DNA from: Patescibacteria group bacterium
GTDB lineage: Bacteria; Patescibacteriota; Minisyncoccia; Moranbacterales; JAKLHP01
DNA: 64,000 nucleotides
Reading direction: 5' to 3'
Assembly: GCA_043803385.1 (NCBI GenBank)
Contig: JAZDKA010000009.1
Coordinates: 3,092 to 67,091, forward strand
Both the position numbers and the translations under genes were made by a program. This document shows, piece after piece, positions 1 through 64,000 of this stretch (positions within the stretch are counted from its first letter, which is position 1; each line of letters opens with the position of its first letter). Under the pieces are notes generated by a model. The model was not told the origin of the DNA. It was given only the letters and a program-made list of their open reading frames with translations, and did not search any database.

Positions 1-722
1 CAAGATCAAACGCGGCTACTTATACGGGAATTTTTTCCCATATCAGAGATATTTTTTCCAGCCTCGAAGAATCAAAAAACAGGGGATACAGCGCCAGCCG
101 ATTCAGCTTTAATATGAAAGGCGGAAGATGCGAAGTATGTCAGGGAGACGGAAAGAAGAAAATTGAAATGTATCTGATGCCGGATATGTATGTGAAGTGC
201 GAAGGATGCGAGGGAACAAGGTATAACAAAAAAACTTTAGAAGTTGAGTTTAAAGGATTTAATATTGCCCAAATTTTAAATATGGATGTGAGTTTTGCTC
301 TTAGATTTTTTGCCAGCTACCCTTTGATCATTGAGAAACTTCGCACAATGGAAGAAGTGGGATTGGGATACTTAAAACTGGGGCAAAGCGCGACTGATTT
401 ATCCGGAGGAGAAGCGCAAAGAATAAAACTGGCGACTGAACTTGCCAGAAAATCAACCGGAAAAACATTGTATATTTTAGACGAACCGACAATCGGACTT
501 CATTTTGAAGATATTAAACGATTGCTAAAAGTGCTGGATACTCTCGTTGAAAAAGGAAATTCAGTTGTGGTTGTCGAGCACAATATAGATGTAATAAAAA
601 ATTCCGACTGGGTAGTCGAACTTGGGCCGGACGGAGGAGAAAAAGGAGGAGAAATCATTTACGAAGGAGCTCCTGACAAGATGAAAAAATGCAAAAAGAG
701 CTGGACGGCGAAGTATTTGTAA
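1..722 (+). CDS. uvrA: Excinuclease ABC subunit A, C-terminal portion; 5' end lies outside the window
   Basis: Frame 3 is open from nt 3. It reads ...TYTGIFSHIRDIF...SRFSFN.KGGRCEVCQGDG (UvrA zinc-finger/ABC signature), then LSGGEAQRIKLA (ABC signature) and ILDEPTIGLH (Walker B). Confidence 0.9.
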   Translation, partial: RSNAATYTGIFSHIRDIFSSLEESKNRGYSASRFSFNMKGGRCEVCQGDGKKKIEMYLMPDMYVKCEGCEGTRYNKKTLEVEFKGFNIAQILNMDVSFALRFFASYPLIIEKLRTMEEVGLGYLKLGQSATDLSGGEAQRIKLATELARKSTGKTLYILDEPTIGLHFEDIKRLLKVLDTLVEKGNSVVVVEHNIDVIKNSDWVVELGPDGGEKGGEIIYEGAPDKMKKCKKSWTAKYL

Positions 723-771
723 AAGTTGAAAGTTCATAAAGTTTTTAAAGTTCGTAAAGGTTGTGTTTTTA

Positions 772-1260
772 TTAGAAAAATACAAGTATTGAAATAGAAG
801 CTAAAAATATTATTATTTCATAAGTTTCGTTTTTTAGATTCCATTGGCGTTCTGGGGAAAATCGGGGAAGATGATGGCACCAGGAATGAAATTTGTATAA
901 TTTTTCAAAAAACTTCCAGCGGAATTTCCAATAGATGAAGGTAAATAGGTCAGGAAGCATTGAGAAAAACATTCCAATAAAGATATTTCTGACAGTTATC
1001 GCATCGAATTTATTAAAGTGGATTATAAGTAAAATTATTGCCAAGCCGATCGAAAAATCCAAAACAACTTTCCACCAAGTATTTTTAAAAGCTACTTTGC
1101 TGTCAAAAGTCTCAACATATTCCCCATGCCTTATCAAATCCAGTAAATAATGAAAGACAAGCGATAACATTGCGATAATCCAAGGATTTTCAATATTTTT
1201 TCCGATAACTGCTCCGACGAGAGCGTGAGTGGTAAGAATCATAATTAAAATATTATCCAA
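772..1260 (-). CDS. Membrane protein, YdjM/DUF457-like putative membrane-bound metal-dependent hydrolase
   Basis: N-terminal LTTHALVGAVIGK motif and several TM helices. Paralogous to the ORF at 39743..40192. Confidence 0.4.
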   Translation of the reverse strand: MDNILIMILTTHALVGAVIGKNIENPWIIAMLSLVFHYLLDLIRHGEYVETFDSKVAFKNTWWKVVLDFSIGLAIILLIIHFNKFDAITVRNIFIGMFFSMLPDLFTFIYWKFRWKFFEKLYKFHSWCHHLPRFSPERQWNLKNETYEIIIFLASISILVFF

Positions 1261-1328
1261 TTAATGAATTAGCGAATTAACGGATTGTTTTAAACTCGTT
1301 AATGCATTAACCCTTTAATTCATAATTT

Positions 1329-2003
1329 ATGAATAATTTCGGTATTTTATACATCGTCGCTACTCCCATAGGAAATCTTGAGGATATTACTCTCCGTGCT
1401 TTAAAAACCCTTAAAAGTGTTGATTTTATTGCCTGCGAAGACACAAGAGTGGCGAATAAGCTTCTTAATCATTATAGCATACGAAAGACACTGATATCAT
1501 ACCATCAGCATAGCGAGCTTAAAAAAATCGATTTGATTGTGAATAAGCTAAAAGAAGGAAAAAATATTGCGCTTATCACTGATGCCGGAACGCCGGGAAT
1601 TTCAGATCCGGGAAATATTCTGATTGCCGAAGCAATAAAAAATAACATTGAAATCCATCCAATTCCCGGCCCGTCTGCCTTGGCGGCAATGATTAGCGTG
1701 GCTGGAATCGATCTTCAGAAATTTTTGTTTTTTGGATTCCCTCCGCACAAGAAAGGGCGAGAAACATTTTTTAAAGAAACCATTAATTCCGAATACCCGG
1801 TTGTCTATTATGAATCTCCGCATCGTTTTATGAAAAATTTGGAACTTTTGAAACTTCTGGGAACCGATAAGCGTATTATTATAGGCAGGGAACTCACCAA
1901 AATTTTTGAGCAGGAAGTAAGAGGCGATGTCAATGAAGTCTTGCTCTATTTCAAGGAAAATGAAGATAAAATCAAAGGCGAATTTGTGGTAATTGTTTAT
2001 TAA
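1329..2003 (+). CDS. rsmI: 16S rRNA (cytidine1402-2'-O)-methyltransferase
   Basis: GILYIVATPIGNLEDITLRALKTL...ACEDTR tetrapyrrole-methylase-fold signature of RsmI. Confidence 0.9.
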   Translation: MNNFGILYIVATPIGNLEDITLRALKTLKSVDFIACEDTRVANKLLNHYSIRKTLISYHQHSELKKIDLIVNKLKEGKNIALITDAGTPGISDPGNILIAEAIKNNIEIHPIPGPSALAAMISVAGIDLQKFLFFGFPPHKKGRETFFKETINSEYPVVYYESPHRFMKNLELLKLLGTDKRIIIGRELTKIFEQEVRGDVNEVLLYFKENEDKIKGEFVVIVY

Positions 2004-2011
2004 CTAAAAGA

Positions 2012-3193
2012 TTGATAGAATATAAATATATGAAAATAGGAATTGATGCGAGAACAATTTTAAATCCTGAAAAAGGGGAAGATATCGGATCAGGGCACTA
2101 TACTTATCAGCTGATAAAGAATCTTTTGGAATTGGACACAGAGAATGAATACGTGCTGTTTTTTGATTTTCACGTTAGGGAAAAGGACATCAAAAAATTT
2201 ACCAAGCCCAATGTTAAGATAAAATTCTATCCGTTTTCAGACTACAAGAAATATCTTCCGGGAGCTTATAGTGAAATTCTCGGAACGGCTACTCTTTCCA
2301 GGGAAAAGCTAGACATTCTTCACTCGACTTCTCCGCACAGCCGCATCCCTCTGGGATACAGAGGAAAGTGCATAGTTACTTTCAATGATCTTGCTATGTA
2401 TAAAGTTCCTCATTGCTATCCAAAAATAAAAGTTGCCAAGGACAAAGCAGTATATAAGCTGATGGCGGGAAAAGCTGAAAAAATCATTGCCGTTTCGAAT
2501 TCAATAAAAAATGACATAGTCGATATTTTTAAAGTTCCTTCGGAGAAAATTTCAGTTGTGTATAGTGGATTGGATAAAAGATTTTTTTCCGAGCCCAATG
2601 GAAATATCCAAAAAATTCTGGAAAAATTCGGAATAACGAAAAAATATATCCTTTTTCTCGGGACTCTGTGTCCGTCAAAAAACATTACCGGGCTTTTGGA
2701 ATCTTTCGTTCTATTTAAGGAAAAAATCAAGAAAGAAAGCATGTCCTTTAACTACCAGCTGGTTTTGGGAGGGAAAAGAGGATGGCTATCAAAGGAATAT
2801 GCCCAGCAAGTCAAAGATTTTGGCCTTTCTAAAGACGTTATTTTTACCGGGTATGTCGTAGGCGACGAAGTGGTTGCGCTTTTCAAGAATGCCCAATTTT
2901 TTGTGATGCCGTCGCTGTATGAAGGCTTTGGAACCACCGTACTTGAAGCTTTTGCTACCGGAACTCCGGCTATTGTTTCCAAAGTTTCTTCCATTCCGGA
3001 AATTACGGGGGATTCCGCCTATTTCGTCGATCCGATGAATAAACAGGAAATTTCTGAAGCGATGTATAAATTTTCCCAAGATGAAAATCTCCGGAATGGA
3101 TATAAAATGAAAGGATTAGAACAGGCGAAAAAATTCGATTGGCAAAAAACCGCCAAAGAAACGCTGGAGATTTATAAAAGCATAATTCACTAA
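2012..3193 (+). CDS. Glycosyltransferase family 4
   Basis: KIGIDARTI N-terminus and C-terminal EGFGTTVLEAFATGTPAIVS GT-B donor-binding motif. Confidence 0.8.
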   Translation: MIEYKYMKIGIDARTILNPEKGEDIGSGHYTYQLIKNLLELDTENEYVLFFDFHVREKDIKKFTKPNVKIKFYPFSDYKKYLPGAYSEILGTATLSREKLDILHSTSPHSRIPLGYRGKCIVTFNDLAMYKVPHCYPKIKVAKDKAVYKLMAGKAEKIIAVSNSIKNDIVDIFKVPSEKISVVYSGLDKRFFSEPNGNIQKILEKFGITKKYILFLGTLCPSKNITGLLESFVLFKEKIKKESMSFNYQLVLGGKRGWLSKEYAQQVKDFGLSKDVIFTGYVVGDEVVALFKNAQFFVMPSLYEGFGTTVLEAFATGTPAIVSKVSSIPEITGDSAYFVDPMNKQEISEAMYKFSQDENLRNGYKMKGLEQAKKFDWQKTAKETLEIYKSIIH

Positions 3194-3243
3194 TCCTGCG
3201 AATTATTATTTGCGAGCATTCGCGAAGTAATTAGTGTTGATTA

Positions 3244-6200
3244 GTGATTTTTATTATCATGTTTAAAAAAATCGATCCAAAAATGAAATTTCCCGAGGTG
3301 GAAAAAGAGATACTGAAGTTTTGGGAAGAAAACAAGATATTTGAAAAGTCAGTTGAAAAAAATCCTGAGGACAACTCTTTTATATTTTACGAAGGTCCGC
3401 CAACGGCTAATGGTGTGCCGGGGCTTCACCATGTCTTAGCCCGGGCTTTTAAAGATATTATTCCAAGATACAAGACCATGAAAGGCTATCGAGTGGAAAG
3501 AAAAGCCGGTTGGGATACTCACGGGCTTCCGGTTGAAATCCAAGTCGAGAAAGAATTAGGAATCCATCAAAAATCCGAAATTGAAAATATTGTTCCGGGA
3601 AATCCAAGAGAAAGCATCATTGAGTTTAACAAGAAATGTAAAGAATCAGTTTGGAAATTTAAGGATTTATGGGAACAAATGACTAGAAGGATGGGATATT
3701 GGGTGGATATGGAACATCCTTATATTACTTATGAAAATAAATACATTGAATCGGTCTGGTGGGTGATAGCACAAATTGCCAAGCTAAAAACAGAAAAAGG
3801 CGAACCGGTTTTATATCAAGGGCATAAAGTTATTCCCTATTGTTACCGATGCGGAACAGCGCTTTCTTCGCATGAAGTCGCGCAAGGATACCAGAAAGTG
3901 AAAGACAATTCAGTTTTTGTAAAATTTCATTTAAAACTTGGACAAAAGTGGGCGGGGGAAAAATACGAGACAAAAGAATCAGTCTATGCGCTTGTCTGGA
4001 CAACTACGCCGTGGACATTGCCTGGCAATGTTGCATTAGCAGTTAATGAAAACATTTCTTATACCGCATTAAGAATAAATGGCATAAAAGAGCTGATAAT
4101 CTTAGCTAGTGATCAAGTTAAGAATATTCTAAGCGATAAAGATATTGAAATTATTCATAATGATATCAAGGGGAAAGATTTATTGGGTCTTGAATATGAA
4201 CCGCTTTATAAAACTAATAATACTGATAAAAAAGCTTATTATGTAATTTCCGGAGATTTTATCACCACTCAAGAAGGAACGAGCATTGTCCATATTGCTC
4301 CGGCTTTTGGGGAGGATGATTCTAATGTTGGTAGGGAAAACGATTTGCCAACACTTTCTACTGTTGATATTGAGGGAAAAATAATTAAAGGAATGAATAT
4401 TCCTGGAGAAGGTATTCCCGTAAAGAAAAAAAATGACAAAAATAAATATGAAGTTGATAATTTAATCATTGAAGATTTAAAGAATAGAAAATTATTATTC
4501 AAAGAAGAACTTTATGAGCATGATTATCCTTTCTGCTGGAGATGTGATACCCCTCTCATTTATTATGCCAAACCGTCGTGGTTTGTCCGAATGAGCGCAT
4601 TCAGAGAAATACTCGAAAAAAATAATCAAAATATAAATTGGATTCCGGAATATATCAAAGAAGGAAGATTTGGCGAGTGGCTTCGCGATGCCAAAGACTG
4701 GGCGATTTCAAGAGACCGATATTGGGGAACCCCGCTTCCGATTTGGAAATGTAAAGAATGCGGGAAAATAAAAGTTGTTGAATCAGTCGATGAAATAAAA
4801 GAACAGCTGGGAAATCCGAATAAATTATTTTTAATCCGCCACGGAGAAGCGGAGAATAATATTGAGGAAATTATTAGTTGTTTCCCCGAAAAAATCGATT
4901 ATCATCTTACTCCGAAAGGAAAAGAACAAATTAAAACAGTAGCTGAGCAATTTAGAAGTGTAAAGATTTCTGCTATATATTCCTCTCCACTTAAGCGCGC
5001 ACAAGAAACAGCCGAGATTATTTCCCAGATTACTGGAGCTGAAGTTATTATTGATGATCGTATCAGGGAGATGGATCTTAACGGGTTAAATGGAATAAAA
5101 ACAGATGATTTCAGAAAAATATATCTAAATGAAATACTTAATTTGAATACCGATGAACATGGAGTAGAAGGTTATAATCAGGCAGCAGAAAGATTAAAAT
5201 CATTTGTTAGCAATATAAACGAAAAATATCAAAGTGAGAATATAATAATTATATCACATGGAAATCCGCTGAAAGTTTTAGAAGGAATATGCAATGGCAA
5301 GAAAATAGAAGAATTAAAAAATGATACATATCTTGGAAAAGGAGAAATTAGAACCGTATATTCCAAATTATTTGATTTGCATAAACCATATATTGATGAA
5401 ATAACTTTCAAATGCGAATGCGGAGGAGAAATGAAAAGAGAATCGGAAGTGATGGATGTTTGGTTTGATTCCGGCTCAATGCCGACCGCCCAATTCCATT
5501 ATCCATTTGGCGCATCAAAAGAAGACAAGGAAAAAATCGAAAGTGGTAAATTCTATCCGGCGGATTTTATTTCCGAAGCGATTGATCAGACTAGAGGATG
5601 GTTTTACACTCTGCATGCAATTTCTACCCTCTTAAATGCGAACAAAAAAGTTCCGACCGGGCTTGCCTTTAAAAATGTAATTTGTTTGGGTCATGTTCTT
5701 GACGCACAAGGAAAGAAAATGAGCAAATCCAAAGGGAATATTATTGATCCGATGGAAGTGATGGATAAATACGGAGCCGATATACTCCGCTGGATGTTAT
5801 ACACGATAAATCAGCCCGGACTTCCTAAAAGATTTGATATCAAGAAAATGAACGAAATCATGAATCGGGTTTTCCGAATGCTTTGGAATTCGTATTCGTT
5901 TTTTGTGATGTATGCGAATATAGATAAATTCAAGCCAGTGAACAGTGAACAGGGAACAGGGAACAGTAAAAATTTATTAGACAAGTGGATTTTGTCAGAG
6001 CTTCAGGTTTTAATAAAAAATGTTGACGAAAAATTAAATAAATATGATATTTATAATGCTGGAAATTTAATCGAAAAATTCATTGATAATCTTTCCAACT
6101 GGTATATCCGCCGAAGCAGAAAGAGATTCTGGAAAAGCGAGAATGACGCAGATAAAAATGAAGCCTATCAAACTTTGCATTATGTCCTAGTTGAACTTTC

Positions 6201-6957
6201 AAAATTAATGGCGCCGTTTACGCCGTTTATCTCCGAAGAGATTTATCGAAATCTAGTTGCCCCTCACCCCAACCCTCTCCCAGAGGGAGAGGGGGGTGTT
6301 GTGTCTGTACATCTAGCTGATTTTCCCAAAGCGGATGAAAGCTTGATTGATGAGAAATTGAATGGGGAAATGAAATTGGTTCGCAACATAGTAACTCAAA
6401 ATCTAGAAGTGCGTGCAGCATCAAGAATAAAAGTTCGTCAGCCGCTAAATACGTTATTGATTTCTGGATATGAATTTAATAAAAATTTATTGGAAATTAT
6501 TTCTAATGAAGTAAATGTAAAAAAATGTGTTGTATCAGATGAGTCTGGCATTGAAGACGCAGAGAAAAAGGGATATATAAAGAGAGTTTTCTTTGATGAA
6601 TCTATCCAACAAGGAAAAAGATATTCTATTCAGGAGCCAATTAAACCAAGTCAGGCAGGCGTTAGGTTAAGCACTGCTTTAGACACCGAAATTACCGAAG
6701 ACCTGAAGCTTGAAGGGCAAGCTCGGGAAATTATTCGCCATATCCAGGAAATGCGGAAAGAAGCAGGCTTTGAAGTTGACAACCGGATAAAAATAGGATA
6801 TATTGGAATGTCTAAGGTTTTTGATAAATTTAGTTCCTTGATAACCAAAGAAACTTTGGCTGAAAATATGGATCTTGAAATTATAGAAGAATGTGATCTT
6901 AAGAAAGAATTTAAGATCGATGGAGAAAAATTAGAACTAAGTATCAAAAAAATATAA
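3244..6957 (+). CDS. ileS: Isoleucyl-tRNA synthetase carrying an inserted histidine-phosphatase (PGAM-like) domain and a 20-aa palindromic mini-insertion
   Basis: HIGH-like PTANGVPGLHHV, TTTPWTLP editing motif, CWRC zinc knuckle, KMSKS. Residues ~528-715 (LFLIRHGE...IIISHGNPL) match histidine-phosphatase branch-1 motifs. They lie between the WKCKEC and FKCECG cysteine pairs. Confidence 0.9.
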   Translation: MIFIIMFKKIDPKMKFPEVEKEILKFWEENKIFEKSVEKNPEDNSFIFYEGPPTANGVPGLHHVLARAFKDIIPRYKTMKGYRVERKAGWDTHGLPVEIQVEKELGIHQKSEIENIVPGNPRESIIEFNKKCKESVWKFKDLWEQMTRRMGYWVDMEHPYITYENKYIESVWWVIAQIAKLKTEKGEPVLYQGHKVIPYCYRCGTALSSHEVAQGYQKVKDNSVFVKFHLKLGQKWAGEKYETKESVYALVWTTTPWTLPGNVALAVNENISYTALRINGIKELIILASDQVKNILSDKDIEIIHNDIKGKDLLGLEYEPLYKTNNTDKKAYYVISGDFITTQEGTSIVHIAPAFGEDDSNVGRENDLPTLSTVDIEGKIIKGMNIPGEGIPVKKKNDKNKYEVDNLIIEDLKNRKLLFKEELYEHDYPFCWRCDTPLIYYAKPSWFVRMSAFREILEKNNQNINWIPEYIKEGRFGEWLRDAKDWAISRDRYWGTPLPIWKCKECGKIKVVESVDEIKEQLGNPNKLFLIRHGEAENNIEEIISCFPEKIDYHLTPKGKEQIKTVAEQFRSVKISAIYSSPLKRAQETAEIISQITGAEVIIDDRIREMDLNGLNGIKTDDFRKIYLNEILNLNTDEHGVEGYNQAAERLKSFVSNINEKYQSENIIIISHGNPLKVLEGICNGKKIEELKNDTYLGKGEIRTVYSKLFDLHKPYIDEITFKCECGGEMKRESEVMDVWFDSGSMPTAQFHYPFGASKEDKEKIESGKFYPADFISEAIDQTRGWFYTLHAISTLLNANKKVPTGLAFKNVICLGHVLDAQGKKMSKSKGNIIDPMEVMDKYGADILRWMLYTINQPGLPKRFDIKKMNEIMNRVFRMLWNSYSFFVMYANIDKFKPVNSEQGTGNSKNLLDKWILSELQVLIKNVDEKLNKYDIYNAGNLIEKFIDNLSNWYIRRSRKRFWKSENDADKNEAYQTLHYVLVELSKLMAPFTPFISEEIYRNLVAPHPNPLPEGEGGVVSVHLADFPKADESLIDEKLNGEMKLVRNIVTQNLEVRAASRIKVRQPLNTLLISGYEFNKNLLEIISNEVNVKKCVVSDESGIEDAEKKGYIKRVFFDESIQQGKRYSIQEPIKPSQAGVRLSTALDTEITEDLKLEGQAREIIRHIQEMRKEAGFEVDNRIKIGYIGMSKVFDKFSSLITKETLAENMDLEIIEECDLKKEFKIDGEKLELSIKKI

Positions 6958-6968
6958 AGGGGGTATTT

Positions 6969-7139
6969 ATGACAGTATATATCTGGGGATCATTGTTTGC
7001 GGGAGTACTTTTCATATCGTTGCTCTTTAAAACCTTTGGATTGAAGTGCCCAAAATGCAAGAGCAGCAATGTGAAATACATTGCAGGCAGAAATGTTATT
7101 CACTGCAACAAATGCAGAAAAGCATATTATGCAAATTAA
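6969..7139 (+). CDS. Small membrane-anchored zinc-ribbon protein (56 aa). Not in the ORF track (below its size cutoff)
   Basis: AAGGGGG SD 6 nt upstream of the ATG. One TM helix then CPKC...CNKC. Paralog of the next gene. Confidence 0.5.
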   Translation: MTVYIWGSLFAGVLFISLLFKTFGLKCPKCKSSNVKYIAGRNVIHCNKCRKAYYAN

Positions 7140-7149
7140 GGAGGTTAAG

Positions 7150-7311
7150 ATGAACTTTTGGTCAAGTCAGTTGTTTAATCTACTGGTAGGTATAATCGTA
7201 TTTGCTATAGGAATTTTTGGCATTTGCAAGCCGCATGAGTGTCCCAAATGCGGAAAACATATACTTTTCCATAATCCGTGGAAGAGACACGAATGTGCGC
7301 CGGGAGGATAA
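7150..7311 (+). CDS. Small membrane-anchored zinc-ribbon protein (paralog of 6969..7139)
   Basis: AAGGAGG SD, TM helix, CPKC...HEC. The track ORF 7081 starts at TTG; ATG 7150 with the SD is the likelier start. Confidence 0.55.
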   Translation: MNFWSSQLFNLLVGIIVFAIGIFGICKPHECPKCGKHILFHNPWKRHECAPGG

Positions 7312-7321
7312 GAGTTTTCAT

Positions 7322-7355
7322 GCCCAACCTTAGAAGTTTCAAGGTTGGGCGTTTT
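7322..7355 (+). terminator. Rho-independent terminator
   Basis: GCCCAACCTT-loop-AAGGTTGGGC followed by GTTTT. Confidence 0.7.
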
Positions 7356-7371
7356 AATTTATAATGAATAT

Positions 7372-8088
7372 ATGGACTACAAATATACAGGCATAATTTT
7401 GAATAAGAAAGACGTTGGCGAAACCGACCGGATTTATACTATTTATACTTTAGAATCCGGAAAAATCATGGTTTTGGCCAAAAGCGTCCGCAAAGCCAAT
7501 GCAAAACTAGCCGGATTTCTGGAAAACTTTACTTTGGCGGAAATCTTTATTGCCAAGAGCCAGGGAATGGGAAAGATTACCGGTTCTCTGGTAATCAACA
7601 ATTTTCCCAAAATGCGGGAAAATCTTGAAGCGGTCGGAAGTGTTTTTAAATCTACGGAACTTTTGAATAAACTGATCAAGGACGAAAACGATGACCCAAA
7701 AATATTCGAGCTTCTCAAGGAATACCTCGAAACAATGAATAATCTGGATAGCCAGGAAGATAATTTCAAATTGGAAATAATTTCTTTGGGTTTTATTTTC
7801 AAGCTTCTTGAAGAATTGGGATATAAAATAGAAGCGAATAATTGCTTGGAATGCGGGGAGAAAATAAAAGAAGGGAACAACTTTTTCGATCCGGAGCAGG
7901 GCGGGATATTGTGCGGAAAATGTTATCCGAACATCAGAAAAGGCATTAAAATAAACTCCAATTCAATAAAAATATTAAGGATTTTTTTCCAAAACAGCCT
8001 AAAGTCTCTTCTTAAACTCAAAGCTGACAAAAAAGATATCGATAACTTGAAAATCGTAAAACAAGAATTCTTGCGTTGGGTAGAGTAG
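7372..8088 (+). CDS. recO: DNA repair protein RecO
   Basis: YKYTGIIL...E.DRI OB-fold N-terminus. C-terminal CLECG...CGKC zinc finger. Likely start is ATG 7372 (track ORF begins at TTG 7345 inside the terminator). Confidence 0.75.
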   Translation: MDYKYTGIILNKKDVGETDRIYTIYTLESGKIMVLAKSVRKANAKLAGFLENFTLAEIFIAKSQGMGKITGSLVINNFPKMRENLEAVGSVFKSTELLNKLIKDENDDPKIFELLKEYLETMNNLDSQEDNFKLEIISLGFIFKLLEELGYKIEANNCLECGEKIKEGNNFFDPEQGGILCGKCYPNIRKGIKINSNSIKILRIFFQNSLKSLLKLKADKKDIDNLKIVKQEFLRWVE

Positions 8089-8124
8089 TTTGTTTTAAAT
8101 GGCTGTTTTTGGTAAAATAGACTT

Positions 8125-10029
8125 ATGTCTCTCGACGATCTTGAAAAAAAATTATACGATCCCGATTCCGGAATAGAAAAAAGAACCCATGAGGAAAGCC
8201 AGTTTAATCCTCTTAGTTCTTCGAATAGCGGCCTGGATTCTCTCAAAGAAGAAAAACAATGGTCAGAGCAGGAGAATGTTCCCGGGATTGATAAGAAAAA
8301 ATTTATTAAAATCGGAGCAATAGCGCTTGGCTCTATTATTCTCGTGGCGGCTTTTATTGTTGGATTTGTGAAATATAGACAGTCGGCTTTCAAACAAGAA
8401 AGAGTTTCAATAAAAATAGAAGGTCTCGCTCAAGTGAATGGTTTTGAAAAAACAGCTTATAAAATAATTTTTAAGAATGATAATCGGGCAAGCCTCGATA
8501 ATGCAAAGATCCTTTTGAATTATTCAGAAAATTTCAGGCCTGATGAAAGCCAGAACTTGAAAATTGACAATCCCTCCAATAGCAGAATAATCCTCGGAAC
8601 CATAAAAGGAAATTCAGAAGGAGAAATAGATATTGCTGGCTCGTTTCTCGCCGCTAAAGACTCGACTGTTTACATAAATTCGACTTTGGAATACACACCC
8701 AGCAGTTTTAGCATCGCTTTCCAATCCAAAAGCCAATTTGGGGTAAATATTGAATCATCGCCTTTGTTTTTGGAAGTGGAAGCTCCTTTAGAAGCCGTTG
8801 ATGGGAATAAAATTGATTATGTGGTTAATTACAGAAATACGAGCGGAGAATATTTTGACGGCGTTAGGCTCAAAGTTGAATACCCGGAAGGATTTTCTTT
8901 CATTTCTTCGAACCCGTCTCCTTCGGAGGGAAACATAATTTGGTATTTGGGAAGCATCGCTCCCAATCAAGACGGAAAAATTGTTATAACCGGGATGATA
9001 AATGGCTCGGAGCAGGAAGAGAAAGTAATCAAGGCATATTTAGGATACGCCAGTGGAAATGGATATTTTGTCGTTTACAACCAAAAGGAAAAGCTTACTA
9101 AAATTTCATCTTCTCCTCTTTTTATTCTTCAGCAGATTGACGAGAAAGCTGATTCCAATGTGGATGCCGGAGAACTTTTAAGATATTCTATTGAGTACAA
9201 AAATAATGGAAGTATTGCTATGCAGGACGTGGTCATAACGGAAGAAATTGACAGCCGAGTTTTGGATTTTTCAAAATTAGAATCAGGAAAAGGCTCTTAT
9301 GATGCTTCAAAAAAAATAATTATCTGGAAAGCTTCTGATATTCCTGCTCTTTCGAGTTTGGCTCCCGGACAAGGAGGAAAAATATCTTTTTCTGTCCCGA
9401 TTTTGGGCCGTATCCCGGTAGGGAATATTAACGACAGCAATTTTACCGTTATTAGTACGGCAAAAATCGACAGCCCATCAATCGCCAATCCGATAGGATC
9501 AAATAAAACAATAGCCAGCAGCACGCTGAACCTGAAATTGAATTCCAGAGCTGTTCTCGAGGTGAAAGGATATTACAATGACAGCGGAATTCCTAATTCC
9601 GGACCAATTCCTCCCAAAGTGGGACAGGAAACATCGTATACCATCCATTGGAAAATTATTAATGTTTCCAATAATTTGAGCGATGTCAAGGTAGTATCGT
9701 CGCTTCCTTCCGGAGTGAAATGGAACGGAAAATTTTTGCCTAACGATGAATCGCTAAGTTTTAACGAAAGGACAAATCAAGTCGAATGGGCGATTGGAAA
9801 TATGAAAAACGGCGTGGGAATTTTAGAGCCCGCAAAGGAAGTAAGTTTCCAAATAAGTGTTGTCCCGCAGGTTAATCAAGTGGGAGAAGAATTGGTGCTT
9901 GTCAATCCTTCGATTCTCACCGCCAAAGATGTTTTTACCGGTGTTGATATAAAATCTGAAGTCGGGCAAAAAGATAATAATATTTCAGAAGATACTGGCG
10001 CAAATGGAAAATATAGGGTAGAAAATTAG
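8125..10029 (+). CDS. Large membrane-anchored surface protein with repeated beta-sandwich (DUF11/CARDB-like) segments
   Basis: Single N-terminal TM (IGAIALGSIILVAAFIVGF) followed by ~550 aa of repetitive Ser/Asn/Gly-rich beta-rich sequence. Confidence 0.45.
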   Translation: MSLDDLEKKLYDPDSGIEKRTHEESQFNPLSSSNSGLDSLKEEKQWSEQENVPGIDKKKFIKIGAIALGSIILVAAFIVGFVKYRQSAFKQERVSIKIEGLAQVNGFEKTAYKIIFKNDNRASLDNAKILLNYSENFRPDESQNLKIDNPSNSRIILGTIKGNSEGEIDIAGSFLAAKDSTVYINSTLEYTPSSFSIAFQSKSQFGVNIESSPLFLEVEAPLEAVDGNKIDYVVNYRNTSGEYFDGVRLKVEYPEGFSFISSNPSPSEGNIIWYLGSIAPNQDGKIVITGMINGSEQEEKVIKAYLGYASGNGYFVVYNQKEKLTKISSSPLFILQQIDEKADSNVDAGELLRYSIEYKNNGSIAMQDVVITEEIDSRVLDFSKLESGKGSYDASKKIIIWKASDIPALSSLAPGQGGKISFSVPILGRIPVGNINDSNFTVISTAKIDSPSIANPIGSNKTIASSTLNLKLNSRAVLEVKGYYNDSGIPNSGPIPPKVGQETSYTIHWKIINVSNNLSDVKVVSSLPSGVKWNGKFLPNDESLSFNERTNQVEWAIGNMKNGVGILEPAKEVSFQISVVPQVNQVGEELVLVNPSILTAKDVFTGVDIKSEVGQKDNNISEDTGANGKYRVEN

Positions 10030-10033
10030 AATT

Positions 10034-11158
10034 ATGTTTGAAATAGTAAACTCTAACGGGAAAAAAAGAATAGGAAAATTATTGACTAACCATGGGGAGC
10101 TCGAAACTCCCTTTTTTATGCCTGATGCGACCAGGGGATTTGTGAGGTCTTTGGATAATGAAGATTTAATTAAGGCCAGCGTCAGTCCAATAGTAGTCAA
10201 TACTTATCATCTCTACTTAAAGCCCGGAATGGAATTAATAAAAAAGGCTGGAGGCATTCATAATTTTATGAACTGGCAAAAACCTCTCCTTTCTGACTCC
10301 GGCGGATACCAAGTTTTTTCCCTGATTCACAAAAATCCAAAAATGGGAAAAATTACCAAGAATGAAGTTATCTTCAAATCTCCGTATGACGGCTCAATCC
10401 ACAAATTAACGCCCGAAAAATCAATCCAGATCCAGTTTGATCTGGGAGTGGATATGATGGTGTGCCTGGATGATCCGCCACCCAATAATTATTCCAAGGA
10501 AAAAATAGAAAAAGCGGTGGAAAGAACGATAATATGGGCGGAAAGATGCAAGAAAGAATATAATAAACAAGTTAAAAGTCGAAAGCTTAAAGTCAAAAGC
10601 CAGCCGCTTATTTTCGGAGTAATTCAGGGCGGAAAATATCTAGATCTCCGAAAGCATTGCGCGGAAGAATTGGTTAAAATCGGTTTTGATGGATATGGTT
10701 TCGGAGCCAGGCATATTGATGAGGAAGGAAATATTATGGATAAAGTCCTGGAAGAAGTGGCCAGCTACATACCGGAAAATTCCTTGCGCTTTGCTTTAGG
10801 GGTAGGAACGCCGGAAGATATTGTTAAATGCGTAAATTATGGATGGGATATGTTTGACTGCGTCATTCCGACAAGAGAAGGAAGGCACGGTCGGATTTTC
10901 GTTAGAAAATCCGAAGTCAAAAGTCAAAAGTCAAAAGTCAAAAGTGATTTCTATGAAACAATAAATATCAATAATGAGAAATATGCCAATGATTTTTCGA
11001 AAGTTGATGAAAATTGCGGCTGTGAAATGTGCCAAAATTATTCCAAATCCTATATGCGGTATTTATTCTCCCAGAAAGAGCCGATGGCCATGCGCCTCGC
11101 CAGCCTCCATAATCTAAAATTCTATATGGATTTGATGGAAAATTTAAGAAATAAATAA
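10034..11158 (+). CDS. tgt: Queuine tRNA-ribosyltransferase
   Basis: GELETPFFMPDATRG N-terminus, DSGGYQ, zinc site CGCEMCQNYS...H. Contains in-frame (GTCAAA)4 insert at 10917-10945. Confidence 0.9.
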   Translation: MFEIVNSNGKKRIGKLLTNHGELETPFFMPDATRGFVRSLDNEDLIKASVSPIVVNTYHLYLKPGMELIKKAGGIHNFMNWQKPLLSDSGGYQVFSLIHKNPKMGKITKNEVIFKSPYDGSIHKLTPEKSIQIQFDLGVDMMVCLDDPPPNNYSKEKIEKAVERTIIWAERCKKEYNKQVKSRKLKVKSQPLIFGVIQGGKYLDLRKHCAEELVKIGFDGYGFGARHIDEEGNIMDKVLEEVASYIPENSLRFALGVGTPEDIVKCVNYGWDMFDCVIPTREGRHGRIFVRKSEVKSQKSKVKSDFYETININNEKYANDFSKVDENCGCEMCQNYSKSYMRYLFSQKEPMAMRLASLHNLKFYMDLMENLRNK

Positions 11159-11211
11159 AGTTATCCACAAGGCTGGCATTGACAGAAATACTGATAGTGA
11201 TACAATATCAC
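11159..11211 (+). promoter_or_regulatory. Conserved promoter/operator module, copy A (DnaA-box-like TTATCCACA, TTGACA -35, 16 nt, palindrome GTGATACAATATCAC containing -10 TACAAT)
   Basis: Near-identical architecture at 35719..35772 and 49226..49278. Confidence 0.6.
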
Positions 11212-11411
11212 CATAGAAACATCTAAATAAAAACAAGCCATGGACCACAACGGGCGACGCTTGTTTTCCTAGATGCTATGAATAATAACATCTAATGTGA
11301 GTATAGCATCATTCAATAATCTGTCAAGTTGAAATTTTCCCGATGAGTTGATAATAAAGCCGAAATATGAGAATATTAAGATGTTGATAAATATTAAATA
11401 AACTTAAAAAT

Positions 11412-12170
11412 ATGAGTCTAGTAATCGCAACATATGTGCCGGAAGGCATAGTCATGGCGTCCGACAGCCGGCAATCTATAACGCTTGAAGGTAAAACACC
11501 CGATGGCAAAGATTTACCGAAAATCGACACAGTAAATTCCGATAACGTCTATAAAACCTATCTTATATCCAGAAAAGATAATGATGGAAAACCGATTTTT
11601 GAAATTGGCATTAGTTCTTTTGGTCAGGATCTTTTAGGCGGCATTCCCACTGCCAGCCATATAAAAAGATTCACGGAAGAAGAATTGACAGATGAAGATG
11701 ACATCACGATAATTCCCAAGAAGCTAGTTGATTTTTTTATAAAATTATTTCCAAAAGCAGACACAGGATTTCATGTTGCCGGGTATAAAAAAGAAGGAAA
11801 GATAAGTATCCCATATATTTTCAATTGTCATGTGGCTAAAAATATAGTTGAAAGAAGAAACGAAAAACCTGATAAAACATTAGCCTATGGAGCGACTTGG
11901 TCAGGACAAATCGATGTTTTGGCGGGGATTTTACAGCCCTCCGCATTGCCAGGTCCCGAGGGAAAAACTTTAACGATGCCAAAACCGCCGATAATTTGGG
12001 ACGCAATGGCGCTTCAAGACGCGATTGACTTTTCCACTTATGCGATAAGGACAACGATTGACACTATTCGTTTTCAAGCACGACCGAAAAATGTCGGTGG
12101 TCCCATTGATGTTTTAGTAATTACTCCCGATGGAGCAAAATGGATTCAAAGAAAAGAATTAAAAGGATAA
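11412..12170 (+). CDS. Hypothetical protein, possible proteasome-fold Ntn-hydrolase (Ser N-terminal nucleophile)
   Basis: MSLVIATYVPEGIVMASDSRQS resembles proteasome beta/HslV T1...GxxxxADSR spacing (nucleophile at position 2, Asp at 17). Confidence 0.3.
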   Translation: MSLVIATYVPEGIVMASDSRQSITLEGKTPDGKDLPKIDTVNSDNVYKTYLISRKDNDGKPIFEIGISSFGQDLLGGIPTASHIKRFTEEELTDEDDITIIPKKLVDFFIKLFPKADTGFHVAGYKKEGKISIPYIFNCHVAKNIVERRNEKPDKTLAYGATWSGQIDVLAGILQPSALPGPEGKTLTMPKPPIIWDAMALQDAIDFSTYAIRTTIDTIRFQARPKNVGGPIDVLVITPDGAKWIQRKELKG

Positions 12171-12180
12171 AAATAAGTTT

Positions 12181-12873
12181 ATGGAAAAAGAAATTTCTAA
12201 ATATTTGGTTGTTGATGCTTCTGGTTTAGACCCCATCAGGTATTCAATTAAAAGTGGTTGGATGAAAATGGAGGATATAAATAAATTTTTAGAGAGTGGT
12301 AAGATACAAATATGTATAACAAATTCCGCTTTACAATGTGGAGAATTTAGTTATTCTGAAACGCCAGATCTCTTTACTCATAATATAATTAATTCTGGCA
12401 CAAATTCTTCTGTGTATATTAAAGACGAAAAAGTGCTAAAACGTGGCATAAGTTTCTGGCTTACTTCTAATGGTACAATTACACTCGATCAAAGTTTATC
12501 TAAAAACGGACTAGAATTTAGTGTTTTTAATACGACAAGCGGAACTCTGTCTGATTGTTCAAAATTATCCGTTCCGGATAAATCAGCCATTTCTTTAGCA
12601 AGATATCTTTTAAATATTAAAAAGACTGCGATTCTGGTTCATGACAAAAAAATACGAAAACAAGCTCGATGTAAAAAAATTTCTTTTTATGGTTCTGCCT
12701 CATTTCTTGCAGGTATGGCTATTTCCAGGATATATGCATATCAAAAAGCTACAAGGTTGTATTATAAATGGAAAAATCAGGATAAACGTTGGATACCAAA
12801 TAAGATGAATTTTAAAGAAGTATTAGGTATTGAAAAATTACGTTTTCAAAAAGGAGAAAGTTTTTGGCTATAA
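12181..12873 (+). CDS. Hypothetical protein with basic C-terminus
   Basis: Long ORF with no recognisable motifs. Confidence 0.35.
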   Translation: MEKEISKYLVVDASGLDPIRYSIKSGWMKMEDINKFLESGKIQICITNSALQCGEFSYSETPDLFTHNIINSGTNSSVYIKDEKVLKRGISFWLTSNGTITLDQSLSKNGLEFSVFNTTSGTLSDCSKLSVPDKSAISLARYLLNIKKTAILVHDKKIRKQARCKKISFYGSASFLAGMAISRIYAYQKATRLYYKWKNQDKRWIPNKMNFKEVLGIEKLRFQKGESFWL

Positions 12874-13136
12874 CGATTAGTTTTTATCTATGAAAAATAG
12901 GACATTATATTTCGGTGATAATTTAGAAATACTCCGCAAGAAAATTACGGAAACCTTGACTTTTGGCTTAAAATACGCTATAATTAGACATAGTGAATAG
13001 AAAGCCTAGCAAAGAAGGCTTTAAAAAAGGGGAAATTGGAAGGGTGTTTCGAGGGTGAAACACTTTTTTGTTTTTTCCTGTAAATTACGCCAGCCCAAGG
13101 CTGGTCCGCCTATGGCGGAAATATGCGAATATTATT

Positions 13137-13988
13137 ATGAAAATTAAGGAATTATTTAAAAAAAGAAGGATAGTTTATTCAGCTACGGTCTTAGCTGTGT
13201 TTTTTGCCTGCTTTAATTTTGCTTTTGCCAGTGAGATTACCAGGGAAAATATTGTAAATCTGGTCAATCAGTCAAGAACGGAAAACGGGCTTCCTGCCCT
13301 TTCCGAGAACGAAAAACTCGATAAGGCCGCCCAGGACAAGGCAAATGATATGATAGCCAATAATTATTTTGCCCATACTTCTCCCAGCGGGATAACACCT
13401 TGGTTTTGGATCGAAAAAAACGGATACGATTACCAATATGCCGGAGAAAATCTGGCACTTGGATTTTCAACAGTGGAAAATGAACACCAAGCGTGGATGA
13501 ACAGCCCGACTCACAAAAAAAATATTCTTAATACTAATTATGAAGAAATTGGGGTTGCAGTTGGCAAAGGAGTGATAGAAAATAACACGGTAACTGTTGC
13601 TGTCCAAACATTTGGAACGCAAGCCGGAAGTTTAAAAGAAGAAAAAAAAGAAAATAATATTCCGGACATTAAGCCGAAAAATGATGGCAACGGAATTGTC
13701 CTTAACCTGGACGGATCAAAAAATTCCGGAAGCGGAAATTCCAGCGATTTGTTCAAGGGAAATGAATTTAAGCTCAAGGCAAACTGGTCTAGCGTGAAAG
13801 AATTTTTATCTAATCCCTGGATTGCGTCAATGGTTATCGTTCTGGCATTTTGCCTAATTATAAATATTTTTGTGCTAATGATAATATTTCTGCATCATGC
13901 CAACAACAGGTTGAGAAAAAATCAGGAAGCATTTAAAATGGTTAATACAATAATTATTCTATTGATCATTGCCTCGATAACATTCTAA
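13137..13988 (+). CDS. CAP/SCP/PR-1 domain protein (YkwD-like), N-terminal signal anchor and C-terminal TM
   Basis: NNYFAHTSPSG...GENLA...HQAWMNSPTHKKNIL CAP signature. Likely start MKIKELFKK at 13137 (track ORF extends to 13068). Confidence 0.75.
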   Translation: MKIKELFKKRRIVYSATVLAVFFACFNFAFASEITRENIVNLVNQSRTENGLPALSENEKLDKAAQDKANDMIANNYFAHTSPSGITPWFWIEKNGYDYQYAGENLALGFSTVENEHQAWMNSPTHKKNILNTNYEEIGVAVGKGVIENNTVTVAVQTFGTQAGSLKEEKKENNIPDIKPKNDGNGIVLNLDGSKNSGSGNSSDLFKGNEFKLKANWSSVKEFLSNPWIASMVIVLAFCLIINIFVLMIIFLHHANNRLRKNQEAFKMVNTIIILLIIASITF

Positions 13989-14239
13989 AAACCAATATTT
14001 TTGATAGTTCATCCCCCACCACTTTTTCTTGTAAATAGTAATTTATGGAAAAATTTAGTCTAACTAGGAAATTTCGAGTGAAAGTGGTGGGGGACAAGAA
14101 ATAAAAATAAATAAAAAACAAAAAACTAAAGACAAAATTCTTTGTCTTTGCCCTTCGAGGGCAAACAATAGCAAATCAAATCCCGAGAAATCGGGATTTT
14201 TGCTTGAAATAACTTACTTATTAAGCTATACTATCAGAT

Positions 14240-15535
14240 ATGGAATATTTTGAGATTATTGGGGGAAAAAAGCTGAAAGGCGCGATTGAAGTCAGGGGAT
14301 CTAAGAACGCCACTACCCCTATTTTGGCAGCTTGTCTTCTAACCAAAGAAAAATGCGTAATTTCCAACATTCCTCTAATTGAGGATGTTTTTAGAATGCT
14401 CGAGATTATTGGGAGCTTGAGCGCTAAAGTTTCATGGAAAGGAAAAAGAACTATTGAAATCGAAGCCAAGAATGTTGATGCTTCAAAAATGGATCTGGTG
14501 GCGGTAAAAAAGCTTCGTTCTTCGATATTGCTGTTAGGCGCTCTTTCCGGAAGACTGGAAAATTTTAAAATTCCTTATCCCGGAGGATGCACTATTGGAG
14601 CCAGACCACTCGATACTCATTTCGATGCTCTTTCGAAGATGGGGGTAAAGATAAGAGATAAGAGATTCGGGATAGAGATAGAGAAGAATAAAAAAATAGA
14701 TTGTTATGAGGTTAATGCAAGAGGCAGGCATAGTAATTCGATAGTTCTTAAAGAATTTTCAGTTACCGGAACGGAGAATGCGATGATGCTAGCCGCTTCT
14801 ATCCCTGGAAAAACTGTAATAAAAATAGCAGCTTCTGAACCGCATGTTGAAGACCTGGGAAAATTTTTGATAAAAATGGGGGCTGAAATAAAAGGATTAG
14901 GAACGCATACTTTGGAAATTTGGGGAAACAAGAATCTTAAAGGAATTAGACATGATGTTATTCCCGATGCCAATGAAGCGGCAACCTTTCTGATTATGGG
15001 CGTAGCCACCAGAAGTCCGATTGTTGTCAAAAATGCCAGAAGAGATCATCTGGATTTGGTTTTGGAGAAACTCAAGGAATTCGGAGCTAATTTTAAAATA
15101 AAAGGAAATAGCATCCAGGTTATTCCTCCGAAACTAATCAAAGCTGTTTCCAAAGTCGATACTCGTCCATATCCCGGAATTCCGACCGACGCTCAAGCTC
15201 CATTTGGAGTTTTGGCAACGCAAGCCAAAGGAAAAACATTTATTCACGATTCATTATATGAAGGACGCTTTAACTATATTTCTGAAATAGAAAAAATGGG
15301 AGCCAAGGCCAAAGTGCTGGATGTCCATCGGGCAATTATTCAAGGACCGACAAAACTCAAGGGGAAAACAATAGAAAGCTTTGATCTTCGGGCTGGCGCA
15401 TCTCTTATAATCGCGGCTCTGGTCGCAGAGGGTAAAACTATTATCCAAAATATTTATCAAGTAGACAGGGGATATGAACGCATAGAAGAGAGATTATCGA
15501 AGTTGGGAGCGGAGATAAAGAGAATAACTAAATAA
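14240..15535 (+). CDS. murA: UDP-N-acetylglucosamine 1-carboxyvinyltransferase
   Basis: MEYFEIIGGKKLKGAIEVRGSKNATTPILAACLL plus conserved C-terminal DRGYE..E.L..LGA. Confidence 0.95.
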   Translation: MEYFEIIGGKKLKGAIEVRGSKNATTPILAACLLTKEKCVISNIPLIEDVFRMLEIIGSLSAKVSWKGKRTIEIEAKNVDASKMDLVAVKKLRSSILLLGALSGRLENFKIPYPGGCTIGARPLDTHFDALSKMGVKIRDKRFGIEIEKNKKIDCYEVNARGRHSNSIVLKEFSVTGTENAMMLAASIPGKTVIKIAASEPHVEDLGKFLIKMGAEIKGLGTHTLEIWGNKNLKGIRHDVIPDANEAATFLIMGVATRSPIVVKNARRDHLDLVLEKLKEFGANFKIKGNSIQVIPPKLIKAVSKVDTRPYPGIPTDAQAPFGVLATQAKGKTFIHDSLYEGRFNYISEIEKMGAKAKVLDVHRAIIQGPTKLKGKTIESFDLRAGASLIIAALVAEGKTIIQNIYQVDRGYERIEERLSKLGAEIKRITK

Positions 15536-15553
15536 TTTTTTGAGAAAAATGGC

Positions 15554-16561
15554 ATGTTCATCAGAAAGATCGGAATAGATTTAGGCACTGCGAATACGCT
15601 AGTCTTTGTTCCTGGCAAAGGTGTTGTTGTTAATGAGCCTTCAGTAGTAGCTGTGTCGCTCACCGAAAACAAGATTTTGGCAGTGGGAAATGAAGCCAAA
15701 GAAATGATAGGAAGGACTCCCGATAATATTGTTGCCAGCCGGCCGCTTAAAGACGGAGTTATTGCTGATTATAGGGTAACCGAGGCAATGCTCAAATATT
15801 TTATCAACAAAGTAAGCGGAAAAGTGAGATTTTTTCGTCCGGAAGTGATGATTTCTATTCCTGCCGGAGTTACTTCCACCGAGAGAAGAGCGGTTGTCAA
15901 TGCGGCGATTAAGGCAGGGGCAAAGTCTGCTTATGTCGTAAAAGAGCCTCTTTTGGCGGCTATTGGCGCCGGAATAGCAGTGAATAACGCTCAAGGAAAT
16001 ATAATAATCGATGTTGGAGGAGGAACTTCAGAAATCGCTGTCATTTCGCTTGGAGGAATTGTGGCTGCTCATAGCGCCAGGGTCGGGGGAAACAAACTTG
16101 ACCAGGCTATTTCTGACTATATCAAAAGAAAATTCGGATTGGTAATAGGCGAAAGAACAGCGGAGGAAGTAAAGATTTCTATTGGTTCGGCAATCGCCCA
16201 AGTCAAGGAAGAATATATGGAAATTAGAGGAAGAGACTTGATGGGAGGGCTTCCCAAAATAATTAAAATTTCTTCTAATGAAGTGACGGAAGCTATCCAA
16301 GACGAACTTCGGGAAATTATTAATGCGATTAAAAAAGTTTTTCAAGAAACTCCTCCAGAACTCGCTGCTGATGTGATTGACAAAGGAATGGTTCTTTCCG
16401 GAGGAGGGGCGCTGCTTCGAAATCTTGACCAGTTAATAACAAGAACTATCGGGGTGCCGTGCTATGTGGCTGACAATCCATTGTTTTGCGTTATCAAAGG
16501 AATTGGAGTTGCGCTTGATAATTTAGAAACATACAAAAGGACGATAATGATGACGAAATAG
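15554..16561 (+). CDS. mreB: Rod shape-determining protein MreB
   Basis: IGIDLGTANTLVFV...NEPSVVA actin-fold phosphate-1 motif. DVGGGTSEIAVIS. VLSGGGALL. Confidence 0.95.
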   Translation: MFIRKIGIDLGTANTLVFVPGKGVVVNEPSVVAVSLTENKILAVGNEAKEMIGRTPDNIVASRPLKDGVIADYRVTEAMLKYFINKVSGKVRFFRPEVMISIPAGVTSTERRAVVNAAIKAGAKSAYVVKEPLLAAIGAGIAVNNAQGNIIIDVGGGTSEIAVISLGGIVAAHSARVGGNKLDQAISDYIKRKFGLVIGERTAEEVKISIGSAIAQVKEEYMEIRGRDLMGGLPKIIKISSNEVTEAIQDELREIINAIKKVFQETPPELAADVIDKGMVLSGGGALLRNLDQLITRTIGVPCYVADNPLFCVIKGIGVALDNLETYKRTIMMTK

Positions 16562-16562
16562 T

Positions 16563-17690
16563 ATGAAAATTGGCATTGATGCTTCGCGGGCTTTTATCAA
16601 AAACCGCACTGGCATTGAAGAATATTCCTATCAAGTAATTAAGAACCTGATGAATAAGTTAGAAGAACATCAGGTTATTTTGTATATAAGGCGGAGTCAA
16701 AAGTCAAAAGTCGAAAGTCAAAAGCTTCCGGAAAGCTGGAGGATAAAAGTTATAAAATGGCCGTATTTATGGACTCAAGTCGGATTATCGCTGGAATTAT
16801 TTTTCCATACAGTAGACGTCTTATTTATTCCAGCGCATACTGTTCCCTGCATACATCCTAAAAACACAATAGTGACAATTCATGGTTTAGAATATGAATT
16901 TTGTCCTAAGGCATATTCATTTTGGGCAAGATTATATATGCGCTGGTCGATAAAAAATTCCTGCAAATGGGCAAAGACTATTATAGCTGTTTCTAATAAT
17001 ACCAAGAATGATTTAGTTAAATTATATAATGTTCCAGAAGAGAAAATAAACGTAGTATATGAAGGAACAAATTTAATTAAAAATTTAAAAATCAAAAATC
17101 AAAATGACAATTCAAAATTCAAAATTGATAAATACTTATTGTTTATTGGCAGATTAGAAAAGCGAAAAAATATTTTGGGAATAATTGAAGCTTTTGAAAT
17201 ATTAAAAGAAAAATATAAAATTCCGCATAAGTTAGTTTTAGCAGGTGAACCCGGATACGGATATCAAAATGCAAAAACCAAAATGCAAAAATCAAAATAT
17301 AGGAATGAAATTATTTTCAATGGATTTATTGGGGATGAGGAAAAATATAACTTACTGAAAAATGCGGATGTTTTTTTATTCCCCAGTTTTTATGAGGGCT
17401 TTGGATTGCCGATTTTAGAAGCGCAAAGTGCCGGCGTGCCGGTCGTAACGTCAAATATATCTTCGATACCCGAGATTACAGGAGCTAAGCTCCTTGAGCT
17501 CAAGGAGCTTAGCTCCTGTTCGGCAATATTGATAAATCCTAACAAACCAGATGAAATAGCCAAAGCGGCATACAAGTTTATTTCCGATGAAAATTTGAGA
17601 AATGATATAATAAATAAAGGGTTTGAGAATGTGAAAAGATTTAGTTGGGAGAAATGTGCAAATGAAATTAGCAAGCTAATTTTATGCTAA
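16563..17690 (+). CDS. Glycosyltransferase family 4 (with in-frame repeat and palindrome insertions)
   Basis: KIGIDASRAF N-terminus. EGFGLPILEAQSAGVPVVTS. Carries (GTCAAA)n at 16696-16727 and a 36-bp perfect palindrome at 17481-17516. Confidence 0.8.
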   Translation: MKIGIDASRAFIKNRTGIEEYSYQVIKNLMNKLEEHQVILYIRRSQKSKVESQKLPESWRIKVIKWPYLWTQVGLSLELFFHTVDVLFIPAHTVPCIHPKNTIVTIHGLEYEFCPKAYSFWARLYMRWSIKNSCKWAKTIIAVSNNTKNDLVKLYNVPEEKINVVYEGTNLIKNLKIKNQNDNSKFKIDKYLLFIGRLEKRKNILGIIEAFEILKEKYKIPHKLVLAGEPGYGYQNAKTKMQKSKYRNEIIFNGFIGDEEKYNLLKNADVFLFPSFYEGFGLPILEAQSAGVPVVTSNISSIPEITGAKLLELKELSSCSAILINPNKPDEIAKAAYKFISDENLRNDIINKGFENVKRFSWEKCANEISKLILC

Positions 17691-18850
17691 AAAAAGATTT
17701 AAAAATAGCATTAGTCCATGACTTTCTGGTTCAATATGGCGGGGCGGAGAGGGTTTTGGAAGTGATTTCAGAAATGTTTCCGGAAGCGCCGATTTATACA
17801 TTACTTTATGATAAAGAAAAACAAGGGAATAAATTCAGAAATAAGGAAATTCGAACTTCATATCTCCAAAAATTTCCCAAATTTTTGCGGAAGCATTATC
17901 AATGGCTCCTGCCTTTTTTCATGGTAGCTCCGGAAACGTTCGACCTTCGCGATTTTGATATGGTGATTTCCTCAACCGGAGCTTGGTCTAAGGGAATCAT
18001 CGCTAGGCTTAATACTATCCATATTTCATATCTTCATTCTCCGATGAGATTTGTCTGGGACCACAATGAAGAATATCTGAAAGAAGAAAAGAAAAGGTGC
18101 TTTTTTGCAAGAATTATATTAAATTATGTCCGGATGTGGGATAAATTGGCAGCAGAAAGACCGGATTATTTGATTGCTAATTCAAAATATACACAAAGCC
18201 GTATTTCTAAGTATTATCGCAGAAGCAGCACTGTTATATATCCGCCGGCATATGATGAAAATAAAGATTTTAAATTCCAAATTCCAAATCCTAAATCCGA
18301 AACAAATTTAAATAATCAAACTACAAACTACAAACTACAAGCTACAAACTATTTTTTGATTGTTTCCCGTCTTTCTCCTTATAAAAAAGTCGATTTGGCG
18401 ATTGAGGCTTTCAATAAATTGGGATTGCCGCTAGTAGTAATCGGAGAAGGAAAACAGAAAAAATATCTTGAGAAGATTGCTAAGGACAATATTAAAATTT
18501 TAGGCTGGGTTGATGAAAATAAATTAAGGGATTATTATTCTAAGGCTAGGGCTTTTATCTTTCCTTCCTGTGATGATTTCGGAATGACAATAGTGGAGGC
18601 AATGAGCTATGGAGTACCTGTTATTGCTTATGAAAAAGGAGGAGCGCTGGAAATAATTGAAGAAGGAAAAACCGGAGAATTTTTCGAGGCTCAAACGGCG
18701 GAAGTATTGGCAGACGGAGTGAGAAGATTAATGGAAAATGAAAATAATTACAAGAAAGAAGATATAATCAATAAAGCAAGGGAGTTTTCGGTTGATAGAT
18801 TTAAGAGAGAATTAAGAGAATTTATAAACAAAGTAATTAGATTTAACTAA
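17684..18850 (+). CDS. Glycosyltransferase family 4
   Basis: IALVHDFLVQYGGAERV. DDFGMTIVEAMSYGVPVIAYEKGGALEII. Contains CTACAAA repeat insert at 18319-18350. Confidence 0.8.
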   Translation: MLKKDLKIALVHDFLVQYGGAERVLEVISEMFPEAPIYTLLYDKEKQGNKFRNKEIRTSYLQKFPKFLRKHYQWLLPFFMVAPETFDLRDFDMVISSTGAWSKGIIARLNTIHISYLHSPMRFVWDHNEEYLKEEKKRCFFARIILNYVRMWDKLAAERPDYLIANSKYTQSRISKYYRRSSTVIYPPAYDENKDFKFQIPNPKSETNLNNQTTNYKLQATNYFLIVSRLSPYKKVDLAIEAFNKLGLPLVVIGEGKQKKYLEKIAKDNIKILGWVDENKLRDYYSKARAFIFPSCDDFGMTIVEAMSYGVPVIAYEKGGALEIIEEGKTGEFFEAQTAEVLADGVRRLMENENNYKKEDIINKAREFSVDRFKRELREFINKVIRFN

Positions 18851-19015
18851 TTTTATCCCGCAACAAATTTTTATATTGCCGGGATATAATCGAAACTATT
18901 AATTTCAAAAACGCCTAACGGCTTTCCTGGTTAATATTATAGATTTTTGTTAGAAATTTGTGCGGGATGCTCATTTTTCTAGCAAAAATTATAAATAATT
19001 TTTGAGAAAAATGGC

Positions 19016-19897
19016 ATGTTTATCGGAAACCAAAAAATAGTTCAGTTTTTATCTAAAGTAGCGGGGAGCAATAAAATCGCCCAAGCTTATCTTTTTTCCG
19101 GTCCGGAAAGAGTGGGAAAATTTACGCTAGCCAAAATTTTTGCCAAGAGCTTGATTCAAAGAAAACCATCGAAACTTGAAAATGACAATAAAAATATTCC
19201 AGATCTCATCATCATAGAACCGGAAGTAGAAGAAAAAAAAGGAGTTATCAAAGAAAAAGATATAAAAATAGAGAAAATACGGGAAATCCAAAAAGACCTT
19301 GCCTTGTTTCCATATAGCGGAAAATTCAAAGTTTTGATTATCAACAATGCCCATAGAATGACCGTTTCCGCCCAAAATGCCCTGCTTAAAATACTGGAAG
19401 AACCAAATGAAACTTCTGTCATTATTCTGATAACGCACGAGGAATCAAAAATACTTCCCACCATAAAATCGCGCTGCCAGAAACTCAGTTTTTCCCTAGC
19501 CAGTGCGGAAGAAATTGTGAACATTGTTTCTGATAGCAAAGAAGCCAAAAAATTAGCGGTATTTTCTATGGGACGGCCAGGATTAGCTTTGGAAATAAAA
19601 GAAAATAAAGATATTTTTGATTTAAGGAATGAACACCTGAACTGCCTTAACAGGTTTCACTCAATGGGAATAAATGAAAGATTCAATCTGTCCGAAAAAC
19701 TTTCTTCGAATATTTCCGAATTAATTAATTTTTTGGAATTCTGGGTATGGATAATTAGAATAGAAGCGCTGAAAAGGGGAGAAAGAAAATTTTTTAATTT
19801 TCAAACAATTGAAAAGATAGGGAAAAGTTTGGAAATAATAAAAAATACCAATGCTAACGTGAGATTAGTTATTGAAAATTTATTTTTAGAAATATAA
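19016..19897 (+). CDS. holB: DNA polymerase III subunit delta'
   Basis: AQAYLFSGPERVGKFTLAKIFAK (AAA+ Walker A-like), NALLKILEEP, TIKSRCQKLSF (SRC motif). Confidence 0.8.
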   Translation: MFIGNQKIVQFLSKVAGSNKIAQAYLFSGPERVGKFTLAKIFAKSLIQRKPSKLENDNKNIPDLIIIEPEVEEKKGVIKEKDIKIEKIREIQKDLALFPYSGKFKVLIINNAHRMTVSAQNALLKILEEPNETSVIILITHEESKILPTIKSRCQKLSFSLASAEEIVNIVSDSKEAKKLAVFSMGRPGLALEIKENKDIFDLRNEHLNCLNRFHSMGINERFNLSEKLSSNISELINFLEFWVWIIRIEALKRGERKFFNFQTIEKIGKSLEIIKNTNANVRLVIENLFLEI

Positions 19898-19898
19898 A

Positions 19899-20852
19899 AT
19901 GTTTTGGAGAAAAAAGAAAAACAAAAGACTGGATCTCGAATCAAGAGCTCCCAAGAAAAGGAGAAGCTTTTTTGAAAAGAAAGAAAAAGAAAGAAATAAT
20001 CCAGTTTTTTTAAGAATAGTTTCCAAAATGCTCCGGACAGTTTTTCTTGCTTTAGTCGGATATGTCTTGTTTTTTTCTCCTTTTCTGGAAATAAAAGAGA
20101 TATCCGTTAAGGGAATTTCAGAATTGAATTATGGCGATGTTCTCCAAAAAGCAGTTGGAATTTCCAAGGAAAAATATCTTCGCTTAATACCAAAGAATAA
20201 TTTGATAATTTTTCCTTCAAATAAAGCAGAAAGAGAGATATTGAATAGCTTTAAAAAAATAAGCTCCGTGGAAGTAAAAAAAGTTTTTCCTGACAGAATA
20301 GAGGTAGCAGTTGTTGAAAGAAAGTCTCTTTTGATTTGGTGTTCAGCTGGGCCATGCTACGTTATCGATGAAAACGGCTATGCTTACAATAACGCTGATT
20401 TTGAATCAGAAGAAATAAAGCAGAATAATTTGCTCACCATAATTGATGACAGCGCCAAGCCGGTAATTTTAGGGGAAAAAGTATTAAATAAGAACTATAT
20501 TGATTTCGTTTCCGATTCAGGAGACGAGCTTAATAAAGAATTAGGAATGAAAATAACAGGCGAGTACCGGACGAAGTCAAGAATAGCAGAAGAAATAAGA
20601 ATTAAAGCCGAAGAAGGATTTGAAATATTTTTTTCCACCAGCCTTCCAATGAGCGGAAGCATGCAAACGCTTAAAACGTTTTTGGAAAAGGAAATGGCAG
20701 GCAAAGATAAAAGCAAACTTGAATATATTGATCTTCGAGCGGAAAATAAAGTATATTACAAATTTAAAGACGGAGAATCACAAAATAACACAGAAACGCA
20801 ACAGCCAGCACAGCAAGATAATAAAAAAGATACGAAAAAGAAGAAAAACTAA
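19899..20852 (+). CDS. ftsQ: Cell division protein FtsQ/DivIB-like (TM + POTRA)
   Basis: Basic N-terminus, TM helix, LEIKEISVKGISELNYGDV, KVFPDRIEVAVVERK. Confidence 0.6.
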   Translation: MFWRKKKNKRLDLESRAPKKRRSFFEKKEKERNNPVFLRIVSKMLRTVFLALVGYVLFFSPFLEIKEISVKGISELNYGDVLQKAVGISKEKYLRLIPKNNLIIFPSNKAEREILNSFKKISSVEVKKVFPDRIEVAVVERKSLLIWCSAGPCYVIDENGYAYNNADFESEEIKQNNLLTIIDDSAKPVILGEKVLNKNYIDFVSDSGDELNKELGMKITGEYRTKSRIAEEIRIKAEEGFEIFFSTSLPMSGSMQTLKTFLEKEMAGKDKSKLEYIDLRAENKVYYKFKDGESQNNTETQQPAQQDNKKDTKKKKN

Positions 20853-20856
20853 TCGG

Positions 20857-20965
20857 AAATTTTCAATTTTCAATTTACAATTTTCAATCGATTTACAATT
20901 TTCAATTACCCAAACTTTGAAAATTAAAAATTTAGTTATTGAAAATTCATTGTAAATTAATCATT
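20857..20965. repeat. Array of direct and inverted ~15-mer repeats (TTTACAATTTTCAAT)
   Basis: Three direct copies of AATTTTCAAT/TTTACAATTTTCAAT. One inverted copy ATTGAAAATTCATTGTAAATT. Confidence 0.7.
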
Positions 20966-20970
20966 GATAA

Positions 20971-22068
20971 TTGAAATTTATGAAAATAGGTATTGTAGGA
21001 TTACCAAATGTAGGCAAGAGTACTCTTTTTAAAGCCTTGACCAGAAATCCGGTGGATATTAATAATTATCCATTTTGTACGATTGAGCCGAATGTAGGAA
21101 TTGTGAAAGTGCCCGATGAAAGGCTGGAAAAACTGGCTGAAATGTCAAAAAGCAAGAAAATTGTTCCGGCGATTGTGGAGTTTGTGGATATTGCCGGCTT
21201 GGTCAAGGGAGCAAGCGAAGGCGAAGGATTGGGCAATAAATTTTTGTCGCATATCCGGGAAGTGGACGCAATCATTGAAGTTGTCCGCGTGTTCGATAAT
21301 TCCAATATTATCCATGTCTATAATCGGGTAGATCCGCTGGAAGACATCGAAATAATAAATACGGAATTAATTTTGGCGGATTTGGAAACAGTTAAGAAAG
21401 TAGAGTCGAGGTTTGAAAAAGAGAAGAAAGGGAATGCTAAAGATGCGGATAAAAAACTGGAAATTGTTGGGGTTATTAAAAAAAATCTTGAAAGTGGAAA
21501 ATTAGCTATAGAATCGGAGATAGATTTAAAAGATGAAACTACAAAAATAGTTGTCAGGGAATTATCGCTTTTAACAATAAAACCATTTTTGTATGTCTAT
21601 AATGCTTGCCCCGTTAAATCCGACGAAGTCGGAGCGAAGCTGTTTAACGGGGTGTGTTACAAGCTTTTAGAAGAATTAATTGAGAGGAAGAACTTTATTG
21701 TTTTGGATATTAAGATTGAAGAGGAATTAAACGAAATGTCGAAAGAAGAAATTGAAGAAATGGAACTAAAAAGCAATATTAATGAACTAATATTAAAATC
21801 CTATGAACTTTTAGGCTTGATAACATTTTTAACTACTGGAGAAGACGAAAGCCGAGCTTGGACTATTGAAAATGGATCGACAGCACCGGAAGCCGGAGCG
21901 GCAATTCACAATGACTTTAAAGATAAATTTATCTGCGCTGATGTAATTTATTGGGAAAAGCTTCTGGAAGCCGGCTCTTGGACGAAAGCGCGGGAATTCG
22001 GCTGGCTAAGGACGGAAGGTAAAGAATATGTTGTGAGAGACGGGGATGTGGTAGAATTTAAGATTTAG
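20971..22068 (+). CDS. ychF: Ribosome-binding ATPase YchF
   Basis: KIGIVGLPNVGKSTLFKALT G1 motif. C-terminal TGS domain (VVRDGDVVEFKI). Confidence 0.95.
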   Translation: MKFMKIGIVGLPNVGKSTLFKALTRNPVDINNYPFCTIEPNVGIVKVPDERLEKLAEMSKSKKIVPAIVEFVDIAGLVKGASEGEGLGNKFLSHIREVDAIIEVVRVFDNSNIIHVYNRVDPLEDIEIINTELILADLETVKKVESRFEKEKKGNAKDADKKLEIVGVIKKNLESGKLAIESEIDLKDETTKIVVRELSLLTIKPFLYVYNACPVKSDEVGAKLFNGVCYKLLEELIERKNFIVLDIKIEEELNEMSKEEIEEMELKSNINELILKSYELLGLITFLTTGEDESRAWTIENGSTAPEAGAAIHNDFKDKFICADVIYWEKLLEAGSWTKAREFGWLRTEGKEYVVRDGDVVEFKI

Positions 22069-22092
22069 TCTTGACACGAAACAAAATATTTT

Positions 22093-22119
22093 CTAGAATG
22101 TATTAGCAGTCTATCGGAT
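22093..22119 (+). promoter_or_regulatory. CIRCE (HrcA operator) upstream of groEL
   Basis: TTAGCAGTC-N9-GATTGCTAA versus consensus TTAGCACTC-N9-GAGTGCTAA. Sits downstream of TTGACA-17-TAGAAT promoter. Confidence 0.7.
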
Positions 22120-22142
22120 AGATTGCTAAATTTTATAATTAA

Positions 22143-23858
<1,716 letters not shown>

Positions 23859-23908
23859 GACGCAGACTTACGCAGAATTTGTAAAGGATGAAATTTTAAA
23901 GACAGGGA

Positions 23909-24901
23909 ATGCGGAAAGTATTCCCTGTCTTTTTGTTTTGTGTTATAATTCAGATAATGAAAATTATAAATTTCGTAAGTAAATCGAATATAAAACGGGA
24001 AGCGGAGGATCTGGGCGTTTCTGTCTGGCAAACTCCGAGTTTTTTATTTTTAATAATGGGAATTTTCATAGTGATTGTTATGACTGTCGTCTATTATCTT
24101 TCCCGCTTTTATGATTCTCCGGAGATTTTGATTTTTAGCGAAAGCGCCGTAGTAATAGTCATTTTATCAATTGGAAATGTCATAATCCAAAGCATTGAGC
24201 AGATAGCCAGAGCCAATAAGATAAAATCAGAATTTATTACTATCGCCTCCCATCAGCTAAAAACGCCTCTTTCTCAAATAAACTGGGAGCTAGAGATACT
24301 TCTTTTTAAAAATAAAGAAGGATTAACTCCGAAACAGCTGGAATTAATAAATACGATAAAACAGTCCCATACAACAATGACTAGGCTGGTTAATGACCTT
24401 TTGGATGTGGCGAGAATCGACCAGGGGAAATTCATTCTTAATAAAGAAAAAATAAATATTATTGAAATTATTGATGAAATTATTGATAATAATAAAGTTT
24501 TGGCCAAAGCCAGCAATGTCGAGATAAATTTAATAAAACCGGAAAAAGTTCCGGGAATCTTGGCGGATAAAAAAAGAATCGGCGTGGCGATAGACAACCT
24601 TATTTCTAACGCAATAAAATACATAGAGAAAAAGGGACTTGTTGAGATAAAAATTAAGCCAGATGACAAAAATATCATTGTTTCTGTGAAAGATAGCGGA
24701 GTAGGAATACCAAAAAATCAGCAAGACAAAGTTTTCCAGAAGTTTTTTAGAAGCAATAACGTGGTAAAATATCAAACAGAGGGAACTGGATTAGGACTTT
24801 TTATAAGTAAAAATATTATAGAACAATCAGGAGGAAAAATATGGTTCAAATCGACAGAAAAAGAAGGATCTGATTTTTGTTTTTCATTGCCAATTAATTA
24901 A
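23909..24901 (+). CDS. Sensor histidine kinase (2 TM, HisKA + HATPase)
   Basis: ITIASHQLKTPLSQI H-box. DNLISNAIKY N-box. GTGLGLFISKNIIEQSGGKIW G2-box. Confidence 0.85.
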   Translation: MRKVFPVFLFCVIIQIMKIINFVSKSNIKREAEDLGVSVWQTPSFLFLIMGIFIVIVMTVVYYLSRFYDSPEILIFSESAVVIVILSIGNVIIQSIEQIARANKIKSEFITIASHQLKTPLSQINWELEILLFKNKEGLTPKQLELINTIKQSHTTMTRLVNDLLDVARIDQGKFILNKEKINIIEIIDEIIDNNKVLAKASNVEINLIKPEKVPGILADKKRIGVAIDNLISNAIKYIEKKGLVEIKIKPDDKNIIVSVKDSGVGIPKNQQDKVFQKFFRSNNVVKYQTEGTGLGLFISKNIIEQSGGKIWFKSTEKEGSDFCFSLPIN

Positions 24902-24989
24902 ACTCGCTAATTAAGAGCGAATTTAAAGCTAATGGATGCGAATATTGGCTCTAATTCGCCAACATTAGCTCTTCATTCGCGAGTATTTT

Positions 24990-25367
24990 ATGGAAAAAAA
25001 GAAACTATTAATCGTGGAAGATGACAGTATTTTGCAAAAAGCGCTTCAAGAATTTTTGTCAGAAGAAGGATTTGAAATTTTTAGCGCATTAGACGGAGAA
25101 GAAGGAGTAAAAATGGCTAAGGAGAACATGCCAGATTTAATTCTATTGGATATTATTCTTCCCAGGAAAGACGGCTATGAAGTTCTAAGAGAGTTAAAAG
25201 CCGAAGATTCTACAAAAAACATTCCGATAGTTCTTCTCACTAATCTCGGCAGCCTTAATGATGTCGAAAAGGCCATTGGGTTGGGTGCCACCACATACTT
25301 GATAAAAGCAGATTATAAACTCGAAGAAGTATCCAAGAAAATAAAAGAAGTATTAAAAATAGAGTAG
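24990..25367 (+). CDS. Stand-alone response-regulator receiver domain (CheY-like)
   Basis: KKLLIVEDD...DLILLDIILP...T.LG REC motifs. No output domain. Confidence 0.9.
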   Translation: MEKKKLLIVEDDSILQKALQEFLSEEGFEIFSALDGEEGVKMAKENMPDLILLDIILPRKDGYEVLRELKAEDSTKNIPIVLLTNLGSLNDVEKAIGLGATTYLIKADYKLEEVSKKIKEVLKIE

Positions 25368-25507
25368 CGATACGAACAATACGAACTATCATACGAATAT
25401 AACGAACAGTTCGCAGCATTCGTATTTACCCTGTTAAATCCCGCTAAGCGGGACGACCTCGTTGTATTCAACAGGGTGAATTCGTAGATTAGTGTCGCTA
25501 TAAATTT

Positions 25508-27265
25508 ATGAGAATTGAAAGTGAACGCCTTAGGGATTTCATACTAGACGCTAATCTTATAGACAAGGATAAGCTTGAGGAAGCTTATTCTGCTGCAACT
25601 AAGGAGGGAAAGCATTTGGGAGATCTTTTGCTGGAGAAAAAAATAGTGAGTGATATAGAACTTAGAAAACTATACGCATATATTTTAGGAATTCCTTATG
25701 TTGATTTGAGAAAAAATATAATATCTCCTGATATTTTACAAATTGTTCCCGAGCCCATTGCCAAAAAATACAACATTGTCGCCTTTGAAAAAATAGGAAA
25801 CGATCTCAAAGTCGCGATGCTTAATCCCGAAAATCTTCAGATCATAGACTTTATCAAAAAAAAGACTGGACTAAAAATTGTTCCCTGCCTGACTTCACTC
25901 GATAGCATTAAAGCGGTAATAAAGCAATATGAAAAAAGTCTTAAAGCTGAATTTGGAGACATAATAGAAAAAAGTTCACAGGAAATAACGGGACAAACCG
26001 AAGAGGAAAAAGAAAAAGATCTTGAAGAAATAGCCCAGGGACTTCCGGTAATCCGGATAATTGACACCTTACTTAAACATGCCATTTTGCAATCTGCCAG
26101 TGATATCCACATAGAACCCTGCGAAAAAGAGGTGATAGTGCGTTATAGGATAGATGGCATTCTTCACGACGCAATGACGCTTCCCCGAGAAGTTCTTTCG
26201 GGAATTGTAGCCAGGATTAAGGTATTATCTAATTTGAAATTAGATGAGCATCGGCTTCCTCAAGACGGAAGATTTAAAATCGAAAATGAAAATTATAAAT
26301 TCTCTCTGCGTGTAAGCATACTTCCTGTTTTTGACGGAGAGAAGGTTGTCATGAGACTTCTAGACGAATCATCTAAGGGTCTGACTCTGGAAAAAATGGG
26401 ACTTTCCGGAAAATCTTTAGAGATAGTCCACCAGGAAATTAAAAGGCCCAATGGGATGGTCTTGGTTACCGGGCCGACTGGAAGCGGAAAAACTACGACT
26501 CTCTATACCGTGATGGACATAATTAATACTCCGGATGTCAATATCAGCACCGTTGAAGACCCGATAGAGTACAGAATGCCAAGAGTAAATCAGACCCAAG
26601 TCAATCCTAAAATAGGCATGACTTTCGCTTCAGCGTTAAGGTCTTTGGTCCGCCAAGACCCAGATATTATTATGGTTGGAGAAATTAGGGACAAAGAAAC
26701 TCTGGAAATTGCCATTCACTCAGCGCTTACGGGACATCTAGTGCTTTCTACTCTTCACACCAATAGTGCCGCTGGAGCTCTCCCTAGGATGATAGATATG
26801 GGAGCGGAACCCTTTCTCATTGCTTCAACAGTTAATGTGATTATTGCCCAAAGATTGGTAAGAAAGCTTTGTCCTGAATGCAAAGCGGAATATACTTTGA
26901 CGGAAAAAGAAATAAAAACGCTAAAAAATACAGTCAATGTTGATGGAATTATGGAATATATGAAAAAAGAAAATGAATTGAGCAAAATAGTCAAATCAGC
27001 TAGCAGTTTGTCTGATATTAAATTTTATAAGCCGAAAGGATGTGATCAATGCGGAAATGAAGGATACCATGGAAGAATTGGTATTTTTGAGGTTTTGGAT
27101 GTCAATGAAGATATTGAAAAAATGATAGTGGGACTAGCTTCAACGGAAACAATTGAGAGAAAAGCAAAGGAAAATGGAATGGCCACAATGATCGAAGATG
27201 GATTTGCCAAGGCAGTCCAAGGAATAACTTCAATTGAGGAAGTTTTGAGAGTAACCAAGGAATAA
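25508..27265 (+). CDS. pilB: Type IV pilus assembly ATPase PilB (GspE family)
   Basis: GSPII_E N-domain, VTGPTGSGKTTTLY Walker A, Asp and His boxes, CxxC...CxxC. Confidence 0.9.
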   Translation: MRIESERLRDFILDANLIDKDKLEEAYSAATKEGKHLGDLLLEKKIVSDIELRKLYAYILGIPYVDLRKNIISPDILQIVPEPIAKKYNIVAFEKIGNDLKVAMLNPENLQIIDFIKKKTGLKIVPCLTSLDSIKAVIKQYEKSLKAEFGDIIEKSSQEITGQTEEEKEKDLEEIAQGLPVIRIIDTLLKHAILQSASDIHIEPCEKEVIVRYRIDGILHDAMTLPREVLSGIVARIKVLSNLKLDEHRLPQDGRFKIENENYKFSLRVSILPVFDGEKVVMRLLDESSKGLTLEKMGLSGKSLEIVHQEIKRPNGMVLVTGPTGSGKTTTLYTVMDIINTPDVNISTVEDPIEYRMPRVNQTQVNPKIGMTFASALRSLVRQDPDIIMVGEIRDKETLEIAIHSALTGHLVLSTLHTNSAAGALPRMIDMGAEPFLIASTVNVIIAQRLVRKLCPECKAEYTLTEKEIKTLKNTVNVDGIMEYMKKENELSKIVKSASSLSDIKFYKPKGCDQCGNEGYHGRIGIFEVLDVNEDIEKMIVGLASTETIERKAKENGMATMIEDGFAKAVQGITSIEEVLRVTKE

Positions 27266-27403
27266 ATACGAAATACGAAATCCGAAGCACGAAACAAATT
27301 CAAAATTATAATTTTTGAATAACCAAAACATTTTTGTCATTTGAATTTAGATATTGGATATTGTTTCGAATTTCGAGTTTTGATATTCGGATTTAAAATC
27401 GTT

Positions 27404-28624
27404 ATGCCTAAATTTTATTTTACCGCGAAAAGCTTCGATGGAAAATTTCGAGATGGAGAAGCTGAAGCAAGGGATGAAAGGACATTGGCTCAAAGTCTCC
27501 GAAGCGAGGGTTTTTTGATGACATCCATAAAATCTCTGAGTTCCGAGAAGAAAGAAGCAGGAATAAAATTCCTTGATCGTTTTTTTGGCGTTCCCCTTAA
27601 AGAAAAAATGATGTTTGCCAGAAATTTGAGCGTTATGATTGCTTCAGGACTTCCTATTTCCAAAGGAATCAAAAATCTTTCAATCCAGACAAAAAATAAA
27701 AAATTTAAAAAAATACTCGTGGAAATAAATGAAGAATTGCAGAAAGGAACGTCTCTCAATGAAAGCCTCAAAAAATATCCGGCTGTTTTTAGCGATTTGT
27801 TTGTAAGCATGGTAAAGGTAGGCGAAACTGGCGGAACTTTAGAGGAAACTTTGAATATGGTCGCTACTCAATTGGAAAAGGAGCATGATCTTATAAGCAA
27901 AATAAGAGGCGCAATGATGTATCCTTCGGTTATTCTTGTAGCAATGACAGGGATAGGAATATTGATGATAACTTTTATACTGCCAAAGCTCATGGGAGTT
28001 TTCAAGGATATGAACGTAGATTTGCCTCCAACGACGAAAGCAATGATTGGTATCAGCGATTTTTTGAGGAATCATAGCATAATATCAGTGATTTCCTTTT
28101 TAATATTTCTCATAGTTATGAAATTATTTTGGGGCTCAAGGTCCGGAAAAAAGTTTTTTGGGCTTGTCGCAATAAAGCTTCCCTTAATAAAAAACATTAT
28201 AATCAAAGTGAATTGCGCACGTTTCGCCAGAATTTATAGTTCGCTTCTGAAAAGCGGAATCTCAGTCATTGACGCCTTGAAAATATGCTCCGATACTCTA
28301 GGAAATTATTATTATAAAAAAGCAATAAATGACAGCATAGACAAGGTGCAAAAGGGCATAGCCCTAAGCAACATTATTTCTTCTTATCCCAATATTTTTC
28401 CTCCCCTGGTTTATCAAATGGTCGAAGTAGGCGAAGAAACCGGAAAGATAGAAGCAGTTCTGATGAAACTGGCTGAATTTTACGAAGAAGAAGTCGAACA
28501 AATTACCAAGAACATGTCTTCCATCATAGAGCCGGTTCTCATGCTTATTATTGGGTCTGCGGTAGGACTTTTTGCAGTGTCGATGCTTCAGCCAATGTAT
28601 AGCTTGATGGACAATATTAAATAG
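27404..28624 (+). CDS. pilC: Type IV pilus platform protein PilC (GspF family)
   Basis: Two GspF repeats, polytopic membrane protein. Likely start MPKFYF at 27404. Confidence 0.85.
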   Translation: MPKFYFTAKSFDGKFRDGEAEARDERTLAQSLRSEGFLMTSIKSLSSEKKEAGIKFLDRFFGVPLKEKMMFARNLSVMIASGLPISKGIKNLSIQTKNKKFKKILVEINEELQKGTSLNESLKKYPAVFSDLFVSMVKVGETGGTLEETLNMVATQLEKEHDLISKIRGAMMYPSVILVAMTGIGILMITFILPKLMGVFKDMNVDLPPTTKAMIGISDFLRNHSIISVISFLIFLIVMKLFWGSRSGKKFFGLVAIKLPLIKNIIIKVNCARFARIYSSLLKSGISVIDALKICSDTLGNYYYKKAINDSIDKVQKGIALSNIISSYPNIFPPLVYQMVEVGEETGKIEAVLMKLAEFYEEEVEQITKNMSSIIEPVLMLIIGSAVGLFAVSMLQPMYSLMDNIK

Positions 28625-28720
28625 TATTTAGTATATCGTATCCAGTATCTAGTATTATTTTTTTATAAAATAATTATTTTGCTAAGTAATATCGGATACT
28701 GCGTATGACAATTTTTATTT

Positions 28721-30130
28721 ATGATACAAAATACTAAATACAAAATACTAAATACAAAAAATGGTTTTACCATCATTGAAGCGCTGGTCTTGCTTTTTAT
28801 TTTTTGCCTAGTTACAGTAAGTTTTTATTCAACTCTCACACTGGGGTTAAGGTATATTCAGGATTCCAAGAATCGCTTGGGTGCCACTGCCTTGGCTAAC
28901 GAAAGAATGGAAATTGTAAGGAATTTAAAATATGATAGTATCGGGACAGAAGGAGGAGAGATCGAAGGGAATATTCTTCAAGATGAGAACGTTGCTGAAA
29001 ATACTAGGCAATACTCTGTCCATACTCTGGTTGAATACGTGGACGATCCGATCGATGGGCTGGCAGGCGAGGATTCTGCATGGTGGGCTGATTATAAAAG
29101 GGTTACAATCACTGTCTCTTGGAATAATAGCAATTTATCTAATGGCAAGGTAGTTCTTTCTTCTTTTTTTCCTCCTCCTGGACGGGAGGTCCAGCATCTT
29201 GGAGACGGAATACTTTCAGTGAATGTCTGCAGTGATCAAGGAGAAAAAAAAGGAGTTCCCGATTCTTACGTCCATATACAAAATTCAGAGACAGGGTTAA
29301 ATACCGGAAAAGACACAGATACTTCCGGCTACGCGGTTTTTATGGGAAGCAATGTGAGGGATTCAGTCCAAAAATACGAAATAACGGCGAGCAAGGATGG
29401 ATACGAAACGGTAAGCACGATGCCTCCTTATCCGATAACTTCCTATATTCCGGATTTTCCTCATGCTACTGTTATTACCGCGGGCGGGGCAGTTAATGTG
29501 GCCTATATTATTCAGAATAAATTAGCAGAAAATCTCACCATTTTTACCGAAAATTATCTCGGAGAATCTTTGCCCAATATAGATTTTCACTTGATAGGAG
29601 GGAAAAAAATAGGAAAGCAGCCAGCCGAGCCTTTTGACGCTGTCTATAATCTTGATTCCAATGAAAAAACTAATGGAGATGGAAAAAAGGATTTAGGCGC
29701 GGTAAGTCCGGGAGACTACACTTTTTCTCTTGTCAATCCTGCGCTTGCAAACTATGAAATAATATCAGCTGACCCTTATTTGCAATCCGGTTCTTCTTTT
29801 GAGCAATTTAGTCTTTCTTCTGACCAATCTCTAAATTTCAAAATCAAATTGGCTAGTAAAAGCGAAACCTCTATTTTAGTTAAAGTTGTAGACACCAATA
29901 GTTCTCCGATTTCCGGAGCGCAGGTAAAGTTAAGCAATACTAGCGGATACGATATTACGCAATCTACAACGAGCGAAGGCAATGCATTTTTCCCTACCAC
30001 GAGCGATTTATTTGCCAGCGGTACGTATGATCTCAAAGTGACAGCTGATGGTTTTCAGGATAATGATTCCCAGGTAATAATTAGCACGAATCAGCTAAAA
30101 GTAGAAACAATAACTTTGTTAGCTCCATAA
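28721..30130 (+). CDS. Prepilin-type protein (class III signal) with two carboxypeptidase-regulatory-like beta-sandwich domains
   Basis: Leader MIQNTKYKILNTKNG|FTIIEALV (G|F...E+5 prepilin cleavage motif). Tandem ATACTAAATACAAA repeat inside the leader. Confidence 0.7.
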   Translation: MIQNTKYKILNTKNGFTIIEALVLLFIFCLVTVSFYSTLTLGLRYIQDSKNRLGATALANERMEIVRNLKYDSIGTEGGEIEGNILQDENVAENTRQYSVHTLVEYVDDPIDGLAGEDSAWWADYKRVTITVSWNNSNLSNGKVVLSSFFPPPGREVQHLGDGILSVNVCSDQGEKKGVPDSYVHIQNSETGLNTGKDTDTSGYAVFMGSNVRDSVQKYEITASKDGYETVSTMPPYPITSYIPDFPHATVITAGGAVNVAYIIQNKLAENLTIFTENYLGESLPNIDFHLIGGKKIGKQPAEPFDAVYNLDSNEKTNGDGKKDLGAVSPGDYTFSLVNPALANYEIISADPYLQSGSSFEQFSLSSDQSLNFKIKLASKSETSILVKVVDTNSSPISGAQVKLSNTSGYDITQSTTSEGNAFFPTTSDLFASGTYDLKVTADGFQDNDSQVIISTNQLKVETITLLAP

Positions 30131-30131
30131 A

Positions 30132-30782
30132 ATGATTCTTAGAAAAAAATCACAATTTAAGCGGGGACTTACGCTGGTTGAAATGCTGGTAGCCATAGCG
30201 ATTTTTGTCATCGGAATGGAAGGATTTACTCTGCTTTTTACCCGGACTTGGAAAGCCAATTCTTACACATTGGAAATGGGGCAGTCGTCCATGGCGGTTT
30301 CCCAAGGGCTAAGCAAAACAGTGAATTATATTCGCGGAGCCAGGCAGGCAGATAATGGTTCTTATCCAATAAAATCAGCTAGCGATAATGATTTTGTTAT
30401 TTACTCTGATTATAACAAGGACGGAATAACGGAAAGATTGCATTTTTACAAAAATAATCAAAATATTTTGATGGGAGTTACAAATCCTACAGGTGCAATA
30501 CCTAAGACATATCCTTCTGGAGACCAGCAAATAATCACTATCGCCAGCTATATCGTGAACGATGCCAATACGCCGATCTTTTATTATTACAACAAAGATT
30601 ATCCCGGAGATGCTGAAAATAATCCAATGAGCGCTCCGATAGACATTTCAAAAATCCGGTTAATGAAAATATATCTGAAAATAAACATAAATCCCAATAG
30701 GACTCCTGATAATATCGAAATGCAATCTTTTGTGGAAATTAGAAATCTTAATGATTATGACAAAGTTGGAAGTCAAAGTTAA
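30132..30782 (+). CDS. Prepilin-type pseudopilin/minor pilin
   Basis: KRG|LTLVEMLVAIAIF class III signal. Confidence 0.8.
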   Translation: MILRKKSQFKRGLTLVEMLVAIAIFVIGMEGFTLLFTRTWKANSYTLEMGQSSMAVSQGLSKTVNYIRGARQADNGSYPIKSASDNDFVIYSDYNKDGITERLHFYKNNQNILMGVTNPTGAIPKTYPSGDQQIITIASYIVNDANTPIFYYYNKDYPGDAENNPMSAPIDISKIRLMKIYLKININPNRTPDNIEMQSFVEIRNLNDYDKVGSQS

Positions 30783-32205
30783 AAAAAATAATAAAAAGGG
30801 TTCGGCTTTAGCTTATGCCCTGGTTATCATAGCTATCGTTATGATCATTTTGGTGTCTATGCTGGGATATGTCGTTTCCCAATTAAAATTCAGCTTTAAC
30901 CGAGCGGAAAGGGAAAAGGCTTTTCAAATAGCTGAAGCCGGAGCCTACTATTACCGCTGGTATTTGGCCTATGAAACTTCCGGAAAAACACCCCTGGACC
31001 TTGAAAATTTTTGGCAGGGCGGAACAGCCCTGGGAACATCAGTTCCTTATCCGGAAATAGATTATGGAGGAATAGGCAAATATAAGCTTGAAGTTACTGC
31101 CCCGCAGCCAGGATCAACGATTGTGATTGTAAAGTCAACCGGATGGACATACAAAGAACCGAATACGAAAAGAATTGTACAGGTGAGATTTCGAAGGCCT
31201 TCCTGGAGTGAATATGTAATGCTGAGTGAAAGCTTTATTAACGTGGGAAGCCAAGCTGAAATCTACGGGAAAATGCATTCAAACACGGGAATACGCTTTG
31301 ACGGTAAAGCATATAACGTGATAAGCTCGCTTCCTTATTCTTTTGATGATCCTTCTCATGGAAGCCATAGTTTGGAATTCGGGGTCCATACCCATGATAC
31401 TCCAACTGATCCCTTAGCTCCAGATTATCCATGGCCGGAAGGTACTGTTCCGGATCGTGCCGATGTCTTTACAGCCGGAAGGGAATTTCCAGTTCCGGAA
31501 GTGAGCTTTAGCGGTGTTTCTTCTAGTTTTACCACCATGGAAAGCGCAGCCAATGGCGGTCATGGGCAATATTTTGATTCAACTGGATTCGGGAGAAGGA
31601 TTATCCTTAAAACTAACGGAACTTTTGACATTTGTACGGTGAATTCTTATCAAAGCGGCTCTTTTGCTATCAGTTCGCATAATGGGTACAAAAAAAGCAG
31701 CGGAAGCGGGACATGTGATACCTGCAGCGGGCAGTGTTTAAGCAATTATTCCATTCCCGATAACGGAGTAATCTATGTGAATGATAATATTTGGGTGGAG
31801 GGAACTATAAATGATAAAAGAGTGACTATAGCGGCAGGCGGAAGCCAATCCGATATTTATATCGGAATGAACAATATCCGTTATACAAATTACGATGGAA
31901 GCGACATAATAGGATTGGCAGCTAGGCGTGATATAACTGTTATCAAAGATTGTCCCGATAATTTTATTGTTGACGCGGCTTTAATTGCCCAATCGGGACA
32001 GGTGGGAATATGCCAGAATTTTACTAGCAAGAACTCAATTACCCTTAACGGAGCTTTAGCATCATTCCTCCAGCCTTTTATGGTTCATGGATCAAGCGGT
32101 TTTGGTGAAAGAACATATAATTTTGATAATAATCTTTTGTATTTTCCTCCCCCGTATTTTCCAACAGGCACAGAGTATTCCATAGATTTGTGGGAAGAGT
32201 TATAA
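30730..32205 (+). CDS. PilX-N-like minor pilin/tip protein with beta-helix-like C-region
   Basis: KKGSALAYALVIIAIVMIIL PilX_N-like hydrophobic segment. Likely start near 30757. Confidence 0.5.
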   Translation: MWKLEILMIMTKLEVKVKKNNKKGSALAYALVIIAIVMIILVSMLGYVVSQLKFSFNRAEREKAFQIAEAGAYYYRWYLAYETSGKTPLDLENFWQGGTALGTSVPYPEIDYGGIGKYKLEVTAPQPGSTIVIVKSTGWTYKEPNTKRIVQVRFRRPSWSEYVMLSESFINVGSQAEIYGKMHSNTGIRFDGKAYNVISSLPYSFDDPSHGSHSLEFGVHTHDTPTDPLAPDYPWPEGTVPDRADVFTAGREFPVPEVSFSGVSSSFTTMESAANGGHGQYFDSTGFGRRIILKTNGTFDICTVNSYQSGSFAISSHNGYKKSSGSGTCDTCSGQCLSNYSIPDNGVIYVNDNIWVEGTINDKRVTIAAGGSQSDIYIGMNNIRYTNYDGSDIIGLAARRDITVIKDCPDNFIVDAALIAQSGQVGICQNFTSKNSITLNGALASFLQPFMVHGSSGFGERTYNFDNNLLYFPPPYFPTGTEYSIDLWEEL

Positions 32206-32309
32206 TATAATTGTTTCATATAACACATAGCATAAAACACGGAACATTTTAATTTAAAAATTATAAAAATTAAATGTTATTATGTTCCATGCTTTATGTT
32301 TCATGATTT

Positions 32310-33386
32310 GTGGGTTTTTACGATAAGAAAATTTTTAGCATATCCCGCGGAGCTTTCGGATTGGATCTTAGCGATCTTTCTGTTAAAGTTGTCCAAATGA
32401 AAGAAAATAATGGCGACAAAAAAGTTGTGAGTTTTGGATCAGCAGATATTTCTCAAGGAAGCATTATTGATGGAGAAATAATAAAGCAGGAAAATGTTGT
32501 TATGGCCATTAAAAAAGCGATAAAAGGAGCAGGTCCTAATAAAATAAAAACAAGAAAAGTGATTTGTTCTCTTCCGGAAACTAAAGCTTTTCTTCGAATT
32601 ATCAATTTGCCAGAAATGCGGGAAGATGAAATGCAGGAAGCTATAAAATGGGAAATTGAAGCCAATATCCCGATGTCGGCCGACCAGGTGTACTATGACT
32701 GGCAAATTATTGATAAAAATTTAATCAAAGAAAAAGGAAAGGAGAGCATATTGGTAGTGGCTTTTTCCAAAAAAGTTATTGGCCAATTTTTAGAAACTCT
32801 GGAGCTTTCTGGGCTGGAAGTGGTTGGGATGGAAATAGAATCAATCGCCCAAGCAAGAAGCTTGCTCCAGGAAAATGACGAAAGAACATCATTAGTAGTC
32901 GATTTAGGAGATAGAAGAACAAGCCTTTTAGTTATCATCGCCAATATTCCTTGTTTTACCTCCAGTATTCCTGTTTCAGGCAGCGGGATGACGGATGCTA
33001 TTTCAAAAATGCTTAATAGCAGCTTTGATGAGGCGGAAAAAACAAAGCTGGCTTATGGGATAGGGTCCATTTCACAGCAAGATGCCATTTTCAGGTCAGT
33101 CAAGCCCATTCTCGATGGATTAGCAACGGAAATAGAAAGAACTATAGATTTTTATCTTAGCAATCTTAATTACTCTTTGTCCGTAGACAGGATAATTATG
33201 TGCGGAGGGGGATCTAATATGCAAGGAATACTGCCGTATCTTTCCAAAAGGCTTAATCGAGAAATAGAGCTGGGAAATCCGTGGATTAATTTTTTATCTC
33301 TGAAAAAAATTCCAATAATAGACAGGAGAAAATCTGTCCAATATTCGACCGCCATAGGCTTGGCGATAAAAGGGCTGTATTTGTAA
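32310..33386 (+). CDS. pilM: Type IV pilus assembly protein PilM (actin-like fold)
   Basis: FGLDLSDLSVKVVQ..., DLGDRRTSL, MCGGGSNMQGI. Confidence 0.8.
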   Translation: MGFYDKKIFSISRGAFGLDLSDLSVKVVQMKENNGDKKVVSFGSADISQGSIIDGEIIKQENVVMAIKKAIKGAGPNKIKTRKVICSLPETKAFLRIINLPEMREDEMQEAIKWEIEANIPMSADQVYYDWQIIDKNLIKEKGKESILVVAFSKKVIGQFLETLELSGLEVVGMEIESIAQARSLLQENDERTSLVVDLGDRRTSLLVIIANIPCFTSSIPVSGSGMTDAISKMLNSSFDEAEKTKLAYGIGSISQQDAIFRSVKPILDGLATEIERTIDFYLSNLNYSLSVDRIIMCGGGSNMQGILPYLSKRLNREIELGNPWINFLSLKKIPIIDRRKSVQYSTAIGLAIKGLYL

Positions 33387-33390
33387 AAAA

Positions 33391-33948
33391 ATGATAATAT
33401 ATCTTGATCTTCTTCCTCCCGAGAAAAAGGAGGAATTAAAAAAGAAAAAAGCATTTTTAAAAATCATAAGAAATGAGTTTCTTTTTTCTATTCCTATAGC
33501 TTCCTTATTTTTGATTCTTATTACGGCAAGCTTCTCCTTAAATATTAAAAGCCAGAGTGCCAATGAAAATTTAAGTTCTGGCAATTCGCAGAAAGAATAT
33601 CAAGAGCTGGCAGCCTACGAGGAAAAATTCAACGAGGCTAATTCTAAAATTGCATATATTTCCAAATTGCAAAAAAATCATTTAAATTGGCTGGAAGCAT
33701 TCGATAAAATAAACAACATTGTTCCGGAGAATGTTTATCTTACGGATTTGTCAACTAGCAACTACGTATTTTCGCTGGCCGGAAAAGCGAAAACAAGAGA
33801 TGGCTTTCTTAGGCTTCAGGAAAATATAAAATCGGAAAGCTGTTTTTCTGAAGTCAAAGCGCCTCTTTCCAGCTTGGCTTCCAAAGAAGATGTAGTGTTT
33901 CGAATAGATTTTAGCGTGAAAGAAGAATGCTTAAAAATAAACAAATGA
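33391..33948 (+). CDS. pilN: PilN-like protein
   Basis: IYLDLLPPEKKE (PilN INLLP motif) + single TM. Confidence 0.6.
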   Translation: MIIYLDLLPPEKKEELKKKKAFLKIIRNEFLFSIPIASLFLILITASFSLNIKSQSANENLSSGNSQKEYQELAAYEEKFNEANSKIAYISKLQKNHLNWLEAFDKINNIVPENVYLTDLSTSNYVFSLAGKAKTRDGFLRLQENIKSESCFSEVKAPLSSLASKEDVVFRIDFSVKEECLKINK

Positions 33949-34607
33949 AAGAATTTTTGAAAAAAAACAGAATCCCTCTTTCGATAATATCCTATCTGGC
34001 TATCTTGGGCGTCCTTTATTTTTTTTCCGCCAGGCCGATGGTTTCCAGCATAGAGAAAAAAAATAATGAAATTCAAGAAAGAATAGCGAACCAAGAAATA
34101 AGAAAAGAAAAAATAACAGAACTGCCATCAATAAGAAAACAATCCGAAATGCTGGGAAATCAGGAAGAAAAGCTAAAAATTCTCCTTAGCGAAAACAATA
34201 CGGTGAATTTGATAGAAAAAATAGAAAAAATAGCAGATGAAACGGGAAATAAAATAAAAATAGAGCTTCCCGAAAAGCAAGAAGATACAAAGAAAGCATC
34301 GAAACCGAAAAAAACAGGCGAAAAAGAAACCAAACCAATATCAGAAAATCTTCCTAGTGATAAATATACAAAGATAAACATAACGTTGTCTGGAAAATAT
34401 CAAAATTTTATTAGTTTCATGAAAAAAATAGAAAATACGGAATATTACTGCGATGCAATATCATTTAAAGTTTCAATCGATAATAGCGGATCTTCCAAGG
34501 GCAATCCCTTCCAAGATAATTTATCCAGTAGCGATGGCAGCATCACCCAGGATAAAGATAATATATCCTCTAAAATAGAAGCTGTTTTTTATCTAAATAA
34601 CAATTAA
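33927..34607 (+). CDS. PilO-like protein (TM + coiled coil)
   Basis: Gene order and TM + coiled-coil architecture; weak. Confidence 0.45.
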   Translation: MLKNKQMKEFLKKNRIPLSIISYLAILGVLYFFSARPMVSSIEKKNNEIQERIANQEIRKEKITELPSIRKQSEMLGNQEEKLKILLSENNTVNLIEKIEKIADETGNKIKIELPEKQEDTKKASKPKKTGEKETKPISENLPSDKYTKINITLSGKYQNFISFMKKIENTEYYCDAISFKVSIDNSGSSKGNPFQDNLSSSDGSITQDKDNISSKIEAVFYLNNN

Positions 34608-34609
34608 AT

Positions 34610-34981
34610 ATGGATTTTTCAAAATTTAAAAATAATTATCTCGATCCCAAAAAGATCATGGGCGTATGCTCTGCTTTTTGGAACAATCACTCAAAACTCA
34701 TCTTTGCTATTTTTTCATTTGCGATAATATTCCTAGGCACTTTTTTCTGGTATCGAATCATTTACAAGTCAGATTGGAGCAGTGAAGAAAAAGAGCAATA
34801 TAAAAATTCGCAAAATAAAGAAGTTCAACTGAAAGATAAAGAATTAAAGTTGATAATAGAAGAAATAGATAGAAAAAAGAGCGTGTATGGCGAACCTGCT
34901 AAAGAATACAAAAACATTTTTGCTCCTTATATCGGAAAGAACGATTTAGAGGTCGGTATAAATAATAATGTTAATCCATAG
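34610..34981 (+). CDS. Hypothetical membrane protein (pilus cluster)
   Basis: Single TM. Directly follows pilO-like gene. Confidence 0.3.
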   Translation: MDFSKFKNNYLDPKKIMGVCSAFWNNHSKLIFAIFSFAIIFLGTFFWYRIIYKSDWSSEEKEQYKNSQNKEVQLKDKELKLIIEEIDRKKSVYGEPAKEYKNIFAPYIGKNDLEVGINNNVNP

Positions 34982-35044
34982 ATTTTAAATAATCTGATGC
35001 TATAACTGATCCGATAGTTCTAAAATAAGCCAACAGTATATTTT

Positions 35045-35080
35045 AAAAACCTCGTAATTTAGTACGAGGTTTTTAAAAAT
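35045..35080 (+). terminator. Rho-independent terminator AAAAACCTCG-loop-CGAGGTTTTTAAAAATTT
   Basis: 10-bp stem + T-tract. Near-identical stem at 38785..38818. Confidence 0.7.
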
Positions 35081-35160
35081 TTGGCGTGAAAATGGGCTAA
35101 AATCCTTTACTTTCGAGCCAATTGGCGGTAAAATAAAGGCAGATTAAGCTTTCAAAAAAT

Positions 35161-35694
35161 ATGGATGATAAATACGAACATTATTATGATGCCATGGATT
35201 CTCTAAATGCAGGCAATGTTTCAAGGGCGAAGAAATTATTAAAAAAAGCATTGCAATTGGATGTTGAATTCATAGACGGATATAACGGGCTGGCGGCAGC
35301 TTATGAAGATGAAAAAAATAAGAAAAAAGCTCGAGAATCCGCTGACACGGCTTTTAAGCTGACAAGAGAAAAATTTTTAAAATGGCCAAAAGAAATGCAC
35401 TGGGGCGAATTGGATAATCGGCCATATCTGCGAGCGATTTGCAATAAAGCAATTTATTTTCACGAAGAAGGAAAAACAGATGAGGCTGAAAAATTATATC
35501 GCCTTCTGCTTAAACTGAATCCTGGTGACAATCAGGGAGTGCGCTATCTATTAGCGGCGTTATTTGCAGGTAAACATCCCAAAATCACCGATAAGCTAAT
35601 GGAAAAAGGAAACAGATTGCAAGACTGGAGCGAAATTGAAAAGCTCTTGGAAAATCAAAATAAAAAGCATAAATTTTGGTCGGAAGAAGCGTAA
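35161..35694 (+). CDS. TPR-repeat protein
   Basis: Repeated A..Y...G...A TPR-like helices (AEKLYRLLLKLNPGDNQGVRYLLAALF). Confidence 0.55.
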   Translation: MDDKYEHYYDAMDSLNAGNVSRAKKLLKKALQLDVEFIDGYNGLAAAYEDEKNKKKARESADTAFKLTREKFLKWPKEMHWGELDNRPYLRAICNKAIYFHEEGKTDEAEKLYRLLLKLNPGDNQGVRYLLAALFAGKHPKITDKLMEKGNRLQDWSEIEKLLENQNKKHKFWSEEA

Positions 35695-35718
35695 TTTTAG
35701 ATAGTAGACAATGTAAAA

Positions 35719-35772
35719 AGTTATCCACAGAGCAAAGTATTGCAATAATTCATATTAGTGATACAATATCAC
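35719..35772 (+). promoter_or_regulatory. Conserved promoter/operator module, copy B
   Basis: GTTATCCACAG, TTGCAA -35, 16 nt, GTGATACAATATCAC. Confidence 0.6.
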
Positions 35773-35783
35773 TGTAATTAAAA

Positions 35784-36005
35784 ATGCATCATAAGCTTAT
35801 GGCTCAATTCACAGAAAAACAAATTAAAAGACAAGATTTTGTGGATAATGAGATTTTTGAGTTGATTCAACAGCTTGTGCCATCCGCAAAAATTAAATGG
35901 GATATTGAGATGATAGGAAATGTTCGGGACTCAATACAGACACAGCTTGCTGATAAGCAAAAATTAATGAGCGAAACGATATTTTATCCATATCTAAAAA
36001 TATGA
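35784..36005 (+). CDS. Small hypothetical protein, first gene behind module B (possible controller/accessory of RM system)
   Basis: 73-aa ORF 12 nt after the -10 palindrome. No clear HTH. Confidence 0.35.
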   Translation: MHHKLMAQFTEKQIKRQDFVDNEIFELIQQLVPSAKIKWDIEMIGNVRDSIQTQLADKQKLMSETIFYPYLKI

Positions 36006-36072
36006 AATTTGAAGTTAGAGAATAGTAAAAGTCCTTGATGTGTCGGTTGATAATTCGATGAAATAAATATTT

Positions 36073-36939
36073 ATGATAGTTAGCACTATAGAAAAATTGA
36101 ATTTATTCACTGTAAAGACAAAAGCTAAGGTAAAAGCCGATGTTATTTTAGGCGATTGCTTCAATGCCTTAAAAAATATGCTGGACAACTCCGTAGATCT
36201 CATTGTTACATCACCTCCGTATGCCGATCAGAGGAAAGACACTTATGGGGGGATTAGCCCCGACAAATATGTTAAGTGGTTTTTGCCAATAACAAAAGAG
36301 TTATTGCGTGTTCTACATCCGAAAGGAACATTCATTTTGAATATTAAAGAAAAAGTTGCAGATGGTGAACGTCATACCTATGTCATGGAGCTAATTATTG
36401 AAATGAGAAAACAGGGCTGGCATTGGACAGAAGAATTTATTTGGCACAAAAAAAATTGCTTTCCGGGCAAGTGGCCCAACCGTTTTCGTGATTCTTGGGA
36501 GCGACTTTTGCAATTCAACAAAACAAAAGATTTTAATATGTATCAAAACGAGGTAAGAGTGCCTATGGGTAATTGGGCAAAAACTCGTCTGAAAAATCTT
36601 AGCGAAACGGACAAACGAAGAGACAACTCAAGGGTGGGCAGCGGTTTCGGGAAAAACGTATCTAATTGGGTAGGTCGCGAATTGGCTTATCCTACGAATG
36701 TGCTTTCAATGGCTACGGAGAGCTCTAATAAAAAACACAGCGCAGTTTTTCCGAAAGAACTACCGAGCTGGTTTATTAAGCTTTTTACAAAACCCGGCGA
36801 TGTGGTTCTCGATCCATTTTTGGGCTCTGGTACGACTTCAGTTGCGGCATTTCAGCTTGATCGTAACTCTATAGGTATTGAAATACAAAAGGAGTATCAC
36901 GAACTTGCTGTCGAAAATATTAACGAACAAACAAAATAA
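36073..36939 (+). CDS. Beta-class DNA methyltransferase (SPPY motif IV first, FxGxG motif I last; likely N4-cytosine, possibly N6-adenine)
   Basis: DLIVTSPPYADQR near N-terminus. DVVLDPFLGSGTTSVAA near C-terminus. Confidence 0.85.
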   Translation: MIVSTIEKLNLFTVKTKAKVKADVILGDCFNALKNMLDNSVDLIVTSPPYADQRKDTYGGISPDKYVKWFLPITKELLRVLHPKGTFILNIKEKVADGERHTYVMELIIEMRKQGWHWTEEFIWHKKNCFPGKWPNRFRDSWERLLQFNKTKDFNMYQNEVRVPMGNWAKTRLKNLSETDKRRDNSRVGSGFGKNVSNWVGRELAYPTNVLSMATESSNKKHSAVFPKELPSWFIKLFTKPGDVVLDPFLGSGTTSVAAFQLDRNSIGIEIQKEYHELAVENINEQTK

Positions 36940-36940
36940 T

Positions 36941-37699
36941 ATGAAAAAACTAAACTACGGAAAACTTAATACATTTATTGCATCTGATGTAATAAAGCCA
37001 TTCTACGAGATAAGGCTTAATCGGCTTGAATCTGCAAGGCTGTCCGTTATTTCAAAACGAAAAAATCCCTACTTGTTCAAAGCAAAAAATATTGAAACTG
37101 CGGGCGATTTAGCGAAGAGCATTCTTGACGCGTTTTTATCCTCCCAAGAGGAAACGATTTTCGGAGATCTCATGGAAAATCTTGCTATTCATGTCTGCCA
37201 TGAGGTATTTAAGGGCAAGAAAGCTGAGGAAGGAAAATATCGCAGTGTTGATTTAATCTTTGATCGTGATAAGAAAACTTACATTGTTGGTATCAAATCT
37301 GGACCAAATTGGGGCAATTCTGATCAAGTGAATACAATGAAAAGAAATTTGAAAATTGCTAAAAAGTTTCTTCGTGCTGAACTCAAGAAAAGTAACGTCG
37401 TTTCTGTAAATGGATGTATTTACGGGCGAGACAATAATCCGCACAAAGTGAACAAAGACCCCGACCTTAGCTATTATAAAATCTGTGGGCAATCTTTTTG
37501 GGAACTGATCTCTAGTGATGACCAATTGTACAAGAAGATAATCCAACCACTCGATAAAGAGGCAAAGAAAAGGGACGATGTATTTAAGAAATTGTATGTA
37601 AAGAAAATTAACGAAATGACCAAGGATGTCGTTAATCTTTTCTACACAAAAGACTGTTTGGATTGGGATAAAATAATTGACTATGTCTCAAAAAAGTAA
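36941..37699 (+). CDS. Putative type II restriction endonuclease (cognate of 36073 methyltransferase)
   Basis: Starts 2 nt after methyltransferase stop. No methyltransferase/other motifs. Weak PD...xK-like VDLIFD...IVGIK. Confidence 0.4.
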   Translation: MKKLNYGKLNTFIASDVIKPFYEIRLNRLESARLSVISKRKNPYLFKAKNIETAGDLAKSILDAFLSSQEETIFGDLMENLAIHVCHEVFKGKKAEEGKYRSVDLIFDRDKKTYIVGIKSGPNWGNSDQVNTMKRNLKIAKKFLRAELKKSNVVSVNGCIYGRDNNPHKVNKDPDLSYYKICGQSFWELISSDDQLYKKIIQPLDKEAKKRDDVFKKLYVKKINEMTKDVVNLFYTKDCLDWDKIIDYVSKK

Positions 37700-37799
37700 C
37701 GGCAATTATTTTATAGTTAATTATTTTTTAAGTTTTGCGGATTTGGGAGTATGAAATTGAAAAAGATCCTGAAAAGGCGGTTCAAAAAATAGTTAAATT

Positions 37800-38594
37800 A
37801 TGAATCCAAAGAATAAAAAACTTTTAATCACTGGAACTGGAATTTTGATTTTGCTTTTGGGAATCGGAATTGGGCTTGGGCTGGGGAAAATATTTTCATT
37901 ATCGAAAAGCCAGAGCGCACAGAGTGAAAATAAAATCACAAAGGAAAAGGGTGGCGAAAATCAATCTTCGGTTGGCGAATTTAAGGTCAGCCGTGTTATT
38001 GACGGCGACACGATTGAAATTGAGGGCGGGGAGCGGGTGAGATATATCGGCATTGATACGCCCGAAACGGTTGATCCTCGAAAACCGGTCCAATGTTTTG
38101 GTGTAGAAGCGTCTAATAAAAATAAAGAACTAGTGGAAGGTAAAACTGTGCGTTTAGAAAAAGACACGACTGATCGAGATAAATATAATCGGCTGTTGCG
38201 CTATGTTTATGTTGGCGAGACTTTCATCAATTTGGAATTAGTGAAGCTTGGTTTTGCTTATTCCTATTCCTATCCGCCGGACATCAAGTATCAAGATCAA
38301 ATTGTGAAAGCCCAGCAAGAAGCGGAAAAATCCAAAAACGGACTTTGGAACGCTTGTCCTCTGGATGCGTCTAAATCCACTACTGTTTCCAAAGAGGATA
38401 TTCCCAAAAAAGATGCTTCCAATGATTGCGCTATTAAGGGCAATATCAGCACGAGCGGTGAAAAAATTTATCACCTTTCCGTCTGCGGTTCTTATGCTAA
38501 AACAACCATTGAAGAAATCCGCGGGGAACGCTGGTTCTGCTCAGAAGCCGAAGCCCAAGCCGCTGGCTGGCGAAAGGCTCTGAATTGTCAATAA
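37800..38594 (+). CDS. Membrane-anchored/secreted thermonuclease (SNase-like) with Cys-containing C-terminal domain
   Basis: [10 protein letters not shown]...[10 protein letters not shown] Staphylococcal-nuclease motif. N-terminal TM. C-terminal GE.WFC.EAEA.AAGWR module. Confidence 0.85.
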
Positions 38595-38784
38595 AGAATT
38601 TCAGCCCAAGGCTGATCCCCTCCAAAGGCAGGCAGGCACCTCTGGCGGAAATTACATATCTAATTACTTACGTAATAAATTTATAGCCAAACGTGTCATT
38701 TATCTACGGCCGTGGGAAGATGACACATTCTATAAATTAAAAATAACAAAAAATCATAATTTCCGATTGGAAAAAATAGCAAGT

Positions 38785-38818
38785 AAAAACCTCGCCTTCA
38801 AAAGCGAGGTTTTTAAAA
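38785..38818. terminator. Bidirectional rho-independent terminator (same stem as 35045)
   Basis: AAAAACCTCG-CCTTCAAAAG-CGAGGTTTTTAAAAATTT between convergent genes. Confidence 0.7.
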
Positions 38819-38854
38819 ATTTCTATATTGACAATATAAATTTAAAATACAAAA

Positions 38855-39604
38855 CTATTTAGCTATCCATCCGCCATCAACCACCAAAACCTCGCCATTA
38901 ACGAAATCCGATTCATCGGAGGCTAAATAAACAACGGCCATCGCAATATCTTCCGGTTCGCCAAGGCGGGGATAAGGAGTAGAACTTTCAAAAAATTGTT
39001 TTTGGGCTGGATCAGCAATCATATCTTTGGTCATCGCGGTTTTAATCACTCCCGGAGCGATGCAGTTGACATTAATTTTTTTCGGAGCATATTCTAAGGC
39101 CATTTCTTTGGTTAAAGCAATTATCCCGCCTTTTGAGGCGCAATAAGCGCCGCTTTGAGCAAATCCAACCAAACCGGCAATCGAAGCTATATTGACAATT
39201 TTACCTTTGCTTTGTTTAAGCATTTCGGGGATAACTTTTTTAGAAGCCAAAAAAACGCTTTTGAGGTTAACATTTAAAACCACATCCCAGTCTTCTTCCG
39301 GTGTTTCGTGAAGGGCGCCGAATTTAACAATACCGGCATTGTTGATTAAAATATCCACCCGGCCGAATTTGTCCAGGCAGGTTTTTACCATCTGTTCAAT
39401 ATCAGTTGCTTTGCTAACATCAGTTTTGACAAAAACAGCTTCTCCTCCTGCCTTTTTAATTTGTTCTACCGTTTTTTTTCCGCCCTCTTCTGACCAATCG
39501 GCTACTACAATTCTTGCTCCTTCCTTAATAAAAGCTAGAGCTATTCCCCGGCCAATGCCGGAACCGGCACCAGTAATAATGGCGATTTTGTTTTGTAAGC
39601 GCAT
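38855..39604 (-). CDS. SDR-family oxidoreductase (FabG-like 3-oxoacyl-ACP reductase)
   Basis: IAIITGAGSGIGRGIA, NNAG, YCASKGG catalytic YxxxK. Confidence 0.9.
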   Translation of the reverse strand: MRLQNKIAIITGAGSGIGRGIALAFIKEGARIVVADWSEEGGKKTVEQIKKAGGEAVFVKTDVSKATDIEQMVKTCLDKFGRVDILINNAGIVKFGALHETPEEDWDVVLNVNLKSVFLASKKVIPEMLKQSKGKIVNIASIAGLVGFAQSGAYCASKGGIIALTKEMALEYAPKKINVNCIAPGVIKTAMTKDMIADPAQKQFFESSTPYPRLGEPEDIAMAVVYLASDESDFVNGEVLVVDGGWIAK

Positions 39605-39742
39605 AAGTTTTTTTTAATGCTTAAACTTTACTATGAGTTAATCATAACTCATTACAGTAAATTTTTCAATAAATTTAAATTGGTTTTTTTATTCTGGTGC
39701 AGTATTCTTGAAAATGTATTTTACTAAGAATTCAGAGATAAA

Positions 39743-40192
39743 TCAAACAACAAAAAGAGTAGCGAAAACTAGAATTAAAAACACATCAAAAATAATTTCT
39801 TGCTTTGAATAGTATTTTACGAATCCTTTTATGACAAATTTTCGAAAAGGGAAAAATGGATAAAAATCCGCACCATCCAAAGCATCGAAAACTAAATGAA
39901 AAAAATAAGCTATGGAAAATACTAAACCAAGATTGAAGTTAATTGTTAAAAGTAAAATGGAGATTGCAACCCAACTAAAAATGCTGTGCAAAAAATTTCT
40001 TTGGTCGCCCCAAGGGTCTGCCTCATCTGAAATTGCCTTAAATAACTGGCAGGGCTTAAATAGAATATCGTGGCGAAAGTACGAAATCGTATGGTCTAGA
40101 TCCATTACTAGAGAACCGGCAAGTGCCGCAGGAAAATCTCCAGTTATTTTGCCAATTATTAGTCCAGCTAATACATGTGTAGGTAAGGTCAT
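39743..40192 (-). CDS. YdjM/DUF457-like membrane protein (paralog of 772..1260)
   Basis: MTLPTHVLAGLIIGK + TM helices. Confidence 0.4.
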   Translation of the reverse strand: MTLPTHVLAGLIIGKITGDFPAALAGSLVMDLDHTISYFRHDILFKPCQLFKAISDEADPWGDQRNFLHSIFSWVAISILLLTINFNLGLVFSIAYFFHLVFDALDGADFYPFFPFRKFVIKGFVKYYSKQEIIFDVFLILVFATLFVV

Positions 40193-40230
40193 TTGGAATC
40201 ATCAGGAAAGGATTAAAAAAATTTCTTCCG

Positions 40231-40307
40231 TGGTGCGCCCTGAGGGATTCGAACCCCCGACCCTCACGTCCGAAGCGTGATGCTCTAATCCGCTGAGCTA
40301 AGGGCGC
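40231..40307 (-). tRNA. tRNA-Arg (anticodon TCG), CCA encoded
   Basis: Cloverleaf on reverse complement: GCGCCCT/AGGGCGC acceptor, anticodon arm TCACG-CTTCGGA-CGTGA, TTCGAAT T-loop. Confidence 0.75.
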
Positions 40308-40321
40308 ATATTTTATCTATG

Positions 40322-40393
40322 GGTGGGTAGAGGGAATTGGACCCTCGTACCTGGTACCACAAACCAGTGTTCTACCATTGAACTATACCCACC
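40322..40393 (-). tRNA. tRNA-His (anticodon GTG) with encoded G-1
   Basis: G-1 + GTGGGTA acceptor pairing to C73. Anticodon arm CTGGT-TTGTGGT-ACCAG. Confidence 0.8.
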
Positions 40394-40410
40394 ATTATTT
40401 TTTTACTTTG

Positions 40411-40482
40411 TACGCCCAGGGGGAATCGGACCCTCATATCCAGCTTAGAAGGCTGGTGTTCTATCCATTGAACTATGGGCGC
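40411..40482 (-). tRNA. tRNA-Arg (anticodon TCT)
   Basis: GCGCCCA acceptor. Anticodon arm CCAGC-CTTCTAA-GCTGG. Confidence 0.75.
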
Positions 40483-40502
40483 ATAATCGTATCATTTTTC
40501 TG

Positions 40503-40575
40503 TGCGCTGTGAGGGATTCGAACCCACGACCGTTTGCTTAAGAGGCAACTGCTCTACCAACTGAGCTAACAGCGC
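40503..40575 (-). tRNA. tRNA-Lys (anticodon CTT)
   Basis: GCGCTGT/ACAGCGC acceptor. TAGCTCAGTTGGTAGAGC D-arm. Anticodon loop CTCTTAA. Confidence 0.75.
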
Positions 40576-40637
40576 ATTTAGTGAATAACAGAAAAAATAA
40601 TAACAAAACAAAACTCCTTAGTCAATTAAAACAAAAA

Positions 40638-41951
40638 TTATATTCCGTTAGTCTTCTTGTATTTTTTCCACTCGTTGTCTGACCATCCTTTCGGCTTTGA
40701 AGTTATTTTTTCTTCTCCCGGATGCGGATATTTACTGGGAGAATCATAGTTGCTGTTAAAAACGTCATTGATTATAAGATTGCCGTCTTTGTCTGTGACT
40801 TTCTGGGTAAAAGTGGCTTTCATCGACCCATCAGGATTTCTTTCAATAACTTTCGGTCCGATTATTTCAACTTTTCTGCCGTCATCAGTTCCAAAAAACT
40901 GGAAAGTGAGTATAGTACCCTCTATTTTTGTTTGGATCAAAATATTATTAGGAGTATTATTGATGAAACGCAAATCCGGTCTGGGAATATATACCGTAGC
41001 GTCCATTCCCTGGGGATTGTAATAGGCTACTGGGTAAGCATGATTCCTTCTGGCGGTAATTTCCAGTCCGCTATTAATTGCCGCTCTGAATGCGGTCGTG
41101 GAAACCTGGCAAATTCCTCCTCCGAATTCCGGTTCAGTCTTATCTTTTTTTATCACTAGTTCTGGAGCATAGCCGTGTTCTTCGTCTACCGGGCCTAATG
41201 TTTCGACAAAAGAAAATTCTTCTCCCAGCTTTATTAAAACTCCGTTGAATTTTTTGATAGCCACATTGATATTAAAGATCCTGTTTTTTGGAGAACCCCT
41301 GAAGTTAGATTTTCCTTCTCCGATAATCGTGTTGATTCCCAGATTGTTGACATCCGATGTCTTTACTTTCGGATCAGTAGTTTCATACGGAAGCGATATT
41401 TCTTTGGTTTCTTTAAAATCCCCGCTGCTTATTAAATTTTCTGATAGGACGACGATGCTTTCTTCAGGCTTAATCATTAAGCCTTCTTGTTCCGGAGTAA
41501 AGGAAACAGTCCCATCGCCTTCCAATTTGAATTTTGCATCCACTGGATCCCTATCGAATTTTTCCGAAATTGAATTGACAAAGATTTCAATTTTCTGTTT
41601 GTCCGGAAAAAATTTAGTTTCTTTTCTCAAAAACAGCATCCTGTTTATGCTTGAAAGTAACTTGCAGGCAGGCTTGCTGGTAGGGCAGTAATTTATATTT
41701 TCTATCTCTGATCTTTTTGCGGAATTAATTTTTAAAGACAATTCAGTCAAAATTAGTCCCTCGAGCTGCGCCCTGCTTATTATTTCTTTTTGATCGCCGA
41801 CTGCGACAGACAATTCGTTAAATGAAAAAGGCGATAAAGATTGGCTGGCATCGGTATTCGGTGATTGATTTTTTGTAGCTTTAACCGGCAGGCTGAAAAA
41901 CGCAAGCGTTAAGAATAAAATAAAAATATAGAAAATATTAATCTTCTTCAT
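40638..41951 (-). CDS. Secreted VanW-family protein
   Basis: Signal peptide. C-terminal VanW signature FGGGICQVSTTAFRAA. Confidence 0.7.
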   Translation of the reverse strand: MKKINIFYIFILFLTLAFFSLPVKATKNQSPNTDASQSLSPFSFNELSVAVGDQKEIISRAQLEGLILTELSLKINSAKRSEIENINYCPTSKPACKLLSSINRMLFLRKETKFFPDKQKIEIFVNSISEKFDRDPVDAKFKLEGDGTVSFTPEQEGLMIKPEESIVVLSENLISSGDFKETKEISLPYETTDPKVKTSDVNNLGINTIIGEGKSNFRGSPKNRIFNINVAIKKFNGVLIKLGEEFSFVETLGPVDEEHGYAPELVIKKDKTEPEFGGGICQVSTTAFRAAINSGLEITARRNHAYPVAYYNPQGMDATVYIPRPDLRFINNTPNNILIQTKIEGTILTFQFFGTDDGRKVEIIGPKVIERNPDGSMKATFTQKVTDKDGNLIINDVFNSNYDSPSKYPHPGEEKITSKPKGWSDNEWKKYKKTNGI

Positions 41952-42030
41952 GCTACTTGTTAAGAATAACTTAATTTTGAGCTAAAGAAAAGAGCCAGAC
42001 ATCGAAGAGTGCAGCTCTCTCAAATATTTA

Positions 42031-42137
42031 GGACTTACGCATTTGTCTCTGCCAATCCCGCTGCTCCGGCGCGATAACGGACTATTTTATAATCGCGCCT
42101 CCGAAAAGCGTATTGCCATAGCCAAACGCGTAAGCCC
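42031..42137. repeat. GC-rich ~107-nt structured repeat element, copy 1
   Basis: GGACTTACGCATTTG...GGCGCGAT-loop-ATCGCGCC...CAAACGCGTAAGCCC. Homologous copies at 43365..43470 and 63075..63182 with compensatory changes. Confidence 0.8.
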
Positions 42138-42159
42138 TGTATTATTGTAAGTTGAAATA

Positions 42160-42696
42160 CTAAAAACCCCGTACTTGTATTTTCTTGATTTTATTTACAT
42201 CAGCTTTAGGAAGCCGTATTGTGAGAATTCCATTTTTAAGGGAAGCTTCTGCTTTTTCCGCAATTATGTCTACCGGAAGCACCACTGATCTTGAAAATGA
42301 TCCCCAATAGCATTCTTGGTAATAATAATTTTCCGATCCGACCATTTCTTCGTTTTTCCTTTCTCCCCTTATTGTTACCATATCGTTATTAATTGCGACG
42401 TCCAAATCTTCAGGCTTCACTCCAGCAATAGTTGATTTTATAACGATGTCATTGTCAGTCTGGTATACGTCAATGGTAAGCTGCCCCTCAATGTCACTGC
42501 TTGCTCCCCATGATCCGGACTGGACATTTTGGGAGCCCATTGGAGACATTTCCGGCCGGGTCATCATATTCGGACGCTGGCTCATCATTAACTCGGTCTC
42601 TTCTTCTGAGTAAACAGGCATAGAATTGGCATTTCCTTCATCGACTTTTTTTGTTCCGGTAAGAATTTCCAAAAAGGATTTTTTTACTTTTGTCAT
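42160..42696 (-). CDS. Small heat-shock protein, Hsp20/alpha-crystallin family
   Basis: ACD domain: LTIDVYQTDNDIVIKSTIAGVKPEDLDVAI...FSRSVVLP...GILTIRLPK. Confidence 0.9.
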   Translation of the reverse strand: MTKVKKSFLEILTGTKKVDEGNANSMPVYSEEETELMMSQRPNMMTRPEMSPMGSQNVQSGSWGASSDIEGQLTIDVYQTDNDIVIKSTIAGVKPEDLDVAINNDMVTIRGERKNEEMVGSENYYYQECYWGSFSRSVVLPVDIIAEKAEASLKNGILTIRLPKADVNKIKKIQVRGF

Positions 42697-42765
42697 ATGG
42701 TTGGCTGTGGTTATTTGTTAGCTTATTTTAGTATAAGATAAGGTTTCCCAAAATGCAAGAATATT

Positions 42766-43356
42766 TCAAATTTTGTCTTTGGCGGCAGAATTTCTCGACA
42801 CAATCAAGAGGATAGCAGCCACAGTCAGCGCGATAACCATTATGGAAATATTGGCTGATTTCTGGCTTGAAATTTCTGAAATCCTGGAAATATTATAGGC
42901 GGAGTGTACTAAAAAAGCAGGAACAAGCCCGAAGAAAAATTTGAAGATGGCGTTATTTTTTTGTTTCCCGATCGAATAGGCAATTATTGCAGATGTCGAA
43001 GCATGAATTATCACTATTCCGGCAGTTCCCAAGAAGTCCGGGGAAATTCCTTTGGTAAAATTCCAATAGGCGAAGAAAAGCTCCAGCACGGAAAATCCCA
43101 AACCAAAAAACAAAGAATTAGAAACAATAGTTCTCTCTTCAGAGATTCTTTTTATCGGATTGGAAATAAAAGCATACTTGCTAAGCTCCTCGATTAAAAT
43201 TACAACAAAAAATAGATAATTCAGTGAATTCAATACTCCGTAAACGGATTCCGTGCTGATGGCTGATGGAGCAAATAAAATCAGCGCTATAATTTCCAGC
43301 ATCAAAGCGCCAATTGCTCCGAATATTCCGAGTAAAAATGACTGGATAAACTTCAT
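42766..43356 (-). CDS. Intramembrane metalloprotease, PrsW/CPBP-like
   Basis: Polytopic. EELSK (EExxK) and HSAYN (HxxxN) motifs. Confidence 0.45.
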   Translation of the reverse strand: MKFIQSFLLGIFGAIGALMLEIIALILFAPSAISTESVYGVLNSLNYLFFVVILIEELSKYAFISNPIKRISEERTIVSNSLFFGLGFSVLELFFAYWNFTKGISPDFLGTAGIVIIHASTSAIIAYSIGKQKNNAIFKFFFGLVPAFLVHSAYNISRISEISSQKSANISIMVIALTVAAILLIVSRNSAAKDKI

Positions 43357-43364
43357 TTATTTCA

Positions 43365-43470
43365 GAACTTACGCATTTGCCTCTGCCAAGGCCGTAGCTC
43401 TGGCGCAATGCCGGACAATTCTATAATTGCGCCTCCGAAAACGGCTTGCCATAGTCAAATGCGTAAGTCC
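43365..43470. repeat. GC-rich structured repeat element, copy 2 (compensatory variant)
   Basis: GGCGCAAT...ATTGCGCC and CCGT...ACGG replace GGCGCGAT...ATCGCGCC and CGCT...AGCG of copy 1. Confidence 0.8.
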
Positions 43471-43475
43471 TATAG

Positions 43476-45902
43476 TTATTTTTCTATTTCTATTGCCAGC
43501 TTTTTTGAATCAATAAGCCCTATTTCTTCGGCATGGGAAAGATTTTTGAGATCACTGGAAATTTTTTTAACGAATTCACTTTCAGTCCCGATAGCCAGTT
43601 TTTTAAATGATTCCCCGAGTTTTATGCCTTTTTCGGCCTTAATTCTTCGAATTTCAGCTATTGTTTCCAGAATTATTTTTCCATTCTCCAGATAATTTTT
43701 ACTTTCGAATTCTTTATTTTCCTTTGGCCAAGCGCTTATATGGATTGAAATTGAGTTATCGCTACTAATGAAGAATTGCTGATAAATTTCTTCGCTAACA
43801 TGGGGAAGCATCGGAGCAAAAAGTTTTATCAAAGTGCTTATAGCTGAATATAAAGTAAATTGAGCAGATAATTTTATTTTTTTATCTTCCCCGTAAAGCC
43901 TTCCTTTTATAAGCTCGATATAATTGTCAGCGAATTTTATCCAGAAAAAATGTTCCAGAAGAGTTTTGGCTTTGGCGAATTCATAATTTTCAAACTGCTC
44001 GGTTACGTTTTTGATGAGTTCTTGGAGTTCGGCTAATATCCAAGCATCCGCTTCACATAAATCTTCCGCATTAATAAAAGTTTTTCGATTATAATCTTCG
44101 AGATTCATCATCACAAATCTAGTAGCATTCCATAATTTAGTCAGAAGTTTCTGTCCGGCTCGCATATCATCTTCACTGAAGCGGAGATTCATTCCCAGCG
44201 TTGCTCCGCAGGACCAGAAGCGAAGGGCATCAGCGCTGTATCTTTCAATCATACTCTCGGCGGTTATGAAATTATTAAGCGATTTGCTCATCTTTTCTCC
44301 ATTTCTTGCCAGCCCCCAGCCGGAAATCATTACATTTTTCCAAGGAATAGAATTAGTATTGAGATGCGATTTTACCAAAGTATAAAAAAGCCAGGTTCTG
44401 ATTATTTCAAATCCCTGAACCCGGAGGCTCATGGGATAAATATTTTTTTCATCTTTTTCTTTCCAATGATTATTAATAAGCGGAGTAGTGGAAGAAGTAG
44501 CCCAGGTATCCATTACTTGCGTTTCTCCTTTAATCTTTTTGCTTTGGCATTTTGAGCAAACCGGATTTTTTGGAAGATTTTCCCGAGGATCAACCGGAAG
44601 CTCATTATCTTTAGGCAAGATTATTTCTCCGCAGTTTTCGCAGTACCAAATTGGAAAAGGAACTCCGTAAAACCTATCGCGGGAAACGCACCAATCCCAT
44701 TTGAGTCCGTCAATCCAGTTGTCCAGCTGGACTTTCATAAATTTCGGATACCAATTCAATTCTTCTCCCCGTTTTTTGAACGCGTCCTTTATGTCCAAGA
44801 TCTTAATAAACCATTGCGGAGAAACAAAAAAATCTATCGGATGTTTGCATCGTTCATGAATATTCAATGTGTGGATAATTTCCATTTTATTTTTCAGAAG
44901 TCCTGATTCCTCCAAATCTTTAATTATCTCTTCGCGGGCATTGCTAAGTTTCATACCTTGGTATTTTCCTCCTTTTTCATTTACTCTTCCGCTTTTATCT
45001 ATAATTAGCTTAGTTTCCAGCTTATCTGCCTTCCATTTTTCAATGTCTTCCGTGTCTCCCCAGGTGCAAACCATCATAAGTCCGGTACCCTTGTCCATTT
45101 CAACGTCTTTGCTGGTTTTAACCGGTATTTTTGCTTCCATTAAAGGAGAAATGGCATATCCTCTGGCATATTTTTTGTATCGAGAATCATCGGGATTGAC
45201 ATATAAAGCCACGCAAGCAGGAATTAATTCTGGCCTGGTTGTGGAAATTATGGCCGGATCTCCATTTTCAAACTTGAATTCAATATCATACATCAATGAT
45301 TTTTCTTCTTTATCTTCAAGATCTGCCTGGGCCAGCGATGTCTGGCACTGGGTGCACCAAAAAGTAGGAGATTCTTCGCGATAAACTCTTCCCTTTTTAT
45401 ACAAATCAATAAAAGATCGCTGGGATATTTTTTGGGAAAGCGGGCTGATGGTGGAATAAAGAAGAGACCAGTCAACGCTTAAGCCCAAGCTCTTCCAAAT
45501 TTCTTCATATTTTTTCCCGCCTTCTTTTGTTTCCTTAAGGCAAAGCTCGACGAATTCTTTCTGGGTAATTTTTGATTTGTCCACTTTGTATTTCTTTTCG
45601 ACAAATCTTTCGGTCGGAAGCCCATTGTCATCAAAACCCATCGGATAGAAAACATTCTCGCCTTTCATCCGGTGGTAGCGGATAATAATTTCCGCCTGGG
45701 CATAGCTCATAGCGTGTCCAGTATGGAGCGAATCGGAGCTGATATACGGCGGGGGAGTATCGACGGAAAAAACAGGTTTTTTTGAATTCTCATCAAATTT
45801 ATAAATTCCTTCTTTTTCCCAGAAATCCTGCCATTTTTTTTCGGATTTTTTCGGATCGTAATTTTTTGGAAGTTCTTTATTCATATGGGTTAATGTTAAC
45901 AA
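43476..45902 (-). CDS. valS: Valyl-tRNA synthetase (compact form)
   Basis: HTGHA (HIGH), TTRPE editing-domain motif, KMSKS. No C-terminal coiled coil. Confidence 0.8.
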   Translation of the reverse strand: MLTLTHMNKELPKNYDPKKSEKKWQDFWEKEGIYKFDENSKKPVFSVDTPPPYISSDSLHTGHAMSYAQAEIIIRYHRMKGENVFYPMGFDDNGLPTERFVEKKYKVDKSKITQKEFVELCLKETKEGGKKYEEIWKSLGLSVDWSLLYSTISPLSQKISQRSFIDLYKKGRVYREESPTFWCTQCQTSLAQADLEDKEEKSLMYDIEFKFENGDPAIISTTRPELIPACVALYVNPDDSRYKKYARGYAISPLMEAKIPVKTSKDVEMDKGTGLMMVCTWGDTEDIEKWKADKLETKLIIDKSGRVNEKGGKYQGMKLSNAREEIIKDLEESGLLKNKMEIIHTLNIHERCKHPIDFFVSPQWFIKILDIKDAFKKRGEELNWYPKFMKVQLDNWIDGLKWDWCVSRDRFYGVPFPIWYCENCGEIILPKDNELPVDPRENLPKNPVCSKCQSKKIKGETQVMDTWATSSTTPLINNHWKEKDEKNIYPMSLRVQGFEIIRTWLFYTLVKSHLNTNSIPWKNVMISGWGLARNGEKMSKSLNNFITAESMIERYSADALRFWSCGATLGMNLRFSEDDMRAGQKLLTKLWNATRFVMMNLEDYNRKTFINAEDLCEADAWILAELQELIKNVTEQFENYEFAKAKTLLEHFFWIKFADNYIELIKGRLYGEDKKIKLSAQFTLYSAISTLIKLFAPMLPHVSEEIYQQFFISSDNSISIHISAWPKENKEFESKNYLENGKIILETIAEIRRIKAEKGIKLGESFKKLAIGTESEFVKKISSDLKNLSHAEEIGLIDSKKLAIEIEK

Positions 45903-46052
45903 GGAATGAAGTATTTTTCAAGGATTATCGTATCGATTTTACAAAAAAATAACAATGGTGGTATGATTGATATACAAGAATAGTAAAATTCATTGGGTTT
46001 TTCTGTAGTATTGCATATGCAAAATAAGCTATCTAGAGGGAGGTGATACAAT

Positions 46053-46286
46053 ATGAAAAACCTAAATGCTTTGGACTGGATTGCGATCATAGTCCTTATT
46101 GTTGGAGGCCTCAATTGGGGACTAGTTGGAGTTTTTAATCTTGATTTGATTAAGGCTATTTTCGGGGATATGTCTGCTTTGTCGAGAGTTATTTATTTAA
46201 TCGTAGGAACTTCAGCTGTTTATGTTTTGGCCATATCTTTCCAATTAGTTAAAATCAAAGGAGAACCGGTAAGCCAGCAAGATTAA
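46053..46286 (+). CDS. DUF378 family small membrane protein
   Basis: IVGGLNWGLVG signature. Confidence 0.6.
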   Translation: MKNLNALDWIAIIVLIVGGLNWGLVGVFNLDLIKAIFGDMSALSRVIYLIVGTSAVYVLAISFQLVKIKGEPVSQQD

Positions 46287-46606
46287 ATTCGGCCAGGGTT
46301 TTTCATATAGGCAAGGATTCTTTGGGCTTGCCCCGCACTAATTTTGTGCTGGCTGAAGCCAAATAGTGCTTCGCACTTGCACAAAGTTAGTGCGGGGTTG
46401 ACAACAATTTAAAAATACTCAAAAACACTGGCTTTTTTACAAGGGTGTGCTATAATAGATCTAATTCATCCCCACACCAAATTTTTAAAGTTTCTAATAA
46501 TTGTTGGTCTCGCAGTATAATCATCTGCTTTTTATTAAATACTGTAGAGAAAAATAGAATTTTGGTGTGGGGATAAAGGGGAATTAATTAATTAATATAA
46601 AAAACT

Positions 46607-46888
46607 ATGGCGAAGATGACCAAGTCACAGTTACTAGCAGCACTGGCCGAAAAGACCGGTATTGCCAAGAAAGATGTGACAACTCTAATGGAGGAACTCG
46701 TAAACATGGCTTACTATGAAGTCAAAAAGAGTGGGCTGTTTATTCTTCCAGGATTCGGAAAGATGGTTAAAATGAACAGAAAGGCTCGAGCTGGAATAAA
46801 CCCAGCCACTCAAGAAAAGATTCAGATTCCTGCCAAAACCGTGGTTAAATTCCGATTGGCAAAAGCCGCAAAAGAAGCGGTATTATAG
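46607..46888 (+). CDS. hup: DNA-binding protein HU
   Basis: MTKSQLLAALAEKTGIAKKDV...GFGKMVKMNRKARAGINPAT. Confidence 0.9.
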   Translation: MAKMTKSQLLAALAEKTGIAKKDVTTLMEELVNMAYYEVKKSGLFILPGFGKMVKMNRKARAGINPATQEKIQIPAKTVVKFRLAKAAKEAVL

Positions 46889-47035
46889 TTTTCGAAAAAA
46901 CTAGTTCTTTATACTAGCTCCGGTTAACCCCGGGGTTAGTTTTTTTATATTACATTTCATTTTCTTGAAATAGGCTAGTAAGAGTAGTATTATTGAGATA
47001 GGGAATAATTAAGCAAAATTAAAAACAACAGTTAA

Positions 47036-47668
47036 ATGTTTGGAATAGAAAAAAAGGAATTGAAAATTTTAAAAAAACTGAAAACTCCGAGAAAAATCCA
47101 GGACTTCATAAACAAAATCAGGATTAATTTTGAGGAGGACGGAGACACCAACTTGTCCCCAATGTCGGTTTTGGAAAAAAATACCTGCCATTGTTTGGAA
47201 GGAGCGGTTTTGGCGGCGCTGGCGCTCCGGGTAAATGGCTATCCAGCGCTCCTTATTGACCTCAAGGCGAACGATTACGACCATGACCATGTGGTAGCTG
47301 TTTTCAAGAAGCATAGCAAGTGGGGAGCAATATCAAAGACCAATCACGCAACTTTGCGCTACCGGGATCCGATTTACAATTCCATCCGGGAACTAGCAAT
47401 GAGTTATTTCCATGAGTATTACGACGAATACGGGGACAAAAATATGAGAAGCTATTCGGTTCCGGTAAATCTTAAGATATTCGATAAAAAAGGATGGATG
47501 GCAACCAAGGAAGAAGTCGGCTATATCTCGAAATATCTCGACAAAGTGAAACATTTCCCAATCCTGGGCAGGAAGCAAATTGCAAATTTGCGCAAAGCCG
47601 ACAAGATCCAGCTCAAAACGGATAAAATCGTAGAATGGAAATCGAAAAAGGGGCAGTGGTATTTATAA
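47036..47668 (+). CDS. Putative transglutaminase-like/papain-fold cysteine peptidase
   Basis: NTCHCLEGAVLAALAL (Cys), DHDHVVAV (His/Asp) arrangement; tentative. Confidence 0.3.
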   Translation: MFGIEKKELKILKKLKTPRKIQDFINKIRINFEEDGDTNLSPMSVLEKNTCHCLEGAVLAALALRVNGYPALLIDLKANDYDHDHVVAVFKKHSKWGAISKTNHATLRYRDPIYNSIRELAMSYFHEYYDEYGDKNMRSYSVPVNLKIFDKKGWMATKEEVGYISKYLDKVKHFPILGRKQIANLRKADKIQLKTDKIVEWKSKKGQWYL

Positions 47669-47801
47669 TTAACTGTGCCATTATATTTTGAAATAATATA
47701 AATTTTAAAAACATCCAAATTCCCGGGTGTTTTTTGTTTGACAAAACTGGCTAGTGGATGTATTCTAAGCTGTTGTTTAAAAAACGAGAGGAGGGTTTGA
47801 A

Positions 47802-48542
47802 ATGGAAGAATATAACATTGGCCCTAAAGAGTCTAGGGCGACAGTTTCATCGACGGGAGGAATCGCGACGCGTTTTGCCGTCGAGGGGAGAAATGTTTTT
47901 TATCCTTGGCGAATGATTGGAAACAAGTCGCGCGGCGGTTGTCCGATATGCGCTCCTTGGTTCGGTTCCTCTCCGCGAGGACTGAAAAAGCACGGATTTT
48001 TAAGGGATATGGAGTCGGAAGCTGGATCTATAGGCAGAAATGAAGTAAAATTTTCTTTTCGCCACGGGCAAATGCAGGGTTATCCCTGGAGCATGAGGTA
48101 CGAAACCGGAGCAAAAGTCAGCGAGGACGGCGTACTGACGATGTCTCTTGGTATTAGGCGCCTTGACGACGGGATTGACGGAAAGGCCTCCGTTCTTCCC
48201 GGATTCCATCCGTACCTTGAAGGAGATTCCTCGGAAGCGGAAGTTTATGTGGGAAGCAAAGAGTTCAAAGGCTTTGCGGAAGAATCAAGAATGATCCCGC
48301 TTACGAACCGGTTGATAACGATTGTTATCCCGGGCCCAAGCGAAAGGATCATTAAAATGGAGCTAGGCGGAGATTTCTTCCGATACGGTCAGCCCCAGAT
48401 GGTTTTCTGGAGCGATTCTCCCAGAGAATACTTCTGCGTCGAGCCGATCCTGTATGCAAAGGATCTCTTCGACACTCCGAAGGGGTATGGTCTTGAAAAG
48501 AACCAGGAAATGAATCTCTCGGTGTCGTTCAAGGTCATATGA
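47802..48542 (+). CDS. Aldose 1-epimerase (mutarotase)-family protein, GC-rich gene
   Basis: KKHGFLRD and GFHPYL motifs. Markedly higher GC than neighbours. Confidence 0.55.
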   Translation: MEEYNIGPKESRATVSSTGGIATRFAVEGRNVFYPWRMIGNKSRGGCPICAPWFGSSPRGLKKHGFLRDMESEAGSIGRNEVKFSFRHGQMQGYPWSMRYETGAKVSEDGVLTMSLGIRRLDDGIDGKASVLPGFHPYLEGDSSEAEVYVGSKEFKGFAEESRMIPLTNRLITIVIPGPSERIIKMELGGDFFRYGQPQMVFWSDSPREYFCVEPILYAKDLFDTPKGYGLEKNQEMNLSVSFKVI

Positions 48543-48678
48543 ACGGCGCAAAAAGAAGGTACGATTTAACCACTAATATAGCAATTCATCGCAATTGCTT
48601 GAGGTGGTTTTTTTATTTGATTTTAGACTAGTTTGAGAATAGAATTGAAAGGTAAGCAATAATTAAACAAGTAAATCT

Positions 48679-49218
48679 ATGAAAAATCCATTAGAATCGC
48701 CAATAGAAAGAAATGAAAATCCTCAATTAATTCAGATGAAAGAATTAGTTGATTTTTCCAAGAAAAATAATATTAGTAGTGAAGAGTTGAATGCTGCTTA
48801 TGAAATGGCGCTTGATTCCTTGACAGAAGAAGCGGATATTGAAAATCCTGTCCGTAAAGAAGTAGTTGCTTTAGCAAAAAAGATGGATGATTTTATGCGA
48901 AATGGGCTTCCAGCGAATAGGATTGCGGAGCTAATTGGCACAAAAAGAACCTATGAGTTATCTGAAGAAACTTACTATGCAATGGTTGATAATATGCAAA
49001 TTAACGAAAAGGGAAAAAAGGTGTTGAGATCTATTGTTGATAAAAAGAGAGCAGGAACGCTAACAATTATAGATCCGCAAACTCTGGAAGAACTCAATGA
49101 AGTTGTTGTTTCCAAGGATATCACTAGCAGTTATTCCCAGAATGACATAGCAGCGATTCTTTTAATACATCTGGCAAAGTTTAGAGATAAGAAAATTGAA
49201 ATAGTTTTTTCCGAGTAG
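48679..49218 (+). CDS. Hypothetical protein
   Basis: 179-aa ORF with no motifs. Ends at module C. Confidence 0.3.
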   Translation: MKNPLESPIERNENPQLIQMKELVDFSKKNNISSEELNAAYEMALDSLTEEADIENPVRKEVVALAKKMDDFMRNGLPANRIAELIGTKRTYELSEETYYAMVDNMQINEKGKKVLRSIVDKKRAGTLTIIDPQTLEELNEVVVSKDITSSYSQNDIAAILLIHLAKFRDKKIEIVFSE

Positions 49219-49225
49219 GGGCGGA

Positions 49226-49278
49226 GGTTATCCACAGGCGAAGGGTTGCAATAGTGTTGATAAGTGATATAATATCAC
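49226..49278 (+). promoter_or_regulatory. Conserved promoter/operator module, copy C
   Basis: GTTATCCACAG, TTGCAA, 16 nt, GTGATATAATATCAC. Confidence 0.6.
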
Positions 49279-49300
49279 TGTAAGTCATAATAAAACAAAA

Positions 49301-50467
49301 ATGAACGCGATATTAAAGAAAAAACAATTAGGGCAATTTTTCACCAAAAATGCAGAATATATTCTGAAAAATTTAGGTAAATATATAAAAGGGAAAAATG
49401 CCGTTGATCCTTTCGCTGGTAACGGGGATTTAATAGAATGGGCGAAAGAAAATGATGCGAAAACCATTAAAGGTTTCGATATTGATTCCAGATACATTGA
49501 TAACAAAAAAGTTTTCAAGAATGACAGTATAAAAAATGTCAAAAAATATAACTTTGTGATAACTAATCCTCCTTATTTGAATGTGAATAAGGCGAATAAG
49601 GAAATCAAAAAAGAGTATTTTGGAAGCAATGACTTTGAAGATTTATATCATATTTCCTTGAATTCGATAATGAATAGTGAGGAGGGGATAGCTATTGTTC
49701 CAATTAATTTCCTATCAGCTCAAAATTCAAAAAAAATCAGAAATATATTCTTTTCCAAATTTAGAATAGTCGAGATGAATTATTTCAAACATCAAGTTTT
49801 TCCAGATACTACTTATAATGTGATAGCTTTTTATTATCGGAAAAAAGACAATGCTTTCGACAATGGTTTTACAATCAAAACTCACATTTATCCAGAAGGA
49901 AAAAAGATTGACATAGAATTATGTAAAAATCATGATTGGTCAATTGGCGGGAAAATTTTTAAATTAATAAAAAATCAAAAGAATTTTTTGGGCGTGAAAA
50001 GACTTACAGAAAAAGATATAGCAAGTAAAAAGGGAAATATTAAAATCAAAGCAGCTTATAATCATGTTAAATGCAAAAAGGAATTCGCTGTTTCGAAAGA
50101 TATTTATGATGCTATAAAATCTAATATCATATTGTTAAAAGCGATAGATAGCGGTTCAGAAAAAGGAAAAATTGCCCTAGAAAATATTCGGGAATACGGA
50201 GTCGATTGTTTGGTGAGTAAAGAAACATCGAGGCATATGATTTATTTAGTGCTGGAAAATAAAATTTCTATTTCCGATCAAAAGAATATCATCAATTCTT
50301 TTAACAAGGAGATTAATAAATTACGCGAAGATTATCTCTCTCTTTTCCTTACTAATTATAGAGATAAAGATAGGAAAAGAATCAGTTTCGATTTCGTTTA
50401 TAAGTTTATTAATTATTTATATTTTAACAGCTTAAATTATGCTAAAAGACAATCAGTATTACTTTAA
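49301..50467 (+). CDS. Gamma-class N6-adenine DNA methyltransferase (TaqI-like) with C-terminal target-recognition domain
   Basis: GQFFTK (motif X), DPFAGNG (motif I), ITNPPY (motif IV). Confidence 0.85.
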   Translation: MNAILKKKQLGQFFTKNAEYILKNLGKYIKGKNAVDPFAGNGDLIEWAKENDAKTIKGFDIDSRYIDNKKVFKNDSIKNVKKYNFVITNPPYLNVNKANKEIKKEYFGSNDFEDLYHISLNSIMNSEEGIAIVPINFLSAQNSKKIRNIFFSKFRIVEMNYFKHQVFPDTTYNVIAFYYRKKDNAFDNGFTIKTHIYPEGKKIDIELCKNHDWSIGGKIFKLIKNQKNFLGVKRLTEKDIASKKGNIKIKAAYNHVKCKKEFAVSKDIYDAIKSNIILLKAIDSGSEKGKIALENIREYGVDCLVSKETSRHMIYLVLENKISISDQKNIINSFNKEINKLREDYLSLFLTNYRDKDRKRISFDFVYKFINYLYFNSLNYAKRQSVLL

Positions 50468-51347
50468 ATATTCATTGAATCATCCTGAGCCAATTTGGGA
50501 TGAGTACTTTTATCCCTTTCTGGAGTCAATAGTAAAAAAGAAAGAATATAAAAATATTCTAGATCTTGAAGATTATATCTCAAAAATGAGTAGCAAATTG
50601 ACAAATAAAGAAATTAAGAAGCTACTGGGCTTGCTTAAATGCAAAGGATGTGAAAAATCATACTTTGCTTTCTTTTTAAGAACATGTGATTTGAGTGTTG
50701 CAGAAATTACTGATCAGAAATATTACGACTCATCAGAACGCATTAATGCTACACGAAAAGCATTAGGAATTTACAAAAAGGAAAGAGGTACACCCAAAAC
50801 TGATAAATGTTCATTGCAAGCATATAACGATGCGCAAACTGCCAAAAGACGTAGTGACGCAGGAGAAAAGAAGGTAATTAAATTATCTGGATTGTCAATG
50901 GCATCAGATTTGTCTGGCTTGGACAATAAAATAGCAAAAATTAGTAAAGGTAGCGGAAAATTTAAAATCAAAGCCATTAAAAAATTATTTGGAATAAAAT
51001 TCAAGTTTAGCAAAAAAGACAAAGTGCCAGACTGCATTTTTAAGATAAAAGATAGAGTTTTCATACTTGAGGCCAAGCATGTAAATGGGCAAGGTGGCGC
51101 ACAAAATTCATCAATTAGTGAGTTGGTATCTATATTGGAACTCAAAGAAAAAAATCCTAAAATATTTTATATTGCTTTTCTAGACGGGTGTTATACAAAA
51201 TATTTAACTGTTTCCAAGTCTAATAAAGACGGAACGATGCCTGAAAAACAACTCTATAGAATTGAAAAAACTTTAAATAAAAATGAGAGCAATTACTTTT
51301 TGAATACAGCAGGATTCGTTCAGTTCATGAAAGATTTAAAAAAATAA
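50439..51347 (+). CDS. Putative type II restriction endonuclease (PD-ExK)
   Basis: PDCIFKIKDRVFILEAK = PD-x12-E-A-K. Overlaps methyltransferase stop. Confidence 0.5.
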   Translation: MLKDNQYYFKYSLNHPEPIWDEYFYPFLESIVKKKEYKNILDLEDYISKMSSKLTNKEIKKLLGLLKCKGCEKSYFAFFLRTCDLSVAEITDQKYYDSSERINATRKALGIYKKERGTPKTDKCSLQAYNDAQTAKRRSDAGEKKVIKLSGLSMASDLSGLDNKIAKISKGSGKFKIKAIKKLFGIKFKFSKKDKVPDCIFKIKDRVFILEAKHVNGQGGAQNSSISELVSILELKEKNPKIFYIAFLDGCYTKYLTVSKSNKDGTMPEKQLYRIEKTLNKNESNYFLNTAGFVQFMKDLKK

Positions 51348-51418
51348 TCTGAGAGCATGAAATAAAGAAAAATCCGGAAAAAGCGTTTGGGAGAATAATA
51401 AAATTTTTGAAGTAAGAC

Positions 51419-51793
51419 ATGAAAATTATTTTAGGAATCTGTACTATTTTAGGTGCAATAGGCGCAATAGCATATTTTAATTATTTGCTAGCAATTATTA
51501 AATGGTGGCCGAGTGGATGGCTCGTATCATTGTTTTTGGTTTTCACTATTATGTACCAGAAGAGGTTAGGATATTATAGAAAGAAATATGGACCAAATAA
51601 CGATAGAAAAGTAATAAATTTTGGCGGCAGAAAGACCTATCTTCTCGAGGATGATAAATATCTTAGATGGATTAAAAATGAAAAGACTTTTTTTGAACTT
51701 GGTTATGACTGGGAAAGTGTAATTCATTCTAGTAAAGAAAACAAAGATAGATATACCGAGCTCAATCCAATTTCCATTTGTTATTTCAAATAA
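51419..51793 (+). CDS. Hypothetical membrane protein
   Basis: Two TM helices. Preceded by repeat module R1. Confidence 0.3.
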   Translation: MKIILGICTILGAIGAIAYFNYLLAIIKWWPSGWLVSLFLVFTIMYQKRLGYYRKKYGPNNDRKVINFGGRKTYLLEDDKYLRWIKNEKTFFELGYDWESVIHSSKENKDRYTELNPISICYFK

Positions 51794-52026
51794 TTAATTT
51801 TAATTTAAAAAGAGATGATCTTGAAAGGCTCAAAAATTTATTTGTAAATTGTAAACAATTGATTGCGTACATGACAAAGTTATCCCAAAATCATCCTTTT
51901 ATAATCGCGGCTCGGAGGTTGGACACTATCTCTAATTCGCCCCAGAAGTACAGCGAAGCTGACTACGGGGCAAGCGTGAATAGGAGAATATGGAAAATAA
52001 GTAAGCAATTAATTGCGTACATAGTA

Positions 52027-52803
52027 ATGGAAAAACAAATCCTTAAAAAGAAGCTAATCTTAAAAATTGGAACTTCTACGCTTACGGCCGGTACGAATAG
52101 AATTTCATATGCAAAAATTGAAGATATCGCAAGACAAATAACCGTGCTTAAAGATGATTACGATGTTGTTTTAGTTTCTTCTGGTGCCATTGCGACTGCA
52201 AAACAATTCGTGGATATTACCGGTTGCAGTAAATACATAGATTCAAAACAAGCGATGGCTGCGATCGGACAGCCAAAATTGATGAAAATATATGACGAAA
52301 TTTTTAGTAGCTTTGGACTAAAAATTGCACAATGTCTGATGACTTACAGGGATTTTGAAAATGCGACAGCAAAAACAAACACTAAAAATACGGTTAGCAA
52401 GCTCTTAGAATATAATTACATTCCTATCATTAATGAAAATGATACAGTAGCGGTTGAAGAAATAATTTTAGGCGACAATGATAAATTATCCGCTCTGGTG
52501 GCAATAATTTTCAATGCTGATTTGCTAGTTATTGCTTCTGATATCAATGGGCTTTATGACCAAAACCCGCATCTTAATAAAGAAGCAAGACTTGTTCGGG
52601 AAGTAACAAATTTAAAACAAGCCAAGTCATTTACTCAAGAAAAAAAATCCAATCTGGGGACTGGGGGCATGACATCAAAAATCCAGGCTGCGGAGATCTG
52701 CAAGCAAAAACATGTTGAAATGTGGATTGTTAATGGCAGCAGAAATAATTTCTTAATTAATGCGCTTCATGGCAAAATATCCTTTACAAAATTTAGGCTA
52801 TAA
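52027..52803 (+). CDS. proB: Amino-acid kinase family protein, glutamate 5-kinase-like
   Basis: KKLILKIGTSTL, VVLVSSGAIA, DNDKLSALVA, GTGGMTSKI. Likely start MEKQIL at 52027 (track ORF from 51778 spans repeat modules). Confidence 0.65.
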   Translation: MEKQILKKKLILKIGTSTLTAGTNRISYAKIEDIARQITVLKDDYDVVLVSSGAIATAKQFVDITGCSKYIDSKQAMAAIGQPKLMKIYDEIFSSFGLKIAQCLMTYRDFENATAKTNTKNTVSKLLEYNYIPIINENDTVAVEEIILGDNDKLSALVAIIFNADLLVIASDINGLYDQNPHLNKEARLVREVTNLKQAKSFTQEKKSNLGTGGMTSKIQAAEICKQKHVEMWIVNGSRNNFLINALHGKISFTKFRL

Positions 52804-52935
52804 TCTATATCGAGGTCGAACCTCGATATAGTAGAACCATTGATTACTATCTCTAATTCGCACGAATAGGAGAATAAGGAAATAAGTCCCAGTTAAATAT
52901 GGCAAAGGCCATTTAACGGGATAAATAATTTCAAA

Positions 52936-53457
52936 ATGATTTTGAAAGGCGGGAAAATTTATTTGCAAGAAGGGTTAAGGGAGGAAGATTATCCTTTGAT
53001 TTTAAAAGGCTATACGGATTTGAGCGTGATTGGATTTGTGTGCTTTGCTAAAGAGTCAATTAAACTCAAAACAGTTGAAGAGACAAGAAGATTTTTTCAT
53101 GAAATTGAATCAGAAATTGTTTTTGGGATTTATGATTTGGAAGACAAATTTATTGGGTATACATCACTTGAAAAGATGAAAAATGGGGAATATGAATTCG
53201 GAATTTTAATTTTGGATAAAAATTGTTGGAACAAGGGAATTGGAGCGGAGGCAACGAGGTTGACCCTAGATTATGCTTTTAATAATCTTGGATTAAGCCG
53301 AGTGTTTTTGAATGTCAGTGAATATCATAAAAAAGCTATGGAGCTTTATGAAAACCTGGGTTTTAAAAAATTTAATTTAATTCCCAATGACCGGGAAATT
53401 TTTCTGGACGAAAAATGGCTTCCCAGCGGAACGGTGGAAATGGAATTAAATAAGTAA
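52936..53457 (+). CDS. GNAT-family N-acetyltransferase
   Basis: WNKGIGAEA...LGLSRVFLNV...AMELYENLGF. Confidence 0.75.
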   Translation: MILKGGKIYLQEGLREEDYPLILKGYTDLSVIGFVCFAKESIKLKTVEETRRFFHEIESEIVFGIYDLEDKFIGYTSLEKMKNGEYEFGILILDKNCWNKGIGAEATRLTLDYAFNNLGLSRVFLNVSEYHKKAMELYENLGFKKFNLIPNDREIFLDEKWLPSGTVEMELNK

Positions 53458-53543
53458 TTAAAATAACCCCAGCTAAATAATGCGGATATTTAACAGGGTA
53501 AAAATCCTGTGTGAATAATCCGGATATTCAACAGGGTAAAAAT

Positions 53544-54197
53544 ATGAAAAATATCTTGCGACCGGCTAAAACAAAAATAATTATTCATCTCCTTTTGTCT
53601 CTCTGTTTTATTTTGGCAGTTATTTTTTTGCCAATAAGCGGATTTGGCAAAGTTTTTTCCGAATTTTCTTTCCTAAGGAAGATTTCAAGTTTTTTCATTA
53701 GCTGGCTTGCCAGTTTTATTATTTATTATCCTTTGACTTTTGGCATTGCATATATTATCGGCTCTATCAGGAATTCTCTTTATAACGCTAAAGAAATTAT
53801 TCTGGCTTTAGTTTTTATCGCTATCTTTAATCCTTTCACACTGGCTTTTGCCGTTTCCAACCTGATTCCTAAAAAAGCATTAGCTCCCGGCAACGCTGTA
53901 GAAAATAATATCCAGCCGGAATCGGTTTGCGGGCTTAGAATCAATGATTTTGCTGCCGGATCAAAGATGGAAGAAGCGGGAATCGGAAAAGGGGATATCA
54001 TAATGAAATTCAATGAAGCGGAATTAAAATCTATCCAGGACATATTCAACCAATTGGAGAAAAAGAGACCGGGAGACAAGGTTAGCCTGGAAACAGACAA
54101 AGGATTAAAAACAGTGGAACTGATAAGAAACACCAATAATCCCAATGCTCCGGCTCTGGGAGTTGTATTAGAACCAAGCTCCTGCAGAAATGATTAA
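53544..54197 (+). CDS. Polytopic membrane protein with C-terminal PDZ domain
   Basis: GIGKGDIIMKFNEAELKSIQD PDZ core. Start MKNILRP at 53544 after second copy of upstream motif. Confidence 0.5.
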   Translation: MKNILRPAKTKIIIHLLLSLCFILAVIFLPISGFGKVFSEFSFLRKISSFFISWLASFIIYYPLTFGIAYIIGSIRNSLYNAKEIILALVFIAIFNPFTLAFAVSNLIPKKALAPGNAVENNIQPESVCGLRINDFAAGSKMEEAGIGKGDIIMKFNEAELKSIQDIFNQLEKKRPGDKVSLETDKGLKTVELIRNTNNPNAPALGVVLEPSSCRND

Positions 54198-54243
54198 TAA
54201 ATAACCCCAATTAAATAACTCGGATATTTAACAAGGTAAAAAT

Positions 54244-55350
54244 ATGAAAAAAGAACTTGTTAAAAGAGACAGTTTAATTTTTATCTTAGCAATGGCGTTT
54301 TTTCTGGTCGGATGCGCCAAGAATAATCAAAAAAATGTTCCGGAAGATAAGGAAATTGGCAGCGCTAAAAATATTTCGAACCAAGAAAATGTTGCCAATG
54401 CGAATTCGAAATTCGGATTTTTGGTTGATGCCAGAGATCCCCAGGACGTTTTCGTTGCTGTCCAAAAAACTGGAGCCGCTTGGCTCCGTCCGCATGTCGG
54501 AAGTTTTATCTGGGGAGAGATAGAAAAATCACCGGGCAATCTTAATTTCAGCCAGACCGATGCGTTGGTCAAAAAAGCCCAGCAATACAATTTTAATCTT
54601 TTGATAACTATCTGGCCGTATGCTAGCTGGCAATATCAGGACGCGGGAAGCCGCAGCCGCTGCGATGTCGGCGAAGAAAGCGGTTTTTCGGAAGATTTGC
54701 CACGTTATCGCTGCAATCCTACCGATTGGAATTTTTACCAGAAATGGCTTTCATCGGCAGTGGAACGTTATGACGGAGATGGCCAGGATGATATGCCCGG
54801 GCTCGCTAAACCTATAAAATACTGGGAAATAGGAAACGAACCGGATTTAAAAGACCCAGGACTTACTTTTTATAAAGGAACCCCCCAGGATTATGCAGAG
54901 CTTTTGCAAAAAAGTTTTGAAAGCGTGAAAAAAGCTGATTCGGAGGCAAAAGTAGTCATTGCCGGCGCAGCCGGAACGAGTCCTGATTTTGCCAAATTTT
55001 GGAATGAATTTTTTGGAATTAAAGATATTGGAAATTATTTCGATATCGGCAACATCCATGCGATATCGGGCGGAAATAGGAAGGATTTAAATGTTTCCGA
55101 TTATCAAAGGTGGCTTTCAGAAAGAAATATCAAGAAGCCGGTTTGGGTAACCGAAGCTGAAGGGAAGATAAAATCTAAAAATGTCCAGGATAACGCCAAG
55201 GAATTAAATGATTTAGTTGATAGCGCGCTTAAAGCAGGGGCCGAAAAAATATTTTTTACCCACGCTTCATTAACCGGCGCTCAAGACCGATATAACCCTC
55301 AAGTTATCGTAAAAGAAGCGCAATATTACAAAAATATCATCCAGCAATAG
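54244..55350 (+). CDS. Lipoprotein glycoside hydrolase, clan GH-A (GH5-like)
   Basis: Lipobox LVGC. WEIGNEPD (acid/base NEP). VWVTEAEG (nucleophile). Confidence 0.55.
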   Translation: MKKELVKRDSLIFILAMAFFLVGCAKNNQKNVPEDKEIGSAKNISNQENVANANSKFGFLVDARDPQDVFVAVQKTGAAWLRPHVGSFIWGEIEKSPGNLNFSQTDALVKKAQQYNFNLLITIWPYASWQYQDAGSRSRCDVGEESGFSEDLPRYRCNPTDWNFYQKWLSSAVERYDGDGQDDMPGLAKPIKYWEIGNEPDLKDPGLTFYKGTPQDYAELLQKSFESVKKADSEAKVVIAGAAGTSPDFAKFWNEFFGIKDIGNYFDIGNIHAISGGNRKDLNVSDYQRWLSERNIKKPVWVTEAEGKIKSKNVQDNAKELNDLVDSALKAGAEKIFFTHASLTGAQDRYNPQVIVKEAQYYKNIIQQ

Positions 55351-55416
55351 ATTTTTAATTGGCGTTTTTGTATTTTTTATTGTATAATTTAAGGCATAAA
55401 AAATAAAAACAAAAAT

Positions 55417-56405
55417 ATGCCAGAAGAATTAAAGCCCAATGCGGCGCCTATTCCCAAAAAAACTTTAACTAATTTCCAGACAGTAGTCATTACCGTCGTA
55501 GTTTTTCTGGTTTTGCTGGGCAGCGTTTTTTTGGCGATATATATGGTTAAAAAATACCGGAATGTAGCCGGCATTTTAAAAAGTTCAACTAATTCTCAAA
55601 AAACCGCAACTCCAAGCTCGCCAGCTGTTGAGTTGCCGGCGCCGCCTGCGGAAGATCTTAGCAGCGAAGCCGCTCTTCCTGAAGAGCCAGCTTTAGTTCC
55701 GGAGCCAACGGTTCCAGCAGTAGGCACTTCAGTAATAAAAAAGCCGATTTGTATGTTAAAAGTTACTATTTTAGTGAAACCCCCGAAGTTGACCATGAAT
55801 TTACCGTTTATGTAGTTATCGGCAACAAAGGACAAGCCGAAGCCAGAAACTTTTTTTGGGAATGGTGGCCGACCAGCGCTGGAAGGGCATGCAAGGAAGA
55901 AGTAGATGTTATCTGGGCTGGAGGCGTCAGAACAGTAGAATGCGATTATACTTATTCAGACCATGCGAATTATTCCACTAAAGTCATTGTTGATTCAGAA
56001 TACGATGTAGACGAAAGCAATGAATATAATAATATTTCCACTAGGGTAGTGAATCCCATTCATGAAGAGGAAAAGCCCGATTTGTATGTTAGCGCACTCT
56101 CATTCAATCATAATCCAGTAATGGGAGAAGAATTTAGAGTCAGGATCACTATTAAAAATAGGGGCGGGGAGACTTCTGAACATTCTGACTGGGAATGGTG
56201 GGCGACTATCTCAGCCCCAGCCCCGGCTTGCGACGGCGAGATTGGCGGGCTGGACGCTGGTGAAAGCGATACCGTCAATTGTGACTATACTTATGGAGGC
56301 TGGGCGAACTATACCACCAAAGCTATTGTGGACAAGAATGATGATGTTAATGAAAGCAATGAAGGCAACAACACTTACACTAAAACCGTAATGCCAATCC
56401 ACTAA
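55417..56405 (+). CDS. TM-anchored protein with Pro/Ala-rich linker and two CARDB domains; apparent frameshift at A6 run near 55735
   Basis: ORFs 55417..55815 and 55749..56405 join into KKPDLYV... with a +1 shift at AAAAAAGCCG. The second CARDB repeat begins EEKPDLYVSAL. Confidence 0.5.
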
Positions 56406-56426
56406 ATAAAAAAGATTAAATAAACT

Positions 56427-56454
56427 AGGCCGGGAATCTTCCTGGCCTTTTTTC
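56427..56454 (+). terminator. Rho-independent terminator
   Basis: AGGCCGGGAATCTTCCTGGCCTTTTTT. Confidence 0.65.
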
Positions 56455-56541
56455 TTGAAATAGGAGAGAAAGGGGAGTAATATTGAAATATAAGGAAATA
56501 CTTATTTAAATAAGTATTTTAATACGTATTTTATTAATATT

Positions 56542-56721
56542 ATGGGCATTAGAAAAACGGGGGAGGAAAATATTAGAAAATTAACCAAAATCGGAACTAC
56601 TTCCTTGGGTCTCACGCTTCCAAAGGAGATAGTGAAAAGTCTCGGCTGGCGCGAAAAACAAAGAGTTAAGATTAAACGAATAAAAGGCGGATTAGTTATT
56701 AGAGATTATAGAAATAAATGA
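56542..56721 (+). CDS. SpoVT/AbrB (MazE-like swapped-hairpin) small protein, 59 aa. Not in the ORF track (below its size cutoff)
   Basis: LTKIGTTSLGLTLPKEIVKSLGWREKQRVKIKRIKGGLVI. Orphan (no adjacent toxin). Confidence 0.5.
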   Translation: MGIRKTGEENIRKLTKIGTTSLGLTLPKEIVKSLGWREKQRVKIKRIKGGLVIRDYRNK

Positions 56722-56725
56722 TTTT

Positions 56726-57268
56726 ATGATTAAATGGATATTGATCGTAGCGACAGTAATATTTTACGCAATTCGTTTTAGAGTTGGTGTGCTCAAGCGC
56801 GCTTCAAAAAATAAAATCAGTATTCCACTTTTTATCGGTGAAATATTGATAGTAATTTTAGTCGTAGTTCAACTTTCCGATATCGATCCGTTTAAATTCA
56901 AAGTGCCGCTCTTAGTTAATTATCTCGGACTTGCGTTGGCTTTAGCGGCAGCACTATTTGCTAGTATTGCTAGGATTTCTCTCAAAAAAAATTACGTTCC
57001 TGCTTCGGCTGCCAGTTTGCCGGAAAATTTAACTACTGGCGGAGTATATAAAATAGTCAGGCATCCTTCGTATCTGGGAACACTTTTGGCGCTGATCGGC
57101 TTTGAGCTGACGCTAAGCAGTTATTTTATTTTTATCGCCTTGATTTTCCTGGTCATAATTGTGAAACAGATTGAAAAAGAAGAAAAGATGCTAGCTGAAT
57201 ATTATAAGGATGAATGGCAGGTTTTCTCGAAAAGAACACCATATAAATTAATTCCGTTTATTTATTGA
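56726..57268 (+). CDS. Isoprenylcysteine carboxyl methyltransferase (ICMT)-family membrane methyltransferase
   Basis: GVYKIVRHPSYLGTLLALIG. Confidence 0.7.
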   Translation: MIKWILIVATVIFYAIRFRVGVLKRASKNKISIPLFIGEILIVILVVVQLSDIDPFKFKVPLLVNYLGLALALAAALFASIARISLKKNYVPASAASLPENLTTGGVYKIVRHPSYLGTLLALIGFELTLSSYFIFIALIFLVIIVKQIEKEEKMLAEYYKDEWQVFSKRTPYKLIPFIY

Positions 57269-57462
57269 GAGATATTTAATTGCTAGAAGCATGAAATAAA
57301 GAAAAATCCGGAAAAATCATTGGGGGAAATAATAAAATTTTTAAAGTAAGTATTTAAATAATGATTTTGAAAGGCGGGAAGAAATGGCCCTGTTGAATGG
57401 TAAAAAAATTTAACAGGGTAAAAACTGAAAAACAAATATCCTGAATTTTTTATGATGAATAA

Positions 57463-57873
57463 ATGGAAAGAATAAAGCAGAAAGTGTTTAAGGGCATAGT
57501 AGAAACCGGAGTGGCTGATATTCCGGATAGATTTTTGCAGAAATTAAATAATGTGTCAGTGGTAATTGAAGGCGAGCCTGCGCCGGAGCAAATAGGAAAA
57601 TTCAATCTCCGCCACGGCTGGACATTATTCGGCCTTTATGAAGGCGTGCCCCAAATATCCCGAGGATCTAATTACGGATTGGTGCTTCCGGACAAAATAA
57701 CTATTTTTCAAAAACCAATCGAACAAGCGGCGAGGAATCTTGACGATGTTAAGGAAATTGTAAAAAATACAGTTTGGCACGAAATCGCCCACCATTTTGG
57801 CATGAACGAGGCAGAAGTGCGCCAATCGGAATCCAGAAGAAAAAGTAAAAAATCGAGGACCGTCCTCGAATAA
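57463..57873 (+). CDS. Putative zinc metallopeptidase (HExxH, DUF1025/zincin-like)
   Basis: VWHEIAHHFG. Confidence 0.5.
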   Translation: MERIKQKVFKGIVETGVADIPDRFLQKLNNVSVVIEGEPAPEQIGKFNLRHGWTLFGLYEGVPQISRGSNYGLVLPDKITIFQKPIEQAARNLDDVKEIVKNTVWHEIAHHFGMNEAEVRQSESRRKSKKSRTVLE

Positions 57874-57882
57874 ATAAGTAAG

Positions 57883-58953
57883 TTATTTCAGCTTTAAATT
57901 TGCGTCAGTTTCGAGGGTTTTCCAATTTTGGAAAGCCTTTTTCTTTTGCGCCTTTGCCATCTTATTCCATCTGAAATAAGCGGCAACAGCGATCATGGCA
58001 GCATTGTCGCCGGTATATTTAATAGGTGGTAGTTTGTAGGTGGTAGCTGGTAGGTTTTTTTTGATAGCTTCGCCTAATTGTTTGCGTAATTCTTTGTTGG
58101 CGGCAACGCCTCCGGCCAGCATAATTGTTTTGGGATTATATTTTTTGGCGGCCTTAATAGTCTTGGAAACTAAAACGTCAATGACTGCCTGCTGGAATTC
58201 ATGGCACAATTCAAAAATATTTTTTTTATTCTTTAACATTTTTTTGTTTTTTATGGTTTCATATAAAACCGCGGTCTTGAGTCCGGAAAATGAAAAGTCA
58301 AAATTATTCTTATTAATCATCGGACGAGGCAGATTTAGTTTGCAGCTTGTAGTTTGTAGTTTGTAGTCTTTCGCCCATTGGGCGATGGCTGGTCCTCCAG
58401 GATATCCAATATCTAAAATCCTGGCCACTTTATCAAAAGCTTCTCCAACTGCATCGTCCAGGGTCTGGCCAATAATTTCATAACTCATATTTTTTTTCAT
58501 ATATATAAGCTGGGTATGCCCGCCAGAAACGACAAGAGCCAAAATTGGAAATTGGTTATTGGAAATTCCGCTAATTTCATTTATGAAATTAGCGTATATA
58601 TGTCCTTCAATATGATGGATTCCGATGAGCGGTTTTTCCCAGACATAGGAAAGCGTCTTGGCAACATTAGTTCCAATGAGAAGCGCGGGAATAAGTCCCG
58701 GTCCGTTGGTAACAGCGATCAAATCCAAATCATCGGGCTTAACACTGGCCTCTTTGAGGGATAATTTCAGGACCGGAATGATGTTTTTGAGATGTTCTCT
58801 GGCGGCCAGATTAGGAACGACTCCGCCCCATTTGGCGTGAAGTTTGACTTGCGAAGAAACAACATGGGAAAAAATGTTAATTTTCCCATTTTTGCAGTCA
58901 ATTATGGATGCCGCGGTCTCGTCGCAGGATGTTTCAATTCCTAGGATTTTCAT
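57883..58953 (-). CDS. tsaD: tRNA N6-adenosine threonylcarbamoyltransferase
   Basis: MKILGIETSCDETAASIID...HIEGH...C-terminal motifs. Carries repeat insertions. Confidence 0.95.
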   Translation of the reverse strand: MKILGIETSCDETAASIIDCKNGKINIFSHVVSSQVKLHAKWGGVVPNLAAREHLKNIIPVLKLSLKEASVKPDDLDLIAVTNGPGLIPALLIGTNVAKTLSYVWEKPLIGIHHIEGHIYANFINEISGISNNQFPILALVVSGGHTQLIYMKKNMSYEIIGQTLDDAVGEAFDKVARILDIGYPGGPAIAQWAKDYKLQTTSCKLNLPRPMINKNNFDFSFSGLKTAVLYETIKNKKMLKNKKNIFELCHEFQQAVIDVLVSKTIKAAKKYNPKTIMLAGGVAANKELRKQLGEAIKKNLPATTYKLPPIKYTGDNAAMIAVAAYFRWNKMAKAQKKKAFQNWKTLETDANLKLK

Positions 58954-58993
58954 AATTTTAGAAGTTGATTTTTTAGAGGTTTAATGATATATA

Positions 58994-59683
58994 TTGATGG
59001 TAAACCTTAAATTGAAAAAAGCAATGACCATGTCTGATAAAGATTTAAAATCTAAGCATAAAGCCCTGGATCATAAATTAGACGGAATTAAGATGAAGGA
59101 ACTTAGCGATAATGAACTTATCAAGCTTCTTGAGTGCAAAGATTTCAGGGTGCATAATGAGCTGGTAAAAAGATACCAGAGGAGGCTTTTCGTTTATATT
59201 TACCGATTCATTGGAAATAAAGAGGAAGCGGAAGATCTTGTCCAGAACGTTTTTTTCAAGGTATATAAATATTGCAAAAATTTCGATATCGACAGAAAAT
59301 TTTCTTCCTGGATCTATCGGATCGCCCACAACGAAGCAGTCAATCACATGAAAAGAAAAAGCATTAAAAAATTTATTTCACTGGAAGATTTTGTTTCGGA
59401 GAAAGACAGAATAGAGACAAAATCGGAAGCGAAATCTCCCATGGAAGCCTGGATGAGCAAGGAGCTTCGGAAAGAAATGGAAGCTGCTCTCAAAAAAATT
59501 CCTGGCAAATACCGTGAAGTGCTGGAGATGAGATATTTTGCCGAAAAATCATATGAGGAAATAAGCAAGATTATAAAGAAGCCGGTAAATACGGTCGGCA
59601 CGCTTATTAGCAGAGCAAAGAAAAAATTGGAAAGCGTCGTGAGAGCTTCGAGAAAAAGCAGGTCTAAAAAAAGAGCATCTTAG
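58994..59683 (+). CDS. RNA polymerase sigma-70 family (ECF-type) sigma factor with N-terminal extension
   Basis: Region 2 DLVQNVFFKVYKY...WIYRIAHNEAVNH. Region 4 EVLEMRYFAEKSYEEISKIIKKPVNTVGT. Confidence 0.85.
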   Translation: MMVNLKLKKAMTMSDKDLKSKHKALDHKLDGIKMKELSDNELIKLLECKDFRVHNELVKRYQRRLFVYIYRFIGNKEEAEDLVQNVFFKVYKYCKNFDIDRKFSSWIYRIAHNEAVNHMKRKSIKKFISLEDFVSEKDRIETKSEAKSPMEAWMSKELRKEMEAALKKIPGKYREVLEMRYFAEKSYEEISKIIKKPVNTVGTLISRAKKKLESVVRASRKSRSKKRAS

Positions 59684-59821
59684 TTCAGCGGGGATATTTA
59701 GCTGGTTTTTTGAGAATCCGAAATAAAACTTGATTATTTTAGATTTCGTTGCTATTATTTTTATCGTTATAATCTGTTATAATACTTAAGGCATAGCCTT
59801 TGTTTTTATTTTCACGTTTTT

Positions 59822-59891
59822 GGCCCTATCGTCTAGTGGTCCCGCCGAAGGCGGACAAGTAGGACAACAGGTTTTATTCATCCCCGCACCA
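59822..59891 (+). pseudogene. tRNA-Glu-like 5'-half fragment carrying a 20-nt GC-hairpin insertion in the D-loop; no 3' half
   Basis: GGCCCTATCGTCTAGTGGT[CCCGCCGAAGGCGGACAAGT]AGGACAACAGGTTTT aligns to tRNA-Glu at 59911, then diverges to ...CCCCGCACCA. Confidence 0.4.
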
Positions 59892-59910
59892 AAAATTGAA
59901 ATATAAATAC

Positions 59911-59982
59911 GCCGCCATCGTCTAGTGGTTAGGACAACAGGTTTTCATCCTGTAAACAGGGGTTCGATTCCCCTTGGCGGTA
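59911..59982 (+). tRNA. tRNA-Glu (anticodon TTC)
   Basis: GCCGCCA acceptor. Short D-stem GTC/GAC. Anticodon arm ACAGG-TTTTCAT-CCTGT. TTCGATT T-loop. Confidence 0.8.
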
Positions 59983-60116
59983 CATTGATTATTTTAATTT
60001 TTTTGATATAATGAGTTTGTTTTGACAATTTAATATTATTCCGCGGTAGCCCCGACGCAAGGTCGGGGTCCCGACTGAAACGTCGGGACTCAATGGTCCC
60101 AGCACCAAACTTTTGC

Positions 60117-60188
60117 TCCGGCGTAGCTCAATGGTAGAGCAGTTGACTGTTAATCAATTGGTTGTAGGTTCGAATCCTACCGCCGGAG
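60117..60188 (+). tRNA. tRNA-Asn (anticodon GTT)
   Basis: TCCGGCG/CGCCGGA acceptor. TAGCTCAATGGTAGAGC D-arm. Anticodon loop CTGTTAA. G73. Confidence 0.8.
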
Positions 60189-60311
60189 CAAAAAGTTGGT
60201 ACGGGATAAGGCTTCGCTAAGGTTGAACCTTAGCGGCGTAAACAGGGCTCATAAAAATTCCAAAAATAAAATTAATAATCAGTTTATTTATTTTTTAATA
60301 GCTTAAAAAAT

Positions 60312-61010
60312 ATGAAAAATTTAAAAGGATTTTCATTTTTAGCGCTTATCTTCATTGTTGCCGGAATGGCTTTATTTTCGGCAGCGGCAATATATGCCGT
60401 GAAAAAAAATCCCGGAACATTCTCTTTAACAACACCGCAAGAAAAAGCGGAAGAAAAATCGACAGAAAGCGGAGCATCGGGAGGGGGAAAATCAATGGCG
60501 GAGAGATTTCTGGATATGGTCGGCCAAAAAATCAAATCTATCATTACCCCCAAGGCGCCCATAGGAAATTTGACGCCTGTCCGCGATCTTCGGGGAACCT
60601 GGAAGTCGTCTTTAGCGGGGAAAGGAATACAAGTCTATGGCCAATTCAAAACTGGCCCCGGAACTACTCAGGTTTACCAAGAAGGAGATATCAAATTAAT
60701 TATCACTTCTGTGGAAAACAACATTGCTTCTGGAACTATTCAATATACGAACTTATGCACTTGGGGCAGAACAACCGCGCCCAAAATACCCACTATTAGC
60801 ATACCTAAGAGATGTGCCAGTCCGAGCGCCAGTCCAATCGGAATCAGGGTCAGTGGCACTCGCCTGGATTTTGGCACAGTTGCTACTGGTGACACCACAG
60901 CTACTATGCAAGGCACCTACACTACTGACATCATAACTGGAAGCATGACAGTAAATCTTCCCGCCTATGGAGTCCTTAAGGGAGAATTCCATCTTAGCCG
61001 GGCTAAATAA
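60312..61010 (+). CDS. Hypothetical membrane-anchored protein
   Basis: N-terminal TM. Ser/Thr/Gly-rich. No motifs. Confidence 0.35.
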   Translation: MKNLKGFSFLALIFIVAGMALFSAAAIYAVKKNPGTFSLTTPQEKAEEKSTESGASGGGKSMAERFLDMVGQKIKSIITPKAPIGNLTPVRDLRGTWKSSLAGKGIQVYGQFKTGPGTTQVYQEGDIKLIITSVENNIASGTIQYTNLCTWGRTTAPKIPTISIPKRCASPSASPIGIRVSGTRLDFGTVATGDTTATMQGTYTTDIITGSMTVNLPAYGVLKGEFHLSRAK

Positions 61011-61065
61011 TTACATAAAAGTTATCAGATGGTTTTTGATAGCATCTATCCCGCGGAGCATACAA

Positions 61066-61096
61066 AACAAACCCCGCTTTAAAGGCGGGGTTTTTT
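61066..61096. terminator. Bidirectional rho-independent terminator
   Basis: AAAACCCCGC-TTTAAAG-GCGGGGTTTTTT between convergent genes. Confidence 0.8.
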
Positions 61097-61126
61097 GTAT
61101 GCAATTTTTTTCAAAACAGATTGAAG

Positions 61127-62095
61127 CTATTTGTTGATTGTCCAGCTGTCGGCGATTGTTTTAATGACATCCGAATATTTATCAAAGTTGTCAAACGGAG
61201 CCCGATAGGCCCAGGCATGGAAAGTCAGGCTATCGCCATGAGGAACAACAATTTGAAGCTGTTTGTATTTCTGCCCTTGATAAGTAAAGGCCATGGCAAA
61301 ACTTTTTGCGATGAGTTCAAGCCCGTCAGCTCTTTTTAGATTGATGTCCTGTGAATCGCCAATAACAGCTGATTTATCCATGCTTTGTACTTGTTTTTTT
61401 AGGTCTTTTACGACATCTCCGGAGTCAGTATATTTTCCTCCTCTATTTACTGACGCAAGATTTTGGACATTAACCGTAACGTCGGACATATTTTTCTCTT
61501 TTGGTCCCCTGAAGACAACCGTGACATTATCCGGTTTTTCGTAAGTCCAATCTTTCGGGTATTGTATTGAATATCCAAGAGTTGCATCGGAAAAAGTATT
61601 CATATCACTGGAATTTACTGACGCGGATTTATTTTCCAGGCTGCTGCTTATTCCGGAATCGGAAGAGCTTAAATCGACGGACAAAATCTTCCACTCCTTG
61701 TTTTCCTTGATAAATTGATATTTCACCGGCGTTACTGTGCCGTCTTTGGCTGAAAGCGTTCCCGTTATAGTTCCTGTTTCGCCTTTAATTTCCCGGCTGG
61801 TAAAAGTATGGCTTTTATAATTTTTGAGAACTTCGTAATTGTTTACATAATTTACAAATTTGTCATAGCTGACAGATCTTTGAAATTCGTTCGAAGTTAG
61901 ATTATAAGCGCCTTTGAAGTCTCCGCTGGCGATTAAATTTAGCTGTTTCTCGGATACTTTGACAATTCCGGAAGTTGCCTGAAAGGCCCAATAAATTATC
62001 AGCACGATAAAAATTCCGATTCCAATCAGAATTTTTTTCCATAATTGCATTTTCTTTTTCGGCTTTCCCTCTTTGGGAATAGTTGTGTTTTCCAT
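61127..62095 (-). CDS. Hypothetical membrane-anchored extracytoplasmic protein
   Basis: N-terminal TM, 322 aa, no motifs. Confidence 0.35.
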   Translation of the reverse strand: MENTTIPKEGKPKKKMQLWKKILIGIGIFIVLIIYWAFQATSGIVKVSEKQLNLIASGDFKGAYNLTSNEFQRSVSYDKFVNYVNNYEVLKNYKSHTFTSREIKGETGTITGTLSAKDGTVTPVKYQFIKENKEWKILSVDLSSSDSGISSSLENKSASVNSSDMNTFSDATLGYSIQYPKDWTYEKPDNVTVVFRGPKEKNMSDVTVNVQNLASVNRGGKYTDSGDVVKDLKKQVQSMDKSAVIGDSQDINLKRADGLELIAKSFAMAFTYQGQKYKQLQIVVPHGDSLTFHAWAYRAPFDNFDKYSDVIKTIADSWTINK

Positions 62096-62205
62096 TTTTT
62101 TAAGTTAATTTTTACGTTTTTATTATACCAGGTTATTGGGATTTTTGCAAAGAGACAAACCGTGGTAGAATTAACGCAAGGTTAATAATTAAATTCTTTA
62201 AAGGC

Positions 62206-62652
62206 ATGGTTTTATTTGACGAACTTAAAAAAATCGTCTCGGAAATTCCAGCCGAGCTTAATGAGAAAAAAGGGATTTACTCATTCGAAGTTCTAGTGGC
62301 GGAAAGAAAAGCTTTTCTTTCCAGGAAAAAGCTTACGTATTCTGCCAAGTTTCGGATCAATGAAGAAGGAAAAGAAGTGAAATTTACGGAAATGCTGAAA
62401 GAATCCGGATCGGGATTATCTTCCGGCGGAGGAGGATTTAACGGCGAAATGAGTGCCGGTTTCGGATTTAAAACGGAGAGCTATAACACGCTTTCCGGAG
62501 CGCGGGAGGGAAATATCGAAGAGCAATCCAATCTTTTCGGAAAAAAATATGAATACAAATTCGATTTCGGAGCCATAAGAAAGAAATTTGAAGAAAAAGC
62601 TAAGGAAAACGGATATCAATTCTCCTATCAAATTACCAGCATCGGGCTATAG
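62206..62652 (+). CDS. Hypothetical protein
   Basis: 148-aa ORF. Gly-rich central segment. Confidence 0.3.
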   Translation: MVLFDELKKIVSEIPAELNEKKGIYSFEVLVAERKAFLSRKKLTYSAKFRINEEGKEVKFTEMLKESGSGLSSGGGGFNGEMSAGFGFKTESYNTLSGAREGNIEEQSNLFGKKYEYKFDFGAIRKKFEEKAKENGYQFSYQITSIGL

Positions 62653-62780
62653 GCACAATTGACGGATATTTCAGAAGTGTTATTATATCCATATGCCACA
62701 GTGGCATGCAGAAGCAGCGTAGTCGAACTTTTCTTGCATAATAACCAAGTGAGCATTTAACTAATTTTCATACAAGCAAA

Positions 62781-62981
62781 ATGGCAAAAGGAACAATAAA
62801 GAAACTAACCGACAGAGGTTTTGGTTTCATTGCGCCTGAAGGGGAAGAAAAAGAACTCTTCTTCCATTCCACAGAACTTCAAGGAGTTCAATTCAATGAA
62901 CTTAAAGAAGGAGATGCTGTTGAATTCGAAGTAAGCGAAAGCCCTAAGGGACCGAATGCGACTCAAGTAAAGCGAGTTTAA
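62781..62981 (+). CDS. cspA: Cold-shock protein (CspA family)
   Basis: GTIKKLTDRGFGFIAPEGEEKELFFH RNP1/RNP2 motifs. Confidence 0.9.
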   Translation: MAKGTIKKLTDRGFGFIAPEGEEKELFFHSTELQGVQFNELKEGDAVEFEVSESPKGPNATQVKRV

Positions 62982-63004
62982 TTCGTTTTTACATTAGAGT
63001 TTTT

Positions 63005-63031
63005 AAAACCCGCCTCATCGGCGGGTTTTTT
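63005..63031 (+). terminator. Rho-independent terminator after cspA
   Basis: AAAACCCGCC-TCAT-CGGCGGGTTTTTT. Confidence 0.8.
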
Positions 63032-63074
63032 GGAATAGATTTTTATTCCTCTTTGTAATAAGATTATATTGTTA

Positions 63075-63182
63075 GGACTTGCGCATTTGCCTCTGCCAAT
63101 CCCGCTGCTCCGGCGCGATAACGGACTATTTTATAATCGCGCCTCCGAAAAGCGGATTGCCATAGCCAACCGCGCAAGTCCC
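63075..63182. repeat. GC-rich structured repeat element, copy 3
   Basis: Near-identical to copy 1 with compensatory outer-stem changes (ACTTGCGC...GCGCAAGT). Confidence 0.8.
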
Positions 63183-63186
63183 GATT

Positions 63187-64000
63187 ATGCTGCAGATGAA
63201 AATAAAAAATTTTTATGCCTTTTTTGTCATCCTGATGATAGCTTCTTTTACAGGAAGCCTGCTTTGGATTAAAACTCATTATTATTTTCCTGATTCTTCC
63301 CAAGTTATTATTTCCAGGAAAAAAGAAAGGAAACCGATGGAGTTTAAGAAAATAGAAAGGCCGAAGCCGAATCCCGTGTCCATGGAACGGCTGAAAAAGC
63401 AAGGGTGCGTGGCAGACGGCCTGCTTTCGGAATATAATCCGGACCGGGAACAGTACATTTCCTTAATTAACCGCTCTAATTGCTATTATCTCCATAGGGC
63501 AGTAGAAACTTGGCTTACCCCTCCAGATTTTGAAACTATAGAATATGTTATGAACCGGATTGAAAAGAAAGACGTGGTTTATGGGATGTTTATTGCCGAA
63601 GCGCTAAAAACCAACGCGCACTATGATTTTCCCAAAGAGAATCGGGAATTTGATTTTGGAAAAATGTGTCAGGAAGGAAGTGAAAATATCTGGGGAGAGC
63701 ATTCCTGCAAGCCGGATTTCGGAAGCGGAGAATACAGGGAATATTTAAGGCATATAACGGAAGGGGCAATTGATCTGGGAATCCAAAGCTTTATGCTCGG
63801 GCAGGTTTATTTCCAGGAAAACGGGAGGAGGGATCGTGTCATTGATATAGTGAAAGAAATGCGCGCCTATGCCAAGAAAAAAGGAGTGAACATAATTATC
63901 GGAGCGCAAACAGGAAAAATAACCGACCCTTCTTTTATATCGCGATTCGATTATATTGAAGGAGGAGTGGGTATCGATGAAAATGGCGTTCTCCCGGAAG
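63187..64000 (+). CDS. Hypothetical TM-anchored protein, 3' end beyond window. Not in the ORF track (no stop codon within the window)
   Basis: Uninterrupted reading frame of ~270 codons from ATG 63187 to window end in an AT-rich genome. N-terminal TM NFYAFFVILMIASFTGSLLWI. Confidence 0.5.
   Translation, partial: MLQMKIKNFYAFFVILMIASFTGSLLWIKTHYYFPDSSQVIISRKKERKPMEFKKIERPKPNPVSMERLKKQGCVADGLLSEYNPDREQYISLINRSNCYYLHRAVETWLTPPDFETIEYVMNRIEKKDVVYGMFIAEALKTNAHYDFPKENREFDFGKMCQEGSENIWGEHSCKPDFGSGEYREYLRHITEGAIDLGIQSFMLGQVYFQENGRRDRVIDIVKEMRAYAKKKGVNIIIGAQTGKITDPSFISRFDYIEGGVGIDENGVLPE

Follow-up and report, generated by a model that had tools for sequence, protein, structure and literature searches.

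Few enzymes have been catalogued as thoroughly as the aminoacyl-tRNA synthetases and, to our knowledge, nested catalytic domains are very rare in them, editing domains aside. In class Ia synthetases, in-frame modules, some of them catalytic, are accommodated with aminoacylation kept: the CP1 editing domain, CP2 and CP3 (the topology of CP3 varies between species), the INS of IleRS2, and the N-acetyltransferase of the NF040702 proteins. The domain that we describe here, a histidine phosphatase nested in the CP3 loop of an isoleucyl-tRNA synthetase (IleRS), is likewise such a module; unlike the CP1 editing domain, it can be present in one orthologue and missing from a near-identical one. Its fold and its R-H...R...E...H residue set are those of branch-1 phosphatases with broad specificity or phospho-metabolite substrates, namely PhoE/YhfR (1H2E, 1EBB), the Hydrogenobacter phosphoserine phosphatase iPSP1/PspA (4IJ5) and the alpha-ribazole phosphatase CobC (6E4B, 6NRU), which are also of similar size (about 180-210 aa) and have a short cap region. 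These enzymes, however, are free-standing, and their identity to the insert is only ~25%. Covalent linkage of a CobC-like phosphatase to a nucleic-acid enzyme is known from the mycobacterial RNase H/acid phosphatase (PRK07238; Rv2228c type), whose phosphatase half matches the insert at 86 bits, far under the cut-off of 326; that protein is an end-to-end fusion to another partner enzyme, whereas the insert is nested. Inteins, too, sit in-frame at a conserved site of essential genes and are scattered patchily over close relatives. Unlike an intein, the insert has no Hint fold, splicing residues or homing endonuclease, and it would stay in the mature protein with an enzyme active site; ordinary homologous recombination at its conserved flanks accounts for its spread.

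A phosphatase is absent from the synthetase domains in the AARS Online domain table and in recent papers on IleRS evolution. Full-text literature searches and recent papers on IleRS structure and evolution gave no published description of a phosphatase within IleRS. We found the family of CPR synthetases with a phosphatase in CP3 described nowhere.

The ileS gene and its nested phosphatase

The window (the whole stretch of 64,000 nucleotides that was analysed) contains one ileS, with no second copy within its 64 kb, and a valS without the insert, which provides an internal control:

3244-6957, + strand: ileS, type-2 isoleucyl-tRNA synthetase (ORF of 1237 codons from GTG)
3421-3432, + strand: class I signature in the non-canonical swapped form GLHH (G/AXHH instead of HXGH), from alignment to 1ILE
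5716-5730, + strand: KMSKS signature loop, intact (aa 825)
43476-45917, - strand: valS, 812 aa, without a His_Phos insert (PRK13208, 1029.7 bits; cut-off 738)

Pfam recognized tRNA-synt_1 (E=7e-112), His_Phos_1, Anticodon_1 and, at the C-terminus, DUF5915 in the ileS product, which scored 939 bits against the NCBIfam ileS model TIGR00392 (cut-off 621) and has T. thermophilus IleRS (1ILE) as its closest solved structure. By its ileS score, signature motifs and type-2 C-terminal domains, the product is an IleRS2. The HVGH of 1ILE aligns to GLHH, which is invariant in 109 relatives; class I signatures of the G/AXHH type have been described (PMC10485003). Since the homologues in relatives start at an ATG that is codon 6 here (nt 3259), the true IleRS is probably 1232 aa long. 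The model for IleRS with an N-acetyltransferase, NF040702, gave 317 bits (against 1999), with the match limited to the synthetase part. The gene lies in the order GT4 - ileS - recO - CLIPPER/DUF11 protein - tgt, a synteny common to insert-bearing and insert-less relatives, and is probably the sole, housekeeping ileS of a CPR bacterium of the Moranbacteria type.

The insertion site and the domain comprise the following features:

4696-4728, + strand: CP2-CP3 linker DWAISRDRYWG, directly past which CP3 begins (PMC7955072 and sequence)
4750-4761, + strand: first Cys pair of the CP3 zinc knuckle, C503 and C506; left limit of the recombining tract in relatives
4762-4824, + strand: left linker GKIKVVESVDEIKEQLGNPNK, in the form specific to the long allele (...ELExLSGQKLE in alleles without the insert)
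4825-5373, + strand: nested histidine-phosphatase (branch 1) domain, aa 528-710, 183 aa (Pfam, HMM, fold model)
4837-4845, + strand: RHG motif, R532, H533 (predicted phospho-accepting nucleophile) and G534; R and H in 85/85 embedded domains
4996-4998, + strand: R585, second phosphate-binding Arg (SPLKRAQET), in 85/85 embedded domains
5068-5070, + strand: E609, predicted proton donor (RIREMD); Glu in 83/85 embedded domains, Asp in 2/85
5257-5259, + strand: H672, second catalytic His (IIISHGN), in 85/85 embedded domains
5374-5397, + strand: IleRS CP3 motif DLHKPYID, resuming directly past the insert (alignment)
5413-5421, + strand: second Cys pair of the CP3 zinc knuckle, C724 and C726; right limit of the recombining tract in relatives

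A sequence-only reading of the locus had placed a histidine phosphatase in-frame between the two Cys pairs of the zinc knuckle, in an IleS that is canonical elsewhere. Pfam, alignment and AF2 models all bear this reading out. The HMM search that it had proposed returned His_Phos_1 (PF00300) over aa 528-691 (nt 4825-5316) with E=2.7e-36 and 125.5 bits (cut-off 21.7). The motifs WKCKECG (aa 501, nt 4744), LFLIRHGEAENN (aa 528, nt 4825, the start of the insert), IIISHGNPL (aa 668, nt 5245) and FKCECGG (aa 722, nt 5407) were found where it had put them. Its extent of 4825-5400, ~190 aa, holds at the start but not at the end, as position 5400 takes in DLHKPYID of IleRS: delimited by the alignment as the net insertion relative to insert-less orthologues, the insert covers aa 528-710 and ends at nt 5373. 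The junctions read ...NPNK-LFLI... and ...SKLF-DLHK.... The site corresponds to the interval between residues 483/487 of T. thermophilus IleRS, within the Cys461/464...Cys502/504 stretch that forms the zinc-binding CP3 subdomain (PMC7191050), and lies in the catalytic domain, ~115 residues ahead of KMSKS. In yeast IleRS, the CP2-3 linker lines the pocket of tRNA A76 (the 3' end) and reveromycin (PMC7955072).

The catalytic residues are kept among embedded copies that share only 25-40% identity. AF2 modeled the insert with a pLDDT of 88 and a pTM of 0.85, and the full-length protein, another suggested check, with values of 87 and 0.79; in the latter the nested domain and both linkers were modeled confidently, with insert blocks mostly at 89-98, two cap blocks at 78 and 83, and linker blocks of at least 80. 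The insert is thus predicted to have the alpha/beta fold of the dPGM/PhoE type. The top Foldseek matches of its model were 4IJ6/4IJ5 (iPSP1) and PhoE 1H2E (rmsd 2.2 A over 184 columns), with a probability of 1.00 for 1H2E, 4IJ5 and 1FZT and TM scores of 0.67-0.75, and phmmer against the PDB agreed on the families. By these comparisons, its closest relatives are small phosphatases of the PhoE/YhfR, iPSP1/PspA and CobC type, rather than the SixA or cofactor-dependent PGM enzymes to which it had been likened.

None of the NCBIfam equivalog cut-offs for dPGM, CobC, PspA and SixA was reached, so that a family-level function cannot be transferred to the insert. CobC TIGR03162 scored 88.7 bits (cut-off 162.9), PspA NF045917 91.7 bits (350), and SixA TIGR00249 40.3 bits (74.5), the last with a match to the N-terminal 70 residues only. 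Among the dPGM models, the archaeal short family NF038349 is the best NCBIfam match of all (E=1.2e-34), at 119.9 bits (cut-off 225), followed by GpmB with 68 (261) and TIGR01258 with 35 (81.7). E. coli GpmA-type dPGMs hold their substrate via E-R-H-Y-G, an Arg-Arg pair and a C-terminal tail. In an alignment of 19 inserts, these three elements are absent, and the region around the catalytic Glu reads R-x-x-E-x3-G-x2-[N/E]-G, a PhoE/CobC-like pattern. The embedded clade has its own signature, RHGEAExN, versus RHGETxWN in the PhoE/iPSP1/CobC-type enzymes. The domain is not basic (median pI 6.0; 5.3 for the copy in the window), and GC3 is 0.21 in the insert versus 0.33 in the rest of ileS.

These scores bear on the idea that the insert is the dPGM of the cell, masked by one-gene-one-function annotation, and that it explains gaps in Parcubacteria glycolysis. 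Besides the NF038349 match, the monomeric PGM of S. pombe came sixth in the fold search, tandem copies of the domain (see below) could raise enzyme dosage, and PGM gaps have indeed been reported: Jaffe et al. 2020 found PGM absent in several shallow Parcubacteria clades, possibly through divergence (PMC7304191). Against it stand the wide shortfall from the NF038349 cut-off, the far lower scores of the other dPGM equivalogs, the motif pattern just described and the lack of the insert in close relatives. We regard a hidden glycolytic role as very improbable.

Distribution across CPR synthetases

The phosphatase-in-CP3 architecture is widespread in IleRS of the CPR/Patescibacteria, and occurs also in ValRS. 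All 18 Moranbacteria relatives retrieved from ENA, JGI, NCBI and Logan carry PF00300 (58-70% identity, 97-100% coverage), and 269 relatives were confirmed among GTDB species genomes. Among the best 80 of these 269 loci, 67 are CPR IleRS ORFs (525-1339 aa) holding the domain; 56 are full-length (1073-1339 aa) and 11 are cut by contig ends or frame breaks. HKPYID is recognizable in 62 of the 67, and the domain lies directly upstream of it in 62/62. The upstream knuckle motif P-[IVLM]-W-x-C is lacking in 19 of these 62; where both anchors are present (n=43), CP3 plus insert spans 221-249 aa, mostly 229-238 aa. An exhaustive HMM search yielded 494 cluster representatives at E<=1e-30, and the best 150 of them comprise 97 IleRS, 4 ValRS and 49 stand-alone, host-less proteins. 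In the four ValRS, whose identity and insertion site we confirmed, the homologous CP3 site holds 1-4 tandem copies, and the active site is mostly intact in the copies of these arrays. The IleRS of the window belongs to a large CPR family of class Ia synthetases, mostly IleRS, in which the catalytic residues are kept. The architecture had been called unusual, which is true relative to described synthetases but not in the sense of rarity; the suggested check of related genomes for the same fusion found it in the 18 Moranbacteria.

The same distribution decides against an assembly chimera, a frameshift artefact, an intein or another selfish, functionless in-frame element, readings that we consider almost certainly wrong. 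A few observations had pointed that way: an insert-only word-index search returned only stand-alone phosphatases of at most 44% identity, the insert has a lower GC3 than the remainder of the gene, and the mobility of the insert is cassette-like. The word-index result had suggested a singleton, a notion dropped when full-length and exhaustive searches exposed the limit of the index. Hundreds of independent assemblies show the same in-frame architecture, and an in-frame insertion at the same site in so many of them is neither chance nor artefact, which rules out a chimera. The invariance of the catalytic residues across sequences of 25-40% identity also speaks against a functionless element. For an intein or homing element, as the sequence-only reading had already noted, the junctions are wrong, with no Cys/Ser on the N side and no His-Asn on the C side, and Pfam found no Hint, intein or endonuclease family. 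A search for a target-site duplication or flanking direct repeats gave only short AT-rich matches, including a 10-nt pair, GATGAAATAA, at 4789 and 5395; deletion between the two would lose the conserved DLHKPYID, and we therefore treat the pair as chance. The recombination breakpoints, finally, fall within conserved host sequence, which fits ordinary homologous recombination.

Long and short alleles in Moranbacteria

In a tree of the IleRS backbone, insert-bearing sequences are scattered, each beside an insert-less sister (all trees are neighbor-joining, without bootstrap support). The most direct comparison is between the syntenic orthologues P0123 and P0138, which are ~97% identical in DNA except between the codons of the CxxC and CxC pairs, a pattern repeated in two more orthologue pairs. 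The divergence is limited to ~20 aa on either side of the insert, and insert state shows no association with any backbone position beyond the swapped tract, a result on which we rejected a co-adapted docking surface on IleRS. Moreover, the inserts of P0148 and of a Microgenomates IleRS share 51% identity and their backbones only 44%, and the P0148 backbone is 87% identical to the insert-less P0212. These comparisons show the long (insert-bearing) and short CP3 loops behaving as alternative alleles, exchanged by homologous recombination at the Cys-pair sequences; breakpoints in conserved host sequence are as expected for that process. They likewise show that some Moranbacteria inserts were imported from distant CPR lineages. 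The alternative of paralogues, with one long and one short ileS per genome, fails for the pairs that we examined: in different assemblies, the long and the short form are found at one and the same syntenic locus. This is a clean instance of an essential gene in which homologous recombination swaps a whole domain as a cassette, and presence/absence alleles in near-identical orthologues amount to a natural experiment.

The allele comparison also bears on a regulatory or protein-phosphatase module that would remove an inhibitory phosphate from the synthetase or a partner, or sense a phospho-metabolite, and so tune IleRS; such a module might be compared, by analogy, with the HipA/HipT-type kinases that target GltX/TrpS. 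The histidine phosphatase superfamily does contain protein and phospho-His phosphatases (SixA, PGAM5, Sts), and both the nesting in the catalytic domain ahead of KMSKS and the patchy distribution would suit a regulator. The nearest relatives of the insert, however, are small-molecule phosphatases (SixA, 40 bits versus 74.5), tandem arrays of 2-4 copies are hard to reconcile with regulation in cis, and no backbone position co-varies with insert state. We find a regulatory module improbable.

The sequence-only reading had further asked whether relatives carry a split gene, and stand-alone relatives of the domain do occur near synthetase genes. Seven such loci were found, with the phosphatase gene directly downstream of argS in 6/7 and 0.7-1.8 kb upstream of ileS in 4/7. 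At these four, ileS is full-length and insert-less in L005, L013 and L018 and cut by the contig end in L031. Four other insert-less ileS loci have no PF00300 gene within 10 kb. Complementarity, with a stand-alone copy retained beside ileS wherever the insert is missing, therefore applies to L005, L013 and L018, and to L031 with its truncated ileS, but not to these four. In the neighbor-joining tree, again without bootstrap support, the stand-alone clade nests within the Moranbacteria embedded clade.

Possible functions of the nested domain

We consider it probable, with real room for doubt, that the insert is an autonomous phosphomonoesterase module nested in CP3 and not needed for aminoacylation. 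As judged from its conserved residues, it would form a second, autonomous active site working by the standard phospho-histidine mechanism: H533 would attack the phosphomonoester, R532, R585 and H672 would hold the phosphate, and E609 would protonate the leaving group. Aminoacylation would proceed independently of the insert, which would require no co-adapted synthetase surface. Short linkers, conserved in length, would tether the insert to CP3, just past the DWAISRDRYWG segment of the tRNA 3'-end pocket.

As substrate we tentatively favor a small phosphomonoester, either nucleotide-like or a metabolite, in which case the synthetase would be a scaffold and a vehicle for co-expression. An unlikely alternative is a phosphate carried by the tRNA 3' end or by a nucleotide that is handled in cis. 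A phosphoprotein or regulatory role is improbable and phosphoglycerate mutase activity more doubtful again, something else accounting for the remainder. The nesting itself counts against autonomy, in that an end-to-end fusion or a separate gene would be expected of a purely autonomous enzyme. The use of one specific loop, in two paralogous synthetases and with a conserved linker length, hints at geometric or functional coupling.

Such coupling is the core of a repair-and-charge scheme in which the CP3-tethered phosphatase removes, in cis, a blocking 3'(2')-phosphate or pyrophosphate remnant from the tRNA end or from a bound adenosine nucleotide, after which charging follows; the blocks can arise from toxin attack, for example through CCA-end modification by RelA/SpoT-homologue toxins. 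The position is suggestive, as CP3 starts right past the linker that lines the A76 pocket (PMC7955072). The hosts are only IleRS and ValRS, at a homologous CP3 site (best 150 of 494 representatives), and the length of CP3 plus insert is conserved across the CPR. The stand-alone form adjoins argS and lies near ileS, where other nucleotide-phosphate hydrolases also occur (NUDIX in L018 and L002, HD_4 in L005); a patchy, recombining distribution suits a conflict-related trait; and the 'bifunctional RNase H/acid phosphatase' (86 bits) is an earlier case of His_Phos_1 joined to an enzyme that works on nucleic acid. On the other side, the domain is not basic, closely related strains manage without the insert, as does the ValRS of the window, and protection would cover tRNAIle or tRNAVal only. 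We know of no branch-1 histidine phosphatase that acts on RNA 3' ends. Membership of the phosphatase in a defence system was also considered and dropped, since it has no PADLOC defence-family match. On balance we hold repair and charging to be unlikely, if deserving of serious attention.

A broader form of the idea, which we also judge unlikely and favor a little less, is that CPR class Ia synthetases have a built-in phosphatase coupled to aminoacylation that clears a tRNA 3'-end phosphate or destroys a phosphorylated nucleotide inhibitor or alarmone where the active site opens, with the alleles and the NUDIX and HD hydrolases reflecting an arms race.

Whether autonomous, as we prefer to think, or coupled, the phosphatase gives the catalytic domain of IleRS, and of ValRS, a second enzyme with an intact predicted active site throughout much of the candidate phyla radiation, which itself makes up a large part of bacterial diversity. 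Coupling to tRNA or nucleotide chemistry would make it a kind of activity new to synthetases; as a metabolic enzyme, it would have been hidden by the one-function-per-gene annotation of CPR genomes, and metabolic reconstructions would change.

Other hydrolases were seen around ileS in individual loci. L018 has a NUDIX domain nested in CP1 of its IleRS, in L002 a separate NUDIX gene lies immediately upstream of ileS, and in L005 an HD_4 gene (RelA/SpoT-type hydrolase-like) lies between the stand-alone His_Phos gene and ileS.

Position, limits and fold of the phosphatase domain

The isoleucyl-tRNA synthetase (IleRS) gene of the window, ileS, carries a histidine phosphatase branch 1 domain within the zinc-knuckle subdomain CP3. 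The features referred to here, with the main neighboring genes, are as follows:

3244-6957, forward strand: ileS ORF, 1237 aa from a GTG start
3421-3432: class I HIGH signature in the swapped form GLHH (G/AXHH), IleRS aa 60-63, invariant across 109 relatives
4696-4728: CP2-3 linker DWAISRDRYWG, immediately followed by the start of CP3
14225-15535: EPSP-synthase-family gene
22143-23858: GroEL
25493-33386: type IV pilus/type II secretion cluster (T2SSE ATPase, T2SSF, PilX-like)

Because codon 6, an ATG (nt 3259), is where relatives start, the real product probably has 1232 aa. NCBIfam assigns it to IleRS with 939 bits (cut-off 621), and Pfam finds tRNA-synt_1, His_Phos_1, Anticodon_1 and DUF5915, with the His_Phos_1 match covering aa 528-691 (E=2.7e-36; 125.5 bits versus a cut-off of 21.7). 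Relative to insert-less orthologues the net insertion is 183 aa (aa 528-710, nt 4825-5373), after which the IleRS motif DLHKPYID restarts at nt 5374. These results bear out the sequence-only reading, which had placed a histidine phosphatase domain in frame inside IleRS; every motif that it quoted is present where it had located it. The insert is AT-richer than the remaining ileS (GC 0.313 versus 0.365; GC3 0.21 versus 0.33), and just 1.6% of same-length windows elsewhere in the gene reach so low a value. The ValRS of the window (43476-45917, minus strand) is insert-free. The G/AXHH variant is known to render IleRS2 hyper-resistant to mupirocin (Brkic et al. 2023).

The closest solved relative is the Thermus thermophilus IleRS (1ILE; E=2e-242), and the alignment to it is interrupted between its residues 483 and 487, within the stretch Cys461/464...Cys502/504 that forms the zinc-binding CP3 subdomain. 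CP3 topology varies among species (PMC7191050), and in yeast IleRS the equivalent CP2-3 linker contributes to the pocket that accommodates the tRNA 3' end and reveromycin A (PMC7955072).

The insert, modeled by AlphaFold2 (AF2) together with short flanking segments, gave a confident prediction (pLDDT 88, pTM 0.85). Its top Foldseek matches in the PDB were the metal-independent phosphoserine phosphatase iPSP1 (4IJ5/4IJ6) and PhoE/YhfR (1H2E; rmsd 2.2 Å over 184 columns), along with a riboflavin-pathway histidine phosphatase, Schizosaccharomyces pombe PGM, mycobacterial glucosyl-3-phosphoglycerate phosphatase and CobC; phmmer against PDB sequences concurs with these families. The best NCBIfam match, the archaeal short dPGM family, scored 119.9 bits (cut-off 225), and the insert also falls under the cut-offs of PspA, CobC, GpmB and SixA. 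After the catalytic Glu, the aligned inserts read E-x3-G-x2-[N/E]-G, which is of phosphatase type; the mutase-type motif E-R-H-Y-G was not found there. The insert therefore belongs to the histidine phosphatase superfamily, and to no characterized family within it. In the model of nearly the full protein (aa 6-1200, 109-sequence alignment; pLDDT 87, pTM 0.79), the 10-residue blocks of the insert mostly score 89-98, with two cap blocks at 78 and 83, and both linker blocks score at least 80. From these high values, the nested domain is predicted to fold without perturbing CP3.

Spread of the architecture

The full-length search recovered 18 relatives that also contain PF00300 (1150-1256 aa, 58-70% identity, 97-100% coverage), all Moranbacteria where a name is given. 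They derive from ENA, JGI, NCBI and Logan assemblies, which speaks against the chimeric join that the sequence-only reading had considered. A scan of GTDB (one genome per species), with the alignment of 19 inserts as query, gave 269 confirmed relatives. Among the best 80 of these loci, 67 are IleRS ORFs (525-1339 aa), 56 of them full-length (1073-1339 aa) and 11 interrupted at a contig end or by a frame break. The IleRS records, labeled as deposited, span Moraniibacteriota, Paceibacterota, Taylor-, Zambryski-, Nomura-, Yonath-, Ryan-, Adler-, Lipton- and Lloydbacteria, Microgenomates, Peregrinibacteria, 'Saccharibacteria' and unclassified Patescibacteria. In all 62 IleRS ORFs with a recognizable HKPYID among these 80 loci, the domain lies immediately upstream of that motif; 19 of the 62 lack the upstream knuckle motif P-[IVLM]-W-x-C, and where both anchors are present (43 ORFs), CP3 and insert together span 221-249 aa, mostly 229-238 aa. 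When 1.84 billion cluster representatives were searched exhaustively with HMMER, 494 matched at E<=1e-30, and the best 150 of these comprise 97 IleRS (11 with two domain copies), 4 ValRS and 49 host-less proteins. Sixteen stand-alone proteins of ~360-450 aa have two or three domain matches, some of them split matches to a single domain. Judged by its recurrence across these assemblies, the architecture is neither an artefact nor rare.

In the ValRS carriers, the site equivalent to CP3 holds either a single His_Phos_1 domain of this clade or a tandem array of two or four. P0348 is a true ValRS (848.8 bits, cut-off 704), and its two domains occupy a position homologous to IleRS CP3. ValRS is also the best match of P0241 (four copies) and P0361 (two), which both look truncated and score under the equivalog cut-offs, and of P0378 (one), assigned by phmmer score only.

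Nested accessory domains are already known in class Ia synthetases, and NCBIfam has a model for IleRS with GNAT. Full-text literature searches, AARS Online and the 2023 and 2026 papers on IleRS evolution yielded no account of a synthetase that contains a histidine phosphatase. What is new is a phosphatase at CP3, widespread in CPR and recombining as a cassette.

Allele exchange and the stand-alone form

We built a support-free neighbor-joining tree of 19 insert-bearing and ~100 insert-less Moranbacteria IleRS after removing the insert columns. The insert-bearing proteins are dispersed among the others, and most adjoin an insert-less sister, with identity up to 94%. P0123 (with insert) and P0138 (without) share the neighborhood dnaE, rnhB, fic, argS, GT4, ileS, CAP, response regulator, recO and CLIPPER, and their ileS genes are ~97% identical in DNA outside one tract, which runs from just past the CxxC codons to the CxC codons. 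Clean presence/absence is also seen between loci L003 and L084 (~92% identical; the L084 contig is too short to judge synteny) and between the syntenic L085 and L086 (~83-87%). Amino acid divergence is restricted to ~20 residues either side of the insert, where the linkers are conserved per state (EIKEQLGNPNK with insert, ELExLSGQKLE without); elsewhere in IleRS we found no positions associated with insert state. Insert and host phylogenies agree weakly (Spearman 0.27). For the P0148 insert, the nearest counterpart (51%) is found in a Microgenomates IleRS with a backbone only 44% identical to that of P0148. The P0148 backbone is 87% identical to that of insert-less P0212. In these allele comparisons, the scattered carriers, tract-limited divergence, state-specific linkers, weak co-phylogeny, P0148 mismatch and low insert GC3 together show that a CP3 cassette is exchanged through homologous recombination, cross-lineage transfer included.

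At L001 and L002, with ~97% identical ileS, different genes lie between GT4 and ileS (a 137-aa unknown ORF at L001 9258-10000, NUDIX at L002 9263-10000), and identity falls to ~70-80% at the ileS 3' end (L001 13067-13567); both point to further mosaic recombination.

A split gene, also envisaged in the sequence-only reading, does occur. In a neighbor-joining tree without support values, ten stand-alone proteins (~190 aa) group together inside the embedded clade of Moranbacteria, and the embedded clade takes in none of 120 further stand-alone phosphatases. At 6/7 loci examined, the gene of the ten proteins immediately follows argS, and at 4/7 it precedes ileS by 0.7-1.8 kb in the same orientation; at these four, ileS is full-length and insert-less in three and cut by the contig end in one. 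No such gene was found within 10 kb at four other insert-less ileS loci. Between the stand-alone gene and ileS, L013 (6934-8371) and L018 (6905-7522) carry a 23S rRNA-intervening-sequence protein gene, L013 additionally an Mrr-type restriction endonuclease gene, and L005 (7108-7614) an HD_4 (RelA/SpoT-type hydrolase-like) ORF, an uncertain gene call because it overlaps the called ileS start.

Candidate function and other insertions

In 85 embedded domains with mutual identity of only 25-40%, the two Arg and the two His of the active site never vary, and the proton donor is Glu in 83 and Asp in 2; most tandem-array copies keep the full catalytic set. The domain evolves faster than its host, given a mean identity of 43% for the insert versus 74% for the backbone in 19 Moranbacteria proteins. 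Synthetase and phosphatase are separable in both directions, since each occurs without the other; the phosphatase has an intact fold and conserved catalytic residues. We suggest that the insert is a second, autonomous active site that would process a phosphomonoester via a phospho-His533 intermediate, with aminoacylation independent of it.

The substrate may well be a small nucleotide-like or metabolite phosphomonoester, a reading that we hold tentatively. Action in cis on a tRNA 3'-end or nucleotide phosphate seems rather unlikely to us. CP3 is anchored beside the A76 pocket, the length of CP3 plus insert is conserved, the hosts among the best 150 of the 494 representatives are exclusively IleRS and ValRS with the domain in the identical loop, and other nucleotide-phosphate hydrolases occur within or next to ileS of relatives (NUDIX nested in CP1 of the L018 IleRS or encoded upstream of L002 ileS, HD_4 in L005), all of which would fit such a role. 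However, the domain is not basic (median pI 6.0), the insert is missing from close relatives, and we know of no precedent in the superfamily for activity on RNA ends. A phosphoprotein substrate or regulatory role is improbable, and phosphoglycerate mutase activity slightly more so.

Other insertions were also observed. At 6273-6293 (aa 1011-1017, PLPEGEG), just before SVHLADFP, ileS contains a perfect, GC-rich, in-frame palindrome, CCCTCTCCC-AGA-GGGAGAGGG, resembling the in-frame palindromic repeat elements of Rickettsia. A search of the window for its 9-nt arm motifs found no second copy; relatives have other P/G/E-rich or other short inserts there, or none, and AF2 pLDDT is <50 over the segment. 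The CP1 editing-domain loop after EPLY (window ~nt 4195-4215) appears to be a second hot spot: among Moranbacteria IleRS, P0124, P0137, P0149, P0186 and P0194 carry long unrelated insertions of up to ~100 aa, none with a Pfam match. In L018 (8057-11506), another CPR IleRS, a NUDIX hydrolase domain whose Nudix box is near-complete is nested at this variable loop, EPLY|KTNN (IleRS aa 327-452), and the stand-alone NUDIX gene directly upstream of insert-less ileS in L002 (9263-9745) matches the PADLOC candidate family PDC-S07. An alpha-2-macroglobulin-like protein (L053, 151-3267) has Hint, PT-HINT and Vint matches near aa 144-277, which could be an intein-like insertion. Type IV pilus/type II secretion genes, such as those of the window, are common in CPR episymbionts.

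Follow-up and report, generated by a model that had tools for sequence, protein, structure and literature searches.

How a GC-rich palindrome came to lie in frame within an essential gene, in an AT-rich genome of Patescibacteria type, and to which family of repeats it belongs, was examined in a 64-kb stretch of DNA (here, the window). The gene, ileS, encodes a type-2 IleRS, and a sequence-only reading of the window had described the palindrome as a 51-bp element with a 9-bp target duplication, inserted in the manner of the Rickettsia palindromic elements (RPEs). The features discussed below are collected in Table 1.

Positions 6273 to 6293 form a perfect palindrome of 9 + 9 bp (CCCTCTCCC-AGA-GGGAGAGGG), preceded at 6261 to 6270 by CCCTCACCCC, and the recognizable element spans approximately 34 nt (6261 to 6294), shorter than the 51 bp first delimited. 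Measured over 40 nt, its GC content was 72.5%, compared to a mean of 37% (standard deviation, 10%) for 40-nt stretches of the window; three other 40-nt stretches had GC contents of 72.5 to 77.5%, which places the element among the GC-richest. The predicted RNA fold of the element had a free energy of −30.5 kcal/mol (z = −2.6). The GGGTG that follows the hairpin may be a leftover 3' G-strand or a chance occurrence, and fully palindromic C3-hairpin-G3 copies were present in other genomes (e.g., at locus L058). The core occurred once in the window and was not matched in 100 shuffles, and no extra copies were recovered from the 64 kb by a mismatch search, the published pattern, or an nhmmer profile. 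The element was also the sole perfect GC-rich hairpin (≥8 bp) within an ORF across the window, so this DNA has undergone no general RPE-like invasion. Rfam searches of the whole window (gathering threshold) and of a 271-nt region (E values up to 10) returned only tRNAs and chance-level matches.

Table 1. Coordinates of the element, its parts, and its host gene in the window
Feature	Position	Strand	Basis
ileS, host of the insert (type-2 IleRS, 1,237 aa)	3244..6957	+	ORF; Pfam tRNA-synt_1, Anticodon_1, DUF5915
Left copy of the proposed target duplication, outside the element (codons N-L-V)	6251..6259	+	Ortholog and codon comparison
Loop-coding segment, 16 codons, VAPHPNPLPEGEGGVV	6256..6303	+	Alignment of 120 orthologs; codon comparison
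TMECO/PIT/BoxC pattern CCCTCNCCC-N3-6-GGGNGAGGG-N3-GGGNGAGGG	6261..6293	-	Exact match; pattern from PMC4666352
Third strand, C-rich repeat	6261..6270	+	Sequence; kept beside the hairpin in 139 copies, many phyla
Left hairpin arm	6273..6281	+	Inverted repeat, 9 nt, 100% complementary, 3-nt loop
Right hairpin arm	6285..6293	+	Inverted repeat; RNA fold
GGGTG, paired to third-strand CACCC	6294..6298	+	Predicted RNA fold
Right copy of the proposed target duplication, outside the element (codons (H)-L-A of SVHLADFP)	6311..6319	+	Ortholog and codon comparison

Read on the minus strand, positions 6261 to 6293 are CCCTCTCCC-TCT-GGGAGAGGG-TTG-GGGTGAGGG. The TMECO pattern matched the window once and had no match in 100 shuffles, and an nhmmer profile of 138 copies from other phyla scored window positions 6260 to 6300 at an E value of 3.9e-10. 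Judged by its sequence, the element belongs to the BoxC/PIT/TMECO family of triplex motifs (Bachellier et al.; Hoyne/Maher 2000; Holder et al. 2015, PMC4666352). Like members of that family, it consists of three blocks of 9 to 10 nt (C-rich, C-rich, and G-rich) with short loops between them and is of the same size, and Escherichia coli copies contain the same blocks CCCTCTCCC and CCCTCACCC. A hairpin is predicted for the window element by folding; an intrastrand triplex has been demonstrated in vitro for a TMECO-type sequence from E. coli (PMC4666352). All 23 TMECO copies of E. coli K-12 are intergenic (PMC4666352), whereas the window copy lies within an essential gene, but the intergenic location describes the K-12 copies and does not define the family.

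TMECO sequences were previously counted in 262 proteobacterial genomes, and no link to mobile elements was found (Holder et al. 2015, PMC4666352). In contrast to that proteobacterial count, a scan of contigs in a genome collection revealed at least 120 motif loci across many phyla, many of them nonproteobacterial; those represented among the listed loci included Pseudomonadota, Chloroflexota, Planctomycetota, Acidobacteriota, Verrucomicrobiota, Cyanobacteriota, Bacteroidota, Omnitrophota, and others. The expectation that the palindrome would be one of a repeated family was thus borne out, with large numbers of copies in other genomes and a single copy in the window. Two further copies were found in frame within coding genes, namely, that for UDP-galactopyranose mutase in a Muribaculaceae MAG and that for PriA in a Gastranaerophilales MAG. 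One ortholog locus of the window ileS (L124) contained, besides the copy in ileS, an intergenic one 1.4 kb downstream, for a total of two copies in 17 kb.

Comparison of the window IleS with its orthologs identified the palindrome as an insertion. Four codons (consensus TGEE) were found in the protein alignment of 120 orthologs where the window ileS has 16, which corresponds to a net gain of 12 aa (36 nt); the earlier estimate of 20 aa (60 nt) was too large. The closest orthologs, P0004 and P0001 (67% identity), read TGEE/TVEE at this site and contained no insert, in agreement with the sequence-only reading that a GC-rich palindrome had entered ileS with the reading frame of the 1,237-aa ORF kept. 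The inserted peptide was not common to diverse orthologs; its core was carried only by L124 and P0012, neither of which is among the nearest relatives of the window. The insert was predicted to lie in a loop of the IleRS anticodon-binding domain, between the helix end ...EEIYRNL and SVHLADFP. An AlphaFold model placed it in a coil with a pLDDT of about 71, compared to 92 to 95 for the flanks. The same site reads ENLTG-KSVHL in IleRS2 8c9d, the nearest solved structure.

Inserts of ≥8 aa were detected at this loop in 33 of 178 IleS sequences of the Patescibacteria type (approximately 19%); other IleS positions contained 1 to 13 inserts each, few of which were hairpin-like. The occupants of the loop included the triplex motif in three frames and two orientations, as well as several unrelated hairpin families. 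In one frame, the peptide PHPNPLPEGEG was encoded by the window, L124, and L202, other frames yielded SPQPSPSKGEG (L201) and LTPTLS (L203), and in P0016 and P0022 the site contained the motif in reverse orientation. Because different inserts recur at one loop, the NL/SVHL loop of IleS is a recurrent landing site in Patescibacteria. Insert carriers were not each other's nearest relatives in an IleS tree (neighbor joining, without support values), and the inserts represent independent events. No IleS gene was broken at the loop site among 73 further sequences checked, and no closely related filled/empty ileS pair was found. Microhomology of the purine arm of the motif with the ancestral codons, GGN-GAR-GAR, was also considered but was discounted, since hairpin families unrelated to the motif occupy this site as well.

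The explanation considered likely is that the ileS insert is a solo BoxC/PIT/TMECO copy that landed in a hotspot loop, where it is tolerated when translated, and that it belongs to a family whose spread is linked to DUF559 nucleases. The motif at 6261 to 6294 comprises three blocks, namely, a C-rich strand and the two arms of a 9-bp hairpin, in which that strand is repeated. Its insertion into the IleRS loop, with 36 nt gained, would simply have added a translated, Pro/Gly-rich coil, kept as nearly harmless. No reading frame of the C-rich strand is closed by a stop codon and the loop tolerates extra length, so the insert is most likely translated. At the DNA level, hairpins would tend to land at, or to replace one another at, a site, and selection would remove insertions nearly everywhere else in the essential gene.

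The same occupancy of exactly this site by different hairpin families could also arise if selection favored a hairpin for what it does in the DNA or mRNA of ileS (as a translational pause between domains, a stabilizer or processing site in the message, or a recombination or replication signal), a role that any GC-rich hairpin would serve. Such a function is unlikely, given that approximately 80% of orthologs, including the nearest relatives of the window, contain no insert at all. The hairpin of the window copy has no mismatch, and the cores of the window and L124 are approximately 94% identical, far better kept than the neighboring synonymous sites, which have diverged; sister lineages L121 and L129, however, carry decayed motif copies. 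Since the inserts are found in either orientation and in every frame, they do not preserve any one RNA structure. In vitro, DNA polymerase is blocked by PIT elements (PMC4666352), but PIT/TMECO sequences acted neither as promoters nor as terminators, and a triplex was not detected in E. coli in vivo.

A single old insertion could be common to the window and L121/L129. The broader proposal, that one ancient insertion in Patescibacteria descended vertically with many losses while gene conversion kept the copies uniform, is improbable, since the other frames and the opposite orientation cannot come from a single event and the site also contains unrelated hairpin families. Dozens of lineages would have had to lose the insert precisely and regain T-G-E-E. 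In accord with vertical descent, the inserts of the window, L124, and L202 agree in site, frame, and orientation (those of the window and L124 also in length), the nearby second copy in L124 could act as a donor, and the window is about as near to L121, with its decayed motif, as to insert-free P0004.

Transposition of a 51-bp RPE- or MITE-like element into ileS, with a single ATCTAGNTG at the empty site duplicated as a 9-bp target site duplication, was judged very improbable. A palindromic repeat does sit in frame in the ORF, and a direct repeat matching at 8 of 9 positions does flank the insert. Both repeat copies are conserved codons, however: ATCTAGTTG is (A)AT-CTA-GTT (N-L-V) and ATCTAGCTG is (C)AT-CTA-GCT (H-L-A), orthologs keep N-L before the loop and S-V-H-L after it, and AAT CTA ... 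CAT CTA GCT is present even in L122, an ortholog without the insert. An equally good flanking repeat was found at about 11% of random window positions. The net gain of 36 nt also falls short of the 60 nt that had been claimed, and copies elsewhere share only the core of approximately 34 nt, without flanking repeats. Neither terminal inverted repeats with a target site duplication, as in a MITE, nor the proposed duplication itself was thus recovered. An assembly or binning artifact is scarcely credible, since, although short GC-rich repeats can misjoin metagenome contigs, conserved IleS continues in frame on both sides and independent assemblies of other samples (L124 and L202) show the same arrangement.

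Several known systems resemble the element in part. RPEs, as Ogata et al. 2000 are said to have described them, are about 100 to 150 bp long and form Rickettsia-specific families present in many genes per genome. The resemblance to RPEs proposed in the sequence-only reading holds for behavior, in that both are palindromic repeats in frame in coding genes, translated as extra segments tolerated at the protein surface. That behavior is shared without common membership: at approximately 34 nt the window element is well below the RPE length, it is found across bacterial phyla, it is the sole case in 64 kb, and its identity is BoxC/PIT/TMECO. Set apart by length and description, it is not an RPE. 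REP/REPIN elements (see also PMC3733652) are likewise short, imperfect palindromes in many copies, with the gene for a presumed enzyme, the RAYT transposase, between two inverted copies, an arrangement also seen for DUF559 genes and the triplex motif. Unlike REP/REPIN elements, the window element has no GTAG or CGTC tag in or beside 6256 to 6303. Unlike RAYTs, which are Y1 HUH transposases, DUF559 proteins are Vsr-like PD-(D/E)XK nucleases.

All nine of the complete genes examined for DUF559 proteins (Vsr-like nucleases) had a motif of this type nearby, and eight had one on each side. The exception was E. coli ycjD, with the motif on the 3' side only, where a decayed hairpin spans the stop codon and TMECO #9 lies 170 bp downstream. 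In 853 kb around motif copies, all five DUF559 hits lay ≤400 nt from a motif, and four were flanked on both sides; no DUF559 gene was found in 940 kb of control loci. Four further DUF559 genes, selected because they lack motif-encoded tails, were all flanked on both sides, by motif variants that differed by locus, a result subject to ascertainment bias in that these genes and the one found through the motif are of one subfamily. Motif-encoded tails were present in 21% of 120 DUF559 proteins, compared to 1.2% of control ORFs.

The Vsr/DUF559 group takes in the characterized homing endonuclease I-Bth0305I (PMC3424549). Enzymes of that Vsr-like, EDxHD type invade conserved genes, and a comparable case was found in priA of the Gastranaerophilales MAG (L092), where a DUF559-motif unit lies in frame inside the conserved helicase. 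In contrast to the I-Bth0305I type, whose genes lie in spliced-out introns or inteins, no sign of splicing was seen here, and no nuclease gene accompanies the ileS copy. DUF559 was not detected in the window (tblastn and profile search) or at the ileS site, so the window motif is a solo copy; it was also absent from 880 kb of related IleS loci, and a chimeric query found no IleS carrying DUF559 at the loop among the best 120 of 3,004 hits.

From the association of gene and motif, the motif is probably spread or maintained by DUF559 nucleases, the genes of which have inverted motifs on their flanks, much as RAYT genes have REPs. A wider and more tentative suggestion, possible but short of probable, is that BoxC/PIT/TMECO sequences are the cis-elements of a DUF559 nuclease system and solo motifs its nonautonomous progeny, with units landing in frame in loops of essential proteins and the IleRS loop a recurrent target. 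As part of that suggestion, AT-rich genomes would allow both the solo motifs and the whole units to enter loops of IleRS, PriA, and UDP-galactopyranose mutase. No paper linking DUF559 or ycjD to BoxC/TMECO was found in the literature searched.

To our knowledge, BoxC/PIT/TMECO sequences are among the oldest unexplained bacterial repeats, with no known origin since the 1990s. They had been regarded as strictly intergenic, without a mobilizing enzyme, and tied only statistically to local genome instability. The ileS copy shows that such a repeat can insert in frame into an essential gene, and this in a phylum whose genomes are small and AT-rich; a single IleRS loop has, moreover, received several hairpin families on many occasions. 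Motif flanking of DUF559 genes provides a candidate enzyme open to testing, for which E. coli ycjD is a tractable start. When tauD-hemB and adk-hemH of E. coli were compared for junctions or target duplication, neither had a clean empty site; alternative alleles exchange the whole intergenic block for a different hairpin, and no clean insertion is therefore visible. For annotation, Pro/Gly-rich segments such as PHPNPLPEGEG, SPQPSPxxGEG, and GEGWGEG in predicted proteins are recognizable as translated copies of the motif.

The palindrome within the isoleucyl-tRNA synthetase gene (ileS) of the window is a member of a known repeat family, BoxC/PIT/TMECO, in a new kind of occurrence. The family was described as a G/C-rich "intrastrand triplex motif," TMECO (older names, BoxC and PIT), by Holder et al. 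2015 (PMC4666352), with the pattern CCCTCNCCC-N3-6-GGGNGAGGG-N3-GGGNGAGGG. The minus strand at 6261 to 6293 (CCCTCTCCC-TCT-GGGAGAGGG-TTG-GGGTGAGGG) matched this pattern exactly, as did 0 of 100 shuffles. The assignment to a Rickettsia palindromic element-like family in the sequence-only reading was wrong. In the published survey, 3610 copies were found in 262 proteobacterial genomes, all 23 copies in Escherichia coli K-12 were intergenic, mobile elements showed no association with the motif, and the motif had neither promoter nor terminator activity (PMC4666352). The triplex formed in vitro in single strands and was not detected in vivo, and TMECO loci varied more between strains than control loci (PMC4666352).

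The 21-nt core occurs once in the 64-kb window (0 of 100 dinucleotide-preserving shuffles matched). Copies exist elsewhere: with each species represented by a single genome, the pattern CCCTCACCCC-N1-4-CCCTCTCCC-N3-6-GGGAGAGGG matched at least 120 loci. The matches listed include Alpha-, Beta-, and Gammaproteobacteria, Chloroflexota, Planctomycetota, Acidobacteriota, Verrucomicrobiota, Thermodesulfobacteriota, Myxococcota, Cyanobacteriota, Bacteroidota, Omnitrophota, Bipolaricaulota, and WOR-3; they share only the core of ~34 nt, with unrelated flanks. The window copy matched a profile built from the scan copies (E = 3.9e-10), and no Rfam family matched the element.

An inverted-repeat search resolved the hairpin arms as a perfect 9+9 bp palindrome with a 3-nt loop. 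The core of the 51-bp palindrome reported earlier is real; its boundaries were misplaced. The element reaches 72.5% GC in 40 nt (window mean, 37%; standard deviation, 10%), among the GC-richest 40-nt stretches, of which three others have 72.5 to 77.5% GC. No other perfect GC-rich hairpin of ≥8 bp lies within an ORF of the window. The predicted RNA fold of the surrounding 90 nt had an energy of -30.5 kcal/mol (z = -2.6).

Features of the window associated with ileS and with GC-rich hairpins
Feature	Position	Strand	Description
Type-2 isoleucyl-tRNA synthetase (ileS), 1237 aa	3244-6957	+	Pfam tRNA-synt_1, Anticodon_1, DUF5915
Histidine-phosphatase domain	4825-5316		IleS residues 528-691, complete, inside IleRS catalytic region (His_Phos_1, PF00300, E = 2.7e-36)
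Three-block element	6261-6293	+	CCCTCACCCC-AA-CCCTCTCCC-AGA-GGGAGAGGG
Spacer between ileS and recO-like gene	6957-7345		Two very small CxxC...CxxC ORFs
GC-rich hairpin pair	13088-13120		CAGCC-CAAG-GCTG then TCCGCC...GGCGGA; at start of ORF 13068-13988
GC-rich hairpin pair	38601-38650		Same pair; just after ORF 37800-38594
Tandem GC-rich hairpins	60040-60103		GCCCCGAC-GCAAG-GTCGGGG and GTCCCGAC-TGAAAC-GTCGGGAC; spacer between tRNA-Glu (59911-59983) and tRNA-Asn (60117-60189)

The element lies in frame within the 1237-aa ORF, and the ortholog alignment upheld the claim that an essential gene had taken up a palindromic repeat without loss of frame. Alignment of 120 homologues gave an ancestral loop of 4 residues (consensus, T-G-E-E) between ...EEIYRNL and SVHLADFP..., and the solved IleRS2 structure 8c9d has ENLTG-KSVHL at this point. 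The window loop has 16 residues (VAPHPNPLPEGEGGVV), a net gain of 12 aa (36 nt) rather than the 20 aa first proposed. The supposed 9-bp target-site duplication consists of the codon runs (A)AT-CTA-GTT (N-L-V) and (C)AT-CTA-GCT (H-L-A); orthologs conserve N-L and S-V-H-L on the two sides of the loop. In L122, an ortholog with no interruption, the sequence is already AAT CTA ACC GGA AAG GAA TCT GTG CAT CTA GCT, and an 8/9 flanking repeat was found at 11% of random window positions when boundaries were chosen equally freely. The repeat is not a target-site duplication.

The NL/SVHL loop is a recurrent landing site. Inserts of ≥8 aa were present there in 33 of 178 IleS C-terminal sequences (19%) and in 1 to 13 sequences per position elsewhere in the same set, where only a few were hairpin-like; 8 of 80 orthologous metagenome loci also had an insert at the loop. 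Where the loop of an ortholog is longer and not of the Patescibacteria type, it is a stable 10-aa version, VRSVxPxAPE. The loop of locus L124, NL-TSPHPNPLPEGEGVPV-SVHL, shares site, frame, and length with that of the window; the two cores differ at ~2 of 33 positions, and flanking synonymous sites differ freely. The hairpin of locus L202 (protein P0012), CCCTCTCCC-AGA-GGGAGAGGG, is identical to that of the window and is preceded by a small additional nested hairpin. The motif is read in other frames in L201 (P0028; SPQPSPSKGEG) and L203 (P0090; LTPTLS) and, judged from the peptides, lies in the opposite orientation in P0016 (PLQGEGWGE) and P0022 (PSPVTGRGAGGEG). L125 and L126 have a variant, TCCTCTCCT...AGGAGAGGA, likewise with a C-rich third strand, and L121 and L129 have decayed versions. 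Unrelated GC-rich hairpins occupy the loop in further orthologs (CHSGLDPES, RHSREGGNP, GHPERS, GVETRLIASLQ, NPPLRKGE...PSPFEKGG, and LRQGSGEP).

The closest orthologs of the window IleS, P0004 and P0001 (67% identity), are insert-free, and identity to the carriers L124 and P0012 was 58%; the nearest relatives of L124 (P0030) and P0012 (P0045) are also insert-free. The carriers are apparently not each other's closest relatives. Several independent events are needed to account for three frames, two orientations, and the presence of other hairpin families. The insertion in the window could be shared with L121 and L129, as the identities differ by no more than noise. L124 has another intact copy 1.4 kb away, in the spacer upstream of recO, so the motif is multicopy in one or more related genomes.

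That the motif occurs at this loop in both orientations and all frames argues against a functional, conserved mRNA structure. We infer that the insert is translated and neutral. When the C-terminal 385 aa were modeled with AlphaFold (mean pLDDT, 88), the insert was a coil between a helix (segment residues 142 to 153) and the SVH turn, with pLDDT of ~71 in the two 10-residue blocks that cover it versus 92 to 95 on both sides. Stop codons are absent from all frames of the C-rich strand. None of 73 further sequences had IleS broken at the site, in line with purifying selection on the reading frame.

Among the low-GC loci of the motif scan, two hold the motif inside real genes. A Muribaculaceae MAG (32% GC) has a solo motif, LPLTPTLSRKGRGSS, in frame inside the GLF domain of UDP-galactopyranose mutase (L103:1985-3184). 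In a Gastranaerophilales MAG, PriA helicase (L092:1774-4404) carries, in frame and immediately ahead of the Walker A strand, a block consisting of a motif, a whole DUF559 nuclease domain (PF04480, E = 4e-37), and an inverted motif; nothing typical of an intein or intron was noticed there.

The DUF559 profile had five matches in 853 kb around motif copies (full genes in L092, L007, L010, and L028; a fragment in L033). Each match was less than 400 nt from a motif, and four were enclosed by two inverted copies. Motif-encoding termini were found in 21% of 120 DUF559 homologues versus 1.2% of control ORFs, as in a Dokdonella protein ending ...GPHPNPLPQTGEGEQT. Four further DUF559 genes, of the same subfamily as the gene first found via the motif, were picked for absent motif-encoded tails and long contigs; all four had TMECO-type motifs on both sides, with varied arms (CCCTCTCCC, CCTCCCC, and CCCTTCCCCC) in the same three-block layout. 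In E. coli K-12, a decayed hairpin spans the stop codon of the DUF559 gene ycjD, and TMECO #9 lies 170 bp downstream. The arrangement of a DUF559 gene between triplex motifs mirrors that of REP/RAYT, and a homing endonuclease is among the listed members of the VSR/DUF559 group of PD-(D/E)XK nucleases (PMC3424549). Literature searches found no paper linking DUF559 or ycjD to BoxC/TMECO.

The DUF559 profile had no match in the 940 kb made up of IleS loci and the window, and a chimeric query found no IleS with DUF559 at the loop among the best 120 of 3004 matches. At filled versus empty E. coli sites, a whole intergenic block was swapped for another hairpin, with no clean insertion. Because of these results and the subfamily bias, movement of the motif by DUF559 is put forward only as a hypothesis. 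The wider value lies in the recurrent IleRS landing site, the motif across phyla, and the consistent DUF559 association.

In E. coli, TMECO-less strains (L207 and L209) have, in place of the K-12 tauD-hemB (L205) and adk-hemH (L206) copies, an unrelated block with a different GC-rich hairpin, a swap resembling the pattern at the ileS loop. The last ~60 nt of K-12 ycjD are partly duplicated immediately beyond the stop codon of the gene, ahead of TMECO #9 (L204:2300-2420).

The top BLASTP homologues of the window IleS were Moranbacteria/Patescibacteria IleS (≤59% identity). PF00300 was also present in the precomputed Pfam lists of two Moranbacteria homologues (P0040 and P0042), and the 988-aa IleS of L124 is without this domain. 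The IleS of some Patescibacteria is annotated as a pair of neighboring genes (L201:33-2742, 527 and 371 aa; L203:8184-11788, 605 and 595 aa), split at a point that differs from the hairpin hotspot; such pieces are labeled "partial" in many database matches. The L124 spacer equivalent to that downstream of the window ileS holds a 113-aa Cys-rich ORF and a triplex motif. The hairpin pair found at two places in the window may represent a further family of short repeats or a regulatory/terminator motif.

Follow-up and report, generated by a model that had tools for sequence, protein, structure and literature searches.

A promoter-like module recurs three times, each time in front of different genes, in the 64-kb stretch of Patescibacteria DNA analyzed here (the whole stretch is called the window below), which raises the questions of what the module does and which protein recognizes it. 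A sequence-only reading had described the same architecture at three places. A pattern search for the composite GTTATCCACA-N9/10-TTGMMA-N12-GTGATAYAATATCAC returned exactly three matches in the window, all on the + strand, and none in 100 dinucleotide-preserving shuffles of it; the start coordinates first assigned had been one base early. The modules are 52 to 53 bp in size and span positions 11160-11211 (copy A), 35720-35772 (copy B), and 49227-49278 (copy C). Their parts are as follows:

11160-11169, + strand: copy A box 1, GTTATCCACA, which includes the DnaA-box 9-mer TTATCCACA; about -53 to -44 from the predicted start
11179-11184, + strand: copy A -35 element, TTGACA
11197-11211, + strand: copy A putative palindromic operator, GTGATACAATATCAC, around the extended -10 TG-A-TACAAT (hexamer at 11201-11206)
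35720-35729, + strand: copy B box 1
35740-35745, + strand: copy B -35 element, TTGCAA
35758-35772, + strand: copy B putative operator, GTGATACAATATCAC (-10 hexamer at 35762-35767)
49227-49236, + strand: copy C box 1
49246-49251, + strand: copy C -35 element, TTGCAA
49264-49278, + strand: copy C putative operator, GTGATATAATATCAC, a perfect 7-1-7 palindrome (-10 hexamer at 49268-49273)

The window contains three exact GTTATCCACA 10-mers and three exact 15-mers, all of them inside modules A, B, and C. Box 1 is separated from GTGATA by 27 to 28 nt in these modules, and the 16-nt spacer given earlier between the -35 element and the -10 hexamer was correct. The segments between box 1 and the -35 element have no common sequence (aggctggca in A, gagcaaagta in B, and ggcgaaggg in C), and neither do those between the -35 element and the palindrome (gaaatactgata in A, taattcatatta in B, and tagtgttgataa in C). 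Identical boxes joined by unrelated spacers indicated selection on separate functional elements rather than recent duplication; the cargo genes differ as well, in agreement with the proposal that the conservation lies in the regulatory DNA. The sequence GTGATAYAAT, found in all copies, constitutes an extended -10 element (TG-n-TAYAAT), with which a -35 element is optional, as in extended -10 promoters of the sigma-70 type. In all module copies, the palindrome covers the region from the extended -10 through the predicted start and thus overlaps the core promoter in the manner of an SOS box. The suggestion that a palindrome encloses the -10 therefore held for all three window copies, but perfect 7-1-7 symmetry was confined to copy C, copies A and B having one asymmetric base (TACAAT). 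The other TGnTAnAAT promoters of the window lack both box 1 and the ATCAC arm, as had been noted for its ordinary promoters.

A strict metagenome scan with GTTATCCACA-N26-29-GTGATAYAATATCAC, a pattern with 24.5 specified positions, returned 32 loci, against a calculated chance expectation well below one for collections of any plausible size. In all, 31 distinct module copies were obtained, the three of the window included. The gap between box 1 and the palindrome was 28 nt in 14 copies, 27 nt in 12, 29 nt in 4, and 26 nt in 1. Further conserved bases were AAA 5' of box 1, GG 3' of it, and T-R-T-A-A after the palindrome, and A...T flanks lengthened the palindrome to 17 bp in 25 of the 31 copies. 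The -35 element was often poor, with a best match of 3 to 6 of 6 positions and only 3 of 6 in 12 copies. In 7 of the 31 copies, an extra half-site, (G)TGATA(T), lay between the -35 element and the palindrome (L104, L106, L119, L125, L129, and window positions 11191-11195 and 49258-49262); in several of these copies it was about 11 to 12 nt upstream of the left arm, and it is possibly auxiliary.

In nearly all copies, and in every one that could be judged, an ORF toward which the module pointed started 5 to 60 nt downstream. Type II restriction-modification (R-M) systems formed the largest cargo class, and the R-M cargo included a C5 methylase with a HinP1I endonuclease and Vsr, an N6_N4 methylase with MutH-like or DUF6996/6997 proteins, and a HaeIII endonuclease with a C5 methylase. 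Other cargo comprised Bro-N, KilA-N, RhuM, Fic, MazF, DUF3800, and SDH-type protease genes. In addition, three loci (L108, L111, and L132) had an S24 peptidase gene with a LexA DNA-binding domain, followed by RmuC. A scan of viral sequences for box 1, N25-30, and GTGATAYAAT yielded 20 loci, none of which had the ATCAC arm; a scan for TTG plus the palindrome yielded 40 loci, all without box 1, a number that fits a rough chance estimate among strong phage promoters; and a looser full-module pattern gave only three viral matches. With the viral scans nearly empty for the full module, the module is not a phage feature.

Copies B and C precede two different R-M systems, with a beta-class and a gamma-class methyltransferase, respectively, and with the gene content that the sequence-only reading had given. 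The features behind the three copies are as follows:

11212-11280, + strand: hairpin of about 70 nt that begins at the predicted transcription start of copy A (-20.1 kcal/mol; z, -3.0); terminator-like on both strands
11300-11327, - strand: convergent promoter-like site, TTGACA-16-TATACT with TG, facing the hairpin; consensus match only
11412-12170, + strand: copy A cargo, a conserved 252-aa protein without a known domain
12181-12873, + strand: copy A second gene, 230 aa, no family
35784-36005, + strand: 73-aa ORF behind copy B, no HTH or family match
36073-36939, + strand: copy B beta-class N6/N4 DNA methyltransferase (PF01555, N6_N4_Mtase; 5.9e-47)
36878-37699, + strand: copy B EcoO109I-family restriction endonuclease (PF14511; 1.3e-71)
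49301-50467, + strand: copy C gamma-class DNA methyltransferase (Eco57I-like, NPPY)
50439-51347, + strand: copy C putative restriction endonuclease (weak Tsp45I and BsuBI-PstI matches, 3e-5 and 3e-4)

The 73-aa ORF had no match in Pfam, PADLOC, or NCBIfam and, with neither an HTH nor a family match, is not recognizable as a C protein. A homologue of the copy C methyltransferase in L109 likewise lies behind a module. For copy A, neither the 252-aa nor the 230-aa ORF matched Pfam, PADLOC, or NCBIfam. The 252-aa protein is 100% identical to MFH0969043.1 (Patescibacteria group bacterium) and belongs to a family of >1,900 proteins; its predicted structure was of low confidence (pLDDT, 48.5), and a PDB profile search with it gave nothing significant. 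On a 921-kb contig, L161, a 73%-identical homologue begins 33 nt behind a full module, GTTATCCACA-ggcgagggg-TTGCAA-N12-GTGATATTATATCAT, and is followed by a DUF6941 gene and a C5 methylase gene. In L158 to L160, homologues without the module lie between a gene that we labeled integrase-like from our own reading of the translated upstream sequence and HEPN, MerR, and ParAB genes, and the partner (second) gene of the cassette varies among genomes. Copy A, too, thus drives an accessory cassette.

The leader of copy A, with its hairpin and minus-strand promoter-like site, could be an attenuator or an antisense pair. No Rfam family was found at copy A or its hairpin, no plausible toxin ORF was found in the 200-nt leader, and the homologue in L161 has no such leader. 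A short ORF (MKNRTLYFGDNLEILRKK...) at positions 12890-13000 resembles the N-terminal remnant of a beta-class DNA methyltransferase and may be a decayed R-M system adjoining the copy A cassette; a promoter-like site (12956-12984) and a CAP-domain gene come after it. The GC content of the window is about 37%, and its GC skew is positive over most of its length and negative only at about 38 to 46 kb, where the genes are encoded by the minus strand; outside this region, almost every gene is on the + strand. Clusters of tRNA genes lie at 40231-40575 (- strand) and 59911-60189 (+ strand).

The LexA-like protein found behind the module has 220 aa, with a Peptidase_S24 match of 2.5e-17 and a LexA_DNA_bind match of 3.3e-4 that was under the cutoff. 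The GDSM motif and the conserved Lys are present, and the predicted cleavage position is Cys-Gly, not Ala-Gly. A total of 596 homologues were found at an E value of <=1e-10; the best 120 of them had 70 to 94% identity, and several were named Candidatus Moranbacteria or annotated as LexA. The surrounding genes are housekeeping genes, with nrdR-nrdD-nrdG directly downstream in three lineages. The S24 protein is no mobile-element repressor. The following lexA promoters were collected through protein homology, independently of the motif:

L136, 73% protein identity: box 1 present; tandem ATGATATGATATCAC-ta-ATGATAATTAATCAC
L137, 80%: box 1 present; GTGATATAATATCAT plus an extra TATCAC near the start codon
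L146, 79%: box 1 present; GTGATATAATATCAT plus an extra TATCAC near the start codon
L148, 75%: box 1 as CTTATCCACA; degenerate copy GTGATATAATAACAT
L150/L151, 71%: no box 1; TTGACT-N12-GTGATATAATATCAC-ta-GTGATAATATATCAT, tandem
L140, 70%: no box 1; weak site GTGATACATAAACAC just after the -10

The palindrome was present in lexA promoters of six lineages, in tandem in two of them and without box 1 in one, with a weaker site in a seventh. Nine lexA loci have it when those found by either route are considered (three via the motif, namely, L108, L111, and L132; five via the protein; and the weak L140), a pattern that points to autoregulation. Since these promoters share the palindrome, sometimes in tandem and sometimes without box 1, the palindrome is the common element and box 1 is dispensable. 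In 199 kb, consisting of the window and about 135 kb of nonredundant related chromosome, GTGAT-N5-ATCAY occurred only in lexA promoters and in modules A, B, and C. The palindrome is conserved in related genomes, and in approximately 200 kb of related chromosome the module stood at lexA and at no ordinary housekeeping gene; neither of the outcomes named beforehand as refuting the sequence-only reading was observed. The window itself contains no lexA, so the link of the palindrome to lexA in this genome rests on relatives, which share 67 to 88% nucleotide identity with it in common genes.

Some further features of these lexA loci were observed. In L137/L139, at about 9870-10000, an insertion of about 150 nt, bounded by inverted repeats (cccggtagtgaaacttcaac...gttgaagttctactaccggg), separates the lexA promoter/operator from the start codon of the gene. 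In L140 to L145, a module-less lineage, an array of gtcattccga...ggatgaca repeat units occupies the long intergenic region about 450 nt upstream of lexA. In L150/L151, positions 7218-10469 hold a GyrB gene with an intein (Pfam Intein_splicing, precomputed annotation).

A box-less palindrome was found at one core SOS gene locus other than lexA; recA did not occur on any of the DNA analyzed. In L133, a promoter, TTGACT-17-TATAGT, drives genes for a 141-aa S24 protein that is UmuD-like and for a Y-family polymerase, with an SRAP gene divergent; GTGATAGTATATCAC at 6708-6722, about 1 kb from the L133 module, extends over the start site of this promoter and the last part of its -10. A passage of one report lists lexA, recA, dinB, and umuDC as core SOS genes across phyla (PMC8565304). 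At the orthologous S24-polymerase loci L152 to L155, GTGAAC-N4-GTTCAC, a LexA box of the Gram-positive type, lies between the -35 and -10 elements, and the S24 protein, of 187 to 190 aa, has a canonical LexA winged-helix N terminus; the L133 protein, unlike these orthologues, has no DNA-binding domain. In L155, where this locus lies at 2686-4687, the SRAP gene is also divergent, and an IS1595-type transposase gene adjoins the operon in L152. Judged from these sequences, the palindrome looks like a replacement of the canonical LexA box at an orthologous SOS operon, that is, an operator swap. The Erill laboratory has outlined how a regulon whose primary LexA was lost can come back under the control of a diverged LexA (PMC8565304), and the change of operator between L133 and L152 to L155 fits such a takeover. 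Of our arguments for assigning the palindrome as operator to the 220-aa LexA-like repressor, this apparent swap is the strongest.

Box 1 had been described as a perfect DnaA-box consensus, and every copy did match at 9/9 positions. The 9-mer TTATCCACA was kept exact across copies, including those in promoters collected independently of the motif, and box 1 is conserved more strictly than the palindrome. The box 1 center is about 40 bp from the palindrome center, with a gap of 26 to 29 nt upstream of the palindrome. In the 199 kb, TTATCCACA was observed 19 times, against 2.5 expected, although 10 of these instances come from sequences that had been selected for (modules or lexA promoters). The remaining nine include three that stand alone, in either orientation, between the lexA stop codon and nrdR (L137, 10678; L146, 10756, - strand; and L148, 10718, - strand). 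The nrd genes are regulated by DnaA in E. coli. Compared with the DnaA box (TTATNCACA; strongest form, TTATCCACA), box 1 is identical to the strongest form, but the module has a single box at a fixed distance from the operator and not an origin cluster.

A genome-contig scan in which box 1 and GTGATAYAAT were separated by 30 to 36 nt, rather than the 27 to 28 nt of the module, served as an off-register control. It gave 43 matches, none with the ATCAC arm, and 23 were titled as CPR taxa. Six of these 23 drive type IV pilin genes (L006, L013, L014, L036, L037, and L038), with GTTATCCACA lying 30 to 36 nt upstream of GTGATATAAT; the N-terminal methylation motif was confirmed by Pfam in four of the pilins and was visible in the other two. 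The taxa were Jorgensen-, Niyogi-, and Yonathbacteria, Paceibacterota, and contigs labeled Saccharibacteria. By our own reading of the translations, several other off-register matches appear to drive secreted or surface proteins. No pilin genes were found in the window or the Moranbacteria loci. Because the same 10-mer precedes pilin promoters across the CPR, an association that the DnaA-box family does not predict, box 1 is an upstream promoter element of general use, separate from the operator. This suggests a general activator site rather than replication control, and box 1 probably binds an activator, either DnaA or another CPR-wide factor.

The recurrence of the module is real and biologically meaningful, and the earlier operator idea is right in kind. 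The reading we favor, to which we assign a probability of about 0.65, is that the module is an extended -10 promoter occluded by a global LexA-like repressor, with the palindrome as an SOS box of new sequence. Each copy consists of a sigma-70-type promoter whose extended -10, TG-n-TAYAAT, is accompanied by a variable -35, and the 15- to 17-bp palindrome over the -10 and the start, (A)GTGATAT-A-ATATCAC(T), would be the operator. The presumed binder is the 220-aa, presumably self-cleaving S24 repressor whose gene adjoins nrdR-nrdDG in Candidatus Moranbacteria and their relatives. When bound, this repressor would keep RNA polymerase from the promoter; damage to the DNA would bring derepression through RecA-stimulated self-cleavage, and a factor bound at box 1, as a separate upstream element, would raise promoter strength. 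Reading the palindrome as a LexA-type operator would place the R-M systems and the copy A cassette in an SOS-like regulon, and the two R-M systems and that cassette are probably switched on by DNA damage.

The operator part of the earlier proposal of a dedicated repressor and operator was thus supported by conservation in relatives, by tandem copies that are dispensable for the promoter, and by the A...T extension in most copies. The idea of a repressor dedicated to R-M systems was not borne out: the module stands at the lexA-like gene and a box-less palindrome at the umuD-like/Y-family polymerase/SRAP locus, so the likeliest binder is the lineage's global LexA-like SOS repressor. Against this LexA reading, the left arm of the palindrome coincides with the extended -10, so that promoter function accounts for the conservation of some of the palindrome; strong phage promoters can contain the same 15-mer, in numbers that fit a rough chance estimate; an endonuclease induced while DNA is damaged offers no obvious advantage; and the Cys-Gly cleavage site of the repressor is atypical. 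We know of no description of SOS control of Type II R-M systems.

A possible though less probable explanation, compatible with LexA-type repression, is that the module serves as a portable promoter unit, carried along with horizontally acquired defense and mobilome genes or copied in front of them, its regulation being secondary. As the sequence-only reading had suggested for a cassette accompanying acquired defense genes, the module precedes many unrelated accessory and defense genes, the 31 copies including four or more R-M types, and it has been duplicated as a unit in one genome. In that genome, L148, the promoter of lexA matches that of a RhuM/Fic gene located 1.1 kb upstream at 50/52 nt; the match begins exactly at TTATCCACA, ends exactly with the palindrome, includes a hairpin spacer, and does not continue beyond these limits. 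Furthermore, the window and L104 have common flanking genes (73 to 93% at the protein level) with different variable segments between them, and each segment has a module before a different R-M system; in L104 this module forms the left edge of the segment, and in the window a single ORF lies between it and the edge. In one relative, the TPR gene found before copy B is present but is followed by neither module nor R-M system. The L148 duplication and the variable segments tie the module to gene-content variation and indicate that it can be copied as a unit. However, the unrelated spacers of A, B, and C show that these are not recent copies of one another; no recombination site, recombinase, terminal repeat, or attC-like site was seen at the module; the conserved chromosomal lexA also bears it; and accessory genes in the box-1-less lineage L150 do not.

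It is unlikely that the palindrome is bound by some other global regulator with lexA and the polymerase operon among its targets. No regulator except the LexA-like protein was seen behind the module, but only short genome stretches are visible, which leaves room for such a regulator. The tandem sites at lexA and the replacement of the canonical LexA box at the orthologous SOS operon argue against it, as does autoregulation, which is the rule for LexA.

Less probable again is that the module is simply the consensus strong promoter of the lineage, its symmetry a by-product of a symmetric extended -10 with no repressor. GTGATAYAAT is an ideal extended -10, and many unrelated phage promoters contain TTGACA-N12/13-GTGATAYAATATCAC. 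The ATCAC arm, however, is lacking from ordinary window promoters, the off-register control, and the viral scan (one of 21 viral matches had the near-miss ATCAT); the second tandem copies at lexA and the copy at the polymerase operon lie outside or beside the -10; and lexA alone has the palindrome in the approximately 135 kb of related chromosome.

A dedicated R-M controller, whether a C protein acting at a C-box or a methyltransferase binding its own promoter, is scarcely credible: two R-M operons have the palindrome over their -10, and in copy B a small ORF comes before the methylase gene, but that ORF has no HTH or family match, copy C has no small ORF, and the distribution of the palindrome, which also precedes lexA, toxin, Fic, Bro-N, RhuM, and MazF genes and R-M systems of unrelated specificity, contradicts it. 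Resemblances to the Fur box, NrdR box, lambda operator, and C-box were set aside on grounds of spacing or orientation.

The proposed LexA-type operator can be compared with several known systems. Like LexA operators, the palindrome lies over the -10 and start and occurs at the gene of the presumed repressor, sometimes in tandem, and at a umuD-like/Y-family polymerase operon. Tandem operators are classical for lexA, which has two in E. coli (PMC9210283). The outer GTGA...TCAC is the same as in the GTGAAC-N4-GTTCAC of the orthologous loci. It differs from the Gram-positive LexA box, GAAC-N4-GTTC, in being GTGAT-N5-ATCAC, with an odd length and another spacing; in its presumed binder, an S24 protein with a divergent N-terminal domain; and in that the members found here are mostly R-M and accessory genes, not repair genes. 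The operator sequence had no exact occurrence in open-access literature text; the motif may already have been published in a study of the Patescibacteria SOS network (Sanchez-Osuna et al. 2017; PMID 28618189), to which passages of two later reports refer (PMC7739468 and PMC8565304). R-M systems with C proteins also have an operator in the promoter of the R-M operon, but here there is no C gene or C-box, and the operator is common to non-R-M genes and lexA.

Among mobile-element genes, the Tum antirepressor of coliphage 186 and the SOS-induced toxin gene tisB are controlled by LexA. Bro-N/KilA-N antirepressor-like, MazF, and Fic genes likewise lie behind the operator here; the differences are that the whole upstream architecture, including box 1, is common and that Type II R-M systems are the largest class. 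In Moraxellaceae, immunity by R-M and CRISPR systems is enhanced by the WYL regulator DdaA when DNA is damaged (PMC12392091). The logic would be the same, one DNA damage regulator serving repair and antiphage defense genes, but DdaA is a WYL activator, and the regulator proposed here is a LexA-type repressor in a CPR lineage, predicted from sequence alone.

The CPR bacteria have few regulators and almost no cultured members, and to our knowledge almost nothing is known of their transcriptional regulation. We offer as speculation, somewhat less probable than the portable unit above, that Moranbacteria-like CPR bacteria use a compact, transferable, damage-inducible cassette combining an activator site that is common to the CPR and has the sequence of the DnaA box, at which DnaA or another factor would act as a global activator in regulator-poor genomes, with the operator of a noncanonical LexA that took over the SOS regulon from a canonical LexA. 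Incoming R-M, toxin, and antirepressor-like genes would acquire or carry this cassette, and much of the immunity of these cells would stay silent until DNA damage or infection. If LexA-type control is correct, the palindrome would provide a testable operator sequence for a noncanonical LexA, and the replacement of GAAC-N4-GTTC at the orthologous polymerase operon would be a case of regulon takeover. The module, together with the box 1 shared with pilin genes, would also supply practical parts for regulated expression tools in CPR bacteria. As far as we know, the sole regulators for which joint damage control of repair and defense has so far been demonstrated are of the WYL type and come from other bacteria; here, Type II R-M systems and other defense genes would be predicted to belong to the DNA damage response of the lineage.

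Follow-up and report, generated by a model that had tools for sequence, protein, structure and literature searches.

A proteasome-beta-like Ntn hydrolase and a fast-evolving, probably nuclease-like partner form a conserved gene pair in the 64-kb stretch of DNA analysed here (the window), and across relatives of the pair the hydrolase is retained while the gene downstream of it is exchanged for others of toxin-like character. We tentatively read the pair as a mobile toxin-antitoxin or abortive-infection-like module, in which the hydrolase would keep a swappable nuclease-like effector latent by proteolysis, and we put this reading a little short of an even chance. The first gene (V1804_00880, 11412 to 12170, plus strand) encodes 252 aa and the second (V1804_00885, 12181 to 12873, plus strand) 230 aa, both as the initial annotation had described them, and the cassette lies between tgt and a CAP-domain gene. 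The locus and its relatives give one family of orphan proteasome homologues a concrete context, namely a coupled, interchangeable toxin-like partner, restriction-modification (RM) operons and mobile elements. If the reading is correct, an orphan proteasome homologue would for the first time have a functional context, and the pair would be the first toxin-antitoxin or abortive-infection system under a proteasome-type protease.

The fold of the first protein is that of a proteasome beta subunit or Anbu, as the initial annotation had suspected from its N-terminus. The AF2 model (pLDDT 80.7, pTM 0.79) was compared with the PDB using Foldseek, and the top 50 matches were all 20S beta subunits or Anbu, with E-values from 2.5e-7 to 1.3e-5, probability 1.0 and TM-scores of 0.47-0.59. 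A search for homologues returned 1929 clusters, and a profile built from 89 diverse homologues matched proteasome beta1 with an E-value of 3e-4, in an alignment that matches position 2 to Thr1 of yeast beta1 and S2, D18, R20 and K48 to T1, D17, R19 and K33. The spacing between Ser2 and Asp18 that had first drawn attention to the protein is real: position 2 is occupied by serine (28) or threonine (7) in 35/35 close homologues and by one or the other in 114 of 127 diverse full-length representatives, and D18, R20 and K48 show no variation within the close set, their conservation among the 89 diverse members being 90% or higher. There is no propeptide, Ser2 is the predicted nucleophile, and purifying selection on the hydrolase is very strong. 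A catalytically intact proteasome-beta-like Ntn hydrolase is the best explanation of these alignments and of the model.

The window protein is not recognised by the Pfam Proteasome model (PF00227), which 26 of the 89 family members match at E<=0.1 (best 1.9e-5); judged by sequence, the family is a distant relative that falls outside the curated model. The orphan proteasome homologues comprise Anbu, BPH and the WPH/PHI/PMI-1..6 subfamilies of Fuchs, Alva and Lupas (2021, PMC8665760), and the 22 proteasome homologue families catalogued there came with neither a clue to what they do nor a genomic context suggestive of function. These orphans share with our protein the proteasome-beta fold, a Thr/Ser1-Asp17-Lys33 triad, the lack of a propeptide and of a linked AAA+ unfoldase, and, with its family, a distribution over 'other bacteria' and Euryarchaeota that has the shape of horizontal transfer; the family described here differs in showing a recurrent toxin-like partner and RM linkage. 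PMI variants carry insertions at S3/S4 and/or H3/H4, described as lying in the Asp17-Lys33 interval and between helices H3 and H4 (PMC8665760). The AF2 model of our protein suggests a similar layout: an insertion of low confidence spans residues 21-45, and a beta-hairpin is inserted at 175-200, between H3 and H4. The protein most likely belongs to these uncharacterised PMI-type homologues; the PMI reference accessions (e.g. OGZ26396.1, HDY66466.1) were absent from the cluster members that we retrieved.

Two better-known relatives are instructive by comparison. HslV of the HslVU system is likewise a bacterial proteasome-beta homologue with its nucleophile exposed at the mature N-terminus, but the present family has no HslU or other AAA+ protein nearby, carries extra insertions and mostly uses serine rather than threonine. 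The gene tables of 10 individual loci contained no AAA+ unfoldase, and the 17-locus neighbourhood set, for which 25 Pfam families were listed, showed none either. Connectase (MJ0548) matches the N-terminal part of the protein weakly (Pfam E 0.12 for the window protein and 0.0011 for the best family member; PDB 6zvz, E 0.043) and resembles it in having an insertion that covers the region after strand 2; however, the first helix pair is missing from Connectase, which is confined to methanogens and whose scores lie far below threshold, with proteasome beta matching better. The hydrolase has no HTH, RHH or AbrB match, and searches of NCBIfam, PHROGs and PADLOC gave no useful match for either protein, PADLOC-DB v2 returning no model for the first and only a HORMA fragment (E 0.015) for the second.

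The second protein, which the initial annotation had considered unannotatable, is probably a PIN-like nuclease, a call that is statistically weak. Its AF2 model (mean pLDDT 64) has a beta-alpha core whose top PDB fold matches are all PIN-type and all weak (E ~0.3). Pfam PIN_4 was reached in one of the four members of its family, at E 0.17, no Pfam PIN model being significant, and hhalign comparisons of the partner with single PIN and NYN proteins were not significant. Four acidic residues, D12, E55, D133 and D155, stay unchanged in all four members, whose identities range from 25 to 87%, a pattern to be read in the light of there being four sequences only. The protein also carries a disordered insertion of about 75 residues (52-126), and its gene is atypical in composition, with a GC3 of 0.20 against 0.32-0.43 in the other nearby genes checked. 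These four are the only known members of the family, and all of them lie directly downstream of an Ntn homologue at distances of -27 to +10 nt, bearing out the expectation that the pair would be conserved together elsewhere. The two genes diverge at different rates: against the pairs of its relatives the hydrolase is 84/67/64% identical and the partner 87/41-46/25-29%.

Another way to view the pair is through the wider family of the hydrolase, in whose mobile clade a swappable toxin-like partner is always found downstream, be it a Cthe_2314 HEPN protein, a PIN-like protein or a small membrane protein. Cthe_2314-like HEPN proteins directly follow the Ntn gene in 13 non-redundant loci; they score above the Pfam cut-off, hhalign recognised the L089 partner at E 6e-42, hmmsearch agrees, and the Rx4H motif is present in all of the 12 partners other than L089 in which it was looked for. 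The 2013 survey of HEPN families had recorded 'none detected' for the neighbourhoods of Cthe_2314 (PMC3710099). A comparison of the HEPN profile with the PIN-like profile by hhalign was not significant. All 4 PIN-like and 13 HEPN partners are immediately adjacent to the Ntn gene, co-oriented with it and often overlapping, and further partners include 2-TM proteins, small proteins and DUF6941. The identities of Ntn and HEPN proteins are correlated in pairwise comparison (Pearson 0.66), and the loci L087 and L090, which share the same downstream MerR-ParA-ParB-RPA genes, have Ntn proteins that are 82% identical and HEPN proteins that are only 30% identical. A 535-aa fusion protein (P0272), whose N-terminal half contains the motif RNKVSH, was considered as a Rosetta stone and set aside for want of Cthe_2314 HEPN support.

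The surroundings of these genes are those of defence islands and mobile elements, in line with the defence or toxin-like module proposed for the cassette at the outset. Our sample comprises about 17 non-redundant close loci, few in number and biased to long contigs, and within it RM genes are contiguous with the Ntn locus in 10 of the 16 informative loci. Three of these have the order Ntn-X-Mod-Res (L009, L031 and L092), one has Ntn-HEPN-HsdM-HsdS (L011), and another, Ntn-PIN-Mrr-MTase (L094), adjoins Cas1/Cas2. Other neighbours include ParA/ParB/RPA, TraG, recombinases and AbiE. The distribution of the Ntn family is sporadic, crossing phyla and reaching into archaea at 50-90% identity (50-82% in the comparison across phyla and domains), and horizontal spread of the family, with horizontal acquisition of the cassette in the window, is the best explanation. 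Since tblastn found no match among INPHARED phages or PLSDB plasmids and a single contig in IMG/VR, we reject a phage origin. Dehalococcoidia and Caldisericota have the Ntn gene on its own amid housekeeping genes (dapF/dapL and ahcY/purA), where it looks vertically inherited; therefore, the enzyme needs no partner. A search of the literature found no paper on a proteasome-like hydrolase paired with such a partner.

In the reading that we lean towards, the conserved hydrolase would be the fixed part that exerts control, and the gene after it would encode an interchangeable toxic effector, which across relatives would take the form of a Cthe_2314 HEPN RNase, a PIN-like nuclease or a small membrane protein, and the module, often placed at the head of an RM operon, would serve as a second line. 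Acting probably as a self-compartmentalising oligomer, the hydrolase would hold the effector latent through proteolysis, the likely entry point being some exposed part of the chain, the disordered insertion for instance, and the effector would be freed once the protease was inhibited, titrated or lost. Toxicity of the partner, its proteolysis, the direction of control and the trigger are what we infer; what we observe is the fold, the catalytic residues, the linkage and swapping of partners, the RM and mobile-element surroundings and the shared promoter. Counting against a role in conflict are the conservation of the hydrolase, far greater than that of typical antitoxins or defence sensors, the lack of a linked DNA-binding domain or AAA+ unfoldase and of a PADLOC match, the statistical weakness of the PIN call, the lack of RM genes after the pair in the window, and the solo, apparently vertical genes just described. 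The broader proposition, that proteasome-like Ntn hydrolases are the hyper-promiscuous controlling subunit of an unrecognised family of RM-linked toxin modules with swapped HEPN, PIN-like and membrane effectors, we regard as possible, though somewhat doubtful.

The same gene order could also serve activation, the partner being an inactive pro-effector that a latent hydrolase cleaves upon an infection signal, for instance by stripping the 52-126 insertion, to unleash a nuclease. Protease-gated activation is known from gasdermins and CRISPR-associated proteases, and the strict conservation of catalytic residues, the long disordered insertion in the PIN-like partner, the defence-island context and the combination of a conserved component with variable effectors, which is typical of sensor-effector defence systems, all suit such a scheme. 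However, no sensor domain can be recognised in the hydrolase, which shows very strong conservation instead of diversification, the Ntn gene commonly occurs alone, and a conserved first gene with a tightly coupled second gene is the usual layout of antitoxin and toxin; we consider activation unlikely, though worth keeping in view. Only marginally below it in our estimation, and unlikely also, is that the hydrolase works by itself as an ATP-independent peptidase of housekeeping or quality control, in the manner of other orphan proteasome homologues, and that its downstream genes are unrelated cargo of an insertion hot spot. The solo genes within dapF-dapL and ahcY-purA strings speak for such a peptidase, as do the very strong purifying selection and the fact that no new proteasome homologue had an informative context in the 2021 catalogue (PMC8665760). 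Unrelated cargo, however, fits poorly with the adjacency and shared orientation of every PIN-like (4/4) and HEPN (13/13) partner, with the correlated divergence of Ntn and HEPN proteins, with the sporadic cross-domain distribution, and with a HEPN gene adjoining the Ntn gene even inside the dapF-dapL string (L021, L030).

Precedents for a controlling gene with exchangeable toxins exist: Panacea/PanA hyperpromiscuous antitoxin domains and enzyme-antitoxin systems such as HepT-MntA combine a conserved upstream component with many unrelated toxins, HEPN proteins among them. These systems are also tightly coupled two-gene operons of mobile elements and defence islands (see also PMC10440598, PMC13000451). 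The conserved part here, in contrast, would be a proteasome-like hydrolase instead of a Panacea domain or a nucleotidyltransferase, and neutralisation by proteolysis would be new. An RNase-type effector within RM operons, presumed to act as back-up suicide, is familiar from PrrC in the EcoprrI locus and from RM-associated HEPN families (Anantharaman et al. 2013, PMC3710099), although those RM-linked latent RNases come without a protease. The pair recalls VapBC in that the downstream product has a PIN-like core, in which four acidic residues are invariant, and in its translationally coupled upstream gene, but differs in that the upstream product is a 252-aa enzyme rather than a small DNA-binding antitoxin and in the 75-residue insertion of the PIN-like protein. 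The first gene is not the small, DNA-binding, autoregulating antitoxin by which type II toxin-antitoxin systems are defined. Should the hydrolase neutralise or activate nucleases, this would be a new enzymatic logic for toxin-antitoxin and abortive-infection biology, and it would mean that bacteria and archaea, the genome-reduced Patescibacteria among them, have recruited proteasome-type proteases to their conflict systems.

The cassette is further tied to RM systems by its promoter. The initial annotation had seen here a third copy of an RM-type promoter, and this holds: a module of about 55 bp, consisting of GTTATCCACA, a -35 element and a TG-extended -10 within a GTGATA-N3-TATCAC palindrome, is present in the window in exactly three copies, twice ahead of RM systems (an N4/N6 MTase with EcoO109I, and an Eco57I-like MTase with its REase) and once ahead of the Ntn/partner pair. 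The gene that precedes the copy ahead of the pair, which had been taken for an RM module, is tgt (Pfam 6.7e-119). The GTTATCCACA box, which contains the DnaA-box consensus TTATCCACA, lies at 11160 to 11169 on the plus strand, 9 nt upstream of the -35; its exact copies start at 11160, 35720 and 49227, at an identical distance from the -35. Together with the starts of GTGATAyAATATCAC they form the pairs 11160/11197, 35720/35758 and 49227/49264, at fixed spacing. The putative sigma-70-type promoter at 11179 to 11206 (plus strand) comprises TTGACA (11179-11184), 16 nt and a TG-extended TACAAT (11201-11206), scored 11/12 consensus matches plus the TG in the promoter scan, aligns with the promoters of the two RM systems, and would start transcription at about 11212-11214. 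The same scan found no strong independent promoter directly upstream of 11412. Of the three outcomes that the initial annotation had named as refuting it (no Ntn-hydrolase fold, a pair not conserved elsewhere, and such a promoter with the hairpin as a complete terminator), none was observed.

Overlapping the -10 is the palindrome GTGATA-CAA-TATCAC (11197 to 11211), a candidate operator common to the three modules. GTGATAnAATATCAC has 3 exact matches in the 64 kb, and the palindromic 15-mer has 9 matches at up to 2 mismatches against 0.39 expected, a number reached in 0/100 shuffles. A relative (L001) has the GTTATCCACA box and promoter upstream of an Ntn gene that heads an RM operon, and a metagenome scan for the module gave only 2 matches, both lacking an Ntn gene. 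A lineage-specific promoter/operator module that drives the Ntn/partner cassette and two RM systems of the same genome is the best explanation, and its presence, with a DnaA-box-like element, before three accessory modules hints that defence genes of this lineage may be controlled in a coordinated manner.

Between this promoter and the hydrolase gene lies a leader that begins with an imperfect 69-nt hairpin (11212 to 11280; dG -20.1 kcal/mol, z -3.0). The inverted repeat reported initially exists, its inner stem pairing AAAACAAGC (11230-11238) with GCTTGTTTT (11259-11267) across a 20-nt G+C-rich loop, but the run of T's said to follow it is its own 3' arm, with CCTAG coming after. The hairpin had been interpreted as a terminator, attenuator or sRNA of about 60 nt on the plus strand, and the 10-codon ORF within it (MDHNGRRLFS*, 11240 to 11272, plus strand), which is indeed present, as the fossil of the first gene of a third RM system. 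Such a leader would be in keeping with a hairpin that is stabler than shuffles and begins where transcription is predicted to start, with an ATG at a canonical distance from the -10 (33 nt, compared with 34 nt for the L001 Ntn start and 27 nt for the MTase start at copy 3 of the promoter module), and with Ntn-led RM operons elsewhere. The hairpin, however, went unflagged in the terminator scan (11230-11267): its 9-bp inner stem is A/U-rich with 3 G-C pairs where a G+C-rich one is called for, the loop far exceeds 3-8 nt, and CCUAG takes the place of a free U-tract on the plus strand. The ORF is of a length expected by chance, at least one 10-codon ATG ORF arising in 80% of cases when the intergenic region is shuffled, and tblastn of the window's RM proteins and a 73-aa ORF against 11207-11411 gave noise only. 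Conservation speaks the same way, as the whole leader is missing from the most closely related cassette (L091), whose upstream region is unrelated, and L001 keeps the promoter without the ~170-nt hairpin/antisense segment. We consider the terminator-and-fossil interpretation improbable; the ORF is probably not a gene, and may represent a start site that is vestigial or belongs to a leader.

As interpretations of the hairpin and promoter, attC, MITE and C-box were dropped, there being no consensus match and no second copy in the window. Rfam searches at gathering and permissive thresholds found nothing credible in the leader or at 12860-13300 (best leader matches over 11100-11450 at E 4-9, far under the gathering threshold), and a tRNA scan found nothing relevant to the locus. 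The initial annotation overlooked a strong predicted convergent promoter on the minus strand, TTGACA-16-TGcTATACT at 11300 to 11327 (TTGACA 11327-11322, TGcTATACT 11305-11300), with 11/12 matches plus TG in the promoter scan. From it we infer, on modelled structure, an antisense RNA of about 70 nt (11222 to 11294, minus strand) for which no homologue was found; it would be fully complementary to the plus-strand leader, and either this RNA or the leader hairpin may have a role. It would consist of a 5' hairpin, a second hairpin and then UAUUUAG, and it folds better than the plus-strand hairpin, with a dG of -22.5 kcal/mol, a z-score of -4.0, no equally good fold in 0/200 shuffles' place being found among the 200 shuffles, and an MFE structure that makes up 26% of the ensemble.

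The first gene of the pair (11412-12170, NCBI tag V1804_00880; 252 aa) was confidently modelled by AF2 (pLDDT 80.7), and the best PDB matches to the model (E 2.5e-7, probability 1.0) were without exception 20S beta subunits or Anbu. A profile built from 89 diverse family members matched proteasome beta1 chains (E 3e-4 to 1e-3), aligning position 2 with Thr1, D18 with Asp17, R20 with Arg19 and K48 with Lys33. Position 2 is Ser or Thr in all close homologues and in 114 of 127 full-length representatives. From the structural matches, the beta1 alignment and this residue, we conclude that the initial annotation was right to read the protein as an Ntn hydrolase. The Pfam Proteasome family was matched by 26 of 89 members, and the connectase N-domain by 4 of 89. 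Homologues fall into 1929 clusters, the top 120 being 69-100% identical and nearly all 252-258 aa long, while a word-index-free search gave 857 clusters at 50% identity. Fuchs, Alva and Lupas (2021; PMC8665760) catalogued 22 orphan subfamilies of proteasome homologues, for which, they state, genomic context suggested no function; the insertions of the modelled protein at 21-45 and between H3 and H4 resemble those of their 'PMI' variants, with which it appears compatible.

The second gene (12181-12873, V1804_00885; 230 aa) has only three relatives among 5.8 billion proteins. All four members lie immediately 3' of an Ntn homologue, so the pairing proposed earlier is conserved, and they do so in four different contexts: between tgt and a CAP-domain gene in the window, between an NYN gene and an MTase at locus L091, between Cas1/Cas2 and Mrr plus an MTase at L094, and ahead of a type III Mod-Res at L031. 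The partner is diverging much faster than the hydrolase, with identities of 87, 41-46 and 25-29% against 84, 67 and 64%. D12, E55, D133 and D155 are invariant in the four proteins. The predicted structure combines a beta-alpha core and, at 52-126, a disordered insertion; its top PDB matches were all PIN-type, none of them significant, and one member matched Pfam PIN_4 at E 0.17. A PIN-like fold is our best, tentative guess. The GC3 of the gene, 0.20, marks it as foreign.

Elsewhere the hydrolase is found with other partners. The gene directly 3' of it encodes a Cthe_2314-like HEPN protein in 13 non-redundant loci, with Rx4H intact in 12 of the 12 HEPN partners examined (L089 lay outside that set), and in other loci a two-TM 121-aa protein, another small protein or DUF6941. 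Mean pairwise identity is 68% for Ntn against 37% for HEPN. Two loci sharing the downstream genes MerR-ParA-ParB-RPA (L087 and L090) have Ntn proteins 82% identical and HEPN partners only 30% identical. Among 130 neighbouring ORFs from 17 loci, the commonest Pfam families were N6_N4_Mtase, HEPN_Cthe2314, N6_Mtase, ResIII, ParA, RadC, Eco57I, NYN, Cas1 and AbiEii. Restriction-modification (RM) genes are contiguous with the hydrolase and its 3' neighbour in 10 of 16 informative loci, and the order Ntn-X-Mod-Res occurs with three different genes as X; the pair in the window has no RM genes 3' of it. We found no paper tying proteasome homologues to HEPN, PIN or defence, and the 2013 HEPN survey (Anantharaman et al., PMC3710099) gives no neighbourhood for Cthe_2314. 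At L088 (1-5910), the Ntn gene directly follows genes for a type IIG Eco57I-like enzyme and a 621-aa reverse transcriptase (RVT_1), together with a 60-aa ORF; this may represent a DRT/retron-like neighbour. One homologue, P0272 (535 aa), is a fusion with a ~300-aa N-terminal region, bearing an RNKVSH motif, ahead of the Ntn domain; it matched no Pfam family, nor, at a significant level, the HEPN partner profile.

The Ntn gene occurs in at least 216 of 185,579 species representatives, scattered at 49-82% identity over Patescibacteria, Cloacimonadota, Chloroflexota/Dehalococcoidia, Caldisericota, Chlamydiota, Nitrospiria, Thermoplasmatales and Methanoregula, a patchiness that implies horizontal transfer. 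Cultured-phage and plasmid collections gave no match, and IMG/VR a single contig. Taken together, a constant enzyme, a swappable partner resembling a toxin, tightly coupled genes, location in RM operons and on mobile elements, and a patchy spread across domains form the signature of a conflict module. We favour control of the partner by the hydrolase through proteolysis. The chief alternative is a peptidase acting on its own, whose neighbours are incidental. Solo genes embedded among housekeeping genes speak for it: the gene is stably set between dapF and dapL in Dehalococcoidia (L016, L021, L030 and others) and between ahcY and purA in Caldisericota (L050-L065), usually with no partner. Within the conflict module, we lean towards neutralisation of the partner, as by an antitoxin, over its activation, because the conserved gene is the first of the two, Ntn genes persist without a partner, and one protease can serve unrelated toxins. 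In some Dehalococcoidia only (L021, L030), a HEPN partner sits between Ntn and dapL, forming a natural presence/absence series.

Another way to view the pair is through its promoter. A near-consensus site at 11179-11206 (+; TTGACA, 16 nt, TG-extended TACAAT) belongs to a ~55-bp module with exactly three copies in the window, at start positions 11160, 35720 and 49227, and laid out as GTTATCCACA, 9-10 nt, TTG(A/C)AA, 12 nt, GTGATA(C/T)AATATCAC. Its 15-mer has 9 matches at <=2 mismatches (3 exact) against 0.39 expected, and 0 of 100 shuffles gave as many. The second copy precedes a 73-aa ORF, an N4/N6 MTase and an EcoO109I REase, and the third an Eco57I-like MTase and REase, so the description of a third copy of an RM-type promoter was correct. 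GTGATA provides the extended -10 TG and the beginning of the -10, and with the subsequent TATCAC makes a 6-3-6 palindrome across the -10, plausibly an operator. In 64 kb there are five copies of the DnaA-box consensus TTATCCACA (11161, 35721 and 49228, +; 35840 and 44870, -) against about 0.8 estimated from base composition. Three copies lie 9-10 nt 5' of the module's -35, which suggests that DnaA or another factor may regulate three accessory modules. In L001, another Patescibacteria genome, the same module, with no long leader, precedes the operon Ntn-DUF6941-121 aa-Dcm-EcoRII-like. A scan across metagenomes turned up just two more copies, both in other contexts; the module is lineage-specific. 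Its sharing by the pair and the genome's RM systems fits co-regulation of accessory defence genes. The 73-aa ORF (35784-36005, +) begins 16 nt past the -10, where a controller (C) protein would be expected, and contains the inverted TTATCCACA at 35840; it gave no Pfam match and no detected HTH.

The initial annotation's core idea, an uncharacterised proteasome-fold hydrolase and partner behind a defence-type promoter as a candidate two-gene defence or toxin module, is upheld and considerably sharpened, but its relic ORF, terminator and fossil RM system are not. The 10-codon ORF (11240-11272, +) is at chance level, at least one such ORF occurring in 80% of shuffles, and nothing in the leader still resembles the RM genes of the window. 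A vestigial or leader start site has one point in its favour: the ORF's ATG is 33 nt past the -10, against 34 nt (L001) and 27 nt (third copy) for real first genes. The plus-strand RNA, with its start predicted near 11212, folds into an imperfect hairpin of 69 nt (11212-11280; dG -20.1, z -3.0), whose inner stem is the inverted repeat AAAACAAGC/GCTTGTTTT already noted. As a canonical terminator it fails, having a 20-nt loop, an A/U-rich stem and CCUAG after it, and being unflagged by a terminator scan. A convergent promoter overlooked earlier (11327-11300, -; 11/12 matches plus TG) would give a transcript from about 11294 to 11222 with two hairpins and a UAUUUAG end. Its predicted fold (dG -22.5, z -4.0, matched by 0/200 shuffles) makes this antisense RNA the better-formed candidate. 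Compared with L001, about 170 nt are additional in the window, lying between the short ORF's ATG and the true start at 11412; the direct repeats TAAATAAAAAC (11224-11234) and TAAATAAAC (11395-11403) flank them and could be the trace of an insertion that brought in the antisense promoter. AACATCTAA is likewise repeated, at 11218 and 11287. None of these leader features is conserved, the L091 upstream region being unrelated although its cassette is 84%/87% identical. We treat the leader as a local, putative regulatory add-on outside the mobile unit. A strong promoter of the pair's own, looked for directly 5' of 11412, was absent (best sites 9/12). Inside the Ntn coding sequence, a promoter-like site (11685-11713, +; TTGACA-17-GATAAT, 11/12 matches) could give the partner its own transcript.

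The pair had been placed after an RM module, but in this Patescibacteria window (37% G+C) it lies between ordinary chromosomal genes: tgt, ending at 11158 (Pfam TGT, 6.7e-119), preceded by recO and a DUF11 surface protein gene, and the CAP-domain gene. An in-frame hexamer (AAAGTC) is repeated five times within tgt (10915-10947, +). At 12956-13082 (+), a promoter-like TTGACT-17-TATAAT is followed by an RNA of ~85 nt that forms two hairpins, of which the second is terminator-like, having a 14-bp stem and a U-run. Rfam gave no family match (best Yfr19, E 0.09); the fold (dG -30.6, z -4.6) was equalled by 0/200 shuffles, and the RNA is a candidate stand-alone sRNA between the PIN-like and CAP-domain genes.
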